Counted from the first letter of the stretch, positions 1 through 64,000 are shown. The stretch is DNA of 64,000 nt from Solirubrobacterales bacterium (GCA_035266025.1 DATFOB010000009.1:454-64453); one strand, 5' to 3'. Numbers and translations are program-made. The notes: generated from the sequence alone by a model not told the origin.

Positions 1-310
1 TCATCCGCCAGATCGAAAGCCCGAAGAGGAGGCTGGCGGCGACCCAGGCGAAGATCGCCGCGGTGCGGCCGCCGTCGTGGTTGACGGGAATCCCGAAGAG
101 TTCGAAGAAGCCGCCCCAGAACTCGTAGTAGAAGGGGCCGTACTGGCTGAAGACGTCGTCGTAGAGGTGGCCGTGCTCGAGGAAAGAGCGGAGGGCGATC
201 AGCATGTAGCCCTCGTCGTCGTAGTTGGCGAAGCCGCTGAACATGCGCGGCTCCGCGATCAGCACCGTGACCACGGTCACCGCGGTGAAGGCCAGGGCCC
301 CGAGCGCCAT
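1..310 (-). CDS. Integral membrane protein, N-terminal part only (gene runs off the left edge of the window)
   Basis: This gene is absent from the ORF track because it has no stop in the window. My own reverse-strand translation in frame 2..310 gives M(310-308)ALGALAFTAVTVVTVLIAEPRMFSGFANYDDEGYMLIALRSFLEHGHLYDDVFSQYGPFYYEFWGGFFELFGIPVNHDGGRTAAIFAWVAASLLFGLSIWRM. The frame is open to the edge and has hydrophobic helices. The + ORF 77..475 looks like its antisense shadow. Confidence 0.5.
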   Translation of the reverse strand, partial: MALGALAFTAVTVVTVLIAEPRMFSGFANYDDEGYMLIALRSFLEHGHLYDDVFSQYGPFYYEFWGGFFELFGIPVNHDGGRTAAIFAWVAASLLFGLSIWRM

Positions 311-404
311 GCGCACCCCGGTCCGGCGCCAGATCCGTTCCAAATCCCCAACCAAGCGCGCAAGCGTATCGCCGCCGATTACAGAGGGTGGATTAGCTAC
401 CTTG

Positions 405-1853
405 GTGGCAGTGATTCGGGCAGTGGGGAAACTTGCGGTGCTCGTGCTCGCCATCTCGGCGTTCGCGAGCAGTAGCGCGCAGGCGCTGACCGCGCAGCGG
501 ATCGGCAGCTTCCAGCAGCCGATCTACGTCACCTCGGCCCCCGCCAACCCCGACCGCCTCTTCGTCGTCGAGCGCGAAGGCACGATCGTCGTCGTGGAAA
601 ACGGTGAAGTGAAACCGTTTGCGGACATCCGATCGGCCGTCTCCTGCTGCACCGGCGAGCGCGGCCTTCTCTCAATCGCCCTCGCGCCTGACTTCGCTCA
701 GAGCAATCGGCTCTATCTCTTCTACACGGGCGAAAAAGAACCCGGTGAGCTCCACGTCGCCGAAATGGTCGCTAATGGCGCCACCGCCCCGACCAGCAGC
801 CTTCGCGACGTGATCCCGCCGATCCCCCACAAAGCCAATTCGAACCACAACGGCGGCCAGCTGCAATTTGGTCGCGACGGCGCCCTCTACGCCTCGACCG
901 GAGATGGTGGCGGCAAAGACGACGAACTGCACAACGCACAGGACCCCTCGAGCCTGCTCGGCAAGATCCTCCGCATCGTCCCGGAGCCCGCCGCGACGGT
1001 CACGCCGACCATCTGGAGCCTCGGACTGCGCAACCCCTTCCGCTTCTCCTTTGACCGCCAGACCGGCGATCTCTGGATCGGCGACGTCGGCCAGGACAAA
1101 CGCGAGGAGGTCGATTTCGCGGCGGCACCCGCCATCGGCCAGAACGCCAACTTCGGCTGGAACTGTTTCGAGGGATCGCTGCCAGGCCCCGCCACCGACC
1201 CCGAGTGCTCATCCCCTCCCCTCGGCGGCTACGTCCTTCCGGTCTTCGAGTACGACAACCCGGAACCGGGGTGCGCGGCGATCATCGGCGGCTACGTCGC
1301 CCGCGACCCGGGGTTCGGCGAGGCCTTCGGGCGCTACCTCTACGGCGACAACTGTGTCGGCGATGTGCGCTCCCTCTCCCCGACGGCGCCGTTTGCGACC
1401 GACCGCTACGAGGGCGTCCACGTCGACGGTCTCGACTCCTTCGGCGAAGACTCCTGTGGCCGTCTCTACGCCGTCTCCCGCGCAGGGCCGCTCTTCCGCC
1501 TGCTCGGCTCCAGCACCACGACCTGCGGAGACAGCGACACGACGACGATCCCGACCCTCGCCGCCTCCCACATCGACGTCCGTGCCGCGACCCGCAAGGT
1601 GAAGCGCAACCGCCGAGCCTTCATCTCCGCCTGGGTCAGCCCCTGCAACGGCCGCCGCAGCGGCCAGGTGACGCTCTGGCGTGGCCGCCGCAACCTCGGC
1701 ACCCGCCGCCTCGATCAGGTCTGCTCGGCCCGCTTCCGGCCGCGGATCGGCCGCCGCTCCAGCTTCCGGGTGACGGTCAAGGCCGATCAGACCTTCGCCG
1801 GCGCGATCTCCCGCCGGCTGACGATCCGCCCGGTTCGCCACCTCAAGCGCTGA
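405..1853 (+). CDS. Secreted PQQ-dependent sugar (glucose/sorbosone) dehydrogenase family protein with an Arg-rich C-terminal domain
   Basis: Family motifs present: LFVVEREGTIVVVE, GERGLLSIALAPDF, HNGGQLQFGRDGALYASTGDGG, LLGKILRI, GLRNPFRFSFD..GDLWIGDVGQD..EEV and NFGWNCFEG. There is a signal-like segment VAVIRAVGKLAVLVLAISAFASSSAQA. The ORF opens at 225; I chose the GTG at 405 as start, which is uncertain. Confidence 0.85.
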   Translation: MAVIRAVGKLAVLVLAISAFASSSAQALTAQRIGSFQQPIYVTSAPANPDRLFVVEREGTIVVVENGEVKPFADIRSAVSCCTGERGLLSIALAPDFAQSNRLYLFYTGEKEPGELHVAEMVANGATAPTSSLRDVIPPIPHKANSNHNGGQLQFGRDGALYASTGDGGGKDDELHNAQDPSSLLGKILRIVPEPAATVTPTIWSLGLRNPFRFSFDRQTGDLWIGDVGQDKREEVDFAAAPAIGQNANFGWNCFEGSLPGPATDPECSSPPLGGYVLPVFEYDNPEPGCAAIIGGYVARDPGFGEAFGRYLYGDNCVGDVRSLSPTAPFATDRYEGVHVDGLDSFGEDSCGRLYAVSRAGPLFRLLGSSTTTCGDSDTTTIPTLAASHIDVRAATRKVKRNRRAFISAWVSPCNGRRSGQVTLWRGRRNLGTRRLDQVCSARFRPRIGRRSSFRVTVKADQTFAGAISRRLTIRPVRHLKR

Positions 1854-1881
1854 GGGGTCTCACACCCTCCGCGCGTTCTGC

Positions 1882-3003
1882 TCAGGGGCGGGCGCGGCCA
1901 CCGGTGATCGAGACGAAGGCTCGCCAGGCGGGCTTGGGGCGGAACTTCGGCCCGGCCCGGAAGAGGCCGACCGAGTCGCAGAAAGTGCAGGAGCCGGCCA
2001 CGTCCTTCCATGAGAACCAGTAGGAGGCCTTGAGGTTGAGGCGCCGGGCGTTTTCGAGCATGTAGCCGTAGGAGGCGCGCAGCTGCTGCACCTGGCCGCG
2101 GATCCCCTGCTCGAAGGCGACCTGCTGGAAGTTGTTCTGCGAGCCCCAGCCGAGCTCGCCGATGTAGAGCGCCGGCCGGTCGCGGTTTTCCCGCGCGACG
2201 TCGTGGAATTCCTCGGTCATTTCCTCCAGCTCTTCGCTGTCGACCGCGTAAGGGTGGAGGTCGATCCCGTCGAAACGGCTGCGCAGCCCCGGCACCGCGT
2301 AGAGGCGCTGCAGGTACGTGGTCGCCGGCATTCCCCGCTTGCCTTTGGCGGTCGGCTCGGCGAAGAAGCCGCCGAGGACGACTTTCGCCCCCGGGTCGAC
2401 GGCTTTGATCGCCTTGCTGGAGATCGTCACCAGCTTCGCGTACTGGGGCACGGAGACCGGGTAGGCGAAGTAGAAGAAGTTCGGCTCGTTCCAGATCTGC
2501 CACTCGCGGATCGGGACCGGAACCGAGATCGCCGGTTCGTAGTTGACGCCGATGCCGCCGTGCTGGGCCCAGAATTCGCCGCCGGGGCCGTAACGGGCGA
2601 CGGCGGCGCTGAGGAAGGCCGACCAGGCGCGTCGCTGCTTAGCGTTTGCCACCGGCAACGTCGTTTCCTTACGGGCGATCCAGCGAGGTGGCGAGACGAC
2701 CGAGGGGAAGACCCGCAGCCCCGCCCGGGCGGCAACTTCGACCATCCCGTCGAAGCCGCTCCAGTCGTAGGCGGCCTTCGGGCTCGGCTGCACCGCCGAC
2801 CAGAGCAGCGCCAGGCGGATGCTTTCGATCCCCCCGGCCCGCATGTAGCGGGCGTCCTGTTCGGTCAGTTCCGTCTGGGGAGCGATTCCGAAGAAGCCCT
2901 TCGGCGGCCGCGGCAGCGGCTTGGCGGCACCGGGCTGCCCGCCGAGGACGAGGGCGAGGAGGAGGCAGGCGAGGAGTGGAAGGGCGAGGAGGCGTCTTTT
3001 CAT
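1882..3003 (-). CDS. Secreted clan GH-A (GH5/GH39-like TIM-barrel) glycoside hydrolase-like protein
   Basis: Signal peptide MKRRLLALPLLACLLLALVLGG starts at the ATG at 3003; the track ORF extends to 3153 as an Arg-rich artefact. It carries an acid/base-type motif WQIWNEPNFFYF and a nucleophile-type motif YIGELGWGS. It is a paralogue of 4196..5281. Confidence 0.75.
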   Translation of the reverse strand: MKRRLLALPLLACLLLALVLGGQPGAAKPLPRPPKGFFGIAPQTELTEQDARYMRAGGIESIRLALLWSAVQPSPKAAYDWSGFDGMVEVAARAGLRVFPSVVSPPRWIARKETTLPVANAKQRRAWSAFLSAAVARYGPGGEFWAQHGGIGVNYEPAISVPVPIREWQIWNEPNFFYFAYPVSVPQYAKLVTISSKAIKAVDPGAKVVLGGFFAEPTAKGKRGMPATTYLQRLYAVPGLRSRFDGIDLHPYAVDSEELEEMTEEFHDVARENRDRPALYIGELGWGSQNNFQQVAFEQGIRGQVQQLRASYGYMLENARRLNLKASYWFSWKDVAGSCTFCDSVGLFRAGPKFRPKPAWRAFVSITGGRARP

Positions 3004-3037
3004 CGAGTCGGAAAGGTAGCGGGCAGATCGGCTCGGC

Positions 3038-3505
3038 TCAGTAGGTGCCGCCGAGCTTGCGGTGGTCCCAGGTTGCCGTCCGCAGCGGCGGGAAGCTGAT
3101 CGCCACCCGTTTCGGCGCCTGGGCTTCCAGCGCAGCCTTGGCGTCGCCCTCAACCGAGGAGATCCCCGCCGCGTAGCGCACGGTCAGCTCTTCTGCGAAC
3201 CCGAGGACAGTCTCGAAGTCGCGGTGGATCACCGCTTCGGACTCGACCATCGCCCCCCGCAGCTCGCTGTACTCATGGCCGGTCTCGATAAGGACGGTCG
3301 CCCGCGGGTCGCGTTCGAGGTTGCGGACCTTCTGCGACTTCGCGTACGTCCAGATCCAGACGACCCCCTCGCGGGGGACGAACCAGAGCGGCATCGAGTG
3401 CGGCCAGCCACGCGGGCCGAGGCTGGAGACGACCGCAACCCGCTCCTCCCCCAGCAGCTGCCGCATCTCCTCCTCGCTGAGCTTGATCTGGTCGCGCCGG
3501 CTCAC
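3038..3505 (-). CDS. Pyridoxamine 5'-phosphate oxidase family / PPOX-class (probably F420-dependent) protein
   Basis: The 155-aa product reads ..RVAVVSSLGPRGWPHSMPLWFVPREGVVWIWTYAKSQKVRNLERDPRATVLIE..ELRGAMVE.., which is typical of the split-barrel PPOX family. Confidence 0.8.
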   Translation of the reverse strand: MSRRDQIKLSEEEMRQLLGEERVAVVSSLGPRGWPHSMPLWFVPREGVVWIWTYAKSQKVRNLERDPRATVLIETGHEYSELRGAMVESEAVIHRDFETVLGFAEELTVRYAAGISSVEGDAKAALEAQAPKRVAISFPPLRTATWDHRKLGGTY

Positions 3506-3518
3506 CGCGAGGACTCTA

Positions 3519-3567
3519 GGGCGTGTCTGAGCTTGACCGTCATATATGACGGGAAAACTCAGACACG
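3519..3567. repeat. Nested palindromic repeat, family A, copy 1
   Basis: Sequence gggCGTGTCTGAG-cttga-CCGTCATATATGACGG-gaaaa-CTCAGACACG. The outer stem is 10 bp and the inner part is a perfect 16-nt palindrome. It differs from 54152..54200 at only 3 of 49 positions. Confidence 0.9.
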
Positions 3568-3585
3568 TCGTGAGACGATGGGTGG

Positions 3586-4215
3586 ATGAAGATCGCGATC
3601 CTGCTCTACGAGGGCTTCACCGCGCTCGACGCGATCGGGCCCTACGAGGTGCTGCGCTCCGTCCCGGGATGGGAGGTCGAGTTCGTCGCCAAGCAGCGCG
3701 GCGAGGTGCGCACCGACAGCGGCGTCGTAGGGCTGACCGCGGACCGCAGCCTTGAGGAGACCGGCGCACCGGAGATCCTCCTTGTCCCCGGCGGGAAGGG
3801 CAGCCGCCCAACGATGGAGGATCAAGAGACCCTCTCCTGGTTGCGGCACGTCGACGAGAGCACGAAGTGGACGACCTCGGTCTGCACGGGCTCGCTGCTG
3901 CTGGCCGCCGCCGGGCTGCTCGAGGGAAAACAGGCGACTGGCCACTGGGCCTGGCTCGAGCCGCTGCGGGATTTCGGCGCCGATCCGGTCGGTGGCCGCT
4001 ACGTCGAGGACGGCAAGGTGATCACCGCCGCCGGCGTCTCCGCCGGGATCGACATGGCGCTTTACCTGGTCGGCCGCGAGGTCGGCACCGAAGTCGCGCA
4101 GGCGATCCAGCTGGGAATCGAGTACGACCCCGACCCGCCCTTCGATGCGGGCTCGCCGCAGAAGGCGCCGCCGCAGATCGTCGAGCGGGTCAGCGCTATC
4201 TCGCGCGCTGAGTAA
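3586..4215 (+). CDS. DJ-1/PfpI (ThiJ) family protein
   Basis: MKIAILLYEGFTALDAIGPYEVL.., a nucleophile-elbow Cys in TSVCTGSLLLAAAGLL, and ..VITAAGVSAGIDMAL. Confidence 0.9.
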   Translation: MKIAILLYEGFTALDAIGPYEVLRSVPGWEVEFVAKQRGEVRTDSGVVGLTADRSLEETGAPEILLVPGGKGSRPTMEDQETLSWLRHVDESTKWTTSVCTGSLLLAAAGLLEGKQATGHWAWLEPLRDFGADPVGGRYVEDGKVITAAGVSAGIDMALYLVGREVGTEVAQAIQLGIEYDPDPPFDAGSPQKAPPQIVERVSAISRAE

Positions 4216-5281
4216 CGCCGACGAAGGCGTGCCAGGCCGGCTTCGGCTTGAAGCGGGCGCCGCTGCGGAAGAGCCCAGAGGAGTCGCAGAAGGCGCAACT
4301 GCCCTGCAGGTCCTTCCAGGTGAACCAGTCGACCTGCGCCAGCCGCAGGCGGCGGCGGTTGGAGAGCAGGTAGCCGAAGGCGCGGCGCAGTTCGCGCGCC
4401 TGCCCCTGCAGGCCGACCTCGAAGGCGACGAGGCGCGGGTTGTAGGCGCTGCCCCACCCCATCTCGGTGACGTAGAGGTCCGAGCGGCGGTCGCCGTGGC
4501 GCGCCATCGTCGCCCGCACGCCCTCGACCGCGGCCCGTAGCTCGCCGACATCGGCGGCGTAGGGATGGAGCGCGACGCCGTCGAAGCTCGCCTTCACCCC
4601 GGAGGAGCGGTAGAGCCGGTCGAGGAAGTCGACCGCGTCCATCGCCACCGGTGGCCCCTGCTTGGGGTTGGCGAAGAGGCCGCCGAGGATGACGTCGGCC
4701 CGCGGGTCGCCGCGCCGGATCGCGCGGTCGCTGATCTTGAGTAGCCGGGCGTAGCGCCCAGGCGAGACCGGCTTCGTGAAGTAGAAGAAGTTCTCCTCGT
4801 TCCAAATCTGCCAGGCGCGGACCGGAACCCGTGGCAGCGGTTCCTTGCTGCCTGGCCCGTGCTCGGCCCAGAACTCACCGCGGCGGCCATAACGCTCGAC
4901 TGCAGCCTCGACGAATTCCGCCCAGGCCCGCCGCTGGCGGCCGCTGAAGACCGGCATCCGCCGCGAGCTCCCCGTCGCCCAGCCGGGTGCTTCGGCGAGA
5001 ATCGGAAGGACTTCGAGCCGCTCCCTCGCCGCCCCGGCGACCGTCGCGTCAAACCCGGCCCAGTTGTAGCCGCCGCGGGGAGAAGGCTGGGTGCCCTTCC
5101 AGGAGAGCGGCATCCGGATCGTTTCCACCCCGCCGGCTCGCATCCGCGCCAGGTCCTCGCCGCCGATCCCGGTCTGCGGCACGATCCCGAAGAAGCCGCG
5201 GGAAACCGCCTGCGCGCTCGCGGGCACGAGCAGGGCGAAGATGACCAGGGACAGCGGAAGAAGAAGCCGAGTTCGTTGCAT
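4196..5281 (-). CDS. Secreted clan GH-A glycoside hydrolase-like protein (paralogue of 1882..3003)
   Basis: Signal peptide MQRTRLLLPLSLVIFALLVPASAQA, then WQIWNEENFFYF and YVTEMGWGS. The C-terminal motif SCAFCDSSGLFRSGARFKPKPAWHAF is shared with the paralogue. Its 3' end overlaps the convergent DJ-1 gene by 20 nt. Confidence 0.75.
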   Translation of the reverse strand: MQRTRLLLPLSLVIFALLVPASAQAVSRGFFGIVPQTGIGGEDLARMRAGGVETIRMPLSWKGTQPSPRGGYNWAGFDATVAGAARERLEVLPILAEAPGWATGSSRRMPVFSGRQRRAWAEFVEAAVERYGRRGEFWAEHGPGSKEPLPRVPVRAWQIWNEENFFYFTKPVSPGRYARLLKISDRAIRRGDPRADVILGGLFANPKQGPPVAMDAVDFLDRLYRSSGVKASFDGVALHPYAADVGELRAAVEGVRATMARHGDRRSDLYVTEMGWGSAYNPRLVAFEVGLQGQARELRRAFGYLLSNRRRLRLAQVDWFTWKDLQGSCAFCDSSGLFRSGARFKPKPAWHAFVGVTQRAR

Positions 5282-5328
5282 CTATGCAGAACCCGGCAAC
5301 AGTGCCCGAGTCGCGGCCGCCGCCCGCC

Positions 5329-5748
5329 TCAGAGCGTCCCCGGCTCGGCCAACCAGACGCTCTCGAAGCTGAGGCTGGTGTGCTCGAGGATCAGGTCGAA
5401 GTCGCGGTCGTAATGCAGGACGCCGCCGCCAGCCACGTGGGCACAGGCCGCGATCATCAGATCGGCAGGAGGCAGCCGATGGTGGCCGACCCGCGCGAGA
5501 TCGAACTGCGCCCGTAGTGCAGCGCGTTCGACGGCCTCGTTGATGGGAAAATGCGAAAGCCGCTCGAGACGCTGCATCTCTTCGCTGTGCTCTGCGGCGT
5601 CGAAGGCCGAAAACCCAGCCTCCAGGAGAAACGGCGAGCAGGTCGCGAGCGTCCCGTCGTCGATCCAGTCGAGGACGTCGTTCTCGCGATGCGGCGGGGC
5701 CTGATCCGCCAGCAGCCGCGACCAAGCGGAGTGGTCGAGGAGCAGCAA
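5329..5748 (-). CDS. PIN-domain toxin (VapC-like)
   Basis: (M)LLLDHSAW..FLLEAGFSA.. and C-terminal ADLMIAACAHVAGGGVLHYDRDFDLI match the PIN acidic-residue pattern. A TTG start at 5748 lies immediately after the upstream antitoxin stop. The track ORF's N-terminal extension was rejected. Confidence 0.7.
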   Translation of the reverse strand: MLLLDHSAWSRLLADQAPPHRENDVLDWIDDGTLATCSPFLLEAGFSAFDAAEHSEEMQRLERLSHFPINEAVERAALRAQFDLARVGHHRLPPADLMIAACAHVAGGGVLHYDRDFDLILEHTSLSFESVWLAEPGTL

Positions 5749-5749
5749 G

Positions 5750-6013
5750 CTACTCGGGATAGTCGGCTTCGAGCCCGAGGTACTTGACTTCTTCCGCCGC
5801 CTTGAGGTCGGGTCGCGGTCGATCAGGCGAACGTATCCACTCGATGATCTCCTTGCCTGCCTTCCGCGTCGCCTCGCTGCCCGGAGTCCTGAGCTCCCGA
5901 ATCTTGTCCTCAGCACCACGAATTACCAAGTCCGAGAAGTCCACCTTCTCTCCCCCCTGCACCCGGCGCAATTGGTCCAGGACTTCTTGCACAGGTTGCG
6001 TCTCGGTGATCAT
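5750..6013 (-). CDS. Small antitoxin-like protein upstream of the PIN toxin
   Basis: An 87-aa product from the ATG at 6013 (MITETQPVQEVLDQLRR...), directly abutting the PIN gene. I do not recognise the fold family; the call rests on position and size. Confidence 0.5.
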   Translation of the reverse strand: MITETQPVQEVLDQLRRVQGGEKVDFSDLVIRGAEDKIRELRTPGSEATRKAGKEIIEWIRSPDRPRPDLKAAEEVKYLGLEADYPE

Positions 6014-6071
6014 GTGGCGGGGCCGGGTGGTGGGCACGAGTGCAAGTGTAGCACGGTGCAACACCTTGCTC

Positions 6072-8450
6072 TTACCCGCCGGGAACCAGCTCCAGCTCTG
6101 CCCAGGGCCCCTCGCCGCACATCGGCTGCGTCCGCCCCTCCAGCCAGTCCGCCTGCAGGTCGTCGTAGTGGGGGCTGGCGGGATGGCCCGACTGGCCGGT
6201 GAACATCTGCCAGCGCGAGCGGTCGGGGTCGGTCGGGTCGGCAATCATTCGCCAGCTCGGGGCCCAGACGGCTTTGTAGGGGTCGTTCGGGTCGTAGGCG
6301 ATCTGGCTGACCGTCTCCTGGGCGCCGCCGGCGCGGAGGCGGCGGTTGAGGAGGCGGTCGAAGAGCGGGTTGGCGTCGCCGAGCGGATGCGGGAACTTGA
6401 GCTCGTGGACCTGGCCCCAGCGCCAGCACTCGGGGTCGGGGCCGAAGCGCTCGCCGAGATCGTCGAGCGCCCCCGACAGCGCCTCGAGTACGAGGCCGTC
6501 CCAGGGCCGCCCGATCAGCTCCTCGTCGCCTTCGGCCCAGAGCGCCATCAGGTGCGAGTGCCAGCGCCAAGGCGAGGTGACGTGGGAGAGGAAGCCGTTG
6601 TCGGCGCGGTCGAGCCAGCGCTCGCAGAGGTCGCGGTCGCCGATCGCGCAGCGCGCCACTTCGCGCCCCAGCCGCAGCAGGAACGCCTGGTAGATCGTCC
6701 CCGCAATCGAGTCCGGGCCGAGGCAGCCGTCCCAGCTGCGCAGCCGCTCCAAGGCGCTGCGCTCGCGCTGGCCCTTGGGGTGCAGACGGCTGAGGCGCGC
6801 CGCCGCCTCGACTCCGGGGAGCGAGTAGTTGTCGTTCTGGATCGCCTCGAAGCTCTCGAGGTCATGCTGCTCGCTCGCCTCGATCATTTCCTCGATCCGC
6901 TTGGCGCGGTAGCCGTCGAGCCAGTCGCTGGTGATGTGGTGCGGGTATGAGTCTCCGACGATCCGGTTGTTGGCGGTGATCACGTACCCGCACTCGGGGT
7001 CGACGACCTCGGGCAGCTCCTCGTAGGGCACCGTCCCCTCCCACTCGAACTCGCCGGTCCAGCCGGGCTTCGGCAGGTCCGGGCAGCCGCCGCGGCGGCG
7101 CGGCAGGCGGCCGATCAGCTTGTAACCGATCGAGCCGGAGCGATCCGCCCAGATCAGGTTGAGTGCGGGGGCGCTGTGCTGCTCCGACATCGCCAGCAAC
7201 TCGGTGCCCGAAGAGATCTCCATCTGCTCGAAGATGCCGGGGTAGGCCGCCGCTTCGTGGAGCGTCTGCCAGGCAAGCGACAGGGGCTCCCCCGAGTCGG
7301 CGCCGAGTGTCTCGTTGACGATCGGGCCGTGATGGGTGGAGCGAACCTCGAGCGTCACCGGCTCGGTGCGCCCCTTGACGACGATCTCCTCGCGGATGAT
7401 CTCCAGCGGCCGCCACTCGTCTTCGAAGAGGTAGCGGTCACCCTCGATCCGCTCGACGAAAAGGTCTTGGACATCAGCCATGACGTTGGTATAGGTCCAG
7501 CAGACGTCGTCGTTTTGACCGTAGGTGACCCCGGGCAGCCCGGGCAGCGATGCCCCGCGGACGAAGCGGCCGCCGTGGCGCAGCTCGATCTCGTACCAGA
7601 TGCCGGGCATGCTCGGGGAGAGGTGCGGGTCGCCGGCGATGAGGGGCGAGCCGGTCTTCGAGCGCGCGGCGGAGACGGCCCAGTTGTTGGAGCCCGAGGC
7701 CTCGGCGGCGAGGCCGAGGGAGCCCCGAACCCGGCCGATCTGCTCGACCAGCGGCATCCCTTCCCCGGTCCATGCTTCGAGAGATTTGGCGACCACGGGA
7801 TTCTCCGCCGGGTAGACCGGGTCGAGCCGAGCGGCAAGCTCGGGACCAAGCTCTCGGACCATGTCGGCCCGCAACAGCTCCCGCTCCCAGTTGGTCGAGA
7901 GGGCGAAGGCGAGCAGCTTGCCGAGGCTGAGGATGTCGACCGGTCGCCACGGCTTCCACTGCTGGCGCAGGACCTGCATCTCGAAGGGAAGGGCGCGAGC
8001 GTCGCGGGCTGCGGCGTTGACGCCGGCGCAGAAACGCTCGAGCTTCGCCCGCAGCTCTGGGTCCATAGCCGCTTCCTCGGCCTCAGCGATGCGCCGAATT
8101 CCCAGCGTCCGCATCAGCTTGTCGACCGCCAGCCCCTCCTCGCCGGCCATCTCCGATACCCGGCCCTCGACAACCCGCCGATAGAAGTCCATCTGCCAGA
8201 GTCGGTCCTGGCCGTGGCAGTAGCCCTGGGCGAAGAAGAGGTCCTCGCGGTCGGTGGCCTCGATATGGGGAACACCCCAGCGGTCGCGGCGAACGCTGAC
8301 CCGTTCGCGCAGCTCCGGGACCTCGATCGTGCCCTCGACCTGCGGCAGCGGCCGACGGGCGAGCCGGTGCCAGAGGACGGCAGCAGCGGAGGTCAACAGG
8401 CCGGTTCCAGCCGCTCCCGCAAAAAGACCAACTCGCGCCGCCCGTCGCAT
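6072..8450 (-). CDS. Penicillin acylase family (Ntn-hydrolase; AHL/aculeacin acylase-like) protein
   Basis: A 792-aa product with an N-terminal TM/signal segment, VRRDRWGVPHIEA, FAQGYCHGQDRLWQMD and the beta-subunit N-terminal nucleophile context GSNNWAVSAARSKTGSPLIAGDPH. Confidence 0.9.
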   Translation of the reverse strand: MRRAARVGLFAGAAGTGLLTSAAAVLWHRLARRPLPQVEGTIEVPELRERVSVRRDRWGVPHIEATDREDLFFAQGYCHGQDRLWQMDFYRRVVEGRVSEMAGEEGLAVDKLMRTLGIRRIAEAEEAAMDPELRAKLERFCAGVNAAARDARALPFEMQVLRQQWKPWRPVDILSLGKLLAFALSTNWERELLRADMVRELGPELAARLDPVYPAENPVVAKSLEAWTGEGMPLVEQIGRVRGSLGLAAEASGSNNWAVSAARSKTGSPLIAGDPHLSPSMPGIWYEIELRHGGRFVRGASLPGLPGVTYGQNDDVCWTYTNVMADVQDLFVERIEGDRYLFEDEWRPLEIIREEIVVKGRTEPVTLEVRSTHHGPIVNETLGADSGEPLSLAWQTLHEAAAYPGIFEQMEISSGTELLAMSEQHSAPALNLIWADRSGSIGYKLIGRLPRRRGGCPDLPKPGWTGEFEWEGTVPYEELPEVVDPECGYVITANNRIVGDSYPHHITSDWLDGYRAKRIEEMIEASEQHDLESFEAIQNDNYSLPGVEAAARLSRLHPKGQRERSALERLRSWDGCLGPDSIAGTIYQAFLLRLGREVARCAIGDRDLCERWLDRADNGFLSHVTSPWRWHSHLMALWAEGDEELIGRPWDGLVLEALSGALDDLGERFGPDPECWRWGQVHELKFPHPLGDANPLFDRLLNRRLRAGGAQETVSQIAYDPNDPYKAVWAPSWRMIADPTDPDRSRWQMFTGQSGHPASPHYDDLQADWLEGRTQPMCGEGPWAELELVPGG

Positions 8451-8613
8451 CGGACCAGCGTACTGGCTAAGCAGCCAGTACCTGGTCGACGGGCGAGGAT
8501 CTCGGCGGCGAAGCCGCTTAGCTTCCCGGCGCGCCGCATCACCTTTCGCACCTCGGGAACAGTCATCCGAGGGAATCCGTACTGAGCTTTGTCCTTCAGA
8601 TTCAATAGCTGCG

Positions 8614-9195
8614 TCAAACCCCCCTCAGCAGCTCCCGCACCGGGATGCCGACGATGTCCAGGGCGTCGACCCGGAGACTTTCCACTATCGCGGGCTGCTC
8701 GCGGCGAAGTCGTTCGAGCTCCTCTAGGCCCACCTCGGCTATCCCTGCGTGATTACCCGTCCAGCGGAAGACGGCATTAGCGAGCCCTTCTACTCGTTCC
8801 CGCCATTCCTCCTCGTCCGCTTCGACGTCTCCAGGGCGAACCAGGAAGATGTCGATATCGCTATCGAGGCCACCGTCCCCGCGAGCCGCCGAGCCAAAGA
8901 CGGACAGGTGAGTCGGCTGGGGTCGCCAATAATGAGATACCTCGTCGATCAGACGCCGCAATAGCGCCCCCCGGAGGTCCGCCAGCCTTTCAAAGGGCTC
9001 GGCGGCCAGATGCTCCCGGTTCAAGTTGTAGACGCGGGAATTTCCCGCCTCCTCCATGAAGACAAGGCCGTGGTTCACGAATCGAGAAAGCACAAGTTGC
9101 GTTCCGCGTTGGGAACGGTCGGCAAGGCGAGCGACTTCCCGACCCGTGCGCGGCTTCATGGATGCGGCCAGCACCGTCAGGACGTCACTTTCCAC
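8614..9195 (-). CDS. Winged-HTH plus minimal nucleotidyltransferase (MNT-type) domain protein
   Basis: The N-terminus resembles a MarR/wHTH (TGREVARLADRSQRGTQLVLSRFVNHGLV). The nucleotidyltransferase signature is SVFGSAARGDGGLDSDIDIFLV. The start is a GTG. Confidence 0.8.
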   Translation of the reverse strand: MESDVLTVLAASMKPRTGREVARLADRSQRGTQLVLSRFVNHGLVFMEEAGNSRVYNLNREHLAAEPFERLADLRGALLRRLIDEVSHYWRPQPTHLSVFGSAARGDGGLDSDIDIFLVRPGDVEADEEEWRERVEGLANAVFRWTGNHAGIAEVGLEELERLRREQPAIVESLRVDALDIVGIPVRELLRGV

Positions 9196-9246
9196 CTGAC
9201 AATAAATGTATTCAAGTGAGCAATTTTCTATTCACTTGACTAAAAT
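9196..9246 (-). promoter_or_regulatory. AT-rich promoter/operator region of the nucleotidyltransferase gene
   Basis: This is the only strongly AT-rich stretch for several kb. It contains the inverted repeat TCAAGTGA-N12-TCACTTGA. On the coding strand, -10-like TTTATT/TATTGT boxes lie a few nt before the GTG start, so the transcript may be leaderless. Confidence 0.4.
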
Positions 9247-9966
9247 TTAGGCAGAGAGATCCTCTGGCAACCGACCCTCTCCCTCGAGCTTTTCGAGGTG
9301 GGCCTCCATTGCCATCGCCGCCATCGGCAGCAGCTCCATCGGGATGTCGTCCCAGACGGTTGCGAGCAGCTGGGCTCGGGAGCGCTCGCCGGCTTCGAGC
9401 GCCTCGAGCAGGCGGCGCTCGCGCATCTGGCGGTGCTCGACGTATTCGGCCAGCTTCGCCTCCGGATTGGTAATCCAGGGGCCGTGGCCGGGGGCGATCA
9501 GCTCGATCTCCTCCGCCTGCAGCAGGGCGAGCGAGTCCATGAAGGCGGCGAGGGAGTTGCCGCCCGGGGGGACGATCGTCGAGCCGAGCCCGAGGACGAG
9601 GTCGCCGCTGAAGCAGACGCCAGCCTCGCTGAGGAAGCAGACGTGGTCCTCGGCGTGGCCGGGGGTGGCGAGAGCGCGGAGGGCGAAGTGCTCCTCGCCG
9701 CCCGAGGGCAGGATGACCTCGGCGCCGAGCTGGTCGGCCCCGGCGGTGTGGTCCCCGTGGGAGTGGGTGAGGAGGACAAGGCCGATCCCGCCGCGCTCGG
9801 CCGCGGCGTCGCGGATCGCCCCTAGGTGCCTCGGATCGTCAGAGCCCGGGTCGATCACCACGCAGGGATCGGAGCCGAAGAGATAGGTGTTGGTCCCTTC
9901 CAGCGTCATCGGCCCCGGGTTCGGGGCGACGATCTTCAGGACCTCGGGATGACCAGGGGCTTCCAA
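9247..9966 (-). CDS. MBL-fold metallo-hydrolase
   Basis: It carries the motif LLTHSHGDHTAG (HxHxDH) plus downstream TPGHAEDH and APGHGP. Confidence 0.85.
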   Translation of the reverse strand: MEAPGHPEVLKIVAPNPGPMTLEGTNTYLFGSDPCVVIDPGSDDPRHLGAIRDAAAERGGIGLVLLTHSHGDHTAGADQLGAEVILPSGGEEHFALRALATPGHAEDHVCFLSEAGVCFSGDLVLGLGSTIVPPGGNSLAAFMDSLALLQAEEIELIAPGHGPWITNPEAKLAEYVEHRQMRERRLLEALEAGERSRAQLLATVWDDIPMELLPMAAMAMEAHLEKLEGEGRLPEDLSA

Positions 9967-10030
9967 AATCAGCGTCCGCTGAATTGTGGCCGCGATAGGG
10001 GGCTCGAATTCAGCGAACGCTGAATTCGTC

Positions 10031-12085
10031 CTAGGAGGTCTCGACTTCTTTGGCGATCGCCTCGCGCGCGTCCGGCGGCTCGAGGACGACTAGGTCGCCG
10101 GCGCCGCGGAGGATCTCCCGCACCAGCCAGGGCTTGCCCGCGTAGGGAAGCTCGACGACGACGGCGCCGTCGGCCAACTCCTCGACCACGGTCCGCTCCT
10201 CGCGCAGCCAGCGGGCCCGATCGGGCGAGACCCAGACCCGAGCGACCTCGGCGGTCGGAACCTCGCCGTGGGTCATCCATCCCTCGACCCCGGCGAACTC
10301 CTCGACTTCGGGACGCGGCTCGAACTTCTCCTCGGAGAGACGCGCCTTCTTGACCCGGTCGAGCTTGAAGTGGCGGACGCCTTCTTTGGTCAGGTCGTAG
10401 CACTCGACGTACCAGCCCTCTTTGCCGTTCTCGAGCCGATAGGGCTCCACCCGGCGCTCGGTGAACTGGTCCTCGTTCTCCTTGTAGTAGCTGAGCTCGA
10501 GGACGCGGCTCTCGGCGATCGCCTGGTTGACCGCGCGGGCGACCTCAGCGTCGCCGCTGCCGGCGGACGCGATCTCAAGGCCCTCCTCCGAGGGGTCATG
10601 CCCAAGCGCTTTGACGATTTTGCGGCGCGCCGTCTGCAGGTCGGACTGCGGCAGGTGGTCGCCGAAGAGGTCGATCGCCGCCACCAGCGCCTTCGCCTCC
10701 AGCGGCAGCAGCCGGGCGGGACGGGCGAAGTTGTCGCCGTAGGGCTGCGAGTCGACCTCGATTTCCTTGCCGATGATTTCGGCATAGAGGACGTAGGTGC
10801 CGCCGCCGAAGTTGACGACGTTGAGCAGCTCGATGTCCTCGCGCAGCTCCTCTTCGGTCAGTTCGAGGCGGTCGCGGAGGTCGTTTACGTGCAGGCGCTC
10901 GTCCTTTTTCGCGGCTTCGATCAGGAGCCCGGCGAGGGTGACGAGGCGGGCGAAGCGCTCCGGACGGATCGCCGCCTCGCCGCGGCCGTTGGAGCGAGCG
11001 CGCTTGGGCTGCTCGTCGAGCGGCCGATCGACGACCTCGGCCGGGCTGAACCCGTTCTCGTGGCGCTTCAGCAACAGGCCACGCCGCTTCCCGGCCTCCT
11101 CGCGCAGGTCGTCGGGCGCCAGCACCTCGGCGTTCTGGCGCCAGCGCAGGACCCAGGCGATCAGCTCGCGCTCAGAGGCATATGAGGTCTCGAAGACGCG
11201 GCCTTTGGCTGGAGCGCCGTCGGACTTCTTCGCGTTGCGAAGCTCGCCGTAGGTGCCGTAGTCGCGCTCGATCAGCCAGGCAATCCGCTCGCGGATGAAG
11301 ATCTTCGCCGTCCCCTTCGTCTCCCCCAGCTGCCAGTCGGCGCGGCTGCCGTAGTCGCGGCGGTCGAAGTCCTCGGGCGGCGAGAAGTCGTGCTCGGCCT
11401 TGGAGGCGTAGCCGACCTTGCCCTGGATCCGCGAGAGGCGGAAGACGCGAACCGCGTCGCGCTCGTGCGCATGACCGATCAAGTAGAACTGCCCGCCGCG
11501 GAAGACCAGGTGGAAGGGGTCGACCTTGCGCTTTTCGGTCTCGCCCCGCTCCATCGTGAAGTAGGTGAACTCGATCGTCTTGCGGCGGCTGATCGCGGTC
11601 TCGATCTTGGAGAGGCGCTGGGAGAGCTCGCGCCCGCCGGCCGAGGCGGTCATAGCCATCTCTATCGGGGCCCGCTCACCCTCGTGGAGCGGGTTCGGGT
11701 GGCCCCAGGCGACCTGCTGCAGGGCCAGCCGCAGCGGCTCGGCGTAGGCGAAGCCGCCGTCGGTGAGCAGCATCAGCGCCGTCGAGAGCGCCGCCAACTC
11801 GTCATCGGAGAAGGAGATCGGGTCGAGGTAGAAGTTCTCCGGCGGCAGCGAGTAGAGCTCGGCCTCGAAGAATCCCTCGCCGGGCTTCTCGACCCCGAGC
11901 TCGATCCCGAGGCTCTCCAGCTCCGCGCGATCGGCATAAAAACGGCGCGCGAAAGCGTCGTCGTTCATGTCGCTGTAGCCCTCCACCTCGCGCTTGATCT
12001 CGAGGGCCGAAACCGGCCTCCCCTGAGCCATCAGGAACGAGATCAACGAGAGCTGGCGAATTAGCTTCTCGGTGTCCTTCGCCAC
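10031..12085 (-). CDS. pafBC: Fused PafB-PafC-like transcriptional regulator (two tandem HTH-WYL-type modules)
   Basis: The 684-aa length is about twice that of a single PafB or PafC. The N-terminus KLIRQLSLISFLMAQGRPVSALEIKREV..FARRFYADRAELESLGIEL is PafB/C-like. A second module starts near ERFARLVTLAGLLIEAAKKDERLHVNDLRDRLELTEEELREDIELLN. WYL-type segments include FRGGQFYLIGH and GWYVECYD. The start is a GTG. Confidence 0.8.
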   Translation of the reverse strand: MAKDTEKLIRQLSLISFLMAQGRPVSALEIKREVEGYSDMNDDAFARRFYADRAELESLGIELGVEKPGEGFFEAELYSLPPENFYLDPISFSDDELAALSTALMLLTDGGFAYAEPLRLALQQVAWGHPNPLHEGERAPIEMAMTASAGGRELSQRLSKIETAISRRKTIEFTYFTMERGETEKRKVDPFHLVFRGGQFYLIGHAHERDAVRVFRLSRIQGKVGYASKAEHDFSPPEDFDRRDYGSRADWQLGETKGTAKIFIRERIAWLIERDYGTYGELRNAKKSDGAPAKGRVFETSYASERELIAWVLRWRQNAEVLAPDDLREEAGKRRGLLLKRHENGFSPAEVVDRPLDEQPKRARSNGRGEAAIRPERFARLVTLAGLLIEAAKKDERLHVNDLRDRLELTEEELREDIELLNVVNFGGGTYVLYAEIIGKEIEVDSQPYGDNFARPARLLPLEAKALVAAIDLFGDHLPQSDLQTARRKIVKALGHDPSEEGLEIASAGSGDAEVARAVNQAIAESRVLELSYYKENEDQFTERRVEPYRLENGKEGWYVECYDLTKEGVRHFKLDRVKKARLSEEKFEPRPEVEEFAGVEGWMTHGEVPTAEVARVWVSPDRARWLREERTVVEELADGAVVVELPYAGKPWLVREILRGAGDLVVLEPPDAREAIAKEVETS

Positions 12086-12114
12086 TGCTCGGCAGGATAG
12101 TCTCCGCGCAGCGC

Positions 12115-12465
12115 ATGGACGTCCTCAGAAACCTCTTCGGCAACCTAACCGCGGGCATTATCCGGCTTTTGGTGACGGTCGGAATCCTCGCCGCGGTCTA
12201 TTTTTTCCTCGTCAAGCCCGCCCTGGACACGACGGAGAAGATCAGCCACGAAGTCAACGTCAACGTCCAAAAGGGCTTCCAACAGTCCGATCTGGGCGAC
12301 ATCAACAAGACGATTGACGACGTCAACCGCCAGGTCCAGCGCGAAATCAAGAAGTCCTACCGGACCTCAAAGCAACAGGGCAACGCCGACAAGCTGATCA
12401 GCTGCATCCAGCGCGCCCACCAGAACGTCAACAAGATCCAGCGCTGCAGCGAGCGGTTTCAGTAG
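12115..12465 (+). CDS. Small membrane-anchored protein (unknown function)
   Basis: A 116-aa product with the TM helix AGIIRLLVTVGILAAVYFFLV followed by a polar Lys/Gln-rich domain. G+C is lower than in the flanks, and the start is an ATG. Confidence 0.6.
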   Translation: MDVLRNLFGNLTAGIIRLLVTVGILAAVYFFLVKPALDTTEKISHEVNVNVQKGFQQSDLGDINKTIDDVNRQVQREIKKSYRTSKQQGNADKLISCIQRAHQNVNKIQRCSERFQ

Positions 12466-12730
12466 GGCGAGCTAGAGAGCGCTGCCGCCGATGATGGCGG
12501 CAGCGATCACAAACAGGCCCCCCCCACAGCGTGCGATTCAGAGCGAAGAAGCCGTCCTCCAACCTCTCCATGCGCTTGTCGACCTGCTCGAAGCGTTTGT
12601 CGATCTGCGCGAACCCTTCCTTCATGTCGGCCTTGAGATCAGCAAAACCTCTGTCGACCTTGTCGTTCAGGTCGTCCAAGCGCTCGTCGATCCACGTTTC
12701 CCTCGGGCTCATCATCACCGCCATGAGCAT
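12428..12730 (-). CDS. Small coiled-coil protein; reading frame disturbed at a G8 (C8 on +) homopolymer
   Basis: The N-terminal 66 aa (..RETWIDERLDDLNDKVDRGFADLKADMKEGFAQIDKRFEQVDKRMERLEDGFFALNRTLWGG) parallel the paralogue at 29664..29855. The tail after the homopolymer (12518-12525) is Arg/Cys-rich in this frame but forms a TM helix in the -1 frame (see finding). Confidence 0.55.
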   Translation of the reverse strand: MLMAVMMSPRETWIDERLDDLNDKVDRGFADLKADMKEGFAQIDKRFEQVDKRMERLEDGFFALNRTLWGGPVCDRCRHHRRQRSLARPTETARCSAGSC

Positions 12731-12764
12731 AGCGTAACTGATTGTCTACAGCAACGCTTTGTCT

Positions 12765-13775
12765 TCAGGCGGCGCGCTGGGCGAAGAAGGCGGAGCCGGA
12801 GAGGGCGCGGTCGAAGCCCGACCAGGCCTCGCCGGCGGGGAGCTGCTTCTCGATCCGATCGAAGCTGCCGAGGCGGCCGCCGAGGTTGTCGATCATGTGG
12901 ACGAGGACGGCCTCGCGGGTGGCGGGGACGACCGGGGAGCCGTGTTCGAGCGAGCCGTGGTGGCTGAGGATGATGTGGAGGACGCATTGGGCGAGGTGCG
13001 GGTCGAAGCCCGGCAGGTCCTCGATTGCGCGGCGCACCTTGTAGTAGCCGAGCGGTATCTCCCCCTGCAGGCGGCCGGCGTCGGTGAGGTCGATCGCCAG
13101 CGGGTCGTCGTTGTAGGCGAGGCACTTGCCGATGTCGTGGAGGAGAGCGCCGGTGACGGCGACCTCGCGGTCGATCCCCGGGAAGAAGTTGGCCGCGGCC
13201 GAGACCGCCTGGGCGACCGAAAGCGTGTGCTCGAGCAGCCCGTGCCGGTAGGCCTGGTGGTAGGTCTTCGCTGCGGGCGCGACGTGGAAGCGCTTCCACG
13301 TCTCCGACTCGGAGCCGAAGAAGTGGTCGAGCAGCTGCCGCAGCTGGGGGTTCTGGACGGTCGCCAGCAGTTCGCGAAGCTCACCCTCGAGCTGCTCCAC
13401 TGAAATCTCCGACTCGGCCGCCAGGTCGCCGGTCTCGAACTCGTGCGGCTCGGCCGCCCGCAGATTGCTGAGCTTGATCTTCGGACCCCAACGCTCGCTG
13501 ACCTCGTAGACGCCGCTGACGAAGACCGGCGCGCCCGTGCAGCAGACAGCATGCAGAGCCTCAGCCTCCTCCCAGCAGACGGCCTCGGCGGTCCCGGTCG
13601 CGTCGCCGACCGAGAGTCGCAGCCAGGGCTCGCCGTTGCGCTTGCGGCGCAGCTCCCGCTCGCGCACCGCGTAGACGCCGCTGACCCGCTGCCCGTCCTC
13701 GAGCTCGCGGAGGGGGACGCGGACAGCCGCCGCCTCGACCTCGCCGAACGCCTCGATCTGCGTCTGCTCCGACAT
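12765..13775 (-). CDS. YhaM-like 3'-5' exoribonuclease (OB-fold plus HD domain)
   Basis: Translation from the ATG at 13775 gives MSEQTQIEAF... The OB-fold part reads VSGVYAVRERELRRKRNGEPWLRLSVGDATG. The HD domain shows AYRHGLLEHTLSVA, GALLHDIGK and HIILSHHG. The upstream 124 codons of the track ORF were rejected. Confidence 0.8.
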   Translation of the reverse strand: MSEQTQIEAFGEVEAAAVRVPLRELEDGQRVSGVYAVRERELRRKRNGEPWLRLSVGDATGTAEAVCWEEAEALHAVCCTGAPVFVSGVYEVSERWGPKIKLSNLRAAEPHEFETGDLAAESEISVEQLEGELRELLATVQNPQLRQLLDHFFGSESETWKRFHVAPAAKTYHQAYRHGLLEHTLSVAQAVSAAANFFPGIDREVAVTGALLHDIGKCLAYNDDPLAIDLTDAGRLQGEIPLGYYKVRRAIEDLPGFDPHLAQCVLHIILSHHGSLEHGSPVVPATREAVLVHMIDNLGGRLGSFDRIEKQLPAGEAWSGFDRALSGSAFFAQRAA

Positions 13776-13826
13776 CGTTCGCCCAAGGTAAAGACGGCGG
13801 CGGACATCCCTCATAGGCTCCCGGGG

Positions 13827-14780
13827 GTGCAAGCGGCAAGAGAGATCGCAGCGGCGGCGAGCGCCCTCCTCGCCTACCTGACGACGGTGCTGCCGCGGGT
13901 GCGCAGGGAGCTCCGGCGTCTCGGGCCGCTGCCGGAGGAGAAGGTGAGGAACGTCGAGGCCGTGGCCGTCTTCGCGACGCTCGCCCCCCGCCGCCGTCGC
14001 GCGGCCGTCGTGCGGGCGATCGTCCTCCTGCAGGTCGCGATCGACCTCCGCGACGAGCTCGAAGAGGCGGGAGAGGACGTGTGCGACCCGCTGCTCGGGG
14101 ACCTCCGGGAACGCTCTCGGAACGAGGTATCCGGGCTCCCCTCCCATGACTCTGTCAACCCCTGGCTACAGGCGGCGGTCCTGCGTTGCGCAGAGGCGCA
14201 GTCGCTGACCCACCGCGCAGCCCGGGAAGGACCGGAGGCGTTGCACCGGTGGGCCCGCCGGCAGCAACAGCCGACCTGGTACCGCTGGTGGGAGGTCGCC
14301 GCTGGGGCAACCTCCTCGGTGGCCGCCCACGCATTGATCGCCGCGGCAGCCGACCCCGACACCAACGCCACCAACGCCGGCTACATCGCCATCACCTACA
14401 ACCCGCTGATCGGGGCGCTGACCGTTCTCCTCGACGACCTCGTCGACCTCGAGGAAGACCGACTAGCCGGCGAGCACAACTACGTCGGCTATTACACGGA
14501 CTCCGAAGAAGCCAGCAACCGGCTCGGCCGGATAGCGAACCGGAGCCGCGAGCTGATCGAGTCGCTCCCTCGCGCCCGCCGCCACCAAGCGATCGTGGCC
14601 GGCGTCGCCGCCTTTTATCTCAGCGACCGCAGGGCGCAGACGCCCTATGCGCAGCCGATCCGCGAGCGCATGTTCGAGACCCTGGGGCCCGGTACGAAGG
14701 TCCTTGCCGGCTTCATGCGCGTCCGCCGCCTGCGGGAACGCAAACGGCCCGGGCAAGCGGGGAGCTCACCCGGGCCTTGA
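13827..14780 (+). CDS. DUF2600 / YtpB-like (tetraprenyl-beta-curcumene synthase family) protein
   Basis: The call rests on ..LLAYLTTVLPRVRRELRRL.., an all-helical composition, and a DDLVDLEEDRLAGEHNYVGYY Asp-rich motif. The start (GTG at 13827) is uncertain. Confidence 0.65.
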   Translation: MQAAREIAAAASALLAYLTTVLPRVRRELRRLGPLPEEKVRNVEAVAVFATLAPRRRRAAVVRAIVLLQVAIDLRDELEEAGEDVCDPLLGDLRERSRNEVSGLPSHDSVNPWLQAAVLRCAEAQSLTHRAAREGPEALHRWARRQQQPTWYRWWEVAAGATSSVAAHALIAAAADPDTNATNAGYIAITYNPLIGALTVLLDDLVDLEEDRLAGEHNYVGYYTDSEEASNRLGRIANRSRELIESLPRARRHQAIVAGVAAFYLSDRRAQTPYAQPIRERMFETLGPGTKVLAGFMRVRRLRERKRPGQAGSSPGP

Positions 14781-14911
14781 ATTGCGTGGGGCCGGACCGC
14801 CCAGGGAAGGCGACGGATCCCCGTATTGGCGCCAATGCCGCCTCCGGCCAGGTGCGCCGCAGGCGGATTTTCAATGAGAACATATACGGACCAAACTGTC
14901 AAGATGCCTGC

Positions 14912-15340
14912 TTACCCGGCCGAGAGGTCGGCCCAGCGCTTCGCCTCGCTGAAGCCCAGGTAGGGAAGCAGCGTCAGCAGCACCAGCTCCGGCCTCAGCT
15001 CCTCCAGGCGGTCCAGCCGGCCGATCCGCAGGTGGTCGCCGACGATGCCGACGATGCCGGCGACGAGGGCCTCGTCTGTGGCCCCCGGGAGGCGCTCGTC
15101 CGTGGGCGCCTTCACACGCAGAAAGCCAGATAGACGGCCGATTACGCTTTCGTAGCGATGGAGAATGTCGGAGGCGGGTGCATCGTCGGAGGCAAGGGTC
15201 TCCGCAACCTCGGGGTGGGTGATCGCGTAGTCGACGCCGGCGTAGATCCCCGCGGCCACCTGAGCCGGCCACTCATCCTCCCTGGCGCAAGCGTCGAGCA
15301 CGGCCGCTTCGAGGTTCGCGAGCGCGAGAGAAAACGCCAT
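14912..15340 (-). CDS. Stand-alone TetR-like C-terminal (ligand-binding) domain protein lacking the HTH
   Basis: A 142-aa helical protein. Its C-terminal half TDEALVAGIVGIVGDHLRIGRLDRLEELRPELVLLTLLPYLGF parallels the C-terminal halves of the tandem TetR at 28363..29667 (AAEAIGGALYSLLYDHVNKKGPETLPDLVPTLVYVTLAPFL). No N-terminal HTH is present. Confidence 0.45.
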   Translation of the reverse strand: MAFSLALANLEAAVLDACAREDEWPAQVAAGIYAGVDYAITHPEVAETLASDDAPASDILHRYESVIGRLSGFLRVKAPTDERLPGATDEALVAGIVGIVGDHLRIGRLDRLEELRPELVLLTLLPYLGFSEAKRWADLSAG

Positions 15341-15363
15341 CGAATTGGAACACTAACAGACCG

Positions 15364-15394
15364 GAAGAGGGCAGCGGGCTGGCTGCGCCTCTTC
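15364..15394 (-). terminator. Hairpin downstream of the MMPL-159aa transcription unit
   Basis: GAAGAGGGCAGC...GCTGCGCCTCTTC forms a 12-bp stem with one bulge, 19 nt after the stop at 15413. The U-tract is weak. Confidence 0.35.
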
Positions 15395-15412
15395 ACTGGG
15401 CCACCAGCCGCC

Positions 15413-15892
15413 TCATCCGTATCGGGAGAACTTGAAGCTGCACCAGTCGAAGCCGAAGGCGAGGACGACGTTGTTGGCGAGGTTGCCGTTGTGGATGAAG
15501 CGCGCGGTCAACCGCTGCGCCTTTATCGCGTGCTCCCGGCGCAGCTGTTCGGTGATCTGGCCGAGGTAGGACTCCTGCCGCCCCAGGTAGGTGAACCACT
15601 TGCTCAGCCGCTCGGTGTCGGCGGAAGGCCGAGGTTCGGCGGAGATCTGTTTCACGGTGGAGCCGAAGATCGCAGTGGCCTTGGCGAACTTCTTCGCGGC
15701 GGCGCCCAGCTTTTCGGCGCGGATGTCGCCGCGGGCGCCCTTCATCGCCCGCTGCGTCGCTTCCGCATCGGGCTTGCAGACCGCCTCTAACCGTTCGACG
15801 TATTCGTCGCGAGTCGGCGCTTCCGCCGCAGGCGCATCTGCGGTGAACAAGAGGGCAAACGTCAGGAACGAGATCAGGGTCAACTTAGGCAC
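15413..15892 (-). CDS. Secreted/lipid-anchored helical protein (unknown function)
   Basis: A 159-aa product with signal peptide (M)PKLTLISFLTFALLFTADAPAAEA. Its GTG start overlaps the MMPL stop by 8 nt. Confidence 0.6.
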   Translation of the reverse strand: MPKLTLISFLTFALLFTADAPAAEAPTRDEYVERLEAVCKPDAEATQRAMKGARGDIRAEKLGAAAKKFAKATAIFGSTVKQISAEPRPSADTERLSKWFTYLGRQESYLGQITEQLRREHAIKAQRLTARFIHNGNLANNVVLAFGFDWCSFKFSRYG

Positions 15893-18800
15893 CAGTGGGA
15901 TTCCTCTCTGAGATCAACATGTTGCGGCGGGGAAGGACTCGGTCGAGCGGGGCCGGTACCCGCCAGACCCGATCGCCGAGCAGCAGCATCAGCGCCGGCA
16001 GCAGCACGATCCGGACCACGGTCGCGTCGAGCAGGATCGCCACCGTCAGCCCCACCCCCATCTGGCTCACGGTCGCGATCGGGGCGGCGGCGAAGGCGAC
16101 GAAGACCGCGGCCATGATCGCGGCGGCGCCGGTGATCACCCCGGCCGTCTTCTCGAGCCCGAAGGCGATCGCGGCGCGGTTGTCCCCGTCGACCTCGTAG
16201 CGCTCGCGCATCCGCGCGAGGAGGAAGACCGCGTAGTCGATCGAGAGCCCGAAGGTGACGCCGAAGATCGCCCCCGCCCCGATGGTGTCGATGTAGGGGT
16301 GGCCGCCGAGCGGATAGCCCGCGGGAATCTGGCAGACCAGCGCCATCACCCCGATCGCCGCCGCCACCGAGGCGAGGTTGAGGCCGACCGTCAGCAGGGC
16401 CAGCAGCGGCGCCCGCAGGACCACGATCAGGACGAGGAGGGTGAAGAGGACGAAGGCGCCGATCACCAGCGGCAGCCGCGCTTCGGTCGCTTCGCCGTAG
16501 GTGTTGAGCGTGGCGGCGCCGCCGGTGACGCCGGTCTCCAAGCCGCTCGCCGCCGCCAGCTTCCGTGCGTCGTCGTCGAGCCGCTCGCCGACCCGGCGTG
16601 AGCCGTCGCTGTTGAAGGGGAAGTCGGAGACGACGAGCATCCGCGCCGCCTGGCCGCCTCCGTCGACGCTGATCGCCTCTCCCGCTTCGGCGCGGCGCTG
16701 GGCCGGGGCACCGTCGAGCGCGGAGAGGACGAAGTAGCCGGAGTCGAAGAGGCCGGGCGCCTGGCGGCGGAGTTCGGCGGCGCCGAGGGCGAGGGGAGTT
16801 GCCACGGCGGTCACCCGCCTGCCCGCTCCCGCGAGCTTCGTCTGCAGCGGATAGGCGCGCCGCGAGCCTTCGGAGAGCCCGCTTTGCAGGGTCCCGGCCC
16901 CGCCCTGCAGTTCGACCAGCCCGCCGGCGAGCCGTTCTGCCCCGTCCCCGAGACGGTCGAGGCCAATGCTGAGCCCGCCGGTCGCCTCCGCCAGCTTGCC
17001 GACTCCCACCTCGAGCCGCTCGCCTCCAGGGACGAGCCGGCTGATCCCACTGTTCACCTCCTGGGCGACGTCGCGCAACCGCCGTACTTCGTTGCGGTTG
17101 GCGGCGACGGTGCGGGCGAGGACGCGAGCCTGGTCGGCGAGGGGTTGGAGGGAGGGGTCCTCGGCGGCGGCGCTTTCGAGCTCGCGGGCGAGCTTGCGCG
17201 AGCGCGACTGCTCGCCCCCCCGCAGGCGCGGCACCAGCGAGCGCAGGCCGAGGGCCATGGCGAGGCTGCCGACCGAGACTTCACGCTGACCGTCGGAGAG
17301 GCGCCCGCTGCCGTCCCGTAGGCGGCCGATCGCCGCGGTTGCTTCTTCACCTCGTCGGGCCGCGCGCTTCAGCTCGGAGGCGATCAGCCCGGCTCCGGCC
17401 ACGGCGCGTTCGGAGCCCTGGGCGAGAAGGCCGCTTCCCGCCGCGCCTTCCGCGAGACCTTCGCGCAACTCGCCGACCGCGGCGGCGGCGCGGCGCAGGC
17501 CGGGGCCGAGCCTCTCCAGTTGCTCCGGGCCCGCCATGCCCTCGGCGGTGAGTCCGCCGCCGAGCGACTGCAGCGGCACGGCGCGGCGGGCGACCGACGC
17601 TGGCCCGATCACGGTCCTCACCCCCGGCTGCGCGGCGATCCGCCGCTGCCAGCGGCCGAGCGCGGCGAGATTCTCGCGATTGGTGATCGGGCCCTCGTCG
17701 GTGGCGGCGACGAGGACGAACGGCGCCTCCCAGCCGGGGCCGACGGCGCGGTCGATCCTCTCGGCGCTCCGCCGCGCCTCGTTCGAGGTCGGCAGCTCGT
17801 CGATCCCAGGGGCGCCCGTGGTGAAGGCGAGCACCGGCAGGATCAGCAGGGCCAGCGGAACGGCGACGAGGCACGCAGCCAGGGCCGGCTTGCGCAGCAC
17901 AGCGGTAGCCGCCCCGGCGACGGTGGGCCGTCGTCGGGTCCTCCGCTCCCGGCCGATCCGGCCGGCGTTGATCCGCGGCCCGAGCAGGCCCAGCAGGGCG
18001 GGAACGGCGCCGGTCGAGATGACGACGCTGATCACCGTCACCACCGCGGTTGCGGTGGCGAGCGAGAGCAGCAGAGACCCGGGCTGCAGGAAGGCGGAGA
18101 GGACGAGGGCGACGACCAGGGTGACGCCGGCGAAGAGGGTGGTGCGACCGGCGCTCGCCCGGGTCGCGGCGGCCGCCTGCCAAGGGTCGGGATCCTGCTC
18201 CAGCTCCTCGCGGAAGCGGGAGACGATCAGCAGCGAGTAGTCGACCCCGAGCGCGAGCCCCATCATCGTGCAGACGACGAGGGCCAGGGCGTCGATCGTC
18301 ATTACCTGGCCGAGCAGCGCCAGGACGCCTCGGCCGGCGAAGACGGTGAGGGCGCCGAAGGCGAGCGGGATCGCAGCCGCGACGACCGAGCGAAAGACGA
18401 GCAGGAGGACGAGGATCAGCAACGGCGCCGCCAGCAGCTCCGCCCGCTCCGTCGAGCTCAGAGATTCCTCCTGCAGGGCGCGGGAGACCGAGGCGAAGCT
18501 CGACTGCGTGGCGAGGAGCGGGGGGCCGACCCGCTGCTCCAGCGTGCGTTCCAAGGCGGGCACCGTCACCCTCATCGCCTCCGCAAGTGGTACGTGGAAG
18601 TCGACTATTACCAGGGCCTTGCGCGGAGATGGGCGCAGTGCCGCGACGGGGCCACGGTCCCAGGGGGAGAGGGTCGTCGCGGCACGGTCGCGGCGTAGCG
18701 TCGCGACCAGCTGCGGCCCTTGCCGGTCGACCGCGGCCGCCGGGCCCTCGATCAGGACGATGAACGGTGAAGACTCGCCGAAATGGCTCTGCGCAAGCGC

Positions 18801-18962
18801 TTCACCGTTTGATGCAGAGGTTCCCGGCACTCTCAGGGAGAGCGGCTCCAATTGCTCCTCTACCCCAAGGCCGATAATGCCGAGCACTGCGCAGGCAGCG
18901 AGCACGGCAAGCAGGCCCAAGACGGGCCGGCGATTCCCTGAGACCCGAAGATCCCTCCCCAT
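15885..18962 (-). CDS. MMPL-family (RND-type) membrane transporter with a long heptad-repeat insertion
   Basis: A 1025-aa product with two blocks of about 6 TM helices each (e.g. LGVDYSLLIVSRFREEL, GLSIDYAVFLLARMRE). The central ~230 aa are xxxLxxG-type repeats (GLAEGAAGSGLLAQGS.., LAEATGGLSIGLDRLGDGAERLAGGLVELQGGAGTLQSGLSEGS), as seen in YhgE/Pip-type proteins. Confidence 0.9.
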   Translation of the reverse strand: MGRDLRVSGNRRPVLGLLAVLAACAVLGIIGLGVEEQLEPLSLRVPGTSASNGEALAQSHFGESSPFIVLIEGPAAAVDRQGPQLVATLRRDRAATTLSPWDRGPVAALRPSPRKALVIVDFHVPLAEAMRVTVPALERTLEQRVGPPLLATQSSFASVSRALQEESLSSTERAELLAAPLLILVLLLVFRSVVAAAIPLAFGALTVFAGRGVLALLGQVMTIDALALVVCTMMGLALGVDYSLLIVSRFREELEQDPDPWQAAAATRASAGRTTLFAGVTLVVALVLSAFLQPGSLLLSLATATAVVTVISVVISTGAVPALLGLLGPRINAGRIGRERRTRRRPTVAGAATAVLRKPALAACLVAVPLALLILPVLAFTTGAPGIDELPTSNEARRSAERIDRAVGPGWEAPFVLVAATDEGPITNRENLAALGRWQRRIAAQPGVRTVIGPASVARRAVPLQSLGGGLTAEGMAGPEQLERLGPGLRRAAAAVGELREGLAEGAAGSGLLAQGSERAVAGAGLIASELKRAARRGEEATAAIGRLRDGSGRLSDGQREVSVGSLAMALGLRSLVPRLRGGEQSRSRKLARELESAAAEDPSLQPLADQARVLARTVAANRNEVRRLRDVAQEVNSGISRLVPGGERLEVGVGKLAEATGGLSIGLDRLGDGAERLAGGLVELQGGAGTLQSGLSEGSRRAYPLQTKLAGAGRRVTAVATPLALGAAELRRQAPGLFDSGYFVLSALDGAPAQRRAEAGEAISVDGGGQAARMLVVSDFPFNSDGSRRVGERLDDDARKLAAASGLETGVTGGAATLNTYGEATEARLPLVIGAFVLFTLLVLIVVLRAPLLALLTVGLNLASVAAAIGVMALVCQIPAGYPLGGHPYIDTIGAGAIFGVTFGLSIDYAVFLLARMRERYEVDGDNRAAIAFGLEKTAGVITGAAAIMAAVFVAFAAAPIATVSQMGVGLTVAILLDATVVRIVLLPALMLLLGDRVWRVPAPLDRVLPRRNMLISERNPTGA

Positions 18963-19063
18963 TGGACGGAGAGTCTACTTGACCGGTATGCAGTCAGCGG
19001 TACGTCATGGTTCTAATTGAGCGATGATCGCACGAGCGTCGGCGACCACAGCCAGACCACGGA

Positions 19064-19852
19064 TCAGCTCCGCGCCCGGCAGCTGCGCACCGTCTCGATT
19101 TCGGCCTCACGGCCGCCCGCGAAGCTGTAGGTGGCGCTGGCGAAGGCGGCGAGGCCGGCGGTGAAGCTGGGCGGCACCGGGCAGGTGGCGCTGATGTAGC
19201 TGCGCTGACGGCCGCGGTAGGAAAAGCGGCGGAAGAGGGTGAGGTCGAAGACCGCGAGGCGCGGCAGCGGGCCCACCGAGCGCGGCACCGCCGCGACCAG
19301 GGTCGTCGGGAAGGCCCTCCCCGCCGGGTGGACGACGAAGGGCAGGACCAGGGAGATCGGGGGGTCAGAGGAGAACGCGTGGACCCAGATCGCCCGGCGC
19401 CCGGCGGCGGTGCGGCCGTTGAATGCCAGCAGGTGCGTGTCGATGGCGAACGAGGCCTGGCCGGGGATGACCACCTGGGCCCCGAGCGAGCCCCGCCCCA
19501 CCAGGGCCGGCCCGCAGCGGTACAGCGCCTGCCGGTCATTGGCGTTTTGCAACCTGGACCGCGGGCAGACGGCGAGCCCACGGGTGAACAGCACGCCCGG
19601 GCCCGCAAGCCCGATCTCGACCCGCCTCACCCGCGGCAACGGCGAGCCGTCGGCGGTGCCGACCCTCCCTTCCAGGTGCACGGCCACCGGCGCCGGACGC
19701 TGGCGAGGAAGCTCGAGTGGATCGATGCCGCCGTTCAGGACGACGACGAGATTGCCGCTCTGGCTGCGTTCGCCACGGGCGAAGCCGGGCACCAGCGTCA
19801 CGGCCAGTGCCGCCAGGACGGCCAGCGTTCCCAAGTACGATCGCACCGCCAC
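19064..19852 (-). CDS. Secreted protein comprising one copy of the Cys-bearing module repeated in the 1288-aa neighbour
   Basis: GTG start and signal peptide VRSYLGTLAVLAALAVTLVPGFARG. The segment VEIGLAGPGVLFTRGLAVCPRSRLQ..YRCGPALVGRGSL parallels the modules of 20559..24428. Confidence 0.6.
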   Translation of the reverse strand: MAVRSYLGTLAVLAALAVTLVPGFARGERSQSGNLVVVLNGGIDPLELPRQRPAPVAVHLEGRVGTADGSPLPRVRRVEIGLAGPGVLFTRGLAVCPRSRLQNANDRQALYRCGPALVGRGSLGAQVVIPGQASFAIDTHLLAFNGRTAAGRRAIWVHAFSSDPPISLVLPFVVHPAGRAFPTTLVAAVPRSVGPLPRLAVFDLTLFRRFSYRGRQRSYISATCPVPPSFTAGLAAFASATYSFAGGREAEIETVRSCRARS

Positions 19853-19875
19853 CGACCTTAGCGGGCTGCTTGGGC

Positions 19876-19902
19876 GGGGACCGGCGCCAAGCGCCGGTCC
19901 CC
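19876..19902 (-). terminator. Perfect 12-bp GC hairpin between the small secreted-protein gene and the next gene
   Basis: GGGGACCGGCGC-caa-GCGCCGGTCCCC lies 14 nt after the stop at 19916 and 24 nt before the next start at 19852. There is no clear U-tract. Confidence 0.45.
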
Positions 19903-19915
19903 TTGCCCTGACGGG

Positions 19916-20446
19916 TTATTTGAGGATTACCGGGACGCCTCCGATGGTGAGCGCGAAGGTACCCGAAAAGTATTGGGTACCACAGAGCCCCCCATCTAGT
20001 TTCACATTATTGAAGGTAATTTCGTTCGACCCCAATATGTAGGTGAAAGGGAGGGCAGCGCCTGAATATCGGCAATGGACCACCGACACCATTTCGTACG
20101 ACATCGATACGGTTCCTTTACCGGGAGTCGTACTGGTGAAACTATTCCATCTCGGTTCGACGGTGTAAAAGGGGTACGACCCACTACATTCACGGGTGGT
20201 GCCAGCCGCTGCGGAAATGCCTTCGACGGTAGTCCCGTCGTTTTTGGTGATCTGCTCTTGCACCGTCCATTCACTGCACTGGCCAAAACTGGTGATAACT
20301 TTATGGCTCACAGCATTGAAATTCACGCCGACCGGGAGCAATTTACCCCCATATTCGAGCCTTGAAGCACTGGCCACCGCCGGGACGGCGAGGGCAATAA
20401 CGGCAACCAGCGCCAGCAGTAATGCCGGCTTCCTCAGTGATCTCAT
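19916..20446 (-). CDS. Small secreted Cys-containing protein (unknown family), markedly lower G+C
   Basis: A 176-aa product with signal peptide MRSLRKPALLLALVAVIALAVPAVASA. An AAGGA RBS lies 9 nt upstream of the ATG. The protein has 4 Cys and is beta-rich and Thr/Ser/Gly-rich. Confidence 0.7.
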   Translation of the reverse strand: MRSLRKPALLLALVAVIALAVPAVASASRLEYGGKLLPVGVNFNAVSHKVITSFGQCSEWTVQEQITKNDGTTVEGISAAAGTTRECSGSYPFYTVEPRWNSFTSTTPGKGTVSMSYEMVSVVHCRYSGAALPFTYILGSNEITFNNVKLDGGLCGTQYFSGTFALTIGGVPVILK

Positions 20447-20558
20447 TTATCTATCCTTGTTCAATCGTCCCGCGGGCGAGCTGCGCCCGTTTGATCGGGA
20501 CTCGTTTTTATTGCTCGCATGCGGGTCCCCTGCCCACAGACGCTTTTGAGAAGGCCTG

Positions 20559-23500
20559 TTACTGCTTGTGCTTATCGCGCGGCTTCTTGCACCGGGCTTG
20601 CAGCGACGAGGAGAAGTTGTGTGCCTTGCCGTTCTGGCCTTCCATCTTCACCGCGGCCTTGTGGGTTCCCCGGCAGAGGTTGGTCGAGTTGACCAGCAGT
20701 CCCTTCCTGCCACCCTGCATGCGCAGGACGAACTTGGAGACGGGGGCATCGGGCAACAGCTCGAAGCTGTTGCGGATGCCATCGTTTACCGAGTCCACAT
20801 AGCCGGTGAGCTCGACCTCGACCGGCTGGCTCGCGGGTCCTCTGAGCGCCGCGACCAGGTCCGGCAGTTCGCGTTCGCCACCGTTCGAGCGCAGGTAGAC
20901 CGGCCCCCGCAGCGGCTGGTCGAGGAGCGGGGTGACCGCTTCGGCGTGGCCGTAGATCGCCCCCTTGGGGCATGCGTCGGCGGCGAACTGCACCCTCGTG
21001 CAGATCGTCCTGATGTGGTTCTGGTCGAGGAACTCCGAGTGCGGGAGGGCGACGGAGACCCGGCCGATGTTGGCCTGGCCCGAGGGTTGGGTCAGGGTCG
21101 CGACCAAGGCCGGGTGGCCGTTGCGCCTGGTGCCGCCCTTCAGTGCCAGCTTCAGCTTCGGGGAGAACTTGAGCTTGTCGCAGCCTCCCACCTGGAAGCG
21201 GTTGGAGGGAGTTGCGGTGGCGCCGTCGGAGCTGCCGAGGCTGGCCGAGGCGGACATCGGTTCGCAACTGGTCGGATTGAGCATGAAGCGATCGCGGTCG
21301 ACCTGGATCGCTACCGAGCGCAGCTTCAGCGGGATCCCTTTGAGCATCGTCGGGACCGGATCGGATTTGACCGTCAGCTGTGCGCTGTCGGGGTCGATGT
21401 AGAGCGGCGCCCTGATGACGACGTTGCCGAGGTCGAAGGGGCCGGCCACGCCGGGGGTAATCACGACGGCGCTGATAGGGGCGCCCTTGTAGGGGCCGGC
21501 GAGATAGACGTTGCCGCCGACGTGGACAGGTTCGTCGCCGACGCCGGCGGCGGTGTCGACCTTGCCGAGGCGACCGGCGGCCGGGCAACTCGGGGCGGCC
21601 TGCTCGGCTTTTCCGCTCCTGCCTTCAGCCGTCGCGATCGCGGCATCGGAGCAATAGGGGATGCCGGCGAGCTTGCCGATCAGGCCCTTGGGCAGGGTGA
21701 AGTCGAGGCTCTTCAGTTCCTGTTCGCCGTCCCTGCGGGCGACATTGATCACCATGGGGCTGTAGGCGCCGGCCTGGGTGCCGGTGGTGCCGGCTTCGAA
21801 AGACGGCGCGAAGGGGCGGGTTGCCGCCGAGGCAGAGCAGCCGCCGCTGACGTTGAAGCCCGCTTCCTCGATCTGGGCCGGGGGGCCCGATTCCGGGGCC
21901 GACCAAGGGGTCAGTGATCCGGTGGTCTTGTAGTGGCCGCAGACTTCGGGGGTGGCCAGCTGCGCGGTCGGTCCGCCGCTGAAGTGCAGGGTGACGTCTT
22001 CGAACGGCAGCTGCGGATTGTGGTCGAAGGTCGCGGTCAGTTGTCCCGTGGAGGGGTCGATCTCGACCTTGCCGGGCAGCTTTACCTCGATCCCGTATCT
22101 GGGACTGTCGATCGTCAGGTAGAGCGCGATCAAGGAGTTGAACGGATTTTCTTCCTGGGCGGCGAGGTAGATCGTGCCGTCTAGTTCCTCTTCCAAGAGG
22201 GGCGTCTTGACCTCGACGGTGCCGAGCTTGGAGCCGTCGGGGCAGGTGGGTGGAGCTTCGTTGAAACGGGTCGGGTTGGGCAGTGCCCCCGCTCCCAGGT
22301 AGCCGATCTGCGCCTCGGTGCAGGCTTGCAGGCCATTGGCCGAGGAGGGGTTGAGGCTCAGGCCCGCCGGCAAGGTGACCACTGCCTTGTCCAAGGGGGG
22401 CTCGGCCAGTTTGCCCGGTTCGGTGAGGCGCTCCTGGGGGATGTGGAGATGGGCGGTGGCGCCGGTCGGACTCGAGCCCTGAGTCGTGGTCGGCTGAAAA
22501 TCGAGGGAGGGGGCAAATTCCAGTTTGTCGCAGCCAGTCACCGGAGGAAGGGTCTGCTGCAGAGGAAACGAGTAAATATCAGGTTCCTGCCAGGTGTCAC
22601 TGCTGGTGCTCCACGCAGGCGCTTGGCGCGCCTCTTCGGCGCAGGCGCTGGAGTTCGTCAGGAACGCCTTTCCGTGGGCGCCGGCTGGTTCGCCTTTGAA
22701 TGCCGAATAGGCACCGAAGACCTTATCGTACGTGGGGATATTGGGAGCGAGGATCCGCACCCCAAAGTCTTCTGAGCTGCGTACCGAGCCCAGCAGGTGC
22801 AGCAACGGGTACGTAACGAAGGTGGTGAACTCCGCCGCGTAGCCCTGCGCGGGGATGTCGTTGAAGACCCGAGAGGGGTTAGAGAACTGGGCGCCGAAAC
22901 GCCCCGCCACGGGACGGAACTCGCCGATGTCCATTTCGGTGTTGCACGATGGGGTGGGCGTTACCTGGCTCTGTGGACAGCGCTGGGTCACCGATGGGTT
23001 TCCGAGAAGGCCCGATGGCAGGTCAACGATCACGTTCTTGAGATCGCTGGCGGGGATGATTTTGCCGCTTGGCGAGCGTACGGTGTTGAACAGCAAATAA
23101 TTTTGCACGCTGGCGGGGTGGGCGCCAGCCTGGGTTTCGAGGTTGCCGTCGGAGTCGAATGCGCCGGCCCAAAACGCCTGCGGCCCCGCAGGCGCCTCCT
23201 GAGTGGAGATGGCGATCGGCATCTGGTAGGTTGCCGAGCCGGCGCCACCGCCCGAGATGCTGACTGGGACACTGGTCCCGGGTACAGCGTCCGGTTCCAC
23301 CTTGACTGGGATCCGGATCCCTATCGCCGCATTGGCGCCCGGTACCGAGACGCTCGACGTGCAGACGACGGTGCTTTCGCCAGGCCCCCCGGGGCAGCTC
23401 CAAGCTTCGTCTTCGAGGTCCGGGCCCGGACTGCTCGTGCCCGGACCGGTGGTGACGATGCCCGGCGGCAGCGGGCCGAGCTTGACTTCGCTCTGCCCGC

Positions 23501-24428
23501 TGGTCGCGAGAGCGCCGATGTTGGTCGGCATGATGGCGATTTCGCCCGTGCCACGACCTCCCGGGAGGGTGGTGAAGACGTGGACCGCAGCGTGCTCGCC
23601 GTCCAGGCCGCTGCCGTCGGCGCCGAGCGCGTCGATGTCCTCGTCGGCGAATGGGCCGTCGAAGGATACGAAGTAGGGGTGTTCGGCGTTCCCGCCAGGG
23701 CCGCCGGTGACCGCGAACATGCCCGGACTCGCGCCGGGCAGGGCCTCGAGGGCGTCCTGCACTACCTCGGCCGAGGCATCGAACGGGAGCGGCGCGGTGG
23801 TCCCTGAGGTGGTCAGGGCGACGGTGCCGCCGCCACTCGGATTGTCGGAGAGGGTGAGGGTGTCTGGACCCACGGCGACGATCGTGGTCCCAGGCGCGAT
23901 GCCCGGACCGGCGATGCCCTGGCCGACGCTGAACTGACCCAGGGAAGTCGTGACCGCGGTCACTTCCTTGGAGGCGCTTTCCACGAAGGTGAATCCTGAG
24001 CTGGTTGCGTTGTCAGATAGTTCCAACACCGGTTCCGTCGACGTACCCGAGATGCCGAGGATGGTCGTGCCGGCCGGGATTCCTTCTCCGCTTACCAGGC
24101 GGCCGACTTCGAAGGTGCCCGTTGGAAAGAACACCGGCACCTGGTTGCTACCTTCGGTGGTTATCGCGAATCCGCTCGCAAAGCCGAGGGTTCCTTCCCC
24201 TTTGGCCATGGTCGCGGCAAGCGTAAAGTCGCCACCTTCGGCTTCCACCGCGATCCGCTGGGTCTCCGACTGGGTCGGCGGCAGGTTGGTCGGGCCGGTG
24301 ACCGCGACCAGCTTCCACGCAGACGAGGCGGCATGAGCGATGCCGGCGCTGCCCCAAAGGACGGCGAGACAAAGCGCCAAGCTAAGCGTCGCCACGTGCA
24401 ACCTCGGAAGGTTCCTCAGCTGGATCAC
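20559..24428 (-). CDS. Large secreted protein (1288 aa) with four repeats of a Cys-bearing module
   Basis: Signal peptide LHVATLSLALCLAVLWGSAGIAHA. The GTG start forms a GTGA overlap with the upstream stop. Repeated pattern: hxhxLPxGhxxNP..C..Q......CPxG..hG.h.h.TPLL...L.G.hYL (VIVDLPSGLLGNP.., AVVTLPAGLSLNP.., LDFTLPKGLIGKL.., VSVALPHSEFLDQ..). The C-terminus is basic (CKKPRDKHKQ). Confidence 0.8.
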   Translation of the reverse strand: MIQLRNLPRLHVATLSLALCLAVLWGSAGIAHAASSAWKLVAVTGPTNLPPTQSETQRIAVEAEGGDFTLAATMAKGEGTLGFASGFAITTEGSNQVPVFFPTGTFEVGRLVSGEGIPAGTTILGISGTSTEPVLELSDNATSSGFTFVESASKEVTAVTTSLGQFSVGQGIAGPGIAPGTTIVAVGPDTLTLSDNPSGGGTVALTTSGTTAPLPFDASAEVVQDALEALPGASPGMFAVTGGPGGNAEHPYFVSFDGPFADEDIDALGADGSGLDGEHAAVHVFTTLPGGRGTGEIAIMPTNIGALATSGQSEVKLGPLPPGIVTTGPGTSSPGPDLEDEAWSCPGGPGESTVVCTSSVSVPGANAAIGIRIPVKVEPDAVPGTSVPVSISGGGAGSATYQMPIAISTQEAPAGPQAFWAGAFDSDGNLETQAGAHPASVQNYLLFNTVRSPSGKIIPASDLKNVIVDLPSGLLGNPSVTQRCPQSQVTPTPSCNTEMDIGEFRPVAGRFGAQFSNPSRVFNDIPAQGYAAEFTTFVTYPLLHLLGSVRSSEDFGVRILAPNIPTYDKVFGAYSAFKGEPAGAHGKAFLTNSSACAEEARQAPAWSTSSDTWQEPDIYSFPLQQTLPPVTGCDKLEFAPSLDFQPTTTQGSSPTGATAHLHIPQERLTEPGKLAEPPLDKAVVTLPAGLSLNPSSANGLQACTEAQIGYLGAGALPNPTRFNEAPPTCPDGSKLGTVEVKTPLLEEELDGTIYLAAQEENPFNSLIALYLTIDSPRYGIEVKLPGKVEIDPSTGQLTATFDHNPQLPFEDVTLHFSGGPTAQLATPEVCGHYKTTGSLTPWSAPESGPPAQIEEAGFNVSGGCSASAATRPFAPSFEAGTTGTQAGAYSPMVINVARRDGEQELKSLDFTLPKGLIGKLAGIPYCSDAAIATAEGRSGKAEQAAPSCPAAGRLGKVDTAAGVGDEPVHVGGNVYLAGPYKGAPISAVVITPGVAGPFDLGNVVIRAPLYIDPDSAQLTVKSDPVPTMLKGIPLKLRSVAIQVDRDRFMLNPTSCEPMSASASLGSSDGATATPSNRFQVGGCDKLKFSPKLKLALKGGTRRNGHPALVATLTQPSGQANIGRVSVALPHSEFLDQNHIRTICTRVQFAADACPKGAIYGHAEAVTPLLDQPLRGPVYLRSNGGERELPDLVAALRGPASQPVEVELTGYVDSVNDGIRNSFELLPDAPVSKFVLRMQGGRKGLLVNSTNLCRGTHKAAVKMEGQNGKAHNFSSSLQARCKKPRDKHKQ

Positions 24429-27400
24429 TTTCCTGCCCTCCGGTCGTTGTTGGCGTCTCGCGCCTGCGCTTGCTTCTTGCTCTGCTTGTGCTTCTTGTGG
24501 TGCTTTTTGGGCTTATGCTTCTTGTGGCGTTTCTTCTGCTTTGCGTTGCCCGGGCCGGTGAAGGTCGAGGTGGCCGGCGCCGCAGGGGAAAGCGGCGGGG
24601 CAGACGGGGCTCGGCAGGAGCCTGGCGTGTCTGGATTACACGGTGCAGGGGATGCCGGTGGCTCCGGGAACCCGCCGCCGATGCGGGCGTCATAGACCGA
24701 TTGACGTCCGCCTTGGTTTTCCCAGGTCAACGATCCTGACGTGGTGAAGTAGAGGTCAGTGCCATCGGCGCTGGCGCCGACAAATCGTATGTACTCGTGT
24801 TGTCTGGATCCTTCTTCTTCAGGATAATGCGGGATCGGTGGTTCGGTAGCGATGTGTAATACCTGCCCGTGCGCCCACTCATAGAGATTGGTATCTCCCG
24901 CGCGCGAACCGGATGCAAGGCGGTCAATTGAGGTAAAAAAGACCAGTGGCTGGCCGTCGTGCTCGACGAGTCGCATTTTGGGGTGGAACGGATTGTAAAA
25001 ATCTATGAACCCGAGTGGTCGGTTATTGCGCGGGGACACTGATGCTTTGCCGTCCTGGCGACAGGAGACGCACACGGTCCCTTCGGTTTTCGCCTCGGCG
25101 TCGTACAGGTAGGCCTCTTGCACGCCTCCGCTCACGTAGCCAGTAACGTTGGCATCCGATTCGAACAATATGTAGCGACCGTCGGGGCTGACCTGGAAGG
25201 ATTCGCGCTGAGGCAAAAGATCCGCGGAGAGGACACCGACATAACTGACTACGCCGTTCTCTGCACCGTATATGGAGTAGGTGTGCGCCTGCTGGTTTTC
25301 GACTAGGGTCTTGCCTTTGCCGGGGATTAACTGTCCGCGGGCGCCAAAGTAGACATGGGAGCCGTCCGTGGAGGAGCCGATGAACCGGCCAACCTGCGCG
25401 CCGCCGTTGCCGGGATCGACCGAGAGGTCGGTCAGGTCATCCGATTCGAGGTTGTATTCGTAGAGATCGGTGCCTTCCGGGCTGCTTTCGACGGTGAGGC
25501 CGGCATTCGCGATGAAGAAGACGCGCGAGCCGTCGGGGGTCGCGTATTGGTAACTCGCCCCGGTGTCAGGGATCGCGGTCTCCGATTGCGAGAGGTCGCG
25601 AGTGGTGGTCCCGTCTTCTCGGACGAAGATTCCGGTCTTGCCGACTTCTTCGGGGTTGGCGCCGATCTGGCGTTCGGCGCTGAAGAAGACGCGAGTGCCG
25701 TCCTCGGAGACGACGTTCGTGCCGGGAAAGCCTGCTGGGGCCGCGCCCACCGCGATTTCTCCGCTGGGGCCAGGAACCATGCCGACGCTGCGCAGGGTTC
25801 CCTCATCCCATTCGTAAAGCCTGTCCCCAGATAATAAATCCTCGATAGCAGGAACTCCTGGATAGCGATATTGACTCTGGAAGACAACCTTTTCGCAGTC
25901 GTCTGAAAAGCCGGAGACGAGGTAGCGTCCGAACCCCCCTTCAGGGAAGTTTTCCGGAACCAGCTTGCTGATCGCCGTATAGGAGCCGTCGAGGTTGCGA
26001 CGGTAGAGGTTGGTGCCGCCGGCTTCGACGGCGAGCCGGGTGCTGAAGTCCGAGGTAAGTGGCTGGTTGCTCTCTACGAACCCGCAGGAGAGGTCGGCGG
26101 AGATCCCCAGCGTCGTCGAGGACCAACTAATGACTTCAGAGGTTTCGTTGCGAACGGTGTTCGGCGGACTGAACTGGGAGGAGCTCCAGCCGCTCGCGCC
26201 GCGCCCGGCCCGATAGAGGACTACGCCGCCCTTGGTAGTTCCGGGGAGCCCGTTCGACACGCTGTAGACGAGCGATCCGGGTTCGGCGGCCGCCTGGAAG
26301 TCCAGCTCCTCGGTTAAGGACGCTCCTGACAAGGCAACCGGCCCGGCCTCCCTCGGAGAAACGAGCTCGAGACAGCGCTGGTCGGGCAGGCCGCAGGAGT
26401 TCAGCGTCTGGACCTTTTGGTCGGGGCTGTTGGTGGTGCCGGCGGTGCTGGTGGCGACGAGCCGGTAGTGGTAGGTGCTGGCGGCGGAGAGGCCCGAGAT
26501 CCTCGCGGTGACGAGCACCGGTTCCGTGCCGGAGCCGACGAAGGGCTCGAAATCGACCGGGACCCGGTGGCCGTAGGCGGTGCTCGGGCCCCACTCGAAG
26601 TGGTAGGAGGTGCCGAAGCCGCTGGGGTTGATCTTCGCTTCCAGGGTGGCGGACGTCTGATCGGCGTCGCGGGCGCGGATTTCGCTGAACCGGGGTGGAC
26701 CGGGAGTGGTGAAAGTCCCGACTTTGCTCGTCGCAGCACCGTTGGCGTTGGTGGCGATGAGGCGGAAGCGATAAGTGGCGTTGGGCTGCAGGCCGGTGAT
26801 CGCGGCGCTGACATTGTGATTTCCCGTATCCGCGACGATGTCGGCGGCGGCCGGGCTGCAGGGGGCTTCGTCGCTGAAGGCGGAGCTGGTCGTGAGGCCA
26901 TATTCGAATTTGCATTCGGAGACAACCACCCCTTCGGGGTTGACGGAGCCGTTGAGGGTGGCGCCGGTCGGGGCGATGTTGGTGGCGGCGTTGACCGTCA
27001 CGGCCGGAATCGGCACGTGGTCGAGCACTTCTATTCCCTGCGCGCCTTCCTCTATTCCCTGCGCGCCTTCCCGAGATACGTAGACGAGGCCCGCCGGACC
27101 AACCGCGATCCCCTGGACTTTGCTCGCGAGGCTGAGCTTCGATATTTCGACAGCTTCCGAGGGCCCGGAGGCGTCGTACTCGATGACTTCGCTGCCTTCG
27201 GCGAGCAGCACGTTGCCGGTCTCGGCGTCGACCGTGGTGGTACTGCCGGCGCCTTCGGAGACCGGGTAGGCGATTTTGCCGGTGGTGGCGCTCTGCTTGA
27301 AGAGGTCGCCTTCGAAGTCGAGGGCGAAGAGGGAGGTGGCGGTGGGTCCGGAGCCAGCGGCCAACGAGCACGGCTTTTCCGGGTTGGTGAGGCTCGTGAG

Positions 27401-28027
27401 AAAGTCGGCGTTCGTCGGCGGGTTGGCCGTTGGGGAAAACTCACGGATTCTCTCTTCTAGGCTTCCGCCCAAGTAGTCGCCCACGAAAACGTCACCAGCA
27501 GGACCGACCGTGACACCGCACGCTTCCGAGAAAGGATCGCTTTCCGATTCAGTCAACTGGCCGAGATATTCGCCCGAACTGGCGAAGATGTCGATCACGT
27601 TCGGGCTTTGCTGGGTGACGTAGATGTCGCCGTCGGTGACCCCTCCGGAGTTGTCGACGACGATCTGGGCTTCGGTCGCGGCAGCGAAGGTCAGGCCCGG
27701 TTCCGCCGCTTCGCCCTGCGGGGTTTCGTCCGGCCCGCTTTCACCGTCGATGACGTTGGTGCCGAGGGCGGAGAAGTCGTCCGGGCTCCCGTCGGGGTTG
27801 AAGCGGCTGATCGTGCCGCTCCCCCGATCCATGACAAAGAGATCGCCGGTCGATTGATCAACGGCCATCCCGGTGGGATTGACGAAGGTGGGCTGGGCTG
27901 CGCTTCCGAAAGCTTCTTTGAAGCGCAGCACCTGGGAGGCGGAGGCTTGGGCGCTCAGCACCAGGCCCAGGAGGAGAACTACAGCCAACATCATCGTCAT
28001 GCGCACAGCCTTGGGGTGGCGTTTCAC
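24425..28027 (-). CDS. Large secreted protein (about 1200 aa): NHL-like repeats, FN3/Ig-like modules, PD40/TolB-like beta-propeller repeats, poly-basic Lys/His tail
   Basis: The GTG at 28027 is preceded by AAGGAGAG, and the signal peptide is MTMMLAVVLLLGLVLSAQASA. NHL-like segment: PTGMAVDQSTGDLFVMD. Repeated modules: ATLNGSVNPEG..CKFEYG / ATLEAKINPSGFGTSYHFEWG. PD40-like segments: DGSRVFF, DGSHVYF, DGRYILF. The tail reads KQKKRHKKHKPKKHHKKHKQSKKQ. Confidence 0.8.
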   Translation of the reverse strand: MKRHPKAVRMTMMLAVVLLLGLVLSAQASASQVLRFKEAFGSAAQPTFVNPTGMAVDQSTGDLFVMDRGSGTISRFNPDGSPDDFSALGTNVIDGESGPDETPQGEAAEPGLTFAAATEAQIVVDNSGGVTDGDIYVTQQSPNVIDIFASSGEYLGQLTESESDPFSEACGVTVGPAGDVFVGDYLGGSLEERIREFSPTANPPTNADFLTSLTNPEKPCSLAAGSGPTATSLFALDFEGDLFKQSATTGKIAYPVSEGAGSTTTVDAETGNVLLAEGSEVIEYDASGPSEAVEISKLSLASKVQGIAVGPAGLVYVSREGAQGIEEGAQGIEVLDHVPIPAVTVNAATNIAPTGATLNGSVNPEGVVVSECKFEYGLTTSSAFSDEAPCSPAAADIVADTGNHNVSAAITGLQPNATYRFRLIATNANGAATSKVGTFTTPGPPRFSEIRARDADQTSATLEAKINPSGFGTSYHFEWGPSTAYGHRVPVDFEPFVGSGTEPVLVTARISGLSAASTYHYRLVATSTAGTTNSPDQKVQTLNSCGLPDQRCLELVSPREAGPVALSGASLTEELDFQAAAEPGSLVYSVSNGLPGTTKGGVVLYRAGRGASGWSSSQFSPPNTVRNETSEVISWSSTTLGISADLSCGFVESNQPLTSDFSTRLAVEAGGTNLYRRNLDGSYTAISKLVPENFPEGGFGRYLVSGFSDDCEKVVFQSQYRYPGVPAIEDLLSGDRLYEWDEGTLRSVGMVPGPSGEIAVGAAPAGFPGTNVVSEDGTRVFFSAERQIGANPEEVGKTGIFVREDGTTTRDLSQSETAIPDTGASYQYATPDGSRVFFIANAGLTVESSPEGTDLYEYNLESDDLTDLSVDPGNGGAQVGRFIGSSTDGSHVYFGARGQLIPGKGKTLVENQQAHTYSIYGAENGVVSYVGVLSADLLPQRESFQVSPDGRYILFESDANVTGYVSGGVQEAYLYDAEAKTEGTVCVSCRQDGKASVSPRNNRPLGFIDFYNPFHPKMRLVEHDGQPLVFFTSIDRLASGSRAGDTNLYEWAHGQVLHIATEPPIPHYPEEEGSRQHEYIRFVGASADGTDLYFTTSGSLTWENQGGRQSVYDARIGGGFPEPPASPAPCNPDTPGSCRAPSAPPLSPAAPATSTFTGPGNAKQKKRHKKHKPKKHHKKHKQSKKQAQARDANNDRRAGK

Positions 28028-28362
28028 GTAGCTCTCTCCTTGTCCCGTGGCCGCCTCCCTTGCCCCGGCCCGTCCAATCCTGGCACGGGTCCCCTGGCTT
28101 GGCCGGGCGGCCATTTCTCTCTCATGCCTTGGGCGCGACTCCGCTTCCCTGCTTCTTTGCGGACCCTCACTCTCAGCCGCACAAATAAGAACAGAGCCGG
28201 ACCAAATTGTCAAATCGCAATTCAGCCTTGGCGCTATCGGGAGAGTCTATCTCGCTTGTTAATGCCATCGAGGAGCGATCAAGAAGCTGAAGTTGTACTA
28301 GCTGTCCAGTCTTGGGCGTACCACTTGAAACTCCTCGCGCGCTAGGGGAGAGTCCATTGCCG

Positions 28363-29667
28363 ATGCGCGGATATCTTGCCCCCACGATGACCAAGACTCC
28401 GTGGGGGGATGCGGCTTCGTTGCGGGAGCGGAAGCTGCGGCCGGGCAGGGGGACGCCCCGGGATGAGGCCGAGAAAAACCAGCGCGAGCGCCTGTTCGCG
28501 GCGATCGTGGCGACGGTGGCCGAGAAGGGCTATGAGGCGACCACGGTCGCCGACCTGGTCGAGCTCTCCGGGGTCTCGCGCAGCGCCTTTTACAAGCACT
28601 TCGAGGACAAGCAGGCCTGCTTCCTCGCCGCCGTCGAAGGGATGGTGGAGCCGACCCTGCGGAAAGTCGCCGAGGACGAGAGCGTCGCAGCCGGGGTCGA
28701 GAGGGCGCGGCAGGCGTTCGAATCGGTGGTACGGCTGATCGTCGCGCAGCCGGCGGCCTCGAAGATGGCGATCGTCGAAACCTATGCCGCCGGCCTCGAG
28801 GGCGCGGACCTGGTCGACAGGACCCTCGAGGCCGTCACCGACCTCGCGGCGCAGCTGCTGGACCAGGTCCCCGAGCGGAAGGGGATGCCGCGGGAGCTGG
28901 TGCGGGCGATCGTCGGCGGCATCCAGAAGGTGATTCACAAGCGCCTCTATCGCGGGCAGGAGGAGGAGCTGCTGGAGCTGGCGCCGCAGCTGTGGGAGTG
29001 GCTCTTCTCCTATCCGGTGCCGCCGGGGCCGTTGAAGGCGACGCGCCGGCGGACGGTGAAGGCGGTGCCGTTCGAGGAGCGCCAAGCGCAGTCGAGCCCG
29101 CCCGAGCGGCTGCTGCGGGCGCTGGCCGCGGTCGTCGCCGAGAAGGGCTATCCGGACACCACCGTGGCCGAGATCGTCGAACGCGCCTCGACCTCGCAGC
29201 GGACCTTCTACGAACACTTCAAGAACAAGGAGGACGCGATCGTCGCCGCCCTCGACAGCGGCTCCGCCCACATGCTCGCCGCCGCCCTACCCGCCTTCCG
29301 CCGCGCCCCCGACTGGCCGCACGCCGTCCACGACACCCAGGAAGCGATGTTCTGCTTCGGCGCCGAAGAGCCCGAGTACGCGCGGCTCGGCGGGGTCGAG
29401 ATGTACGCGGCGGGCAAGCGGGCCCTCGACCAGCGCGAGATGGTGACCGAAGGCATGGAGGGACTGCTCGCCCCCGGCTATGAGCTGAAACCGGACACCC
29501 CGCCAATCGCCGCCGAGGCGATCGGGGGAGCGCTCTACTCACTCCTCTACGACCACGTCAACAAGAAGGGCCCAGAGACGCTGCCGGACCTGGTGCCGAC
29601 GCTGGTCTACGTCACCCTGGCGCCCTTCCTCGAGGCGGACGACGCCTACGAGGTCGCGGTCGGCTAG
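28363..29667 (+). CDS. Single-chain tandem TetR/AcrR regulator (two complete TetR units in one polypeptide)
   Basis: There are two HTH units: RERLFAAIVATVAEKGYEATTVADLVELSGVSRSAFYKHFEDKQACF and PERLLRALAAVVAEKGYPDTTVAEIVERASTSQRTFYEHFKNKEDAI. Each is followed by a helical ligand domain. I chose the ATG at 28363, preceded by GGGGAGAG; the ATG at 28387 is an alternative. Confidence 0.85.
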   Translation: MRGYLAPTMTKTPWGDAASLRERKLRPGRGTPRDEAEKNQRERLFAAIVATVAEKGYEATTVADLVELSGVSRSAFYKHFEDKQACFLAAVEGMVEPTLRKVAEDESVAAGVERARQAFESVVRLIVAQPAASKMAIVETYAAGLEGADLVDRTLEAVTDLAAQLLDQVPERKGMPRELVRAIVGGIQKVIHKRLYRGQEEELLELAPQLWEWLFSYPVPPGPLKATRRRTVKAVPFEERQAQSSPPERLLRALAAVVAEKGYPDTTVAEIVERASTSQRTFYEHFKNKEDAIVAALDSGSAHMLAAALPAFRRAPDWPHAVHDTQEAMFCFGAEEPEYARLGGVEMYAAGKRALDQREMVTEGMEGLLAPGYELKPDTPPIAAEAIGGALYSLLYDHVNKKGPETLPDLVPTLVYVTLAPFLEADDAYEVAVG

Positions 29668-29855
29668 AAGATCTGAAGCCCAGCGAGAGTCAGGAACCCA
29701 GTGACCATGACGCTCATCATGGCGATAAACCCCTGAAACATCATCCGCCGTAGATCCCGGATGTCGGCGTCAACTCGCTGGAACCCCTCCGAGACCCGTT
29801 GGTTCAGATCATCGAGTCGTGCGTCAGTCCATTGTTCTCTCGCCATCGCCTCCAT
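29664..29855 (-). CDS. Small coiled-coil protein with a C-terminal TM anchor (paralogue of 12428..12730)
   Basis: A 63-aa product: ..EQWTDARLDDLNQRVSEGFQRVDADIRDLRRMMFQGFIAMMSVMVTGFLTLAGLQIF. The same N-terminal pattern W(I/T)D(E/A)RLDDLN appears in the paralogue. Confidence 0.6.
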   Translation of the reverse strand: MEAMAREQWTDARLDDLNQRVSEGFQRVDADIRDLRRMMFQGFIAMMSVMVTGFLTLAGLQIF

Positions 29856-29911
29856 GATGGCAAGTGTAACTCATTGTCTGTTACGCAACCGTCGCAAAGC
29901 GCACAGCCGCG

Positions 29912-31246
29912 TTAAGCCGGCGGCGAGTCGATCGCGAAGAGACGCCACTCGCCCGGCGCGCCCTTGAGCTTCTCCACCCCACGCTCCTCGAACTCGAGGC
30001 CGGAGCCGACGACGAGCTCGCGGACGGTGCTGGAGACGAGCACCTCGCCGGCGTCGGCGAGGGCGCCGATGCGGGCGCCGATGTTGACCGCCATTCCACC
30101 GACGTCGTCGCCGATCAGCTCGACCTCGCCGGTGTGGATCCCGGCCCGGACCTCGATGCCGAGGTCTGCGACTTCGTCCTGGAGGGCGCAGGCGCAGCGG
30201 ATCGCCCGCGCCGGTCCGTCGAAGGTGGCGAGGAAGCCGTCCCCCATCGTCTTCACCTCTCGGCCGCGGTGGAGGGTGAGCTGGCGCCGGACCGCGGCGT
30301 CGTGGCGCTCGAGCAGGGCGCGCCAGTCGCGGTCGCCCAATGCCGCGGCCTTCTCGGTCGAGCCGACGATGTCGGTGAAGAGGATCGTCGCCAGCGCCCG
30401 TTCGGACTCCCGCGCGCCGCGGCTGCCGACGAGGAACTCTTCGACCTCGTCCAGCAGCGCATCGACGTCGCCCGTGAAAGGCAGGTGGTCCTCGCCCGGC
30501 AGCTCGACGTAGCGGGCGCCGGAGATGCTCTCGGCCAGGTAGCGGCCTTGGGCGGCAGGGACCATGCGGTCCTCGGCCCGGTGGAGCACGAGGGTCGGGA
30601 CGTCGATCGCGGGCAGGATCGCCCGCGCGTCCATCTCCCGGTAGAGGTCCATCAGCGCGATCGCCCCGGCGGGGCTCGTTCCCTGGCGCAGGAGGCGGGC
30701 CCACCAGCGTTCGAACTCGCGGTCGCCGACGCGGCTCGGCGCCCAGAGGTTGAGCCCGACCGCCTTGCCCCAGTCGCGCCGGATCATCGCGCCCCAGCGA
30801 TCGAGCGCCTCCTCCGTGATCCCCGGCGGGAAGTCGGGCGCCTTCAGCATCCGGGCGAAGGTCCCGAAGAGGACCAGCTCCGAGATCTCGCCTGGATAGG
30901 TCGCGGCGTAGAGCGCCGACATCGGCCCACCCTCGGAGATCCCGAACAGCGCCGGCCGCTCGAACCCGGCCGCCTCGACAGCGGCTTTCAGGTCGTCCAT
31001 CGACTCTTCGAGGGTCGGCGGCCGGCCGGGGCGGTCGGAGAGGCCCTGGCCGCGCTTGTCGAAGACCAGCATCCGCGAGAAGGAGGTGAGGCGGCGGAAG
31101 AAGCGGGCGACCTCCGGCTCCTCCCACAACAGCTCCACCTGGGAGACGAAGCCAGGGACGAGGACGAGGTCGAGCGGCCCCTCCCCGTGCACCCGGTAGG
31201 CGATGCTGACGCCGTCGGAGTCGGCGTAACGCGTCTCTACTTCCAT
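29912..31246 (-). CDS. Alpha/beta-hydrolase fused to a class III adenylate/guanylate cyclase domain (LipJ-like architecture)
   Basis: The N-terminal part reads ..LVLVPGFVSQVELLW..VFDKRGQGLSDR... The C-terminal cyclase part reads LATILFTDIVGSTEKAAALGD..REVKTMGDGFLATFD..VRAGIHTGEVE..GMAVNIGARI. Confidence 0.85.
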   Translation of the reverse strand: MEVETRYADSDGVSIAYRVHGEGPLDLVLVPGFVSQVELLWEEPEVARFFRRLTSFSRMLVFDKRGQGLSDRPGRPPTLEESMDDLKAAVEAAGFERPALFGISEGGPMSALYAATYPGEISELVLFGTFARMLKAPDFPPGITEEALDRWGAMIRRDWGKAVGLNLWAPSRVGDREFERWWARLLRQGTSPAGAIALMDLYREMDARAILPAIDVPTLVLHRAEDRMVPAAQGRYLAESISGARYVELPGEDHLPFTGDVDALLDEVEEFLVGSRGARESERALATILFTDIVGSTEKAAALGDRDWRALLERHDAAVRRQLTLHRGREVKTMGDGFLATFDGPARAIRCACALQDEVADLGIEVRAGIHTGEVELIGDDVGGMAVNIGARIGALADAGEVLVSSTVRELVVGSGLEFEERGVEKLKGAPGEWRLFAIDSPPA

Positions 31247-31252
31247 CTCGGG

Positions 31253-32401
31253 ATGGTCTCAGGCGCTGAGGAGCTCACGCAAGGCGGGGCCGAAGTATGG
31301 TCGGCGGTTCCCGTGACCGTCCGCGTTCCCAAATGGCTTGTCTGGGCGGCCGCGGCGCTTGCCGTCGTGGGCTCGATCGCGTTGGCCTTTGCCTGGGGGC
31401 GCTCCAGCGGTGGCGACGATCCGGGGGGAGCTGCCGGCAGGCCGGCAGAGGCTGCCGTCAAGGAGGCCGTCTGCTCGAAGCCGATGGCGGAAAGCGCAAC
31501 CCTGGAAACGGCCTTCGACGACGACATCCGCGCCGCCAGCGCGGCCAAGGCACACCTCGAAGACGCCCATCAAAGCGAAGTTCCTTTCTTCAGCGAAGAG
31601 CAAACCGACTACCAGGTCGCAATCCTGGAGTGCGCCGATCTCACCGACGATGGGGCCGCGGAGATGGTGGTAGGCCTGGCAGCCGGTGCATCGGGGCGGG
31701 TCTTCCAGTGGGCGATCTTCAGCCCGGATCGGGACGGCAACTGGTTCCTGGCATTCGATCGAACCCTCATCGGCGCCAGCTCGCTCGAGATCCAAGGCAA
31801 CTCCGTTGCGGTTCGAACCGCGACTTACGGCCTCGACGATCCTCTCTGCTGTCCCTCGGGGTACAAGACCAGCCTCGTCGCCTATCGGGAGGGCGAGTTT
31901 CGAGTCGTCTCCCCCACCGCCCCACCGCCCGAGAGGCTGATCTCGATCGAAGAAGGCACCGTCACTCGACTGGGCCTGCTCCGTCCCCTGGAAGTGACGC
32001 CGAGCCAGGCGGTCGCCGCCTTTGGCACCCCAACCGCCGTCAGCCACTACCCCGACGCCGCCTGCACCTATGGCTGGGGCGACCTGGGCCTGAAGATCGT
32101 CTTCGCAAACTTCGGTGGCGGCAATCCATGCGGCGAGGCTGGCCGCATCGGCAGCTTCGAGTTGATCGGATCTGCCGCCGAACAGGCCGGGTGGCATACC
32201 GCCGAGGGAGCCAGGGTGGGGTCTTCCTCGGCTGCGCTCAGTCGCCTTTACCCGGGAGCCGTCCGCTCCGGGGAAGAGATGCTGCTGATAGACGCGCCCT
32301 CCCCTTATGGCTTCGACGGGACGATCGACATCGCGACCGCCTTCCTCGCCGACGGTGAGGCCAAGGCATATCGGTTCTATATCGGGGCGGCGGGCGAGTG
32401 A
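31253..32401 (+). CDS. Membrane-anchored extracytoplasmic protein (unknown function)
   Basis: A single TM helix KWLVWAAAALAVVGSIALAFAW is followed by a Cys-containing domain. The start is uncertain (ATG at 31253 or GTG at 31313). The upstream 370 codons of the track ORF are an antisense artefact of the cyclase gene. Confidence 0.6.
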   Translation: MVSGAEELTQGGAEVWSAVPVTVRVPKWLVWAAAALAVVGSIALAFAWGRSSGGDDPGGAAGRPAEAAVKEAVCSKPMAESATLETAFDDDIRAASAAKAHLEDAHQSEVPFFSEEQTDYQVAILECADLTDDGAAEMVVGLAAGASGRVFQWAIFSPDRDGNWFLAFDRTLIGASSLEIQGNSVAVRTATYGLDDPLCCPSGYKTSLVAYREGEFRVVSPTAPPPERLISIEEGTVTRLGLLRPLEVTPSQAVAAFGTPTAVSHYPDAACTYGWGDLGLKIVFANFGGGNPCGEAGRIGSFELIGSAAEQAGWHTAEGARVGSSSAALSRLYPGAVRSGEEMLLIDAPSPYGFDGTIDIATAFLADGEAKAYRFYIGAAGE

Positions 32402-32439
32402 GCGCGAGCCCTCACTACCAGCACTTCTCGCCGACGGCG

Positions 32440-34440
32440 CTAGTACCCAGCCTGCTCGGCCACGCTGCTCACCCCGTTCTCGCGGCTGACGGCGATGTGG
32501 AGCGAGCACTGGTCGACGATGTCGTCGGTGTGGGAGATGACGAAGATCTGCTGGAACTCGCCGCGGGAGAGCTCGATCAGCTGGTCCATCAGCATCCGGC
32601 GGCGGCCGACGTCCTGGCTGCCGAAGACCTCGTCGAGGATGACGAAGCTCTGTTCGGTTCCCCGCTGCTCGGCGAGGGTCCGGGCGAGGGCCAGGCGGAG
32701 GCAGAGGGCGGCGAGATCCTGCTCGCCGCCGGAGAAGCGTTTGCTCAGGTAGAAGTCCCGGCCCTCGGCGATCTCGAGGAAGTAGTCCTCGGTCAGGCGG
32801 ACCCGGGGGTAGGCCGCTTCGGTGATCTGCCGCAGCAGCCGGGAGGCTTCGGCTTCCACCATTGGGCGGGCGCGGCGCGAGGCCTCCTCCCGGTACTCCT
32901 CGAGCGCGCCCGCCAGGGCGGCGCGCAGCTCTAGCTCGCGACGCTCCTCGTCGATCCGCTTCTTCAGCTTGCTCGCGTCATTGAGCCGGCTGCGCGCGGC
33001 GGCGACCGCCTCGGACTCGGCTGAGGCCTTCCGGTTTGCCTCCTCCAACGCCTCGCGAGCGACCTCCAGGACCTCGCTCAGCCGGTCCCGTTCGGCGCTC
33101 ATCTCCTCCTGCGCCCCCGGCTCCGGGGCGATTTTGTCGGCGCTCTTGCGCAGCCTCGCGACCTCTTTGGCGGCTTCCTCGACTTCCTTGCTCTGTGCCT
33201 TGACCTGCTTTTCGAGCAGTTGCGCGCCGGCCGCCTGCTCGCGAAGGACGGCCATCCGGCGGGTCATCTCCTCCCGCTGCTCGAGCGCGGCCTTGGTCGC
33301 CGCCTCCAGCGCGACGAGCTCGCGATCGAGCTCGTCGTGGCGCCGGCGAGCGGCGGCGATCGCCGTGTCGAAGTCGGCGATCAGATCCTCGACGGTTCCC
33401 GCCAATTGCTGATGACAAGTCGGGCAGACCCCCGACTCGCCCTCCCCGGCCAAGGCCTCGCGGTGCCGTTCCTGATGCGCGAGCTCGGCTTTTGCCTCGG
33501 CGCGCCGGTCGCGCAGCTCTCCCAAGCGGTCGGCGTCGGCCGCCTCCAAAGCGCTGAGCGCGTCGAGACCCTCGCTCCCGCGCAAGGCGATTTCGAGCTC
33601 GGCCAGCTGCGATCTCGCCGCGAGCGCCGTCCGCAGCTGCTGGTCCCTGCCCTCGAGGCTCTCCTTCTTCAGCCTGAAGACGCCATCGGCCCGCTCGACC
33701 TCCAGGCGCCGCGATGCGTGTTTGCCGACCTGGGCGGCGAGCTTGTCGATTTCCGCGTTGGTCTTTTTCAGCCTCGCCTCGCCGGTAGCGATCTCTTTCT
33801 TCAGCCGTTTCACCGCGGGCGCCGCGTCGCGCGCCTCTTTTTCGCGCCGTTTGGCCTCCGCTTTGAGCTCGTCGACGTCGGGCGCCTCGCTGCGCAATCC
33901 CTCCAGGACCAGGCCCTGCTCGCGCGCATCGACCTCGGCGAGTTCGACCGCTTTGCGGAGGTGGCGGATGCCGAGCAGGCGCTCGAGCTGGTCTTTGCGC
34001 TTCCGCGGGTCTTTGTCGGCGAGGGCCTCGACCTCGTTCTGGGGTGCGTAGAAGGTGCCGCGAAACATCTCCCTGGTCAGGCCGAGGCGCACCGCCACCT
34101 CCCGCGAGGTGCTGCTGAGCCCGTTGGCGAGCTGCTCCTCCTCGGCGACGTCGGTAAGCGAGGCGTCCTTGCCGTCGATCCGGGTGACACGGAGCAGGCG
34201 GCCGCCGACTTCGAATTCCAGGGTGACCTGGCATTCCTCCCGCTTCACGCCCTCGCGTGCGACCCGGGTGGCGCCGGGGCCGCCCCTGCCGCCGTAGAGC
34301 ACCCACTCGATCGCGGCGAAGATCGTGCTCTTGCCGGCGCCGTTGACGCCGGTGATCGCGAAGACGCCGGAGGCGTTGAGGTCGAGGTCGATTTCGGCGA
34401 AGGAGCGGAAGTTCTCCGCCTCCAGGCGCAGCAGCCTCAC
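32440..34440 (-). CDS. sbcC: SbcC/Rad50-like ATPase (short, 666 aa)
   Basis: The GTG at 34440 forms a GTGA overlap with the sbcD stop. Walker A is ITGVNGAGKSTIF. A long coiled coil carries the zinc hook GVCPTCHQ. The signature motif is FSGGEQDLAALCLRLALA and the Walker B/D-loop is FVILDEVFGSQD. The 153 Arg-rich upstream codons of the track ORF were rejected. Confidence 0.85.
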   Translation of the reverse strand: MRLLRLEAENFRSFAEIDLDLNASGVFAITGVNGAGKSTIFAAIEWVLYGGRGGPGATRVAREGVKREECQVTLEFEVGGRLLRVTRIDGKDASLTDVAEEEQLANGLSSTSREVAVRLGLTREMFRGTFYAPQNEVEALADKDPRKRKDQLERLLGIRHLRKAVELAEVDAREQGLVLEGLRSEAPDVDELKAEAKRREKEARDAAPAVKRLKKEIATGEARLKKTNAEIDKLAAQVGKHASRRLEVERADGVFRLKKESLEGRDQQLRTALAARSQLAELEIALRGSEGLDALSALEAADADRLGELRDRRAEAKAELAHQERHREALAGEGESGVCPTCHQQLAGTVEDLIADFDTAIAAARRRHDELDRELVALEAATKAALEQREEMTRRMAVLREQAAGAQLLEKQVKAQSKEVEEAAKEVARLRKSADKIAPEPGAQEEMSAERDRLSEVLEVAREALEEANRKASAESEAVAAARSRLNDASKLKKRIDEERRELELRAALAGALEEYREEASRRARPMVEAEASRLLRQITEAAYPRVRLTEDYFLEIAEGRDFYLSKRFSGGEQDLAALCLRLALARTLAEQRGTEQSFVILDEVFGSQDVGRRRMLMDQLIELSRGEFQQIFVISHTDDIVDQCSLHIAVSRENGVSSVAEQAGY

Positions 34441-35555
34441 GCGCCGATGTCCTCTGCCGCGCGGGTCATGTAGTTCTCGCCGCGGGTGACGAAGACCTCC
34501 GCCTCGACGCCGGGGGGGACGCGGCGGGAGAGGAACTCGCGCAGCTCCGCGGGGGCTGCCGGCTGCGGCAGCCCGGTCCGAGCCTCGGTGAACTCGGGCT
34601 CGAGCTCGAGGTGGAGGCAGTGGCCGAACGCCTCGGCGATCTTGCGACGGTCGATCGCCCCGTACTTCTCGAAGCTGACGTTGGCGATCGGCACCTTGAC
34701 GATCGCCCCTTCCAGCCCCTTCCCTTTCGCCAGCCGGGAGATCGCCTTGGTGAGATCGTCGACTTTGCCGGCGTCGAGGGCGGGGAGGCGCTTGCGCGGT
34801 CGTCCCTCGATCTCGTGCAGCTCGAGGAAGGCGTCGTCGAGGGGCTCGGCGGCGAGGTCGATTCCGACGATCCCCTTGCGGCGCGCCTGATCGGCCCAAC
34901 TCAGCCGTTCCAGCGAGCCAGGGTAGACCGCGTTGACGCGCGGGCGCTCGAGCTGGTGGAGGTGGCCGAGGGCGATGTAGTCGAAGCTCGCCACCTGCTC
35001 GAGCAACTCTCCTGGCAGCTCCACCGCCCCCGGCTCGCCGGCGCCGACGCGGGCGAGGCCCTCGAGGCCGGCGTGGGCGACGAGGACGTTGAAGCGGGCG
35101 TCCGGGTCGGGCTCCGCCGCGGCGATCCAGCCGGCCATCGCCTCCGGATCGTTGCTGTGGGGGACGGCGGTGACGCCGAGGTCACCGAAGCGCAGCCGGC
35201 GTGGCTCGCCGTGGACGGCGTTGACGCCGAAGCGCTCCAGCAGCGAGAACGGGTGGGCGATCGCCCGCACCCGCGGGGTCTCGTGATTGCCGGCGATGAC
35301 CACGAACTCGATTCCCGCCGTGCGCAGGCGCTCGATCTGATCGAGCGCCACGCCCAGCGCCGCGGAGAACGGGTGGTAGCCGTGGAAGAGATCGCCGGAG
35401 TGGACGACGAGCGCCGGTTCGAGCTCGAGCACCCGGTCGATCGCCGTTGCCAACGCTTCGTAGACATCCTGCTCCCGCAGGTTGTGTCCCTCGGCGTCGG
35501 TGTGGTGGAGCTCCCGCCAACCGAGGTGCGTATCGGAAAGGTGGACGATCTTCAC
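34437..35555 (-). CDS. sbcD: SbcD/Mre11-like nuclease (calcineurin-like phosphoesterase)
   Basis: The phosphoesterase motifs are present in order: MKIVHLSDTHLG, VVHSGDLFHG, VIAGNHETP, LVAHAGLEG and ALGHLHQ. The GTG start forms a GTGA overlap with the upstream peptidase stop. Confidence 0.9.
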   Translation of the reverse strand: MKIVHLSDTHLGWRELHHTDAEGHNLREQDVYEALATAIDRVLELEPALVVHSGDLFHGYHPFSAALGVALDQIERLRTAGIEFVVIAGNHETPRVRAIAHPFSLLERFGVNAVHGEPRRLRFGDLGVTAVPHSNDPEAMAGWIAAAEPDPDARFNVLVAHAGLEGLARVGAGEPGAVELPGELLEQVASFDYIALGHLHQLERPRVNAVYPGSLERLSWADQARRKGIVGIDLAAEPLDDAFLELHEIEGRPRKRLPALDAGKVDDLTKAISRLAKGKGLEGAIVKVPIANVSFEKYGAIDRRKIAEAFGHCLHLELEPEFTEARTGLPQPAAPAELREFLSRRVPPGVEAEVFVTRGENYMTRAAEDIGA

Positions 35556-36133
35556 GGCAAAGGTGGTAGCAGCTTCAGCAGGCGCAGGCGAAGCCGCATC
35601 GCCGGAACCGAGACCTCGAAGCGCTTCGCCAGCGCCGGCAGGTTGAACCCGGTGGCGTGGGCTTGCTCGTTGACGAGGGGCTCCGGCATCAGCAGCTCGG
35701 AGGCGAAGATGTTGGCCTCGCGCTCCCGCCGGCGGCGGTCGGAGAGCTTGGCCGAAGAGGAGCGCTCGTCGATCTCTTTGATGTCGACGGCCCGGTCCGG
35801 GAAGACCTTGTGGACCACGGGCACGTGGAGGACGAGGTGGCCGACCTCGTGGGCGATCGTGAAGCGGCGCCGCCCGGGGCTGCGCCGTGCCTCGCCGCGG
35901 TCAACCCAGACGACCATCTCCTCGGCGTCGAGCATCCCGGAGAGGCGGCCCTGGTCGGCGGGGGCGCCCGGCAGCGTGCGGATGTCGTCGGCTTCGTCGA
36001 CGAAGAGACCGAGCAGGGCGCTGGCTATCCGCTCGACCGGGACGGGCGGCGCCTCGCCGACGTCGTAGCGCTCCTCGAAGTCGCGCAGCAGAGCCTGCGC
36101 GGCTGCGGCCGGCTCAAGCGTCGGGGCCGCCAT
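35552..36133 (-). CDS. ImmA/IrrE-family (COG2856, M78-like) zinc metallopeptidase
   Basis: The zinc motif HExxH occurs in FTIAHEVGHLVLH, followed downstream by REREANIFASELLMPEPLV. The ATG at 36133 overlaps the upstream gene by 20 nt. Confidence 0.85.
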   Translation of the reverse strand: MAAPTLEPAAAAQALLRDFEERYDVGEAPPVPVERIASALLGLFVDEADDIRTLPGAPADQGRLSGMLDAEEMVVWVDRGEARRSPGRRRFTIAHEVGHLVLHVPVVHKVFPDRAVDIKEIDERSSSAKLSDRRRREREANIFASELLMPEPLVNEQAHATGFNLPALAKRFEVSVPAMRLRLRLLKLLPPLP

Positions 36134-36764
36134 GGAAGAGCCGCTCGACGAGCTCGACCTCCGGGTCGGGAAGGCGCTCGGCCTCCGAGCGCGACGGCGG
36201 CGGGCGATCGCCGCCGCTTCGTCCCATCGCCGGGACGCTGCGCAGGGACGGGCCTTCCTTGGCGGGGCGCGCGGCGGCGAGGACGTCGCCGGCGTCGGCT
36301 TCGAAGACCGCGGCCAGGGAGTTGAGCAGGCGGCGCGAGAGCTTGGAGCCGAGCAGGGCCCCGGTCTCGAGGCGGTGGTAGTTGCGGGCCAGTGCCTGGC
36401 GTCCCTCCTCCCCCTCCACCTCGAAGTCCGCGGCCAGCTCCGCGACGACGGCGTCCGGCTCGATCCCGCGCGCGTTCCGCATCGCTTTCAGCGTCCCCGG
36501 CAGGATGCCGGAGGTGCCGCGGCTCCCGAGGACTTCCTCGACGATCGCGAGGGCGCGCTTGTACCCCTCGCTTTCGGTGCCGCCGCTCGAAGACTCCCCC
36601 GGCCCCCGAGCGAGGAAGACGTCGGCCAGCATCTGGCTCAGCTGCGGCCTGTCCTCCTCCGGGACGAGGCGCAGGTAGGACTCGATCGGCTTTTCCTCCC
36701 CTTCCCGGAGGTCGTCGAGCGCCTGCTGGAAGGCTCGCTCGAAAGCGTCTTCGCCCGCGCTCAT
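36114..36764 (-). CDS. XRE-type HTH domain protein (putative partner/substrate of the ImmA-like peptidase)
   Basis: The central segment LPGTLKAMRNARGIEPDAVVAELAADF...ARNYHRLETGALLGSKLSRRLLNSLAAVFEADAGDV fits the HTH_XRE pattern. I preferred the ATG at 36764 (ATGA overlap with the upstream stop) to the TTG at 36776. Confidence 0.6.
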   Translation of the reverse strand: MSAGEDAFERAFQQALDDLREGEEKPIESYLRLVPEEDRPQLSQMLADVFLARGPGESSSGGTESEGYKRALAIVEEVLGSRGTSGILPGTLKAMRNARGIEPDAVVAELAADFEVEGEEGRQALARNYHRLETGALLGSKLSRRLLNSLAAVFEADAGDVLAAARPAKEGPSLRSVPAMGRSGGDRPPPSRSEAERLPDPEVELVERLFHGGPDA

Positions 36765-37204
36765 GAGGTCTCCCAATCGTTCGGCCGGACCTGGCCGATT
36801 TCGATCGCCTCGTCGAGGCCCTTGATCAGGCGGACGCGCGGTGAGCGCGCCGAGAGCCGCGGCGGCTTCGGCTGCTGCGGCCAGGCGCGGTCGACGCAGG
36901 CGGCGGCGACTTCGGCGGCGAGGGCGTGGATCTGCGGCTGCGGCTCGGGCCGGGAGAGGCGCAGCAGCATCCGCGCCGCCGCGTCCTCGGTCGCCAGCTC
37001 GATCTCCTCCGCACCGAGGCCGCGCGCCTCGCCGCGGCGCCGGCAGACCCGCTCGATCACCGGCACGCCGCGGAGGCAGAGGGTCCAGAGGACGAACTCG
37101 AAGCGCTTGTCGTCGTGGACGACGGTTTCCGCGCGGACCGCCTCCAGCCGCAGGTCGTCGAGCATTTCGATCGCTCTCTCCTCGATGGGATCGAACTTTG
37201 ACAT
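36761..37204 (-). CDS. Hypothetical 147-aa protein within the sigma/SbcCD operon
   Basis: It starts with an ATG 4 nt after the sigma-gene stop and is coupled to the next gene by an ATGA overlap. I recognise no motif, and the composition is protein-like. Confidence 0.5.
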   Translation of the reverse strand: MSKFDPIEERAIEMLDDLRLEAVRAETVVHDDKRFEFVLWTLCLRGVPVIERVCRRRGEARGLGAEEIELATEDAAARMLLRLSRPEPQPQIHALAAEVAAACVDRAWPQQPKPPRLSARSPRVRLIKGLDEAIEIGQVRPNDWETS

Positions 37205-37208
37205 ACGC

Positions 37209-37829
37209 CTAAACCGCTCCCCGATCGCGCTGTCTTACACCTGTCGGCGCGTTCTCCCGCATCTTCTTGACGATCCGATGCCAGGCGGTGTCGACGGCGC
37301 CGCGTTTCATCCCGTGCCGCTCGGCGATCTCGGCCGGCGAGAGGTCGAGGACGAGGCGGTCGTGGGCGAGCGCGCGCTCGCGCTCATTGAGCCCCTGGAA
37401 GTAGAAGTCGAGGTCGGCTGCTGCTTCCCCTGCGGCCGGAACCGGCGGCCGCGGGTCGATCGCCACCAGCTCGCCGGGGTCGACCGGCTTCGACCGGGTC
37501 CGCGCCGAGCGGCGCCAGTAGTCCTTGATCGCGTAGTTGAGGTTGGCGGCGGCGACCCCGCGGAAGGAGGTGTCGAACTCGAGCTTCGTCCGCAGCAGCT
37601 GCGCCAGCCGCCGCAGCAGGTCCTGGGCGATCTCCTCGGCGTCGGCCGCGGGATCGTCGACCCCGCCGATCTTGCCGTAGGCGATCGAACGGCCCCAGTT
37701 CCAGTAGGGCTCGATCAACCGCGTGATCGCCTCCCGTTCGCCCGCCACGTCGCCGGCGGCACGCGCCGCCCGCGCCCGCCGCAGCAGGCGCTCGTCGCGC
37801 TCTTCGCTCTGATTCAAATTTCCGCTCAT
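37209..37829 (-). CDS. Sigma-70-family (ECF-like) RNA polymerase sigma factor
   Basis: The region 2-like segment is AEEIAQDLLRRLAQLL...FRGVAAANLNYAIKDYWRR. The region 4 HTH is LNERERALAHDRLVLDLSPAEIAERHGMKRGAVDTAWHRIVKKMRE. I chose the ATG at 37829 as start; the ORF opens at 37907. Confidence 0.7.
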   Translation of the reverse strand: MSGNLNQSEERDERLLRRARAARAAGDVAGEREAITRLIEPYWNWGRSIAYGKIGGVDDPAADAEEIAQDLLRRLAQLLRTKLEFDTSFRGVAAANLNYAIKDYWRRSARTRSKPVDPGELVAIDPRPPVPAAGEAAADLDFYFQGLNERERALAHDRLVLDLSPAEIAERHGMKRGAVDTAWHRIVKKMRENAPTGVRQRDRGAV

Positions 37830-37960
37830 CCCGGCTTTGCGACCTTTACCCACTAAGCCGCGGAACACTTCGGATTTCTTACGGACGAAGATAGTTGTCT
37901 GAGCCACCGGTCAGGGTTAGGTTGGTCAAGGCAGGTCTACTGGTAGTGGAGAGGATTGAG

Positions 37961-38353
37961 ATGGAGGGATCACGAAGGGCTTCCGAACGGCAGCCGTCAG
38001 GCTGGACGGTCTTCACCGGAGTGCTGCTGCTGCTGATCGGATCGCTGGACGCGCTGTGGGGTCTTGCTGCAGTCCTCAACAACGACGTGGTGGTGGTCGG
38101 AGGGCACGGGGTCCTCGTCGCCGACGTCACCCTCTGGGGCTGGATCCACCTGATCCTCGGCTCGATCGTCGCCATCACCGGAATGATGCTCTTCGCCGGC
38201 AGCCCCACCGCGAGGGTCCTGGCGATCTTCTTCGTCACGATCAACGCGATCGCGCAGATCGTCTGGTTCCCACTGGCGCCGCTCTGGGCGTTCCTGATCA
38301 TCCTGCTCGACGTGACCATCATCTACCAGCTCACCGCCCGCTGGGACGAGTAG
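37961..38353 (+). CDS. Small integral membrane protein (4 TM helices)
   Basis: The ATG at 37961 is preceded by GGAGAGG. Helices include GWTVFTGVLLLLIGSLDALWGLAAVL, LWGWIHLILGSIVAITGMMLF and VLAIFFVTINAIAQIVWF. Confidence 0.65.
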   Translation: MEGSRRASERQPSGWTVFTGVLLLLIGSLDALWGLAAVLNNDVVVVGGHGVLVADVTLWGWIHLILGSIVAITGMMLFAGSPTARVLAIFFVTINAIAQIVWFPLAPLWAFLIILLDVTIIYQLTARWDE

Positions 38354-38375
38354 TGGGGAGAGTGGCGAGGGCCGC

Positions 38376-38795
38376 TCAATCTCCACGCAGCTCGGAGAGC
38401 AGGCCCTGCGGGGTGAGGATCCGCACGCCGCCACGCTCGCCGATGGGTAGCAGGTGCTTCCGGTCGCCCGAGGCCAGGACGTCGGCCCCGACCTCGATCG
38501 CGGAGGCGAGGATGAGGTCGTCGGCGGGGTCTCCGGTCACCGGCTCCGGGGCCCCGGCCGGGGCCCTGACCGCCTGCACCGCGAGCTCTCTGAGCAGCGC
38601 CTCGGCCTCGCTCCACCGCTGCGGCTCGAAGTCGAGCTTCTCGGTGAGGATGCGCTCCAGCTCGACTACCACCGGGTCGAAGAGGACCAGCTCGAAGTGA
38701 CCGTCGATCGCTTCCTCGAGAACCCTGCTCGGCGGTCCCGCCGCGATGAAGGCGGAGACGAGGACATTGGTGTCGAGACCGGCCCGCAGGCTCAG
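38376..38795 (-). CDS. PIN-domain toxin (VapC-like) with no canonical start codon
   Basis: My own translation upstream of the track ORF gives LSLRAGLDTNVLVSAFIAAGPPSRVLEEAIDGHFELVLFDPVVVELERIL...ASAIEVGADVLASGDRKHLL, a complete PIN pattern. The only start-like codon near the N-terminus is the CTG at 38795 (CTGA overlap with the antitoxin stop). Confidence 0.55.
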   Translation of the reverse strand: MSLRAGLDTNVLVSAFIAAGPPSRVLEEAIDGHFELVLFDPVVVELERILTEKLDFEPQRWSEAEALLRELAVQAVRAPAGAPEPVTGDPADDLILASAIEVGADVLASGDRKHLLPIGERGGVRILTPQGLLSELRGD

Positions 38796-39028
38796 CGCCG
38801 CCGGGATCGCAGCTCGTCGACCACAGCCTCGGTGTCCTCGGGCCCGATCCCGAGCTTCTCGGCGCGCTCGCGACCGTAGCGCTGCAGGCCCGAAAGGCGC
38901 GTCACCTGCAGCTGGCGGCGCAGCGCGTCACGGACGACCTCGCTCTTGGTCTTGCCCACGCTGCGGGCAAGGGCCTCGGTCTCCTCGGCGAGGTCATCGG
39001 GAAGCGACACTGACAGCAGACGGCTCAT
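38792..39028 (-). CDS. Ribbon-helix-helix (CopG-like) antitoxin
   Basis: MSRLLSVSLPDDLAEETEALARSVGKTKSEVVRDALRRQL fits the RHH pattern, and the gene lies immediately upstream of the PIN gene. Confidence 0.75.
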   Translation of the reverse strand: MSRLLSVSLPDDLAEETEALARSVGKTKSEVVRDALRRQLQVTRLSGLQRYGRERAEKLGIGPEDTEAVVDELRSRRR

Positions 39029-39058
39029 ATGAAGACATCATATCGCCCCCCTCGAATA

Positions 39059-39131
39059 TGGCGAGGGCGGGATTCGAACCCGCGACACCACGATTTTCAG
39101 TCGTGTGCTCTACCAACTGAGCTACCTCGCC
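39059..39131 (-). tRNA. tRNA-Phe (anticodon GAA)
   Basis: The reverse strand reads GGCGAGGTAGCTCAGTTGGTAGAGCACACGACTGAAAATCGTGGTGTCGCGGGTTCGAATCCCGCCCTCGCCA. It folds as a cloverleaf with a 7-bp acceptor stem, anticodon loop CTGAAAA and T-loop GGTTCGAATCC. CCA is not encoded. Confidence 0.95.
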
Positions 39132-39205
39132 TCACGCGCCTGAACGGCTGGGCGCTGCGGGAAGGCTAGCGGTCCGAAGGGGGCCGTGGCTGATTGCATG
39201 ACGGG

Positions 39206-40762
39206 ATGAGCCGGGGGCGGATGGCGGTCGGTCTGGTGGCGCTCGCCGCCGCCGCGGCCGCGCTGCTCTCGGGTGGTTCGCGCAGCGATCCCGAGACCCC
39301 GAACGGGCTCCCGGGGCTGCCGCCGCCGTTCCTCGGGACGGCGGTGCTCGGCGACGGGGGCTTGACCGCGGCCGTCGACGCCTACGGGAGCGTTGTCGAC
39401 CTGCGGGCGCCGGGGCCGGCGGGTCGGGCGCTGATCGAGAACCCTGCCGAGCGGCAGGCGGCGGGGACGGTGCCGAGCGATACCGGGATCCAGGTCTGGG
39501 CGCGGGTCGGCGGCGAGATGCTGCCGATGTGGCGTGCCGACGAGGTGCGGCAGCGCTATCTGCCGCGGACGAACGTGCTGCGGACGGTGGCGCGCTTCGG
39601 CCGAGATCAGGTGCAGATCGTCGAGGCGGCGGCAAGCCAGTCTTTGTTCATCACCGCGAAGAGCACCCTCGCAATCGAAGCGCGGGTGAACGCGGACCTG
39701 AGGTGTGAGCGGCAGACCACCCGGACCCTGACGATCGTCTGCAGCAGGAGCCGGACGCATTTGTCCCCGGTATGCGGGGACAAATGCGTCCGGCTGAGGG
39801 TCGCGGGCGCCGCCGCCGCCGACCGGGACTGGCTGGACCGCAGCTTGCCCCTTGGAGCCGGGGCGCCGGCTTGGGCCGTCGACATGTACGAGCGCTCGCT
39901 GCTGGTGTTGCGGGCGCTGACCGCGCGGGAGAACGGCGCCGTCGCGGCCGGGGCCCGCGGCGGCTGGGCCTACGTTTGGCCGCGGGACGCTTCGGCGGTC
40001 GCGATCGCCCTCGCCGAGTCCGGCTACGAGCCAGAAGCCGGACTCATCACCCAGTTCCTCCTCGGCGCCGGCATCGAGTTCGCGGCGCGGTTCAACGGCG
40101 ACGGCAGTCCCGTCCCCGGACGCGAGGCGCAGGGCGACGCGATCGGCTGGGTCTCCGCAGCCGCGGAGGCCGCGGGGCTCGGCAACGCTCGCCAGGCCGC
40201 CCACATCCTCGCCGGTGGCGAGCCGATCCCCTGGCGCGACCGGGCCGACTACTGGGAGGGAGAGCCCGGCGACTACCTCGGCAATGCCCTCGCCTCCGGC
40301 GCCGACGTGTCTGAGTTCAAGGGTCTATATGACCCCACCAGCTCAGACACCCCCTCGCAGTGGGGGGCAGTGCGAGAGGCTGGTGATCCGGGTTCCGGCC
40401 TCGATTCGGCTGCCGCCTGGGCGGTGCGACCCTTTTCTCAGCCTCGTCTCTTCTCCACCGCACGCCGCGCCATGAAGCGGCTGGTCGCGGCGCGAACCCC
40501 TTTCGGCATCACTCCCGGCGAAGGCTGGGAGGGCGGTGAGGACCCCTGGTCGGCCCCCACCGCTTGGACGGCCTGGTCGCTGGCCGCACTTGGCGAGCGC
40601 GAGCAGGCGCTGCAGTTGATGCGGGCGCTCCGCCGCAGCGCCACCTCCGCCGGCACCCTTCCCGAGCGCGTCGACGCGGGGACCGGCGTACCTCGCTCCA
40701 CCACCCCCCTCGCCTGGTCGCACGCGTTCGCGATCCTGGCGCTGCGTCAGCTCTGGTCCTAA
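39206..40762 (+). CDS. Secreted glycoside hydrolase family 15 (glucoamylase/glucodextranase-like) protein carrying two in-frame palindromic inserts
   Basis: It shows ..AYGSVVDLRAPGPAGRALIE.., the GH15-type motif GGWAYVWPRDASAVAIAL, and a C-terminal WSAPTAWTAWSL..LPERVD..PLAWSHA. The start is uncertain (ATG at 39206 or 39221; TTG at 39194). Confidence 0.8.
   Translation: MSRGRMAVGLVALAAAAAALLSGGSRSDPETPNGLPGLPPPFLGTAVLGDGGLTAAVDAYGSVVDLRAPGPAGRALIENPAERQAAGTVPSDTGIQVWARVGGEMLPMWRADEVRQRYLPRTNVLRTVARFGRDQVQIVEAAASQSLFITAKSTLAIEARVNADLRCERQTTRTLTIVCSRSRTHLSPVCGDKCVRLRVAGAAAADRDWLDRSLPLGAGAPAWAVDMYERSLLVLRALTARENGAVAAGARGGWAYVWPRDASAVAIALAESGYEPEAGLITQFLLGAGIEFAARFNGDGSPVPGREAQGDAIGWVSAAAEAAGLGNARQAAHILAGGEPIPWRDRADYWEGEPGDYLGNALASGADVSEFKGLYDPTSSDTPSQWGAVREAGDPGSGLDSAAAWAVRPFSQPRLFSTARRAMKRLVAARTPFGITPGEGWEGGEDPWSAPTAWTAWSLAALGEREQALQLMRALRRSATSAGTLPERVDAGTGVPRSTTPLAWSHAFAILALRQLWS
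39749..39795. repeat. Perfect 21-bp-stem palindrome inside the GH15 coding sequence
   Basis: AGCCGGACGCATTTGTCCCCG-gtatg-CGGGGACAAATGCGTCCGGCT. It is read through in frame as ..SRSRTHLSPVCGDKCVRLR... Confidence 0.9.
40307..40350. repeat. Nested palindromic repeat, family A, copy 2 (diverged, inside the GH15 coding sequence)
   Basis: GTGTCTGAG-ttcaaGGGTCtatatGACCCcaccag-CTCAGACAC. It has the same 9-nt arms and the same 44-nt arm-to-arm length as copy 1. It is read through in frame as ..DVSEFKGLYDPTSSDT... Confidence 0.8.
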
Positions 40763-40824
40763 CCGCAGCTTCGTCTGTTCCTTATCCGTGCTGCGCAGCG
40801 AAAAGGAACAGACGGATGAGGGGC

Positions 40825-43104
40825 TTACCCCTCCGCCCGCATCAGCCCCATCAGCTCCAGCGCCCCCGCCTTGTGCAGCGGTTCGTTGAGGTTGCCGCAC
40901 TTCGGGCTCTGGACGCAGGAGGGGCAGCCGGATTCGCACGGGCACTCGGCGAGCAGGCGCTCGGCGTCGGCGAGCAGGCGCTCGAACTCCTCGTAGCCCC
41001 GCTTGGTGATCCCGACCCCGCCGGGGTGGCCGTCGTAGATGAAGATCGTCGAGCGGCCGGTCTGGAAATGGACGTTGGTCGAGAGGCCGCCGATGTCCCA
41101 GCGGTCGCACATCGCGATCAGCGGCAGGACCGCGATCTGGCTGTGCTCGGTCGCGTGCAGGGAGCCGAGCAGCGCCTCGGTCGGCAGGCGCCCGGCGAGC
41201 CGGTCCGGCAGCACGTACCAGAGCGCCTGGGTGACGAAGTTCTGCTCGGGCAGCTCGAGGGCGACGATGTCGATCGGTTCCTGGTCGGAGACGGAGACGC
41301 GCTGGAAGGCGATCACCTGCTCGGTGACGGAGACCTCGCCGAAGTTGAGCTGGACGCCGGCGACCTCGCGCTGCTCGTGGACGCGTTCGATGTAGATCTC
41401 GGTCTCTTTTTTCGGCCTCGTGTACCAGTCGCCGTCGAAGGCAGAGACGACCGCGCGGCGCTCCTCGATATCGAGCCGGTCGACCTCGTAGGAGCGGCCG
41501 AGGTGCAGGTAGACGGCGCCGGGGTGGATCGTCGTGAAGGCCCGCTCGGCCTCGACCAGGCCCAGCATCTCGCCGGAGGCCTGCTCGATCACCGCGACCG
41601 AGTCGGCCGAGGCCGAGCGCAGGGCGATCCGGTTGGCGACGTACTCGCTGCGGCGCGGCAGCAGCTTGCCGCCGGCGGGGCGCAGCTCCCCCGCTTCGAC
41701 CAGCCGTTCGGTCCGCTCGCGCCAGCCCTCGCCGAAGATCTCCTCGTCCTCGACAGTGAGCGGCAGCTCGTAGGCGGCGGCGACGAGGTGCCGGGAGGCG
41801 ATCTGCTCGTTGCCGTGGTCCAGGATCGCCGCCTCGACCGGCCGCCCGAGGAACTCCTCCGGGTGGCGGCAGAAGAACTGGTCGAGCGCGTCCTGGCCGG
41901 CGACGTAGACGGCGAGGCCGAGCCGGCGGCGTCCCGCCCGTCCCCACATCTGCCGCAGGCTGGCGACGGTGCCGGGGAAGGTGACGCAGATCGCCGCGTC
42001 GAGCTCGCCGACGTCGATCCCGAGCTCGAGCGCGTCGGTGGCGACTACCGCGAGCAGCTCGCCTGAGGACAGGCGCGCCTCGATCTCCCGCCGCTGCTGC
42101 GGCGTGTAGCCGCCGCGGTAGGGGGCGATCCGCTTCGCCAGCTCCGGCTTCCCCCGCCGCTCGAGGTTTTCGCGGGCGAAGCGTTGGATCAGCTCGATCC
42201 CACGGCGGCTTTTGAGGAAGCAGATCGTCCGCACCCCGTGCGTGACCAGCTCCGCAAGCAGGTCGGCGGCCTCCGAGAGGGCCGAGCGGCGGACGCCGGT
42301 GCGCTCGTCGAGCAGCGGCGGGTTCCACATCGCGATCTCGCGGCCGGCGCGCGGGGCGCCGTCGTCGTCGATCATCTCGAACGAGGTCCCGACCAGGCGC
42401 TCGGCCAGCTCGACCGGGTTGGCGATCGTCGCCGAGGCGAGCAGGAAGCGCGGCTCGGAGCCGTAGGCGCGGGCCAGCCGCCGCAGCCGTCGCAGGACGT
42501 TGGCGACGTGGGAGCCGAAGACGCCGCGGTAGGTGTGCGCCTCGTCGACGACGACCCACTCGAGGTTGGCGAGGAAGTCGCCCCAGCTCTTGTGGTTGGG
42601 GAGGACGCCCATGTGGAGCATGTCGGGGTTGGTGAGGATGAGGTTGGAGCGGCGGCGGATCGCCGGGCGCTCCTCGCGGGGCGTGTCGCCGTCGTAGATC
42701 GCCTCGCGCAGGCCGGGCGGGCGCAGCTGGGCGAGCTTCCGCGCCTGGTCCTGGGCCAGCGCCTTGGTCGGATAGAGGTAGAGCGCCCGGTCTTTGGGGC
42801 GGGCCGCGATCCCATTGAGGACCGGCAGGTTGAAGGCGAGGCTCTTGCCCGAGGCGGTGCCGCTGGTGATCACCAGATTGGAGTCGGCGGCCGCCTCGAA
42901 GGCTTCGAGCTGGTGGGTGTAGAGCGAGTCGATGCCGAAGCGCCCGAGCGCCTCGGCGAGCGCCGGGTGCAGCTCGGCCGGCAGCGGCGCCGGCCGCGAG
43001 CGGCGCTCCTCTTCGGAGGACTCGGCGACGATCCGGCCGTCCCGGCGCGCAGGGTCGATCGCGACCGCCCAATCCGAGGAGAGAAGCGAGCCGCCGCGCG
43101 CCAT
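40825..43104 (-). CDS. DEAD/DEAH-box helicase with a C-terminal DUF1998/MZB Cys-cluster domain (MrfA/YprA-like)
   Basis: The ATG at 43104 forms an ATGA overlap with the upstream stop. Helicase motifs: ITSGTASGKSLAF (motif I), VVVDEAHTYRG (II), SAT (III) and WGRAGR (VI). The C-terminus reads CPCESGCPSCVQSPKCGNLNEPL. Confidence 0.9.
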   Translation of the reverse strand: MARGGSLLSSDWAVAIDPARRDGRIVAESSEEERRSRPAPLPAELHPALAEALGRFGIDSLYTHQLEAFEAAADSNLVITSGTASGKSLAFNLPVLNGIAARPKDRALYLYPTKALAQDQARKLAQLRPPGLREAIYDGDTPREERPAIRRRSNLILTNPDMLHMGVLPNHKSWGDFLANLEWVVVDEAHTYRGVFGSHVANVLRRLRRLARAYGSEPRFLLASATIANPVELAERLVGTSFEMIDDDGAPRAGREIAMWNPPLLDERTGVRRSALSEAADLLAELVTHGVRTICFLKSRRGIELIQRFARENLERRGKPELAKRIAPYRGGYTPQQRREIEARLSSGELLAVVATDALELGIDVGELDAAICVTFPGTVASLRQMWGRAGRRRLGLAVYVAGQDALDQFFCRHPEEFLGRPVEAAILDHGNEQIASRHLVAAAYELPLTVEDEEIFGEGWRERTERLVEAGELRPAGGKLLPRRSEYVANRIALRSASADSVAVIEQASGEMLGLVEAERAFTTIHPGAVYLHLGRSYEVDRLDIEERRAVVSAFDGDWYTRPKKETEIYIERVHEQREVAGVQLNFGEVSVTEQVIAFQRVSVSDQEPIDIVALELPEQNFVTQALWYVLPDRLAGRLPTEALLGSLHATEHSQIAVLPLIAMCDRWDIGGLSTNVHFQTGRSTIFIYDGHPGGVGITKRGYEEFERLLADAERLLAECPCESGCPSCVQSPKCGNLNEPLHKAGALELMGLMRAEG

Positions 43105-44006
43105 CAGGCGGCGCTCCCCACCGGGCGGCAGATCCCGGCGGCGACGCGCATCGCCTGCAGGGACGATCGGTCGTGGATGCGGAGGATGTCGGCGCCCTCG
43201 CGGACGGCCAGCGTCACCGCCGCCACCGTGCCCCACTCACGCTCGCCGGGGGGCAGGCGCTCCTCCCAGGAGCCGGCGAGAACGGCGCCGATGAAGTCCT
43301 TGCGGGAGAGCGAGACGTAGAGCGGCAGCCCAAGCGAGCGCAGCTCGCCGAGCCGGCGCAGGATCTCGAGGTCCTGCGCGGGGCTGAGGTCGAAGTCGAG
43401 TCCGGGGTCGATCGCAATCTGCTCCTCCGCTACCCCAAGGTCCCGGGCCGCCTCGACTCTCCCCTCGAACCAGGCGCGCAGGTGGTCGACGACGTCGCCG
43501 TAGTCGCGCCATGGCCGGTCCACCCGCGGCGGCCCCTCGATGTGCATGAGGACATAGCCGCAGCCGCTCTCGGCGACAAGCTCGAACATCTCCTCGCAAC
43601 CGCCGGAGATGTCGTTGACGACGGAGGCCCCCGCCGCCAGCGCCCGCCGCGCCACCTCCGGGGAGAACGTATCCGCGGAGATTTGGGCCGCCGCGACGTT
43701 CCGTGGTTCCTTAGGCGTCCCCTGCACGACTAAGGAACCACGGAACTGCGTGACGAGGCCCTCGACGGCCGGGACCAGCGCCGCGGCCTCGTCCTCCGCC
43801 GACACCGGCGGGCCCGCCTTCGCCGCCACGGCGCCGACGTCGAGCATCTCGAACCCGGCCTCGGCCAGCGCCAGGCCGTCGGCCACCGCCTGCTCCGGGG
43901 TGCCGCTGCGGGCGCCCTCGAACATCGAGTCGACGGTGACGTTGACGATCCCGGCGCCGATCGGCTGCGCCAGGTCGAGAGTCCGGTCGGAGAGCCGCCA
44001 CGCCAT
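43104..44006 (-). CDS. Dihydropteroate-synthase-like (pterin-binding TIM barrel) protein with divergent active-site loops
   Basis: The overall DHPS order is conserved: GIVNVTVDSMFEG, MLDVGAVAAKAGPP, ISADT, VVNDISGG, YVLMH, IDPGLDFDL, SLSRKDFIG, ILRIHD. Several canonical residues are replaced (see finding). Confidence 0.75.
   Translation of the reverse strand: MAWRLSDRTLDLAQPIGAGIVNVTVDSMFEGARSGTPEQAVADGLALAEAGFEMLDVGAVAAKAGPPVSAEDEAAALVPAVEGLVTQFRGSLVVQGTPKEPRNVAAAQISADTFSPEVARRALAAGASVVNDISGGCEEMFELVAESGCGYVLMHIEGPPRVDRPWRDYGDVVDHLRAWFEGRVEAARDLGVAEEQIAIDPGLDFDLSPAQDLEILRRLGELRSLGLPLYVSLSRKDFIGAVLAGSWEERLPPGEREWGTVAAVTLAVREGADILRIHDRSSLQAMRVAAGICRPVGSAA
43698..43746. repeat. Perfect 17-bp-stem palindrome inside the DHPS-like coding sequence
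   Basis: GTTCCGTGGTTCCTTAG-N15-CTAAGGAACCACGGAAC. It is visibly lower in G+C than its surroundings and encodes ..FRGSLVVQGTPKEPRN... Confidence 0.9.
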
Positions 44007-44032
44007 CGCCCGCTACGGTAGCGACCGCGCCG

Positions 44033-44851
44033 ATGCCGCTCCGCTGTGTCTACACCGATCTCGACGGGACCCTGCTCGGGCAGGGCAGCTCCCTCTTCCG
44101 CGATCCCGAGGGCGGCTTCAGCCTGGCGCAGGCGCGGGCGCTCGAGGCCTGCCACCGGGCCGGGGCCGAGGTCGTGATCATGTCCGGCCGGCGCGAGCCG
44201 CAGGTGCACGAGGCCGCCCGGCTGATGGGTCAGAGCTCCTACATCTACGAGGCCGGCTGCGCCTATGCGATCGAGGGCGAGACGACGCTGATGACCGGCG
44301 AGATGGCGCCGAACGAGGAGGGGACGATCTACGAGCAGATCGAGCAGCGCGGGCTCCCGAAGCTGCTCTTCGAGCACTTCGAAGGCCGGCTCGAGTACCA
44401 CGCGCCCTGGCACCACGGCCGCGTCCTCTCCCACCTCTTCCGCGGCAAGGTCGATGTCGCCGAGGCAAACGCGCTCCTGCACGAGCGCGGCGACGAGGAC
44501 CTGCGCCTGCTCGACAACGGCGCGATCGGCCGGCCGATGCCGACCGTCGAGGGCCGCACCCACGCCTACCACCTGGTCCCGAAGCAGGTCAGCAAGGCGG
44601 CGGCGGTCGCCGGACACGCCCGCGCCCGCGGCTACGACCCGCGCGAGTGCATGGCCGTCGGCGACTCGGTCGAGGACCTCGAGGTCGCCGCCGCCGTCGG
44701 GCGCTTCTTCGTCGTCGCCAACGGCCCCGAGCATGACCCGGGCCTACGGGCCGCCTTGCCGAATTGGGACAATGTCACCGTTACTGAAGGCAGCATGGGC
44801 GACGGCTTCTACGAGGCGGTCGTTTCCTCGCTGATGGAACGCCGGGCCTAA
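44033..44851 (+). CDS. HAD-superfamily (Cof/IIB-like) phosphatase
   Basis: Motif I is CVYTDLDGTLLG, with a later ..AVGDSVEDLEVAAAVG.. (motif IV-like). Confidence 0.8.
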   Translation: MPLRCVYTDLDGTLLGQGSSLFRDPEGGFSLAQARALEACHRAGAEVVIMSGRREPQVHEAARLMGQSSYIYEAGCAYAIEGETTLMTGEMAPNEEGTIYEQIEQRGLPKLLFEHFEGRLEYHAPWHHGRVLSHLFRGKVDVAEANALLHERGDEDLRLLDNGAIGRPMPTVEGRTHAYHLVPKQVSKAAAVAGHARARGYDPRECMAVGDSVEDLEVAAAVGRFFVVANGPEHDPGLRAALPNWDNVTVTEGSMGDGFYEAVVSSLMERRA

Positions 44852-44861
44852 AGGAGAGCTT

Positions 44862-45575
44862 GTGTCGTCTGAGAACGCCACCGTCGCAGAGCAGGAGTAC
44901 CTGGAGATCATGTTCTGGCTGGAGGAGGCCGGGCTGCCGATGACCGGCGCCAACATCGCCCGCGCGATGCAGCTCTCGCCGCCGACCGTGCACGAGATGA
45001 TCGGCCGGCTGATCGACGACGGCTACGTCGAGCGCCACGAGGACAAGTCGCTCTCCTTCACCGAGTCCGGGCGTGAGCATGCCAGCTACATCGTCCGCCG
45101 CCACCGGATGATCGAGCGCTTCCTCACCGATGTCCTCCACATCCCCTGGGACGAGGTCCACGAGGAGGCCGAGCGGATCGAGCACGCGATGAGCCCGGTG
45201 CTGGAGGAGCGGATGCGCGCCGCGATCGGCGACGCCACCACCTGCCCCCACGGCCACCCGATCGTCGAGGGCATCCGCGAGCAGGGCTCGCTGCTGGCCG
45301 ACGTGGAGATCGGGGCGAACGTCGTCGTCCTGCGCTTCGAGAACGAGGCCGAGGAGCTGCTGCACTACCTGAAGGCCGCGGGCTTCGACCCGGGCCTCGA
45401 GGGCAAGGTCGAGATCTCCGACGACGAGCGCGTCGTCATCGTCGCCGCCGACGGCAACCACGAGGTCAGCCGCAGCGTCGCCGAGACCGTCTCGGTCCGC
45501 GCCGATCCGGCGCCGCCGCCGCGGGCGGCGATCCCCGAGCAGCTGGTGCTCTCCTCGGACCGCTACGGCCGTTAG
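44862..45575 (+). CDS. DtxR/IdeR/MntR-family metal-dependent transcriptional regulator with a C-terminal FeoA/SH3-like domain
   Basis: The GTG start follows AAGGAGAG. It shows EQEYLEIMFWLEE..ANIARAMQLSPPTVHEMIGRLIDDGYV.., RRHRMIERFLTDVL and EEAERIEHAMS. Confidence 0.85.
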   Translation: MSSENATVAEQEYLEIMFWLEEAGLPMTGANIARAMQLSPPTVHEMIGRLIDDGYVERHEDKSLSFTESGREHASYIVRRHRMIERFLTDVLHIPWDEVHEEAERIEHAMSPVLEERMRAAIGDATTCPHGHPIVEGIREQGSLLADVEIGANVVVLRFENEAEELLHYLKAAGFDPGLEGKVEISDDERVVIVAADGNHEVSRSVAETVSVRADPAPPPRAAIPEQLVLSSDRYGR

Positions 45576-45580
45576 GCCTT

Positions 45581-46267
45581 CTAGCTCGGAACCTTCATCG
45601 ACATGATCGGCTCGCCGGTCGGGGCTTCGCTCCCTCCCGGCGGCTCTTCGGTGACCATCACGACCTCGACCCCGGTCATGTCGGCGATCGTCGCTTCGGC
45701 GTGCCCGCGGCGGTCGGGGACGAACAGCGCCGGGACCGCTTCGACCTCGCCTTCCCGTTCCACCCAGGCCTCCAGCACCTTGTCGGACGGCAGCGGCTCC
45801 AACCCTTCGATCTGCAGGGTGCCGGCGCTGCCTTCTTGAACCATCTTCACGGTGAGCCCGTCGACCTGGCGAACGACGGTGTTTGCGCCTCCGCCGGCGC
45901 CGGAATCGTCCTTGCCGACCTCGTAGCCGACGACGCCCGCGACCAGCAGCGCGACGACGGCGAAGCCCGCCGCCGGCTTCAGCACCCATCGCCGCCACGA
46001 CCGGCTCGGGACCGACCGGCTCTCGGCCTCGTGGACGTCCTCTCGCACCTCAGCCATCAGGTTCGCCCGCAGAGACGGCGGCGCCTCCTGCCGCTCGACC
46101 GACTCCGGCAGCGTCTGCAATGCCGGCTCGAACCAGCGCAGCTCCTGGCGGCAGTGCTCGCAGCCTTCGAGGTGGCGCTCGAACTCGGCCACCTCGGCGC
46201 TGTCCAGCGCCCCCAGCATGTAGGCGGCGAGGTCCTCGCTCCAGCGACTGTGTTCGGTAGCGCTCAT
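45581..46267 (-). CDS. Anti-sigma factor (zf-HC2 N-terminus, single TM, RskA-like extracytoplasmic domain)
   Basis: It shows LAAYMLGALDSAEVAEFERHLEGCEHCRQEL and the TM helix AAGFAVVALLVAGVVGY. Its start forms an ATGA overlap with the sigma gene. Confidence 0.8.
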   Translation of the reverse strand: MSATEHSRWSEDLAAYMLGALDSAEVAEFERHLEGCEHCRQELRWFEPALQTLPESVERQEAPPSLRANLMAEVREDVHEAESRSVPSRSWRRWVLKPAAGFAVVALLVAGVVGYEVGKDDSGAGGGANTVVRQVDGLTVKMVQEGSAGTLQIEGLEPLPSDKVLEAWVEREGEVEAVPALFVPDRRGHAEATIADMTGVEVVMVTEEPPGGSEAPTGEPIMSMKVPS

Positions 46268-46845
46268 GCCAATCCCTCCGCTAGCTCGCCGCGAATCTTC
46301 TCCAACCCGAGCCGCATCCGTCCCTTCACGGTTCCCATCGGCAGGTTGAGGATCTGGGCGATCTCCGAGTGGCTGAAGCCGCCGAAGTAGGCGAGCTCGA
46401 TCACCTTCGACTGCTCGCCGGGCAGCTTGCCGATCGCCCCGCGCAGCTCGCCGGCGGTCTCGCGCCGCAGCGCCTCCTCCTCGGTCCGCTCCGCCGCCGG
46501 GCGCTGCTCCAGGGCCGAGTCGTCATCGAAGGTCAATTTCGGCGCTTTGCCGGCGCGGCTGCGGAGGAAGTCGATCGCGCGGTTGCGGACGACGCTGAGG
46601 AGCCAGGAGCGGACGCTGCCGCGGGCGGCATCGAAGCGGGCGCCGCTGCGCCAGACCGAGATGAACGCCTCCTGGGTCACTTCCTCGGCGGCGGCGCGGT
46701 CGCCGACGATCCGGTAGGCGAGCGAGTAGGCGGCGCCGCCGTGGCGGTCGAAGAGGACCTCGAACGCCTCCGGGTCCTTGCGGCCGACGAGGGGCATCAG
46801 CTCCTCGTCGGCCAGTCGCTCCGCTTTCTCTCGCCGCACCGGCAT
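46264..46845 (-). CDS. ECF-type sigma-70 family sigma factor (SigK-like)
   Basis: Region 2 is FEVLFDRHGGAAYSLAYRIVGDRAAAEEVTQEAFISVWR..SWLLSVVRNRAIDFLR. Region 4 is LPGEQSKVIELAYFGGFSHSEIAQILNLPMGTVKGRMRLGLEKIR. Confidence 0.9.
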   Translation of the reverse strand: MPVRREKAERLADEELMPLVGRKDPEAFEVLFDRHGGAAYSLAYRIVGDRAAAEEVTQEAFISVWRSGARFDAARGSVRSWLLSVVRNRAIDFLRSRAGKAPKLTFDDDSALEQRPAAERTEEEALRRETAGELRGAIGKLPGEQSKVIELAYFGGFSHSEIAQILNLPMGTVKGRMRLGLEKIRGELAEGLA

Positions 46846-46868
46846 CAGCTACCTACGTTGCCGTCCGC

Positions 46869-47474
46869 CTAAACGATGAACGGTTCGACGGCCTTCAAAA
46901 CCTGCTTTTCGGCGAGCGGGCTGTCGAAGGCGGCCGGTGCCGGTTCTTCCTTGTTCTGCAGCCGGATCGCCGCCGCGTGGCGCGCCTCGACCTGGACGAT
47001 GCCGCCCGCCGCCGCCAGCACTTCCTTGGACTTGATCATCGGTCCGGCGCCGTTGTAGGCGCTGACCCCGGTGTCCTCGAAGGTCTGCGCCAGTTTCAGG
47101 AAGCCGCCGGTTCCGCTGTAGTCGAACTTGAACTTCGGCGCCATCACCGGCTTGCCGCCGAGTTTCTTCACCGTCGCGGTCAGCGCTTCCACGTGCTGCT
47201 GCTCGTCGGAAGCGATCAGGTCGACGAGGCTCTTCAGTTCGCCGCTCGGCTTGGCCCGGGTCTTCGCTTCTTCGTAGAACTTCGCCTCCAGGTACTCGAG
47301 GGTGAGGGCGAAGTTGAGGATGTCGATATCGCTGCTGCCGCTCATCGCCAGGGCGCGGCGGACGTAGGGGCCGACCATCGTCGCCCCGTAGATGGAGCCG
47401 ACCGCCAGGGCTCCTTTGGCGAGGATTTCACTTCGGGTCTGCTGGTCGCTGCGGGTCTGCTGCTCTGCGCTCAT
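46869..47474 (-). CDS. Ferritin-like domain protein
   Basis: It shows DIDILNFALTLEYLEAKFYEEA and later ..EQQHVEALT.., VEARHAA. Confidence 0.75.
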   Translation of the reverse strand: MSAEQQTRSDQQTRSEILAKGALAVGSIYGATMVGPYVRRALAMSGSSDIDILNFALTLEYLEAKFYEEAKTRAKPSGELKSLVDLIASDEQQHVEALTATVKKLGGKPVMAPKFKFDYSGTGGFLKLAQTFEDTGVSAYNGAGPMIKSKEVLAAAGGIVQVEARHAAAIRLQNKEEPAPAAFDSPLAEKQVLKAVEPFIV

Positions 47475-47485
47475 CGTGGTTCCTT

Positions 47486-48112
47486 TCAGCCGACCAGGAA
47501 GGGTTCGACGGATTTGAGGACGGTCTTCACGTCGGCAGGCTTGGCGAAGGCGCCGTCCGGGGTGATCGGTTCGCCCAGGAGGGTGTTGAGGACGGCGGCG
47601 TGCCGGCCCTCGACGCTGTGGATGGCAAGCGCCGAGGCCAGCACTTCCGGGCTCTTGATGTTGGCCGCCTGCCCGAGATAGGCCGCGGCGCCCAGGTTCT
47701 CCACCGTCCCCGCCAGTTCCAGCACCGACTTGGCGCTTTCGAGCGGGAATTTCGCTTTCGGTTCCGGCGCCGGCTTGCCGCCCAGCTGCTTGACCGCAGC
47801 GGTCAGCGCCTGCACGTGTTCGGCCTCCTCGCGGCCGAACTGGCGGATCGTCTCCAGCTCGGGGCCCTTGAAGAGACCGCTCTTGACGACGTCCGCGTAG
47901 AAGGCGGTCTCGAGGTACTCGAGGGTGAGGGCGTAGTTGAGGATGCCGATGTCGCCCTTGCCGAATTCGGCGGTTTCACTGGCGCCGCCGGAGCCCATCG
48001 AATCCATCGTCGCGGTCGTCGTGCCGCTGTCGTCGCCGCAGGCGGCGAGGAAGGCGGCCGCCGCGGTCGAGCCGCCGCCCACCGCGAGAAGCTTTCGTCT
48101 AGTTACATCCAT
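47486..48112 (-). CDS. Exported (Tat-like signal, lipobox) ferritin-like domain protein
   Basis: The ATG at 48112 gives MDVTRRKLLAVGGGSTAAAAFLAACGD. Further motifs are DIGILNYALTLEYLETAFY, EAEHVQALT and VEGRHAA. The upstream 138 codons of the track ORF were rejected. Confidence 0.75.
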   Translation of the reverse strand: MDVTRRKLLAVGGGSTAAAAFLAACGDDSGTTTATMDSMGSGGASETAEFGKGDIGILNYALTLEYLETAFYADVVKSGLFKGPELETIRQFGREEAEHVQALTAAVKQLGGKPAPEPKAKFPLESAKSVLELAGTVENLGAAAYLGQAANIKSPEVLASALAIHSVEGRHAAVLNTLLGEPITPDGAFAKPADVKTVLKSVEPFLVG

Positions 48113-48187
48113 CTGCACCGCCTCCTGTCCGTTTGCGTCCTGGCCCTCCTTACGGGTAGGGGCGTCGCGGTGGATCAGAATCCGTCG

Positions 48188-49048
48188 ATGACAGGACGAA
48201 CCCGCGGTGCGGCGCTGCTGGTGCTGGCGTCGATCGTCTCCGTGCAGTGCGGCTCGGCCCTGGCGACGAGCCTCTTTGACTCTGTCGGCGCGGCCGGGGC
48301 CGTCTTCCTGCGGGCAGCCTTCGGCGCACTGGTGCTGCTGGCGCTGACCCGGGCGGCGCCGCTGCGCGCGGCGGAGTGGCGCCACCGCGACGTCCTCCTC
48401 CTCGGCGCCGCCGTCGCCGCCGTCAACTTCTTCTTCTACGCCGCGCTCGAGCGCCTGCCGCTGGGGATCACGGTCACGCTCGAGTTCGTCGGGCCGCTCG
48501 GGGTGGCCGTCTTCGGCTCGCGCCAACGCCGCGACCTGCTCTGGGCCGCGCTGGCCGCTGCCGGCATCCTCCTCCTCTCCGACGGGGGCGGCGGCGAGGG
48601 AGTCGACCCCGTCGGGGTGGCGCTGGCCCTCACCGCGGGTCTCTTCTGGGCCGCCTACATCGTCCAGAGCGCCCGCGTGGGATCGCTCGGACCGGGCCTC
48701 GGCGGAGCGACGATGGCGGCAGTGATCTCCGCCGTCCTGATCGCGCCCTTCGGGATCGTTCAGGGCGCCGGCGAGTTTCTCGATCCAGCGGTCCTCGCCG
48801 CCGGCGCCGCGGTCGGCGTCCTCAGCACCGCGATCCCCTACGCGTTCGAGATCGAGGCGCTGCGCCGCCTCCCCCAGTCGGTCTTCGGCGTCCTCATGAG
48901 CCTGGAGCCGGCGGTCGCCGCGGCGATCGGGTTCCTCGCCCTATCCCAGGACCTCGCCCCGCTCGAAGTCCTCGCGATCGGCCTCGTCGTCCTCGCCTCG
49001 GCCGGGGCTTTGCACTCCGCCGCAACGCCGCCGCCGCAAGATCGCTAG
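48188..49048 (+). CDS. EamA/DMT-superfamily transporter (RhtA-like)
   Basis: Translation from the ATG at 48188 shows ten hydrophobic helices and two EamA-like halves (..FFFYAALERLPLGITVTLEFVGPL.., ..IPYAFEIEALRRLP..). Confidence 0.85.
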   Translation: MTGRTRGAALLVLASIVSVQCGSALATSLFDSVGAAGAVFLRAAFGALVLLALTRAAPLRAAEWRHRDVLLLGAAVAAVNFFFYAALERLPLGITVTLEFVGPLGVAVFGSRQRRDLLWAALAAAGILLLSDGGGGEGVDPVGVALALTAGLFWAAYIVQSARVGSLGPGLGGATMAAVISAVLIAPFGIVQGAGEFLDPAVLAAGAAVGVLSTAIPYAFEIEALRRLPQSVFGVLMSLEPAVAAAIGFLALSQDLAPLEVLAIGLVVLASAGALHSAATPPPQDR

Positions 49049-49084
49049 CTGAGTCATCAGCTCTAGCCCAATAAACGAAGAGGC

Positions 49085-49113
49085 TTGCCCATTTATCCCG
49101 CCGCGGCTAGAGT
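49085..49113 (+). promoter_or_regulatory. Sigma-70-type promoter giving a probably leaderless mRNA for the CSLREA protein gene
   Basis: TTGCCC (-35), an exact 17-nt spacer, then TAGAGT (-10). The GTG start at 49120 lies 7 nt downstream of the -10 box. Confidence 0.5.
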
Positions 49114-49119
49114 CGCCAC

Positions 49120-51381
49120 GTGCCAGTCAAGGGGGCAGGGAAGCTGCTCTGCTGCCGCGTGCTCGTCGCCGCGGCGGTCGTTCTTACCTGCCTGATTTTG
49201 CCTGCGACAGCCAGCGCCGAAACGTTTTTTGTCACCACCACCGCCGACGAAGCCGACGCCGCGGTGGGCAGCGAAGGCTGTCTCGCGGCCGGCGGCAAAT
49301 GCTCCCTCCGCGCCGCCCTCGAAGAGGCCAATGCCTCGCTCGGCGAATTCGACGAAGTCGTCCTCGAAGAAGGCGTCTTCGAAGGCCGCGCCACCGACGT
49401 CATCTTCCTGGGCAGCGCCCTGCCGACGATCGTCGATCCGATCCGGATCTTCGGCCGCGAATGTGAAACCGTTGCCGGGCCGGGGGAACCTTGCGGCGAG
49501 ATTCGCGGCCTCCCCAACGCACCGGCCCTGAGCGTGGAAGGTGTGGAAGGGGCGGAATTCGAAAGCCTCGTGGTCACCGGGGCTGAAGTTGGTCTGCTGG
49601 CGAAAGAGGCCCCGGGTATGAGGGTGCGCAGCAGCTGGTTCGGCATCGCCCTCGACGGCAGCGCCGCCGGCAACGCAACCGGCATCGAACTCGCCGAAGC
49701 CTCAGACGGAGCGCGGATCGGGGGCGAAGGACCCGAACCGAAAAATCTGCTGGCCAACAGCACCAAGACGGGGCTCAGCATCGTCGGGTCGAGCAAAACG
49801 AGGGTTCTGGGCAACGACTTCGGCCTCGCTCTTGGTGGCGGCGCCGGGCCGAACGGGATTGATCTGACAATTGCCTCCAAACCGGCTTTCCCAGCGCAGG
49901 ACAACATCGTCGGCACCAGGGTCAGCCCGGCCGCTGCCGCGACCCCCTCCTGCGACGGCGGCTGCAACCTCATCTCCGGCTCTGAGACGAGTGGCATCGA
50001 CCTCACCGGCAGCATCGGCTCCGGACCTGCGTCCGGGACCATCGTCGCCGGGAACCACATCGGCCTTGACCGTGCCGGAACCGGCTCGCTCGCAAACGCC
50101 GGCGTCGGGGTCCTGGTCGGCGCCGCGCCGCGTACCGTGATCGGCGGCCCGCGCCCGGAAGATGCGAACCGGATCGTCGGCGGCACCGTCGCCATCGCGT
50201 CCACCAACAGCGCGCCCTACCTCGTCATCCGCGGCAACTTGATCGGCTCGACCGCCACTGCTTCTGGGGCCGGAAGTCCGTTCGAAGGCGGCGTCGAGGT
50301 CGACTCCAGCGGTCTCACGCTGGTGGCCGAAGAGGCGCAGATCCTCGACAACGAGATAGGGCTCGACGGCGGCGCCGGCATCGTGCACTCGGGCCTCGCG
50401 GGTGAGATCTCCGGCAACTACGTCGGCGGCGCTGCGACCGGAATCGAGATCGGCAGCGCGGAAAGCCTTGTCGAATCCAACACCGTCGAGGCGCCGGAAG
50501 ATGTGGGGATCCTGGTCGAAAACGGGTTCAACTCGCTTCTCGGCAACCACATTGTCAATAGCGGTGGAGCGGGCATCCGCGTCGAGGGGAGCGGGCTCTT
50601 CGGAGTCAGCGGCAACGTGATCGGCGGCGGCTCTGACGCATCCGAGAACGAGATCGACGGCAGTCACGGAAACGCCATCGAAATCATCAACCCGAAAGCA
50701 AGCCGCACCGAAGTCTCCCGCAACCGTGGCTCTGGCAACGGCGGGCTCTTCATCGACCTCGTCGCCTCCAACCCGGACCCCACGGACCTTGATCCCGGTG
50801 ATCCCAATGGCGGGATCCTGCCGCCCCCGATCGCCGTTCTCTCCGGGGCCGGCGCGGCCGGATTCGCCGAACCGGGAGCAACGGTGAGGGTGTTCCGCAA
50901 GGCCGGCCCAGCGGCAGGGGAGATCCAGTCCTTCCTCGGCCAGGCATCCCCCGACGATGCGGGCAACTGGAGCCTCGAATTCCCCGCACCGCTGCCGGCA
51001 GGAACGCCGATCGCCGCGACCCAGACGCTCGGAAGCGGAACTTCAGAGCTCGAGATCACTGCCGTCCCCCTGCTGGAGGATGCCCAGCTCGGACAGGTCG
51101 CCGGCGGCGCGGCGAGCGTCCGCAAGCCGCCGCGGACGAGGATGCTGAAGCAGCCACGGAAGGTCCGAGCAGGCCGGGCCGCCACCTTCTCCTTCGCCTC
51201 GAACGAGGCCGGCTCCAGCTTTCAATGCAGCCTTGACCGCGCCGAGTTCAAGCCGTGCAAATCGCCGAAGCGCTACCGCGCCTTAAAACCTGGCAAGCAC
51301 CTCTTCCGTGTGCGGGCGGTCGATCCGGCCGGCAACGTCGACCGCACGCCGGTGCGAAGGAGGTTCGAGGTCATTGGCTAG
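49120..51381 (+). CDS. Secreted CSLREA-domain, right-handed parallel beta-helix repeat protein
   Basis: Signal peptide LVAAAVVLTCLILPATASA, then GKCSLRAALEEANAS. There are many approximately 22-aa beta-helix turns (..NxIxGN..G.GI..). The C-terminal Ig-like domain reads ATFSFASNEAGSSFQCSLD...LFRVRAVDPAGNVD. Confidence 0.8.
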   Translation: MPVKGAGKLLCCRVLVAAAVVLTCLILPATASAETFFVTTTADEADAAVGSEGCLAAGGKCSLRAALEEANASLGEFDEVVLEEGVFEGRATDVIFLGSALPTIVDPIRIFGRECETVAGPGEPCGEIRGLPNAPALSVEGVEGAEFESLVVTGAEVGLLAKEAPGMRVRSSWFGIALDGSAAGNATGIELAEASDGARIGGEGPEPKNLLANSTKTGLSIVGSSKTRVLGNDFGLALGGGAGPNGIDLTIASKPAFPAQDNIVGTRVSPAAAATPSCDGGCNLISGSETSGIDLTGSIGSGPASGTIVAGNHIGLDRAGTGSLANAGVGVLVGAAPRTVIGGPRPEDANRIVGGTVAIASTNSAPYLVIRGNLIGSTATASGAGSPFEGGVEVDSSGLTLVAEEAQILDNEIGLDGGAGIVHSGLAGEISGNYVGGAATGIEIGSAESLVESNTVEAPEDVGILVENGFNSLLGNHIVNSGGAGIRVEGSGLFGVSGNVIGGGSDASENEIDGSHGNAIEIINPKASRTEVSRNRGSGNGGLFIDLVASNPDPTDLDPGDPNGGILPPPIAVLSGAGAAGFAEPGATVRVFRKAGPAAGEIQSFLGQASPDDAGNWSLEFPAPLPAGTPIAATQTLGSGTSELEITAVPLLEDAQLGQVAGGAASVRKPPRTRMLKQPRKVRAGRAATFSFASNEAGSSFQCSLDRAEFKPCKSPKRYRALKPGKHLFRVRAVDPAGNVDRTPVRRRFEVIG

Positions 51382-51385
51382 ATGG

Positions 51386-52348
51386 GTGGCGCTGGTGGCC
51401 GTGGCGCTGGCGGCTTTGACTCCGGCCGCCGCCGGCGCCGCGGAGATCGTCAATGGCGGCTTCGAGTCCGGCGACTTCGCCGGCTGGGAGGTGCGGCAAT
51501 CGACCGGCGCCGGCAAGTGGTACGCGCACAGAGGCACCGAGCCGCCGATCCCGCATGAGCGGGGAGCCGTCTCCGTGCAGCCGCCGCCGCAGGGCGCATA
51601 CGCCGCGATCGCCGACGAGATCAACCCGGAGACGCTGTTGCTCTACCAGGACCTGCAGCTCGAGCCGGGTACCGCCTACAAACTCAGCCTCCTCGCCTAC
51701 TACGACTCCTACTCGGCGCTCACGACTCCGTCGCCGGACACCCTCTCGGTGGACGGAGAAGTGCTCGGCCCAAAGTCAAACCAGCAGTTCCGAATTGACG
51801 TGATGAAGGCAGGCTCGCCCCCCGACTCGGTCGACCCGAACGACGTCCTCATCAACCTCTTCAGCACCAGGAGCGGCGGCGCGCGGAAGATGGAGCCGAC
51901 CCAGCTCGTCGGCGACCTCGCCCCCTTCGCCGGTCAGACCGTGCGCCTGCGGATTGCCGTCGCCGCGACCGAGGAAGTGCTCAGCGCCGGGGTCGACGCC
52001 GTCGCACTCTCCTCGCCCGACGGCACCTTCCGGCAATCGCAGTCGCTTCGAATCCGCCCTCTCAAAGCGAAAGCGAACCTGAAGACCGGGACCGTCCTGC
52101 TACCGGTCCTGGTGCCCGAGGCGGGTCGCCTGGTCGCAACCAGCCGGGGCGGAAAAGCGAAGGGGGCATCGGCCGAGCCGGCAAAGGCCGGCGTCGTTCG
52201 CCTGCGCCTGCGGCCCAGCCGAAAAGGGCGCTCCATCCTCGAGCGGCGGCACAAGCTCCGGGTCGGGGTGACCCTCGTCTGGCAACCCGTGACGGGAGGA
52301 CGGCAGAAGCTTCGCGTCCCAATCGTCTTCCAACTCAAGAATTCTTGA
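51386..52348 (+). CDS. Secreted protein with an N-terminal galactose-binding/CBM-like domain and an Arg-rich C-terminal domain
   Basis: The GTG at 51386 gives a signal peptide ALVAVALAALTPAAAGAAE. It continues IVNGGFESGDFAGWEV. The C-terminal segment reads GVVRLRLRPSRKGRSILERRHKLRVGVTLVWQP. Confidence 0.65.
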   Translation: MALVAVALAALTPAAAGAAEIVNGGFESGDFAGWEVRQSTGAGKWYAHRGTEPPIPHERGAVSVQPPPQGAYAAIADEINPETLLLYQDLQLEPGTAYKLSLLAYYDSYSALTTPSPDTLSVDGEVLGPKSNQQFRIDVMKAGSPPDSVDPNDVLINLFSTRSGGARKMEPTQLVGDLAPFAGQTVRLRIAVAATEEVLSAGVDAVALSSPDGTFRQSQSLRIRPLKAKANLKTGTVLLPVLVPEAGRLVATSRGGKAKGASAEPAKAGVVRLRLRPSRKGRSILERRHKLRVGVTLVWQPVTGGRQKLRVPIVFQLKNS

Positions 52349-52404
52349 ATATAGTCGTTCTCTTCCAGTCAATGCCGCTGTAGCGGCAAGAGAAAGGGAG
52401 AGAC

Positions 52405-52968
52405 ATGAACAACCAGAAAAGGCTGGCGGTCGCTATCGCCGCGATCGCCTGCTTCGTGCTGGCCTTCCCGGTCCTGGCGCAAGCCGCAGTGTGGAAACAC
52501 AACGGCGTCAACCTGGCCAAATTCGTCGAATTGAGCCTGCCAGGGGGCGAAAACTTCGAAACCGAAGTTAGCGGCGAATGGAGCGGGATGAACTGCGAAG
52601 TTCGGGCGGTGATGACGACCGAAGGCGGCAGCACGGCGAAAATCACCAAATACGAAATCAAAAGCTGCGCCAAAGGCTTCGGGAAAATGTCGAGCTGCAC
52701 CGTGGTCGCAAAGGAAGCGAAAGGGCTGCCGTGGACGGTTCACGTCAACGCCACTGACCTGACGATCACAAACATGCGGGTGAGGCGGACCTTCAACGCC
52801 GGCTGTCCGGTGACCGAACTCGACAAAACCTTCACGTCGATGACATTGACGCTGAACACGCCTTCGAAAATCACGGAAATGGAATTCAGCGGCGCCCTCG
52901 CCGGCTACAAGGCCTTCGGCTCCTGGAAAGTCGAAGGGACCAACTCCGGCACATACGGAATCGGCTGA
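52405..52968 (+). CDS. Small secreted Cys-containing protein, lower G+C (possibly the same family as 19916..20446)
   Basis: The ATG is preceded by GGGAGAG. The signal peptide is MNNQKRLAVAIAAIACFVLAFPVLAQA. The mature protein has 4 Cys and is beta-rich and Thr/Lys-rich. Confidence 0.7.
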   Translation: MNNQKRLAVAIAAIACFVLAFPVLAQAAVWKHNGVNLAKFVELSLPGGENFETEVSGEWSGMNCEVRAVMTTEGGSTAKITKYEIKSCAKGFGKMSSCTVVAKEAKGLPWTVHVNATDLTITNMRVRRTFNAGCPVTELDKTFTSMTLTLNTPSKITEMEFSGALAGYKAFGSWKVEGTNSGTYGIG

Positions 52969-52977
52969 TCCGAGCTG

Positions 52978-54069
52978 CTAGGACCGCAGGCGGTCGAGGG
53001 CGGTCGCGATCCGCGAGACGCCCTCGGCGGCGCGGTCCGCCGGCACCGGCGCGAAGGAGAGACGGAGGCTGTTCGCGCCCCCCTCGATCATGAAGTCGGG
53101 GCCGGCGACGAAGGAGACGCCGTCAGCTTTCGCCTCGGCGAGGAGGGCCGTGCTGTCAGTGCCCTCGGCGAGGTCGAGCCAAAGGAAATAGCCGCCGTCG
53201 GGGACGACGAACTCGGCCTCTGAGATCTGCTCGCGCAGCGCCTGCACCAGCGCCTCGCAGCGCGCTTTCAGCTCGCCTTTGACGAACTCGATGTTGCGGT
53301 CGAGCTCCCCGCTCCGGCAGAGCTCGAGGACGATCGACTCGGCCAGCATGTTCGGCGAGATGTAGGTCTCGTTCGCTTTCTTCGCCAGCTTCTTGATCTC
53401 CTCCGTCGGACCGGCGAGGTAGCCGACGCGGACACCCGGGCTGACGGTCTTCGAGAAGGAGGAGGCGTGGATGACCTTGCCGCCCTCGTCCATCGAGAGC
53501 ATCGTCTCCAGCGGCTCGCCCTCGAAGGGCAGCTCCCGGTAGGGGTCGTCCTCGAAGATCCAGAAGTCGTGCTCGGCGGCGAGCTCGACCAGGCGCCGGC
53601 GCTTCTCCACCGAAAGCGTGCAGCCGGCAGGGTTGTGGGCGTTGGCGATGACGTGGGCGAGCTTGATCGACCCCTGCTCAAGGGCCGCTTCGAGCTGCGC
53701 GACGTCGAGCCCGTCGGCCTCCAGCCGCACCGGCACCAGCTCGACGCCGAGCTGCTGCAGGAGGAGCAGGGTGCGGTCGTAGGTCGGCTGCTCGACGACG
53801 ACGCGGTCACCGGGACCGAGCAGATGCTGAAAGAGCATCGCCCCTGCCTCCAGCGAGCCGTTGGTGATCATCACCTGCGCCGGATCGAGGTCCCCGTGCC
53901 GCTCCGCCACCCATTGGCAGAGGCCGGGATGGCCGATCCCGACGCCGTAGGAGAGGGCGGTTTCCCAGTCGGAAGCAAGCGCCCTCGAAGCCGCCTCCCG
54001 CACCTGCTCGTGGGGGAGGATGTCGGCGCTGGGAGCGCCGCGCGCGAATGAAATCGTGTCGCCGGCCAT
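52978..54069 (-). CDS. PLP-dependent aminotransferase, class I/II (2-aminoadipate/LysN-like)
   Basis: It shows ISFARGAPSADILP, NGSLEA, NAHNPAG, FEDDPYREL and the PLP-Lys context SSFSKTVSPGVRVGY. Confidence 0.85.
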   Translation of the reverse strand: MAGDTISFARGAPSADILPHEQVREAASRALASDWETALSYGVGIGHPGLCQWVAERHGDLDPAQVMITNGSLEAGAMLFQHLLGPGDRVVVEQPTYDRTLLLLQQLGVELVPVRLEADGLDVAQLEAALEQGSIKLAHVIANAHNPAGCTLSVEKRRRLVELAAEHDFWIFEDDPYRELPFEGEPLETMLSMDEGGKVIHASSFSKTVSPGVRVGYLAGPTEEIKKLAKKANETYISPNMLAESIVLELCRSGELDRNIEFVKGELKARCEALVQALREQISEAEFVVPDGGYFLWLDLAEGTDSTALLAEAKADGVSFVAGPDFMIEGGANSLRLSFAPVPADRAAEGVSRIATALDRLRS

Positions 54070-54151
54070 CGAGCGACGACCCTAGCAACGCTCCACCGTC
54101 CCCCGATCCCCGGCCGTTGCGCAATTCGCAGCCGTCACGGGGGGCGAATCA

Positions 54152-54203
54152 GGGCGTGTCTGACCTTGACCGTCATATATGACGGGAAGAGTCAGACACG
54201 CCC
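54152..54203. repeat. Nested palindromic repeat, family A, copy 3
   Basis: GGGCGTGTCTGAC-cttga-CCGTCATATATGACGG-gaaga-GTCAGACACGCCC. The outer stem is a perfect 13 bp and the inner part is a perfect 16-nt palindrome. Confidence 0.9.
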
Positions 54204-55102
54204 AATGGGAGCGGCGCCTCGAGGAACTGGCGACCCGGCAACACGGGGTGGTTTCACATGCGCAGCTCTTAGCTTTGGGATTCGACGAGCAGTGGATCGA
54301 GAGACGGCTGCGGGAGCGACGCCTTATCGCGCTTCATCGCAACGTCTATGCCGTTGGCCATCACCGACTCACCATCCGAGCACCATGGTGGGCGGCAATT
54401 CTCGCCTACGGGCCCAATGCCGTTCTCAGTCATCAATCGGCCGCGATCCTCTGGGGCTTTCGACGATCGCGGGGTGGGCCCGTTCATGTCACCGCGCGGC
54501 AGGGTCGCCAGGGTCTGCGGCGCCGCAAGGGCATCTGGATCCATCGCAACAAGTTCGGCCCAGAGGATGTCTTGATCCAAGCCGGCTTCCCGGTCACCAC
54601 CGTTGCCCGCACCCTCTTCGACGTAGCCGAAGTCGCGCCGTTCGATTCGCTCAAGGGGGCCGCCGAGGAGGCCGATCGGTTGAAACTGCTGCAACTTCGG
54701 GCGCTTGAGGAGGTCTGCGAACGCGGGCACGGACGCCGGGCCTTGCGGCCGATGCGGCGACTGATCGCCGAGCTGCACGCACCGGACGAGGGGCGCTCGC
54801 CGCTGGAGATCCGATTTCCGGCCTTCGTCCGCGAGTACAGGCTCCCCAATCCAGCGCAGAACGTCGACGTGTTGGGCCACGAGGTCGACGCGCTCTGGCC
54901 GGACGCGAAGCTGATCGTCGAGCTCGACAGCTGGGAACATCATGGTCACCGCGCCGCCTTCGAGCGTGACCGCGCCCGCGACCCGAACCTGATGATCGCC
55001 GGCTACCGGACGATCCGCGTCACCCACCGGCGCCTGGACCGGGAACCCGCGCGGCTTGCCGAACAGATCCGCCAGCTACTTGCGATGCCGCCCGCGCCCT
55101 GA
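54179..55102 (+). CDS. AbiEi_4-like N-terminal domain plus DUF559 (Vsr-like endonuclease fold) protein
   Basis: It shows LATRQHGVVSHAQLLALGFDEQWIERRLRERRLIALHRNVYAVG and a C-terminal VDALWPDAKLIVELDSWEHH.....RDRARDPNLMIAGYRTIRVT. The only in-frame ATG/GTG/TTG start sits in the centre of repeat A copy 3. Confidence 0.8.
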   Translation: MTGRVRHAQWERRLEELATRQHGVVSHAQLLALGFDEQWIERRLRERRLIALHRNVYAVGHHRLTIRAPWWAAILAYGPNAVLSHQSAAILWGFRRSRGGPVHVTARQGRQGLRRRKGIWIHRNKFGPEDVLIQAGFPVTTVARTLFDVAEVAPFDSLKGAAEEADRLKLLQLRALEEVCERGHGRRALRPMRRLIAELHAPDEGRSPLEIRFPAFVREYRLPNPAQNVDVLGHEVDALWPDAKLIVELDSWEHHGHRAAFERDRARDPNLMIAGYRTIRVTHRRLDREPARLAEQIRQLLAMPPAP

Positions 55103-55108
55103 CTCGAC

Positions 55109-55984
55109 TCAGAGGGAGCGGAGCATCTCGGCCGCGATCGCGGCCGTCTCGGTCGGGCTTTCGCCGACCCGCACGCCCTTTGCTTCGAGCGCGTCTTTCT
55201 TCGCCTGCGCGGTGCCGGAGGAGCCGGAGATGATCGCGCCGGCGTGGCCCATCTGCTTGCCCGGAGGGGCGGTGAAGCCCGCGATGTAGGCGACGACGGG
55301 CTTGGAGACCTCGGCGGCGATGAACTCGGCCGCCCGCTCCTCGGCGTCGCCGCCGATCTCGCCGACCATGACGATCAGCTCGGTCTCGGGGTCAGCCTCG
55401 TACATGGTGAGGATGTCGATGAAGTCCGAGCCGACGATCGGGTCGCCGCCGATGCCGACGATCGAGGAGTTGCCGGTGCCGGCCTGCTTCAGCTCGTTAC
55501 CGATCTGGTAGGTCAGGGTACCGCTCTTGGAGACGACGCCGATCGGCCCCGGGTCGAAGAACTGGGCCGGGATGATGCCGACATTGGCCCTGCCGGGCGA
55601 GAGGACGCCGGGGCAGTTCGGGCCGATCAGCTGGACGCCCGCCTCCTTCGCCTTCCAGTAGGTGGAGAGCATGTCGAGGACGGGGATCCCCTCGGTGATC
55701 GCGATCACCGTCTCGACGCCGGAGTCGATCGCCTCGTCGATTGCGGCGGCGGCGAAGCGGGCGGGGACGAAGATCATCGAGGTGTTGGCGCCGGCCTCGG
55801 TGACCGCGTCTTTGATCGTGTCGAAAACCGGCACCCCCTCGACGTCCTGGCCGCCCTTGCCGGGCGTGACGCCGGCGACGAGGTCGGTTCCGTAGGCCTT
55901 GTTGCGGAGGCCGTGGAAGGAGCCCTCGCGTCCGGTCAGGCCGGAGACCGCGAGCTTCGTGTTCTCGCCGACGATGATGCTCAT
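55109..55984 (-). CDS. sucD: Succinate--CoA ligase (ADP-forming) subunit alpha
   Basis: It shows [21 protein letters not shown] and the phospho-His context GHAGAIISG. Its start forms an ATGA overlap with sucC. Confidence 0.95.
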
Positions 55985-57144
55985 GAGGAGCTCCCGGCGA
56001 GCTCGACGACGCGACGGGCGGCGTCCAGCATCGTCTTCTCCTGGTGCAGGTTCGGCAGGCTCGCCTCGGCGAGGATCCGCAGCCCCTCCTCGGAGTTGGT
56101 GCCGTCGAGGCGGACGACCAGCGGCATGCCGAGGTCGATCTGCTGGGAGGCGGTGACGATCCCGTTGGCGATCTCGTCGCAGCGGGTGATGCCGCCGAAG
56201 ATGTTGAAGAGGATCGCGGTCACCTTGGCGTCGGACTTGATGACTTCGAGCGCGTTGACGATCGCCTCGGCTTTGGAGCCGCCGCCCGCGTCGAGGAAGT
56301 TGGCAGGCGCGCCGCCGGCCTGGGCGACGACGTCGAGGGTCGACATGCAGAGGCCGGCGCCGTTGGCGAGGATGCCGACGTTGCCGTCGAGTTTGACGTA
56401 GGTGAGGCCCTTCTCCTTCGCCATCTGCTCCTGTGGGTCGTCGACCGTGTCGGCGATCTCGGCCAGGTCCTGGTGGCGGAAGAGCGAGTTGCCGTCGATC
56501 GTCACCTTCGAGTCGAGGGCAACGACCTCGCGGCCGGCGGTGACGATCAGCGGGTTGACCTCGATCAGGGTCGCGTCCTCCTCGCGCGCCACCTCCTCGA
56601 GCTTGACCAGCGCCTCCGCAGCCTCGTCGAGCGCGTCCTCGGCGAGGCCGGCGTCGGCGACGATCGAGCGCGCTGCGGCGGCGTCGAAAGGCTTGGTCGG
56701 GTCGATGTGCCGTTTGACGAGGGCGTCGGGGTCCTCGGAGGCGACCGCCTCGATGTCCATCCCGCCTTTGGCCGAGACCAGCGCCAGCAGCTTCTTCTCG
56801 CCGCGGTCGAGGATGACCGAGGCGTAGTACTCCTCGGCGATGTCCGAGCCGCCCTCGACCCAGACCTGATCGACGCGGAAGGGGCCCTCGCCGTGGGGGC
56901 CGACGATGTCCATGCCGAGGATCGCGCCGGCGTGCTCGCGCGCCTCCTCGGCGTTCTGGGCGATCTTGATCCCGCCGGCCTTGCCGCGGCCGCCGATCAG
57001 GACCTGGGCCTTGATCGCGCAGGGGTAGCCGATCTTCTCCGCCGCAGCGACAGCCGCGTCGACGGTGTCGGCGACTTCGCCGCTCGGCACGGGGATGCCG
57101 TGCTTGGCGAACAGCTGCTTGCCTTGGTACTCGAGAAGGTCCAT
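55981..57144 (-). CDS. sucC: Succinate--CoA ligase (ADP-forming) subunit beta
   Basis: It shows MDLLEYQGKQLFAKHGIPVP, KAQVLIGGRGKAGGIK, EVNPL, GNVGILANGAGL and NIFGGITRCDEIA. Confidence 0.95.
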   Translation of the reverse strand: MDLLEYQGKQLFAKHGIPVPSGEVADTVDAAVAAAEKIGYPCAIKAQVLIGGRGKAGGIKIAQNAEEAREHAGAILGMDIVGPHGEGPFRVDQVWVEGGSDIAEEYYASVILDRGEKKLLALVSAKGGMDIEAVASEDPDALVKRHIDPTKPFDAAAARSIVADAGLAEDALDEAAEALVKLEEVAREEDATLIEVNPLIVTAGREVVALDSKVTIDGNSLFRHQDLAEIADTVDDPQEQMAKEKGLTYVKLDGNVGILANGAGLCMSTLDVVAQAGGAPANFLDAGGGSKAEAIVNALEVIKSDAKVTAILFNIFGGITRCDEIANGIVTASQQIDLGMPLVVRLDGTNSEEGLRILAEASLPNLHQEKTMLDAARRVVELAGSSS

Positions 57145-57196
57145 AAAGAGAGGTGTGCTCCGGGGGGAGCGCGCGGCAGACTATCCGAATGACATA

Positions 57197-57895
57197 ATGC
57201 CGCGCTCTCTCATGCCCCTCCCAAGTCTAAAAAACATCAAATGGGTGACGACCGACTGCTACGGCACCCTCATCGACTGGGAGAAAGGCATCGTCGAGGC
57301 CTGCAAGAAAGAGGCGGTCAAAGACGGCTTCAGCTTCGAAGAGGAGCCCTTCCTCGCCCGCTTCATGGAAGTGCAGGCGGAAATCATGGCCGGCTCCTAC
57401 GAGCTCTACGCCGAGGTTCTGCGCCGCACGATCGTCAAAGTCGCCGGTGAGATCGGCTGGGAGGTGGAGCCCTCGCGGGCCCAGTTCCTGCCCAACAGCG
57501 TCGCCTACTGGCTGCCCTTCCGCGAGTCCAACGCGGCGATGGACCGGCTCGGCAAGAAGTACGAGATCGGGATCGTCTCCAACGTCGACGACAAACTGCT
57601 GGGGATCAGCCGCCGCCACCTGCGGACCGAACTGGACCTCGTCGTCACCGCCCAGCAGGTGCGCAGCTACAAGCCAGACCCCGTCCACTTCAAAGAGTGC
57701 GCGCGGAGGATCGGCGGCAAGAAAGGCTGGCTTCACATCGGCTGCGACTACACGACCGACATCGCGCCGGTGCTGAAAATGAACGTGCCGGTGATCTGGG
57801 TCAACCGCCACGGCGAGAAACTGGAAGGCCGCAAAGCCCCCAGCGCCACGGTGAAAAACTTCCGCGAAGCAGTGAAAAAGCTCGGCGCCTCCTGA
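57197..57895 (+). CDS. HAD-superfamily hydrolase, haloacid-dehalogenase type II-like
   Basis: Motif I is the DxYGT type (VTTDCYGTLIDW), followed by IVSNVDD and SYKPDP. Confidence 0.8.
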   Translation: MPRSLMPLPSLKNIKWVTTDCYGTLIDWEKGIVEACKKEAVKDGFSFEEEPFLARFMEVQAEIMAGSYELYAEVLRRTIVKVAGEIGWEVEPSRAQFLPNSVAYWLPFRESNAAMDRLGKKYEIGIVSNVDDKLLGISRRHLRTELDLVVTAQQVRSYKPDPVHFKECARRIGGKKGWLHIGCDYTTDIAPVLKMNVPVIWVNRHGEKLEGRKAPSATVKNFREAVKKLGAS

Positions 57896-57977
57896 GCGTC
57901 TTCGGCGTCTTCTAGCTTTCAAGCCGCAACTCAGGCGTGAGGCGCCGGTTTCGGGGTAGATCGCCCCGAGCTATTCG

Positions 57978-59789
57978 ATGCAGATCTTCGCTCCACAATC
58001 CAGTTCTTCCCCTGCCCTGACCCGGGCGCGGTTGGTCGTTGCCGCGGCGCTGGCGGCTTTGCTGGCGATCCTCGCCGTCGCGGCCTCCTCCGGCACCGAG
58101 GTCGCCCGCTCGGCCGACGAACGACCCAGCTTCGTCGTCATCCAGACCGATGACGAGACGCTGGACCAGCTCTACGCCAGCCTCAACGTCGGCGGCATCG
58201 AAGTGCAGGCGATGCCCTACACCCACGCCTTGATCGCCGGCCGCGGCGTCACCTTCAACCGCTACTACGTCCCCTACCCCCTCTGCTGCCCCTCGCGGAC
58301 CAGCCTCCTCACCGGCCGCTACTCGCACAACAACAACGTCCGCGGCAACGTGCCGCCGAACGGCGGCTTCACCGGCTTCAAAGCCCGTCAGGCCTACAGC
58401 CACAACCTCGCCACCTGGTTGCAGGGGGCGGGCTACCGGACGGTCCACATCGGCAAGTTCCTGAACGGCTATGGCGACGAACCGTTCGACGAAGGCAAAG
58501 ACGTGCCGCCCGGCTGGAGCGCCTGGCACAGCGTCCTGCGCGCTGACACGAACCACTACTTCTACGGCTACACGCTCAACAACAACGGCGTCCTCGAAGG
58601 CCCCTACGGCGACCCCGGAAGCTGGGATACGCGCGAATACGGCGAACGTGACGACTTCGGCTGCCCGAGCGCGCCGTTAAACGGCAAACCGTGCTTCTAC
58701 GAGACCGACACCCTCAACACGCTCGCCTGGCAGGAGCTGACCCAGACCTCGCCCGAACAGCCCTTCTACCTGCAGCTCGACTACACCGCCCCACATGGCG
58801 ACTTCCGCCGCCCCGCCGGGCCGGAGCCGGCGACCCGCCACTACAACACCTTCGCCGGGGCGCCCTATCCGCACGGCCGCGCGGAAGGGTTCAACGAGGG
58901 CAACGTCAACGACAAGCCTCGCTTCATCCGCGAAGCGCCCTACCTCTCGCTGAATGAGATCCACACCTACCGCGTCTACTACCAGAAGGCACTGGAGTCC
59001 CTGCGCGCGATCGATGAAGGCGTGAAACTGGTCGTCGACACGCTCGGCGGGCTGCACCGACTGCGCAACACCTACATCATCTTCACTTCCGACAACGGCT
59101 TCTTCTACGGCGAGCACCGACTGACCGGCGGCAAGTTCCTCGCCTACGAGCCGGCGACGCACCTGCCGCTGCTGATCCGCGGCCCGGGGATCAAACCCGG
59201 CACCGCGACCGGGGAGCTCGCCGCCAACATCGACATCGCGCCGACGATCCTCGAACTCGCCGGGGCCGAAGCGGACAAAAGCATCGACGGGCGCTCGCTG
59301 GTGCCGTTCATGCGGGACCCCGCCCTGCGGACCCGGCGCCCGATCCTCTTCGAGTCCTTCGTCGAGACCGCCGACGTCGAAGCCAACGGCGAACCGACCG
59401 CGCAGCGCGCCCGCCTCAGCAGTGCCGGCAGCGGCCCGAAGGCCACCGCCTCGATCGTGGCGCCGCCGAAGGACTACCTCGGGATCCGCCTCGGCCCCTA
59501 CAAGTACATCGAGTGGCCGAGCGGCGAGAAAGAGCTCTACGACATCACCAAGGACCCCTACGAGCTCAACAACCTCGTCCGCGTCTCCAACCTCTCGCCG
59601 ATCCGCGCCTTCCTCCACGCCCAGTTGGTCCGCCTCGAGGGCTGCGTCGGCCGCACCTGCCAGGAAGTAACGCCGAAATTCCCGCTCACCCTCGAGCAGC
59701 AGCGCAAGGTCGACAAGGAGCGGCGGGAAGAAGAACGGCAGAAGGAAAAAGAACGCGAAGAAAAACGGCACCACAAACGGCGCGGTTGA
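57978..59789 (+). CDS. Secreted sulfatase (formylglycine type) with a Lys/Glu/Arg-rich C-terminal tail
   Basis: The signal-like N-terminus is followed by FVVIQTDDE and the sulfatase signature PLCCPSRTSLLTGRY (CxPxR). It also has TSDNGF. The tail reads EQQRKVDKERREEERQKEKEREEKRHHKRRG. Confidence 0.9.
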   Translation: MQIFAPQSSSSPALTRARLVVAAALAALLAILAVAASSGTEVARSADERPSFVVIQTDDETLDQLYASLNVGGIEVQAMPYTHALIAGRGVTFNRYYVPYPLCCPSRTSLLTGRYSHNNNVRGNVPPNGGFTGFKARQAYSHNLATWLQGAGYRTVHIGKFLNGYGDEPFDEGKDVPPGWSAWHSVLRADTNHYFYGYTLNNNGVLEGPYGDPGSWDTREYGERDDFGCPSAPLNGKPCFYETDTLNTLAWQELTQTSPEQPFYLQLDYTAPHGDFRRPAGPEPATRHYNTFAGAPYPHGRAEGFNEGNVNDKPRFIREAPYLSLNEIHTYRVYYQKALESLRAIDEGVKLVVDTLGGLHRLRNTYIIFTSDNGFFYGEHRLTGGKFLAYEPATHLPLLIRGPGIKPGTATGELAANIDIAPTILELAGAEADKSIDGRSLVPFMRDPALRTRRPILFESFVETADVEANGEPTAQRARLSSAGSGPKATASIVAPPKDYLGIRLGPYKYIEWPSGEKELYDITKDPYELNNLVRVSNLSPIRAFLHAQLVRLEGCVGRTCQEVTPKFPLTLEQQRKVDKERREEERQKEKEREEKRHHKRRG

Positions 59790-59794
59790 TGTAG

Positions 59795-59875
59795 GGGTGG
59801 GGAGGGAGGCCCTCTCCAAACCCGCTCGCTTCGCTCGCTTTTGGGAGTGTTTGGAGAGGGCCTCCCTCCCCACCC
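59795..59875. repeat. Perfect 27-bp-stem hairpin between convergent genes (family B/C palindrome; may act as a bidirectional terminator)
   Basis: GGGTGGGGAGGGAGGCCCTCTCCAAAC-N27-GTTTGGAGAGGGCCTCCCTCCCCACCC. It starts 6 nt after the sulfatase stop and ends 98 nt beyond the carboxylase stop. Confidence 0.85.
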
Positions 59876-59972
59876 TCGATAGCCTCTTTGCTCCGGGAGA
59901 GATGGCGCGAGCGGCTTGAGCTCGGCGCTCCGCAGTTTTCCTCGCTATGGCGAGGAGAAGTTCGGAGGGGGT

Positions 59973-61742
59973 CTACTTGATGACGGCGAGGGTGTCGCCG
60001 CTGCCCACTGCGACGCCTTCGGAGATCGGGAGCTCTTCTACTTTGCCGCTGCGGTGGGCGGTGATCTCGTTCTCCATCTTCATCGCCTCGATCACGCAGA
60101 TCAGGTCGCCCTCGGAAACCTCGGCGCCCTGCTCGACCGCGACTTTGAGGATCGTGCCCTGCAGCGGCGAGGGAAGGGCGTCGCTGGAGGCGCTGGGACC
60201 GCCGCCCGCCTTGCGCTCGCGCTTCGGCGGCTTCTTCCCACCGCCTGCCGCCGGGGCGGCAATGCCGCCTGCGGGAGCCTCGCCGATCACCTTGACGTCG
60301 AAGAGCTTGCCGCTGACCTCGACCTTGTAGTCGCGGGTCAGCATCTCGCCGCCGTCCTCGCTCGGCTGCGGCGGGGGCGCGTCGGCGGGAGCGGTCGTCT
60401 TCAGCCACTCCTTGTCTTCCATCAGGTCGCGGCAGGTCTCCCCGCGCGCCCACTGCTCGGTGGCGAGGATCGCTTCGTGGAAGGGGATCAGGGTGGTGAG
60501 GCCGCCGGAGTCGTATTCGCCGAGAGCTCGCAGCATCCGCCGCGTCGCCTTCTCCCGGTCGACGTCCCAGACGATCAGCTTGGCCACCATCGGGTCGTAC
60601 ATCGGCGTCACCTCGCCGCCGCCCTCGACGCCGGAGTCGACGCGGACGCCCGGGCCGGAGGGCTCGCGGTAGGAGTCGCCGATCGGCCCCGGCGCGGGGG
60701 CGAAGTTCTTGTGCGCGGCCTCGGCGTTGATCCGGCACTCGATCGACCAGCCGTTCAGCGCCACGTCCTCCTGGGCGATCGAGAGCCGCTCGCCGGCGGC
60801 GATCAGGATCTGCTCGCGGACGATGTCGATCCCGGTGACCATCTCGGTCACGCAGTGCTCGACCTGGACGCGGGTGTTCATCTCGAGGAAGAAGTACTCG
60901 TCGCCGACCTGCATCCCCTCGATCGTGCCGGCCCCTCGGTAGCCGACGGCGGCAGCTGCGTCGGTGGCGATCTTTCCGATCCGCTCGCGCATCTCCTCGC
61001 CGACATGAGGGCCCGGGGCCTCCTCGACCACCTTTTGGTGGCGGCGCTGCAGCGAGCAGTCACGCTCGCCGAGGTGGATCACGTTCCCGTGCGAATCAGC
61101 CAGCACTTGGACCTCGACGTGGCGCGGGTCTTCGAGGTAGCGCTCGACGTAGACGCGCGGGTCGGAGAAGAACTTCTCGCCTTCCCTCGAAGATCCCTCG
61201 TAAGCCTCCTGGAGGTCATCCGGGGTCATTGCGACGCGGAAGCCCTTGCCGCCACCGCCGCCCGCGGCCTTGCAGGCGACCGGGTAACCGGCTTCGTCGG
61301 CCTGGCGCTGGGCGTCCTCGAGGCCGGCGGCGACCTCGGTCGAGCCGGGGACAATCGGCACGCCGGCCTCCTGCATGATCTCCCGCGCCCGGGTCTTCGA
61401 CCCCATCGCTTCGATCGACTCCGGCGGCGGCCCGATCCAGGTAATCCCGGCGTCGTCGCAGGCACGGGCCATCTCGGCGTTCTCGGCGAGGAAGCCGTAG
61501 CCGGGGTGGATCCCTTCGGCGCCCGCTTCCTTCGCGGTCTCGATGATCTTCGGGATGTTCAGATAGCTCTCCGCCGGGACCGCGGGGCCGATCAGAAAGG
61601 CCTCGTCGGCCTCGCGTACATGGGGGGCGTCGCGGTCGATCTCCGAGTAGACGGCGACCGAGACGATGCCCATCTCCTTCAAGGTGCGGGCGACGCGGAT
61701 GGCGATCTCGCCGCGGTTGGCAATGAGGACCTTCTGGAACAC
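59973..61742 (-). CDS. Acetyl/propionyl-CoA carboxylase alpha subunit (biotin carboxylase plus biotin carboxyl carrier domain)
   Basis: It shows MFQKVLIANRGEIAIRVARTLKEMGI, GGGGKG, EMNTRVQVEH and the C-terminal biotinylation motif VIEAMKMENEI. Confidence 0.95.
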   Translation of the reverse strand: MFQKVLIANRGEIAIRVARTLKEMGIVSVAVYSEIDRDAPHVREADEAFLIGPAVPAESYLNIPKIIETAKEAGAEGIHPGYGFLAENAEMARACDDAGITWIGPPPESIEAMGSKTRAREIMQEAGVPIVPGSTEVAAGLEDAQRQADEAGYPVACKAAGGGGGKGFRVAMTPDDLQEAYEGSSREGEKFFSDPRVYVERYLEDPRHVEVQVLADSHGNVIHLGERDCSLQRRHQKVVEEAPGPHVGEEMRERIGKIATDAAAAVGYRGAGTIEGMQVGDEYFFLEMNTRVQVEHCVTEMVTGIDIVREQILIAAGERLSIAQEDVALNGWSIECRINAEAAHKNFAPAPGPIGDSYREPSGPGVRVDSGVEGGGEVTPMYDPMVAKLIVWDVDREKATRRMLRALGEYDSGGLTTLIPFHEAILATEQWARGETCRDLMEDKEWLKTTAPADAPPPQPSEDGGEMLTRDYKVEVSGKLFDVKVIGEAPAGGIAAPAAGGGKKPPKRERKAGGGPSASSDALPSPLQGTILKVAVEQGAEVSEGDLICVIEAMKMENEITAHRSGKVEELPISEGVAVGSGDTLAVIK

Positions 61743-61771
61743 GGCGGCGCAGTCTATTTATTGGCGGCTGG

Positions 61772-61851
61772 CGGGAGTCGTGTGACCCTCTCCAGACACA
61801 TCTCGCCAACGGCTCGATGTTGAGTGTCTGGAGAGGGTCTCACGACTCCCG
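61772..61851. repeat. 28-bp-stem hairpin (one mismatch) in a divergent intergenic region, related to the 59795..59875 element
   Basis: CGGGAGTCGTGTGACCCTCTCCAGACAC-N25-GTGTCTGGAGAGGGTCTCACGACTCCCG. It shares the core CCCTCTCCA(G/A)AC / GT(C/T)TGGAGAGGG with the other element. Confidence 0.85.
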
Positions 61852-61878
61852 ATCCGGACCGCAGTTAGGGTGCGGCCG

Positions 61879-62688
61879 ATGCTTATTGAGCTGCAGAGCC
61901 ATTCGACGGTCTCGGATGGGCAGTCGGAGCCGTCCGAGGTGGTGGCTGAAGCTGCGAAGGCTGGAGTTACGACGCTGGCGCTGACGGACCACGACGCGAT
62001 CGCGGGGGTCCCGGCGGCGCAGGAAGCTGCGGATCAGCTGGGGATTGAGCTGGTGCCGGCGATTGAGATGTCCTGCGTGCATCGCTACGCGGAAGACCTG
62101 CATGTCTGCGGGTACTGGATCGATCTGGAGAAGATGGCTCCGGCCTGCGATCGGGCACAGCAGGAGCGGCGCGATCGAGCCGGGGAGATCGTTCAGAACC
62201 TACGCCGCGAGGGGTTCGACCTGACGCTCGAGGACGCGATCCGGGAGTCGGGCGCCGCCGACTCGATCGGCCGCCCCCACATCGCCAAGGCAGCCGGCGC
62301 GACGGGCGACCTCGGCCCCTTCTTCGAGGAGTACCTGGTGCCGGGCGCCAAGGCCTTCGCCCCCCGCCGCTGGCCGACCGCCGAGGAGGCCGTCGAGACG
62401 ATCCGCAACGCCGGCGGCATCGCCGTCGTCGCCCACCCCTACTGGGACGTCAAGGACCCGGCCCAGGTAGAGGATCTGGTCCGCTCCCTCAAGCCCGACG
62501 GCATCGAGGTCTTCTATCCGAGCCACACCCAGGAGCAGACCGCACACCTCCTGGGCCTCTGCGACGAGCTCGACCTCGTCCCCACCGCAAGCTCCGACTA
62601 CCACGGCCCCACCCACAAGACCTTCGCCGAATTCGGCGCCTACGACACCTTCGGCCTGGGCGAGCCGCAGGTGCCGGCTAGGCCGTAG
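61879..62688 (+). CDS. PHP (polymerase and histidinol phosphatase) domain metal-dependent phosphoesterase
   Basis: It shows MLIELQSHSTVSDG, LALTDHD, VAHP and SSDYHG. I preferred the ATG at 61879 to the GTG at 61870. Confidence 0.8.
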   Translation: MLIELQSHSTVSDGQSEPSEVVAEAAKAGVTTLALTDHDAIAGVPAAQEAADQLGIELVPAIEMSCVHRYAEDLHVCGYWIDLEKMAPACDRAQQERRDRAGEIVQNLRREGFDLTLEDAIRESGAADSIGRPHIAKAAGATGDLGPFFEEYLVPGAKAFAPRRWPTAEEAVETIRNAGGIAVVAHPYWDVKDPAQVEDLVRSLKPDGIEVFYPSHTQEQTAHLLGLCDELDLVPTASSDYHGPTHKTFAEFGAYDTFGLGEPQVPARP

Positions 62689-63100
62689 GCCCCTCACCGA
62701 GGCCGGTCCCCAGCCGCACCCTACGGCGGACACTCCGCAGGACCACCGCATCGCTGATCGTCCCCGCCTCCACCCTCTCGAGCATTTTCAGGATCTCATC
62801 CGCGGCCTCATCAGGGCGCAGCCAGATGTAGTGACTCCGCACGAGCATTTCCCGCAGGCACCATGCGGCGACATCCGTGTTGCCTGCGAGAAACGGTTGC
62901 CACCGAATCATCAGCAGCGCACAGATGACGGCCCGCTCGACCGGATCATCGTAGACGTCGGCCCCGAAGAGGCGAATGAAAGGAGCGGCCAGTACGGCCT
63001 GGGCTCGGAAGACGCAAACGGTCTTCTCTAGGAGCTCGGGAGGAACCTCAAGCGCGATCGCTGCGATCTCAATTAGGTCGTCAAAGCTGAGCCGATCCAT
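62678..63100 (-). CDS. Fic/Doc-family (death-on-curing-like) protein with a degenerate active-site motif
   Basis: It has Doc-like architecture: LSFDDLIEIAAIAL..RAQAVLAAPF..FGADVYDDPVERAVICALLMIR. The site where HxFxD(A/G)NKR is expected reads WQPFLAGNTD. Confidence 0.65.
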   Translation of the reverse strand: MDRLSFDDLIEIAAIALEVPPELLEKTVCVFRAQAVLAAPFIRLFGADVYDDPVERAVICALLMIRWQPFLAGNTDVAAWCLREMLVRSHYIWLRPDEAADEILKMLERVEAGTISDAVVLRSVRRRVRLGTGLGEGPTA

Positions 63101-63203
63101 TTCGCACTACAAGGTATCACGGCATTAATACCCTAACAGCCGGTTGTAGACACTACATTCAGTTTCGCCGCAAATAAGGCATATTTTCACTAACATCGCG
63201 TCC

Positions 63204-63428
63204 GTGGCGGGGACGAATCGCAGCAAAGTCATGAGTCTTCGGCTCCCCGAGGAGCTGGCCGCTGAAATCGCCGCGGTTGCTCGTACGGACGACATGGCTG
63301 TGACTGCGGCGATTCGGGAAGCGATCTCCAACCACATCGCCAACCGGCGCGGTGCAAAGGACTTCAAAGAGCGGCTGAGGAAGCAGCTGGAAGAAGACCG
63401 CAAGACTCTCGAACGCCTCGCAGAATGA
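63204..63428 (+). CDS. Ribbon-helix-helix domain protein (antitoxin-like)
   Basis: ..VMSLRLPEELAAEIAAVARTDDMAVTAAIREAISNHI.. fits the RHH pattern. The start is either the GTG at 63204 (TAACAT -10-like box 7 nt upstream, possibly leaderless) or the ATG at 63231. Confidence 0.65.
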   Translation: MAGTNRSKVMSLRLPEELAAEIAAVARTDDMAVTAAIREAISNHIANRRGAKDFKERLRKQLEEDRKTLERLAE

Positions 63429-63535
63429 AGAGGGGGCGGAACTCCCTTCCCGGGGACTTCAGCACGGCCGCCAGGCCGGTGCCCCCGGGAAGGGCCTCCC
63501 GGCCCCTCGCCACGCTAAGTCGCTAACCGAAGCAG

Positions 63536-64000
63536 CTACGCAGCCGCAGCCTCCTTGGCGGGAATGAATCCCCGCTCCTCGAGGTAGGCCAGCAACTTCT
63601 CCGCCGACTCCTCCGGAGACTCGCTTTCGGTGTGGCAGACGAACTCCGGGTTCTCCGGAGCCTCGTAGGGATCGGAGACGCCGGTGAATTCTTTGATCTC
63701 GCCGGAGAACGCTTTCGCGTAGAGACCCTTGACGTCGCGCTCGGCGCAGGTGTCGACCGAAGCCTCGACGTAGACCTCGACGAAGCGATCGCCCATCAGC
63801 TCGCGGGCCTCGTCGCGGATCTCCTTGTAGGGGGAGATCGCCGCGGTGATCACCGGCACGCCGTTGCGGCTGAGCAGGTCGGCGACGAAGGCGATGCGAC
63901 GGATGTTGGTGTCGCGGTCCTCCTTCGAGAAGCCGAGCCCCTTCGAGAGGTTTTCGCGGACGATGTCGCCGTCGAGGATCTCCAGCTTCGAGCCGCGCTC
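63536..64000 (-). CDS. cysC: Adenylyl-sulfate (APS) kinase, C-terminal part (gene runs off the right edge of the window)
   Basis: My own translation shows the frame is open to nt 64000: [90 protein letters not shown]. Confidence 0.85.

Follow-up and report, generated by a model that had tools for sequence, protein, structure and literature searches.

Six tightly packed genes lie on the minus strand at positions 32440-37829 of the window, the whole 64-kb stretch of DNA analysed here. They encode, in order, a sigma-70-family factor, a 147-aa protein, a 216-aa protein, an M78 Zn peptidase, SbcD and SbcC. A gap of 4 nt, read directly from the sequence (37205-37208), separates the sigma gene from the 147-aa gene. 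The 147-aa and 216-aa genes overlap by ATGA (36761-36764), the 216-aa and peptidase genes by 20 nt (36114-36133), the peptidase and SbcD genes by GTGA (35552-35555), and the SbcD and SbcC genes by GTGA (34437-34440). The ORF listing of the window agrees with the packing, the 4-nt gap and the 4-, 20-, 4- and 4-nt overlaps given in the original prediction, and the protein motifs quoted there (HEVGH and EREANIFASELLMP in the peptidase, the phosphoesterase motifs in SbcD, and CPTC, FSGGEQ and Walker A/B in SbcC) are all present in the translations. All six genes look coding, with GC3 of 0.81-0.92, and pairwise dN/dS values of 0.10-0.31 against close relatives indicate that each is under purifying selection. 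The 147-aa (dN/dS about 0.19) and 216-aa ORFs passed both coding and homology tests.

The first gene (37209..37829, minus strand) encodes a divergent, ECF-like sigma-70-family protein of 206 aa with sigma2 and sigma4 regions. Regions 2 and 4 had been described as recognisable. This description stands with the NCBIfam family TIGR02937, which is passed marginally (43.3 bits against a cut-off of 42.9), but not with Pfam, where Sigma70_r4 and r4_2 match below the gathering score and Sigma70_r2 was not detected. The gene starts with ATG, and the product length of 205-217 aa is conserved among orthologs. A GTG at 37907 could also serve as the start, although it is not conserved and the promoter motif described below lies downstream of it.

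The 147-aa protein (36761..37204, minus strand) is of unknown function. It has no matches in Pfam, NCBIfam or PADLOC, and no sequence similarity to sigma or known anti-sigma domains was found. A total of 67 close homologs, all of about 147 aa, were retrieved, and the family is tiny, with 41 matching clusters (50% identity) among 1.84 billion representative proteins. The AF2 model (pLDDT 82.6) predicts a five-helix bundle at residues 1-105, followed by a disordered tail with a conserved P-x-L-R-(L/V) motif. The best Foldseek matches of this fold are sigma region 2 domains, at a weak E of about 2. Cysteines C43, C54 and C103 are conserved in the main clade and not kept in remote members.

The 216-aa protein (36114..36764, minus strand) appears from alignments, an AF2 model and Foldseek to consist of four parts with a central XRE-like domain. 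In the model, an N-terminal 3-helix domain precedes an XRE-like five-helix domain at residues 91-165. These are followed by a disordered linker, in which an invariant Arg lies within the motif (V/A)PAMGR, and by a C-terminal helix that is itself invariant, LVxRLFxGGxDA. No matches to the window protein were obtained in Pfam, NCBIfam or PADLOC, and profile comparisons with a genuine XRE alignment and with PDB sequences found nothing. Among 35 orthologs, 9 match HTH_31 weakly, as does the distant relative P0358, and the model has local Foldseek matches to the HTH domains of ClgR, C.BclI and DdrO (probability 0.8-0.94, E about 1). The predicted XRE-type HTH is therefore weakly detectable, through orthologs and local structural matches rather than through Pfam in the window protein.

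The gene at 35552..36133 (minus strand) encodes an M78 (ImmA/IrrE/CapP-type) Zn peptidase of 193 aa. Its proposed identity is borne out by Pfam PF06114 (62.8 bits) and by intact catalytic residues. H95-E96-x-x-H99 and E137 are invariant in the ortholog alignment, as are Arg residues N-terminal to HExxH. The best PADLOC match is the capP model (4.7e-25), and by sequence CapP (7t5t, 1e-6) and IrrE (8slm, 7.8e-4; 3dte, 2.2e-3) are the closest solved proteins. The peptidase is ImmA-sized and lacks a GAF domain, which forms half of the ssDNA groove in CapP and IrrE. All remote orthologs keep a Cys 14 residues past the second His, near the position of the CapP cysteine switch; the window enzyme has Asp113 at this place and no Cys anywhere.

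The last two genes encode an SbcD/Mre11-type nuclease of 372 aa (34437..35555, minus strand) and an SbcC/Rad50-type ATPase of 666 aa with a GTG start (32440..34440, minus strand), as predicted. SbcD carries all phosphoesterase motifs and scores 51.5 bits against Pfam Metallophos. Its best solved relative is Mre11 of M. jannaschii (1.6e-20), and its NCBIfam matches to Mre11_Sulfo (7.6e-28) and sbcd (3.8e-18) are both under the family cut-offs. SbcC has Walker A, a CPTC zinc hook at residue 339, the FSGGEQ signature and Walker B. It matches SMC_N, AAA_23 and SbcC_Walker_B above the cut-offs, and NCBIfam Rad50 and sbcc under the cut-off. The protein had been called short, which holds, and it is a derived form of an ancestor of about 880 aa. 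Compared to orthologs of ~880 aa, its coiled coil shows matched gaps of 112 and 116 aa on either side of the hook, and paired deletions account for SbcC lengths of 653 to 888 aa among loci.

An ECF-type promoter motif, tGTAAG/C-N17-CGGnnTA, newly recognised here, occurs exactly twice per locus. The first copy, P1 (GTAAGAA-N15-CGGCTTA; 37854..37882, minus strand), lies upstream of the sigma gene, with the G of GTAAG 53 nt before the ATG, and is kept there in all loci, remote ones included. The second copy, P2 (GTAAGACAGCGCGATCGGGGAGCGGTTTA; 37210..37238, minus strand), lies within the last sigma codons. Its GTAAG begins 34 nt before the 147-aa ATG in the window, and in 28 loci it stays within 34-38 nt, so that a leaderless transcript is predicted. 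GTAAGA-N16-CGGNTTA has 2 matches in the window against 0.05 expected. Across 524 kb of loci, the strict motif is confined to P1 and P2 and lies on the strand of the operon each time, and no extra copies were found in ~700 kb of flanks. The motif geometry is that of ECF -35/-10 elements, with AAG/AAC near -33 and CGG near -12. P2 is encoded by the rare codons GTA-AGA (in this genome 2.6% of Val codons and 0.7% of Arg codons, respectively), and in L035 the same GTAAGAA is read in another frame, as GGT-AAG-AAA, so the constraint on P2 acts on DNA. P1 and P2 variants change jointly per genome, with GTAAC in L028 and L032 and GTAAGAG in L030 and L033, and in the GTAAC lineage the sigma region 4.2 helix is altered as well. 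No housekeeping-type (sigma-70-type) promoter was predicted in 32.0-38.4 kb, and no palindromic operator was found. The sigma factor had been called private, and the restriction of the motif to two fixed operon sites, together with its covariation with the operon, fits this description. A factor other than this sigma might, in principle, recognise the conserved motif.

Every related locus of sufficient length shows the same gene order. All 21 GTDB species-representative loci (with L023 truncated at a contig end and L007 breaking off within SbcC) and six remote loci agree fully in gene order, gene lengths and junction types, so the packing is not due to chance. The order is kept down to 25-50% protein identity. 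In the remote loci, identity to the window proteins is 47% for SbcD, 50-53% for the peptidase, 31-48% for the 216-aa protein, 27-34% for sigma and 25-42% for the 147-aa protein. The four genes upstream of sbcCD are adjacent to it in every case, which upholds the original claim that the six genes form one unit. All carriers are uncultured Solirubrobacterales/Thermoleophilaceae MAGs; the operon was looked for in named cultured Solirubrobacterales and not found, and so does not occur throughout the class. Its composition resembles the rest of the window. The genes rsfS-nadD-proAB-obg adjoin it in the main clade and in L032, the most remote lineage. Searches of plasmid, phage and IMG/VR viral collections with the operon gave no matches.

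We consider, at a probability of about 0.5, that this operon is a vertically inherited unit of uncultured soil Thermoleophilia (actinobacteria) and a self-contained, probably DNA-damage-inducible SbcCD expression module, a variant of the CapH/CapP, DdrO/IrrE and ImmR/ImmA switches. An Mre11-Rad50 (SbcCD) nuclease would here be placed under two coupled control layers. The reading builds on the gene content, its conservation, the DNA-level constraint on the motifs and the intact catalytic residues. The first layer, an own sigma factor with two dedicated promoters, is well supported by sequence conservation. The sigma factor would read P1, giving positive autoregulation of its own gene, and P2, from which the five genes that follow sigma, from the 147-aa gene to SbcC, would be transcribed as a leaderless mRNA. 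In the second layer, suggested by analogy, sigma or its promoters would be held off by the 216-aa HTH protein, the 147-aa helical protein, or both. When products of DNA damage appear, for instance ssDNA, the adjacent peptidase may then cut the 216-aa or the 147-aa protein. Once activated by ssDNA, CapP and IrrE cleave their HTH partners between a hydrophobic residue and Arg, and CapH docks on its peptidase via its C-terminal helix. Both candidate substrates have comparable features, namely the invariant Arg motif and C-terminal helix of the 216-aa protein and the conserved L-R motif of the 147-aa protein, and the cut is predicted to fall in a disordered region, at such a conserved linear motif. 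Cleavage would release a self-amplifying burst of SbcCD, which would process hairpins, blocked ends and double-strand breaks, with repair rather than defence as the presumed output. A DNA-related signal is the most economical reading, because the operon has no enzymatic output other than a DNA-end nuclease. The operon thus suggests a previously undescribed way of controlling the Mre11-Rad50/SbcCD nuclease.

An anti-phage or anti-plasmid role is unlikely, but of the alternatives it survives best. The SbcCD-like effector would destroy invading linear or hairpin DNA under a CapH/CapP-type and sigma switch, as in CBASS, Bub and DISARM. The capP match of the peptidase points this way, and CapH/CapP pairs are typical of defence operons, 24 of them also with a sigma factor. 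Bub/Bil-like ubiquitination genes directly adjoin the block in L033-L035, toxin-antitoxin genes and a tRNA flank it in the window and in L032, and its distribution within the class is patchy, with named cultured relatives lacking it. SbcC also matches the PADLOC models LmuB and mad3, but no better than it matches archaeal Rad50, and these matches reflect the common SMC/Rad50 head. The cargo, however, is invariant in about 27 loci across deep divergence, the housekeeping neighbourhood is kept across the deepest split, composition and dN/dS are core-gene-like, and copies are absent from the plasmid, phage and viral-contig collections searched. The block also has no second effector, methylase or other self/non-self component.

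The gene directly after an ECF sigma gene usually encodes its anti-sigma factor, and the 147-aa gene occupies this place. It is somewhat more doubtful still that the operon is a sigma/anti-sigma stress module with no DNA-damage link, in which the 147-aa protein is a conventional cytoplasmic anti-sigma factor for another cue (such as redox state or desiccation) and the 216-aa/M78 genes are a passenger pair of XRE-COG2856 TA-like or housekeeping type. The compact helical bundle modelled for the 147-aa protein, its main-clade cysteines and the missing GAF/ssDNA module of the peptidase would suit this proposal, and XRE/M78 pairs have been described as TA-like systems (PMC10538038). However, the cysteines are lost in remote family members, Foldseek weakly gave sigma region 2 and not anti-sigma domains, and the six genes are translationally coupled and evolutionarily inseparable with only a DNA-end nuclease as enzymatic output.

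Least probable is that the motif is a two-site operator of the 216-aa HTH protein, with an unrecognised housekeeping promoter and the sigma factor acting elsewhere in the genome: CapS, CapH and DdrO-type repressors do bind their own regulatory regions and some loci (e.g., L001) contain a partial inverted repeat, GTAAG...CTTAC, but this repeat is not conserved among loci, the two motif halves are unlike, with a non-conserved 15-17 nt spacer, an orientation always that of the genes and ECF -35/-10 geometry, P2 keeps its fixed distance from the start codon, no sigma-70-type promoter is predicted, and the lack of further copies in the flanks fits an autoregulated private sigma factor.

No description of this six-gene composition was found in the literature searched, in line with the original statement that no described system is known to have it. 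Several known systems are related to the preferred reading, an inducible SbcCD module. CapH and CapP (Lau et al., 2022, 10.1101/2022.04.27.489752; PMC13228613) are likewise encoded by an HTH gene directly upstream of an M78 Zn-peptidase gene. The operon peptidase shares the conserved catalytic HExxH and Glu and the preceding Arg residues, and has a switch-loop-like segment, with Cys in remote orthologs; the candidate 216-aa substrate ends in a C-terminal helix, as CapH does. A sigma-70-family factor has already been noted beside capH/capP in 24 CBASS systems, so the trio is not unprecedented. Unlike CapP, the operon peptidase has no GAF domain and hence no peptidase/GAF ssDNA groove, and the window enzyme has Asp in place of Cys. 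Its HTH partner, of 216 aa, has an additional N-terminal domain, and the HTH is central, not N-terminal. Here the regulator genes run in the same direction as the cargo and are translationally coupled to it, whereas CapH and CapP are divergent; the cargo is SbcCD and not CBASS, Bub or DISARM; a 147-aa protein is added; and the operon is chromosomal and vertically inherited.

In Deinococcus, the M78 peptidase IrrE (PprI) cleaves the XRE repressor DdrO after DNA damage, and repair genes are induced (PMC10904395). IrrE is among the solved relatives of the operon peptidase, the HTH of DdrO matches the 216-aa protein locally in Foldseek, and both systems are chromosomal, that of Deinococcus being a core stress response. 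However, IrrE contains a GAF domain and shares no operon with its targets, and the Deinococcus system has no dedicated sigma factor and governs a dispersed regulon through the palindromic RDRM operator, whereas the only detectable targets here are the two promoters of the operon. ImmR/ImmA of ICEBs1 and phage-like elements is a proteolytic anti-repression switch. As in that system, the peptidase is small, lacks GAF and is encoded beside its candidate HTH substrate; but ImmR/ImmA govern excision and transfer of mobile elements, no sign of mobility was seen here in the collections searched, and the operon peptidase is nearer in sequence to CapP/IrrE than to any other solved protein.

The nuclease itself resembles SbcCD/Mre11-Rad50 in the complete Mre11 phosphoesterase motifs of SbcD, in the Walker A/B, signature, CxxC zinc hook and antiparallel coiled coil of SbcC, and in the overlap of sbcD and sbcC. 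It differs in scoring under the NCBIfam sbcd, sbcc, Mre11 and Rad50 cut-offs, in an SbcD nearer to archaeal Mre11 than to SbcD of E. coli or Thermotoga, in a coiled coil of variable length among loci, and in never being free-standing in this lineage, where it is built into a regulatory operon. The sigma part recalls autoregulated ECF sigma/anti-sigma pairs, with a small factor of sigma2 and sigma4 only, a motif ahead of its own gene with an AAC/AAG-like -35 and a CG-rich -10 element, and a small partner protein encoded directly downstream. Sigma-O/RsoA of Bacillus subtilis is a two-subunit sigma, and the weak resemblance of the 147-aa fold to sigma region 2 recalls RsoA, although the operon sigma factor appears to keep its own intact region 2. 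Compared to both, the operon sigma factor is marginal against sigma profiles, its 147-aa partner is dissimilar in sequence to sigma and known anti-sigma domains, and the sigma ORF itself contains a second promoter.

Six genes are packed on the minus strand of the window between positions 32440 and 37829, and all of them are present in the ORF table in the order of the original prediction. They encode a sigma factor (37209-37829, ATG start), a 147-aa protein (36761-37204), a 216-aa protein (36114-36764), an M78 peptidase (35552-36133), SbcD (34437-35555) and SbcC (32440-34440, GTG start, 666 aa). The junctions are likewise as tight as had been described, with a 4-nt gap at 37205-37208 (read from the sequence); the other neighbours overlap, by ATGA at 36761-36764, by 20 nt at 36114-36133 and by GTGA at both 35552-35555 and 34437-34440. 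Third-position G+C is 0.81-0.92 in all six genes, which is usual for this 69% GC genome, and dN/dS values of 0.10-0.31 relative to the closest relatives indicate purifying selection on every gene.

A tblastn search with the six window proteins retrieved the six genes in identical order and with identical junctions from every locus whose contig is long enough. Scanning GTDB with one genome for each species yielded 21 loci, all from MAGs of uncultured Solirubrobacterales or 'Actinomycetes'. The same arrangement recurs in the deeply diverged remote loci (L026-L035), in every remote member of the 147-aa family with readable context, at amino acid identities to the window proteins of 47% for SbcD, 50-53% for the M78 peptidase, 31-48% for the 216-aa protein, 27-34% for the sigma factor and 25-42% for the 147-aa protein. 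The named carriers in these remote branches are Thermoleophilaceae and Solirubrobacterales MAGs. No cultured strain was found among the carriers in the homologue searches and the GTDB species scan, and the block is not universal in its class. Chance adjacency of the six genes is ruled out by the conservation of the block in all loci. Given the dN/dS values and the conserved arrangement, the four upstream genes are therefore true neighbours of sbcCD, and the 147-aa and putative HTH ORFs pass coding and homology tests, the opposite of two outcomes that the original prediction had named as counting against it. The module is real and strongly conserved, and its mechanism is only partly established.

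Profile searches assigned M78, Metallophos and SbcC domains as expected and the sigma factor marginally, while the 147-aa and 216-aa window proteins matched no family in Pfam, NCBIfam or PADLOC. The sigma factor scores 43.3 against a cut-off of 42.9 with the NCBIfam model TIGR02937 (residues 34-193 on model positions 2-164). In Pfam, its r4 and r4_2 matches fall under the gathering score and r2 is unreported, and a phmmer search against PDB sequences gave E-values of 0.14 or worse. Conserved region 2-like residues (DAEEIAQDLL...F..VA..NL..AIKDY.RR) are present. A GTG at 37907 was considered as an alternative start and ruled out, since the alignment with orthologs begins at the ATG at 37829 and the upstream promoter-like motif would fall within the longer ORF.

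Alignment of the DNA upstream of the sigma gene across loci revealed the motif GTAAGAA-N15-CGGnnTA. When the strict motif was scanned by regular expression on both strands of 524 kb of loci, only two sites per locus were found, always on the operon strand. In the window these are P1 (37882-37854, minus strand), upstream of the sigma gene, and P2 (37238-37210, minus strand), within the last sigma codons. In the 64-kb window, the form GTAAGA-N16-CGGNTTA matches just these two sites, against 0.05 expected. Every locus has the consensus tGTAAG/C-N17-CGGnnTA at P1, in agreement with an autoregulatory ECF promoter, which combines an AAC-type -35 with a CGT-type -10 element ahead of the sigma gene, and remote loci likewise carry both sites. 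P1 co-varies with P2, and the variants shift together in each genome, being GTAAC in the remote loci L028 and L032, GTAAGAG in L030 and L033, and GTAAGAA in L035 and the main clade of loci close to the window. The region 4.2 helix of the sigma factor reads SEAFRVAQHR in the GTAAC lineage, whereas it reads RGAVDTAxHR elsewhere. No other strict copy that could mark further regulon members was found, either elsewhere in the window or across some 700 kb of DNA from related loci.

The G of GTAAG in P2 lies 34-38 nt ahead of the start codon of the 147-aa gene in 28 of 28 loci examined. Because this distance is fixed, the geometry implies a -35/-10 promoter whose transcript would begin at the start codon, giving a putative leaderless mRNA. 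In most lineages the motif is encoded as Val-Arg by GTA-AGA, two codons that are rare in this genome (GTA 2.6% of all Val codons, AGA 0.7% of all Arg codons), and in L035 GTAAGAA is read in a different frame as Gly-Lys-Lys; the constraint on P2 therefore acts on DNA and not on protein. The two motif halves are dissimilar and not consistently palindromic. No sigma-70-type promoter was predicted in the block, and neither a housekeeping promoter nor an intrinsic terminator was found on its coding strand. The restriction of the motif to two block sites and the co-variation of its variants agree with the dedicated sigma factor that had been proposed. We infer that the block's own ECF-like sigma factor is most likely the reader of P1 and P2. 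P1 would then autoregulate the sigma gene, and P2 would drive the five downstream genes.

For the 147-aa protein, 67 close relatives were found (64-94% identity), nearly all of which are about 147 aa long, and its family comprised no more than 41 clusters in an HMMER profile search of 1.84 billion representative proteins. Its AlphaFold2 model (pLDDT 82.6) consists of a five-helix bundle, residues 1-105, and a disordered tail. The top Foldseek matches of this model are the region 2 domains of sigma-E (4lup) and SigC (2o7g) with TMt (TM score normalised on the target) of about 0.6, together with those of sigma-S and sigma-B, with E about 2 for the set. Nothing consistent was retrieved from Pfam at E<=10, so that what remains is a weak fold resemblance to sigma region 2. 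A paralogy with region 2 of the block's own sigma factor was rejected, as hhalign detected no match (probability 3.8%). Metal- or redox-sensing cysteines were also rejected, as the cysteines of the main clade are lost in remote members. A tail motif, P-x-L-R-(L/V)-(V/I), is kept in remote members, and the Leu-Arg within it is similar to the hydrophobic|Arg sites at which DdrO and CapH are cut. Because the gene directly follows that of an ECF-type sigma factor, a role as anti-sigma factor, decoy or adaptor is a natural guess.

The 216-aa protein is 100% identical to P0068, a relative from a Solirubrobacterales MAG, and has 244 relatives. Its AlphaFold2 model (mean pLDDT 70.5) has four parts, namely an N-terminal domain of three helices, a domain of five helices spanning residues 91-165 (pLDDT about 90), a disordered linker and a C-terminal helix. 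Foldseek searches with the central domain gave local matches to the XRE-type HTH domains of ClgR, C.BclI, DdrO and BldD (TMt 0.53-0.62, E about 1), and HTH_31 is weakly matched in 9 of 35 orthologs (best E 7e-4). Sequence-level proof of an XRE protein was sought in two ways and both were negative: an hmmsearch of its profile against PDB sequences found no match, and neither did an hhalign comparison of the family with the neighbouring genuine HTH_31/XRE family. An XRE-like HTH is thus plausible but tentative, because the PDB and XRE profile searches found nothing and the other matches are weak. The XRE-type assignment first made for this gene agrees with the weak fold matches of the model and the weak HTH_31 matches of orthologs; the window protein itself matches no Pfam or NCBIfam family.

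The 216-aa gene adjoins the M78 gene everywhere, with a 17-20 nt overlap in the main clade and direct adjacency in all remote loci. Its architecture differs from that of CapH, DdrO and ImmR, in which an N-terminal HTH is followed by a C-terminal oligomerisation domain with the cleavage site. In the 216-aa protein, by contrast, an extra three-helix domain precedes a central putative HTH, and a disordered linker of about 30 residues leads to a single C-terminal helix. Three elements of the family stay invariant at the deepest divergence: YLxxVP, located in the N-terminal domain, Arg182 of the disordered linker, which is part of (V/A)PAMGR, and the helix LVxRLFxGGxDA at the C-terminus. CapH is cut at F82|R83, immediately ahead of a C-terminal helix that docks on the peptidase (10.1101/2022.04.27.489752; PMC13228613). 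By analogy, the linker motif and terminal helix of the 216-aa protein would fit this cleavage and docking pattern. The most distant relative, P0358 (E 2e-16, with a weak HTH_31 match; contig JGI 3300041965), is encoded by a gene that overlaps an upstream 212-aa gene without known function and has an M78 gene facing it on the other strand. The sigma factor and SbcCD are absent from this contig. Because P0358 is paired with an M78 gene without SbcCD, this suggests that the HTH/M78 pair is an older module that predates its recruitment to the nuclease operon.

The M78 peptidase scores 62.8 bits with PF06114 (cut-off 22). Its zinc-ligand motif is intact, with H95, E96, H99 and E137 invariant in 13 orthologs spanning the family, and Arg residues ahead of HExxH are likewise invariant family-wide. 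The best PADLOC match is capP (4.7e-25, model positions 8-150 of 242 only), and the nearest solved relatives are CapP 7t5t (1e-6) and IrrE 8slm and 3dte. The C-terminal GAF domain is absent. The peptidase has 193 aa, its alignment stops at residue 177 of the 291-aa CapP, and that with IrrE stops at about residue 170-178 of 291-301. In CapP and IrrE, the GAF and peptidase domains together form an ssDNA-binding groove, and about a third of CapPs carry a cysteine-switch loop after the HExxH helix (10.1101/2022.04.27.489752; PMC13228613; PMC10904395). Unlike these two proteins, the block peptidase is similar in size to ImmA, since it has 193 aa and no GAF domain. In each of the seven remote orthologs, a Cys lies 14 residues past the second His and is followed by R-P-x-D. 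In CapP, the Cys lies 13 residues past the second His and is followed by acidic residues, so that the two are close by position only; as judged by position in the alignment, equivalence to the autoinhibitory cysteine switch of CapP would be a lead. The window peptidase and its clade have Asp at this position and no Cys at all. Separately, L035 carries a second M78 peptidase gene on the opposite strand, about 4-6 kb upstream of the block (L035:3829-6494), beside a gene for a 322-aa protein with faint Sigma70_r4_2/HTH_23 matches.

The nuclease motifs claimed for SbcD and SbcC were all recovered in the translations. SbcD contains phosphoesterase motifs I-V (DxH, GD, GNH[D/E], H and GHxH) as HLSDTHLG, HSGDLFH, IAGNHE, VAHAG and LGHLH, and scores 51.5 bits with Metallophos (cut-off 21.5). 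Mre11 of M. jannaschii matches residues 1-273 at 1.6e-20, and SbcD is nearer to archaeal Mre11 than to Thermotoga or E. coli SbcD. The SbcC head contains GVNGAGKST (Walker A), FSGGEQ (signature), ILDEVFG (Walker B) and ISHT (H-loop), with a CPTC zinc hook at residue 339 that is conserved in all orthologs. Scores with SMC_N (72.4), AAA_23 (69.4) and SbcC_Walker_B (30.6) each exceed the cut-off. The NCBIfam family thresholds are higher than the scores for both TIGR00619 sbcd (66.2 vs 77.65) and TIGR00618 sbcc (90.8 vs 478.5), and the block proteins are far under the cut-offs of the Mre11/Rad50 equivalogs. Because the scores lie under these curated thresholds, the two proteins classify by sequence profile as divergent superfamily members and not as equivalogs of any named subfamily. 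SbcC is about 880 aa long in most orthologs, which is taken as the ancestral length, and the arms were compared among the SbcC genes of the window and seven related loci (L001, L002, L008, L011, L022, L030 and L032). The 666-aa window protein is without 112 and 116 aa, symmetric about the hook. Across the window, L005 and L010, 112-124 aa are gone from one arm and 116-120 aa from the other. The losses are smaller in L002 and L008, at 63-69 and 83 aa. Such paired deletions fit a preserved antiparallel coiled-coil register.

Two flank contexts recur around the block. In context A, the block lies between leuS-SpoIIM-HTH_31 and rsfS-nadD-proAB. In context B, that of the window, it has an MrfA/Hrq1-type helicase gene and GH15 on one side and alpha/beta-hydrolase-cyclase and TetR genes on the other. 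The rsfS-nadD-proAB-obg neighbourhood looks ancestral, because the block of the most remote lineage, L032, again lies beside obg-proB-proA-nadD-rsfS. A tblastn search with the 216-aa protein matched none of 72,556 plasmids and none of 50,697 phages, IMG/VR yielded no confirmed locus either, and the composition of the block is like that of the remainder of the window. On these grounds the block behaves as a vertically inherited chromosomal operon, unlike a mobile defence island, and a mobile-element origin is ruled out by the lack of plasmid, phage and IMG/VR loci.

Several features of the surroundings were also recorded. Context-A loci carry an 81-aa genuine HTH_31 (XRE) gene divergent from the sigma gene (L001:8923-9168, with orthologs in L009, L011-L013, L016, L017 and L025). 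The same loci share a conserved GG(A)ACTTCTCAC some 30-60 nt ahead of P1, which may serve the neighbouring gene as its promoter or add a second regulatory input. An inverted -35 word upstream of P1 was seen in L032 (about 9200-9330) and also in L028 and L029, as GTTACACA ... TGTGTAAC. By eye, TGTGTAAC-N17-CGGCAT on the opposite strand of L032 is a possible third, divergent sigma-dependent promoter for the gene of a 231-aa neighbour. In the window, the MrfA/Hrq1-type DNA-repair helicase gene (40825-43236, minus strand; DEAD, Helicase_C, WHD_HRQ1 and MrfA Zn-binding domains) lies 3 kb upstream of the block and is 92-97% conserved at the same position in the context-B loci L002, L005, L006 and L015. 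The segment between the block and GH15 (37895-39131) is variable, with Kelch/PASTA/WS_DGAT genes instead in L002. It holds a divergent DUF7144 membrane protein gene (37895-38353, plus strand), a PIN_3 fragment covering model positions 42-115 only (38376-38672, minus strand), an RHH/CopG antitoxin gene (38792-39028, minus strand) and tRNA-Phe (39059-39131, minus strand), the only RNA element that Rfam detected in the window. It may be a small insertion adjoining the tRNA. On the other side, a gene for a predicted membrane-anchored protein of about 380 aa without Pfam match (31.2-32.4 kb, plus strand, end at 32401) lies between the SbcC and hydrolase-cyclase genes, convergent on SbcC with a 38-nt gap. 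It is missing here in L002, L005 and L006, where the cyclase gene directly follows SbcC. Further away, 20559-28213 (minus strand) contains two giant tandem ORFs of 1289 and 1262 aa with lower GC (0.59-0.66) and positive GC skew, one with NHL, FN3 and PD40 repeats and the other without Pfam or PADLOC match. These may encode acquired surface or secreted proteins.

A role of the block in defence is possible. Regulators of the CapH/CapP type are typical of defence operons, the window has toxin-antitoxin genes and a tRNA next to the block, and Bub/Bil-like ubiquitination genes adjoin it in three remote loci. This role is disfavoured by the invariant cargo of the block, its vertical inheritance, its housekeeping neighbourhood and its absence from mobile-element collections. 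The signature partners of CBASS (CD-NTase/effector), Lamassu (LmuA), MADS (mad1-8) and Pbe (PbeABD) were found neither in the block nor in its flanks. The PADLOC matches are generic only, as the peptidase matches capP and the Rad50-like ATPase matches LmuB/mad3/PbeC, and the sigma factor, the 147-aa and 216-aa proteins and SbcD had no significant PADLOC match (SbcD 0.0086 to PDC-S60). The ubiquitination genes lie at L034:7284-9128 (divergent), L035:7668-8984 and L033:19284-20438 and include Multi_ubiq, DUF6791/ThiF E1-like, BubE and BilD_N/ThiF types. Bub operons are reported to be often paired with CapH/CapP regulators, and the regulators of the block may therefore also serve these neighbours.

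The best-supported picture of the block is a self-contained expression module, with its architecture and cis-elements directly observed. Its trigger, protease substrate and physiological role are inferred by analogy with CapH/CapP, DdrO/IrrE and ImmR/ImmA. In this module, a private sigma factor with two dedicated promoters would be restrained by the 216-aa protein, the 147-aa protein or both. Upon DNA damage, the M78 peptidase would cut one of these proteins and release the module, and release would lead to a self-amplifying Mre11-Rad50 burst. A more novel reading goes further and would make the upstream four genes a novel sigma-control circuit within a break-sensing, self-amplifying SbcCD loop. 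Here, a CapP-like peptidase that lacks GAF and carries an Asp/Cys switch loop would destroy the inhibitor of a private ECF-like sigma factor. Either the 216-aa HTH protein would be this inhibitor or the 147-aa sigma2-like bundle, acting as an anti-sigma factor or a decoy. Mre11-Rad50 from the same transcript would be both output and sensor, with resection ssDNA activating the peptidase. We give this whole reading a probability of roughly 15%. The module as modelled predicts two starts of transcription, for P2 at or beside the A of the ATG at 37204 and for P1 some 6-8 nt past 37854. It also predicts a docking helix (LVxRLFxGG) and two candidate cleavage motifs, (V/A)PAMGR of the 216-aa protein and the P-x-L-R tail of the 147-aa protein.

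SbcCD/Mre11-Rad50 is usually regarded as a constitutive, free-standing housekeeping nuclease. Here it is tied into one transcription unit with a sigma factor of its own and a CapP/IrrE/ImmA-type protease switch, across a class-level lineage whose carriers are abundant but uncultured soil actinobacteria. If the picture is true, it would provide a natural case of protease control atop an autoregulated sigma factor, a promoter hidden within the sigma ORF that launches a leaderless mRNA, and a compact (5.5 kb) orthogonal set of sigma factor, promoters and protease that could be reused in heterologous hosts.

Among known systems, CapH/CapP accompany CBASS, DISARM, Bub and other systems, with a sigma factor co-encoded in 24 CBASS operons (10.1101/2022.04.27.489752; PMC13228613), and IrrE/DdrO in Deinococcus (PMC10904395) and CapK/CapS are related published switches. 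No SbcCD/Mre11-Rad50 cargo, 147-aa family or sigma-ORF promoter was found for these switches in the literature searched. The combination of SbcCD with M78, XRE and sigma factor genes was also unreported there, the ECF reclassification paper included, in line with the expectation that this composition had not been described. If the proposed mechanism is true, ssDNA-sensing protease switches, known from mobile defence islands and from Deinococcus, would also govern a core chromosomal repair nuclease of Actinomycetota, and the break-sensing loop would be a third actinobacterial DNA-damage response beside LexA/RecA and PafBC.
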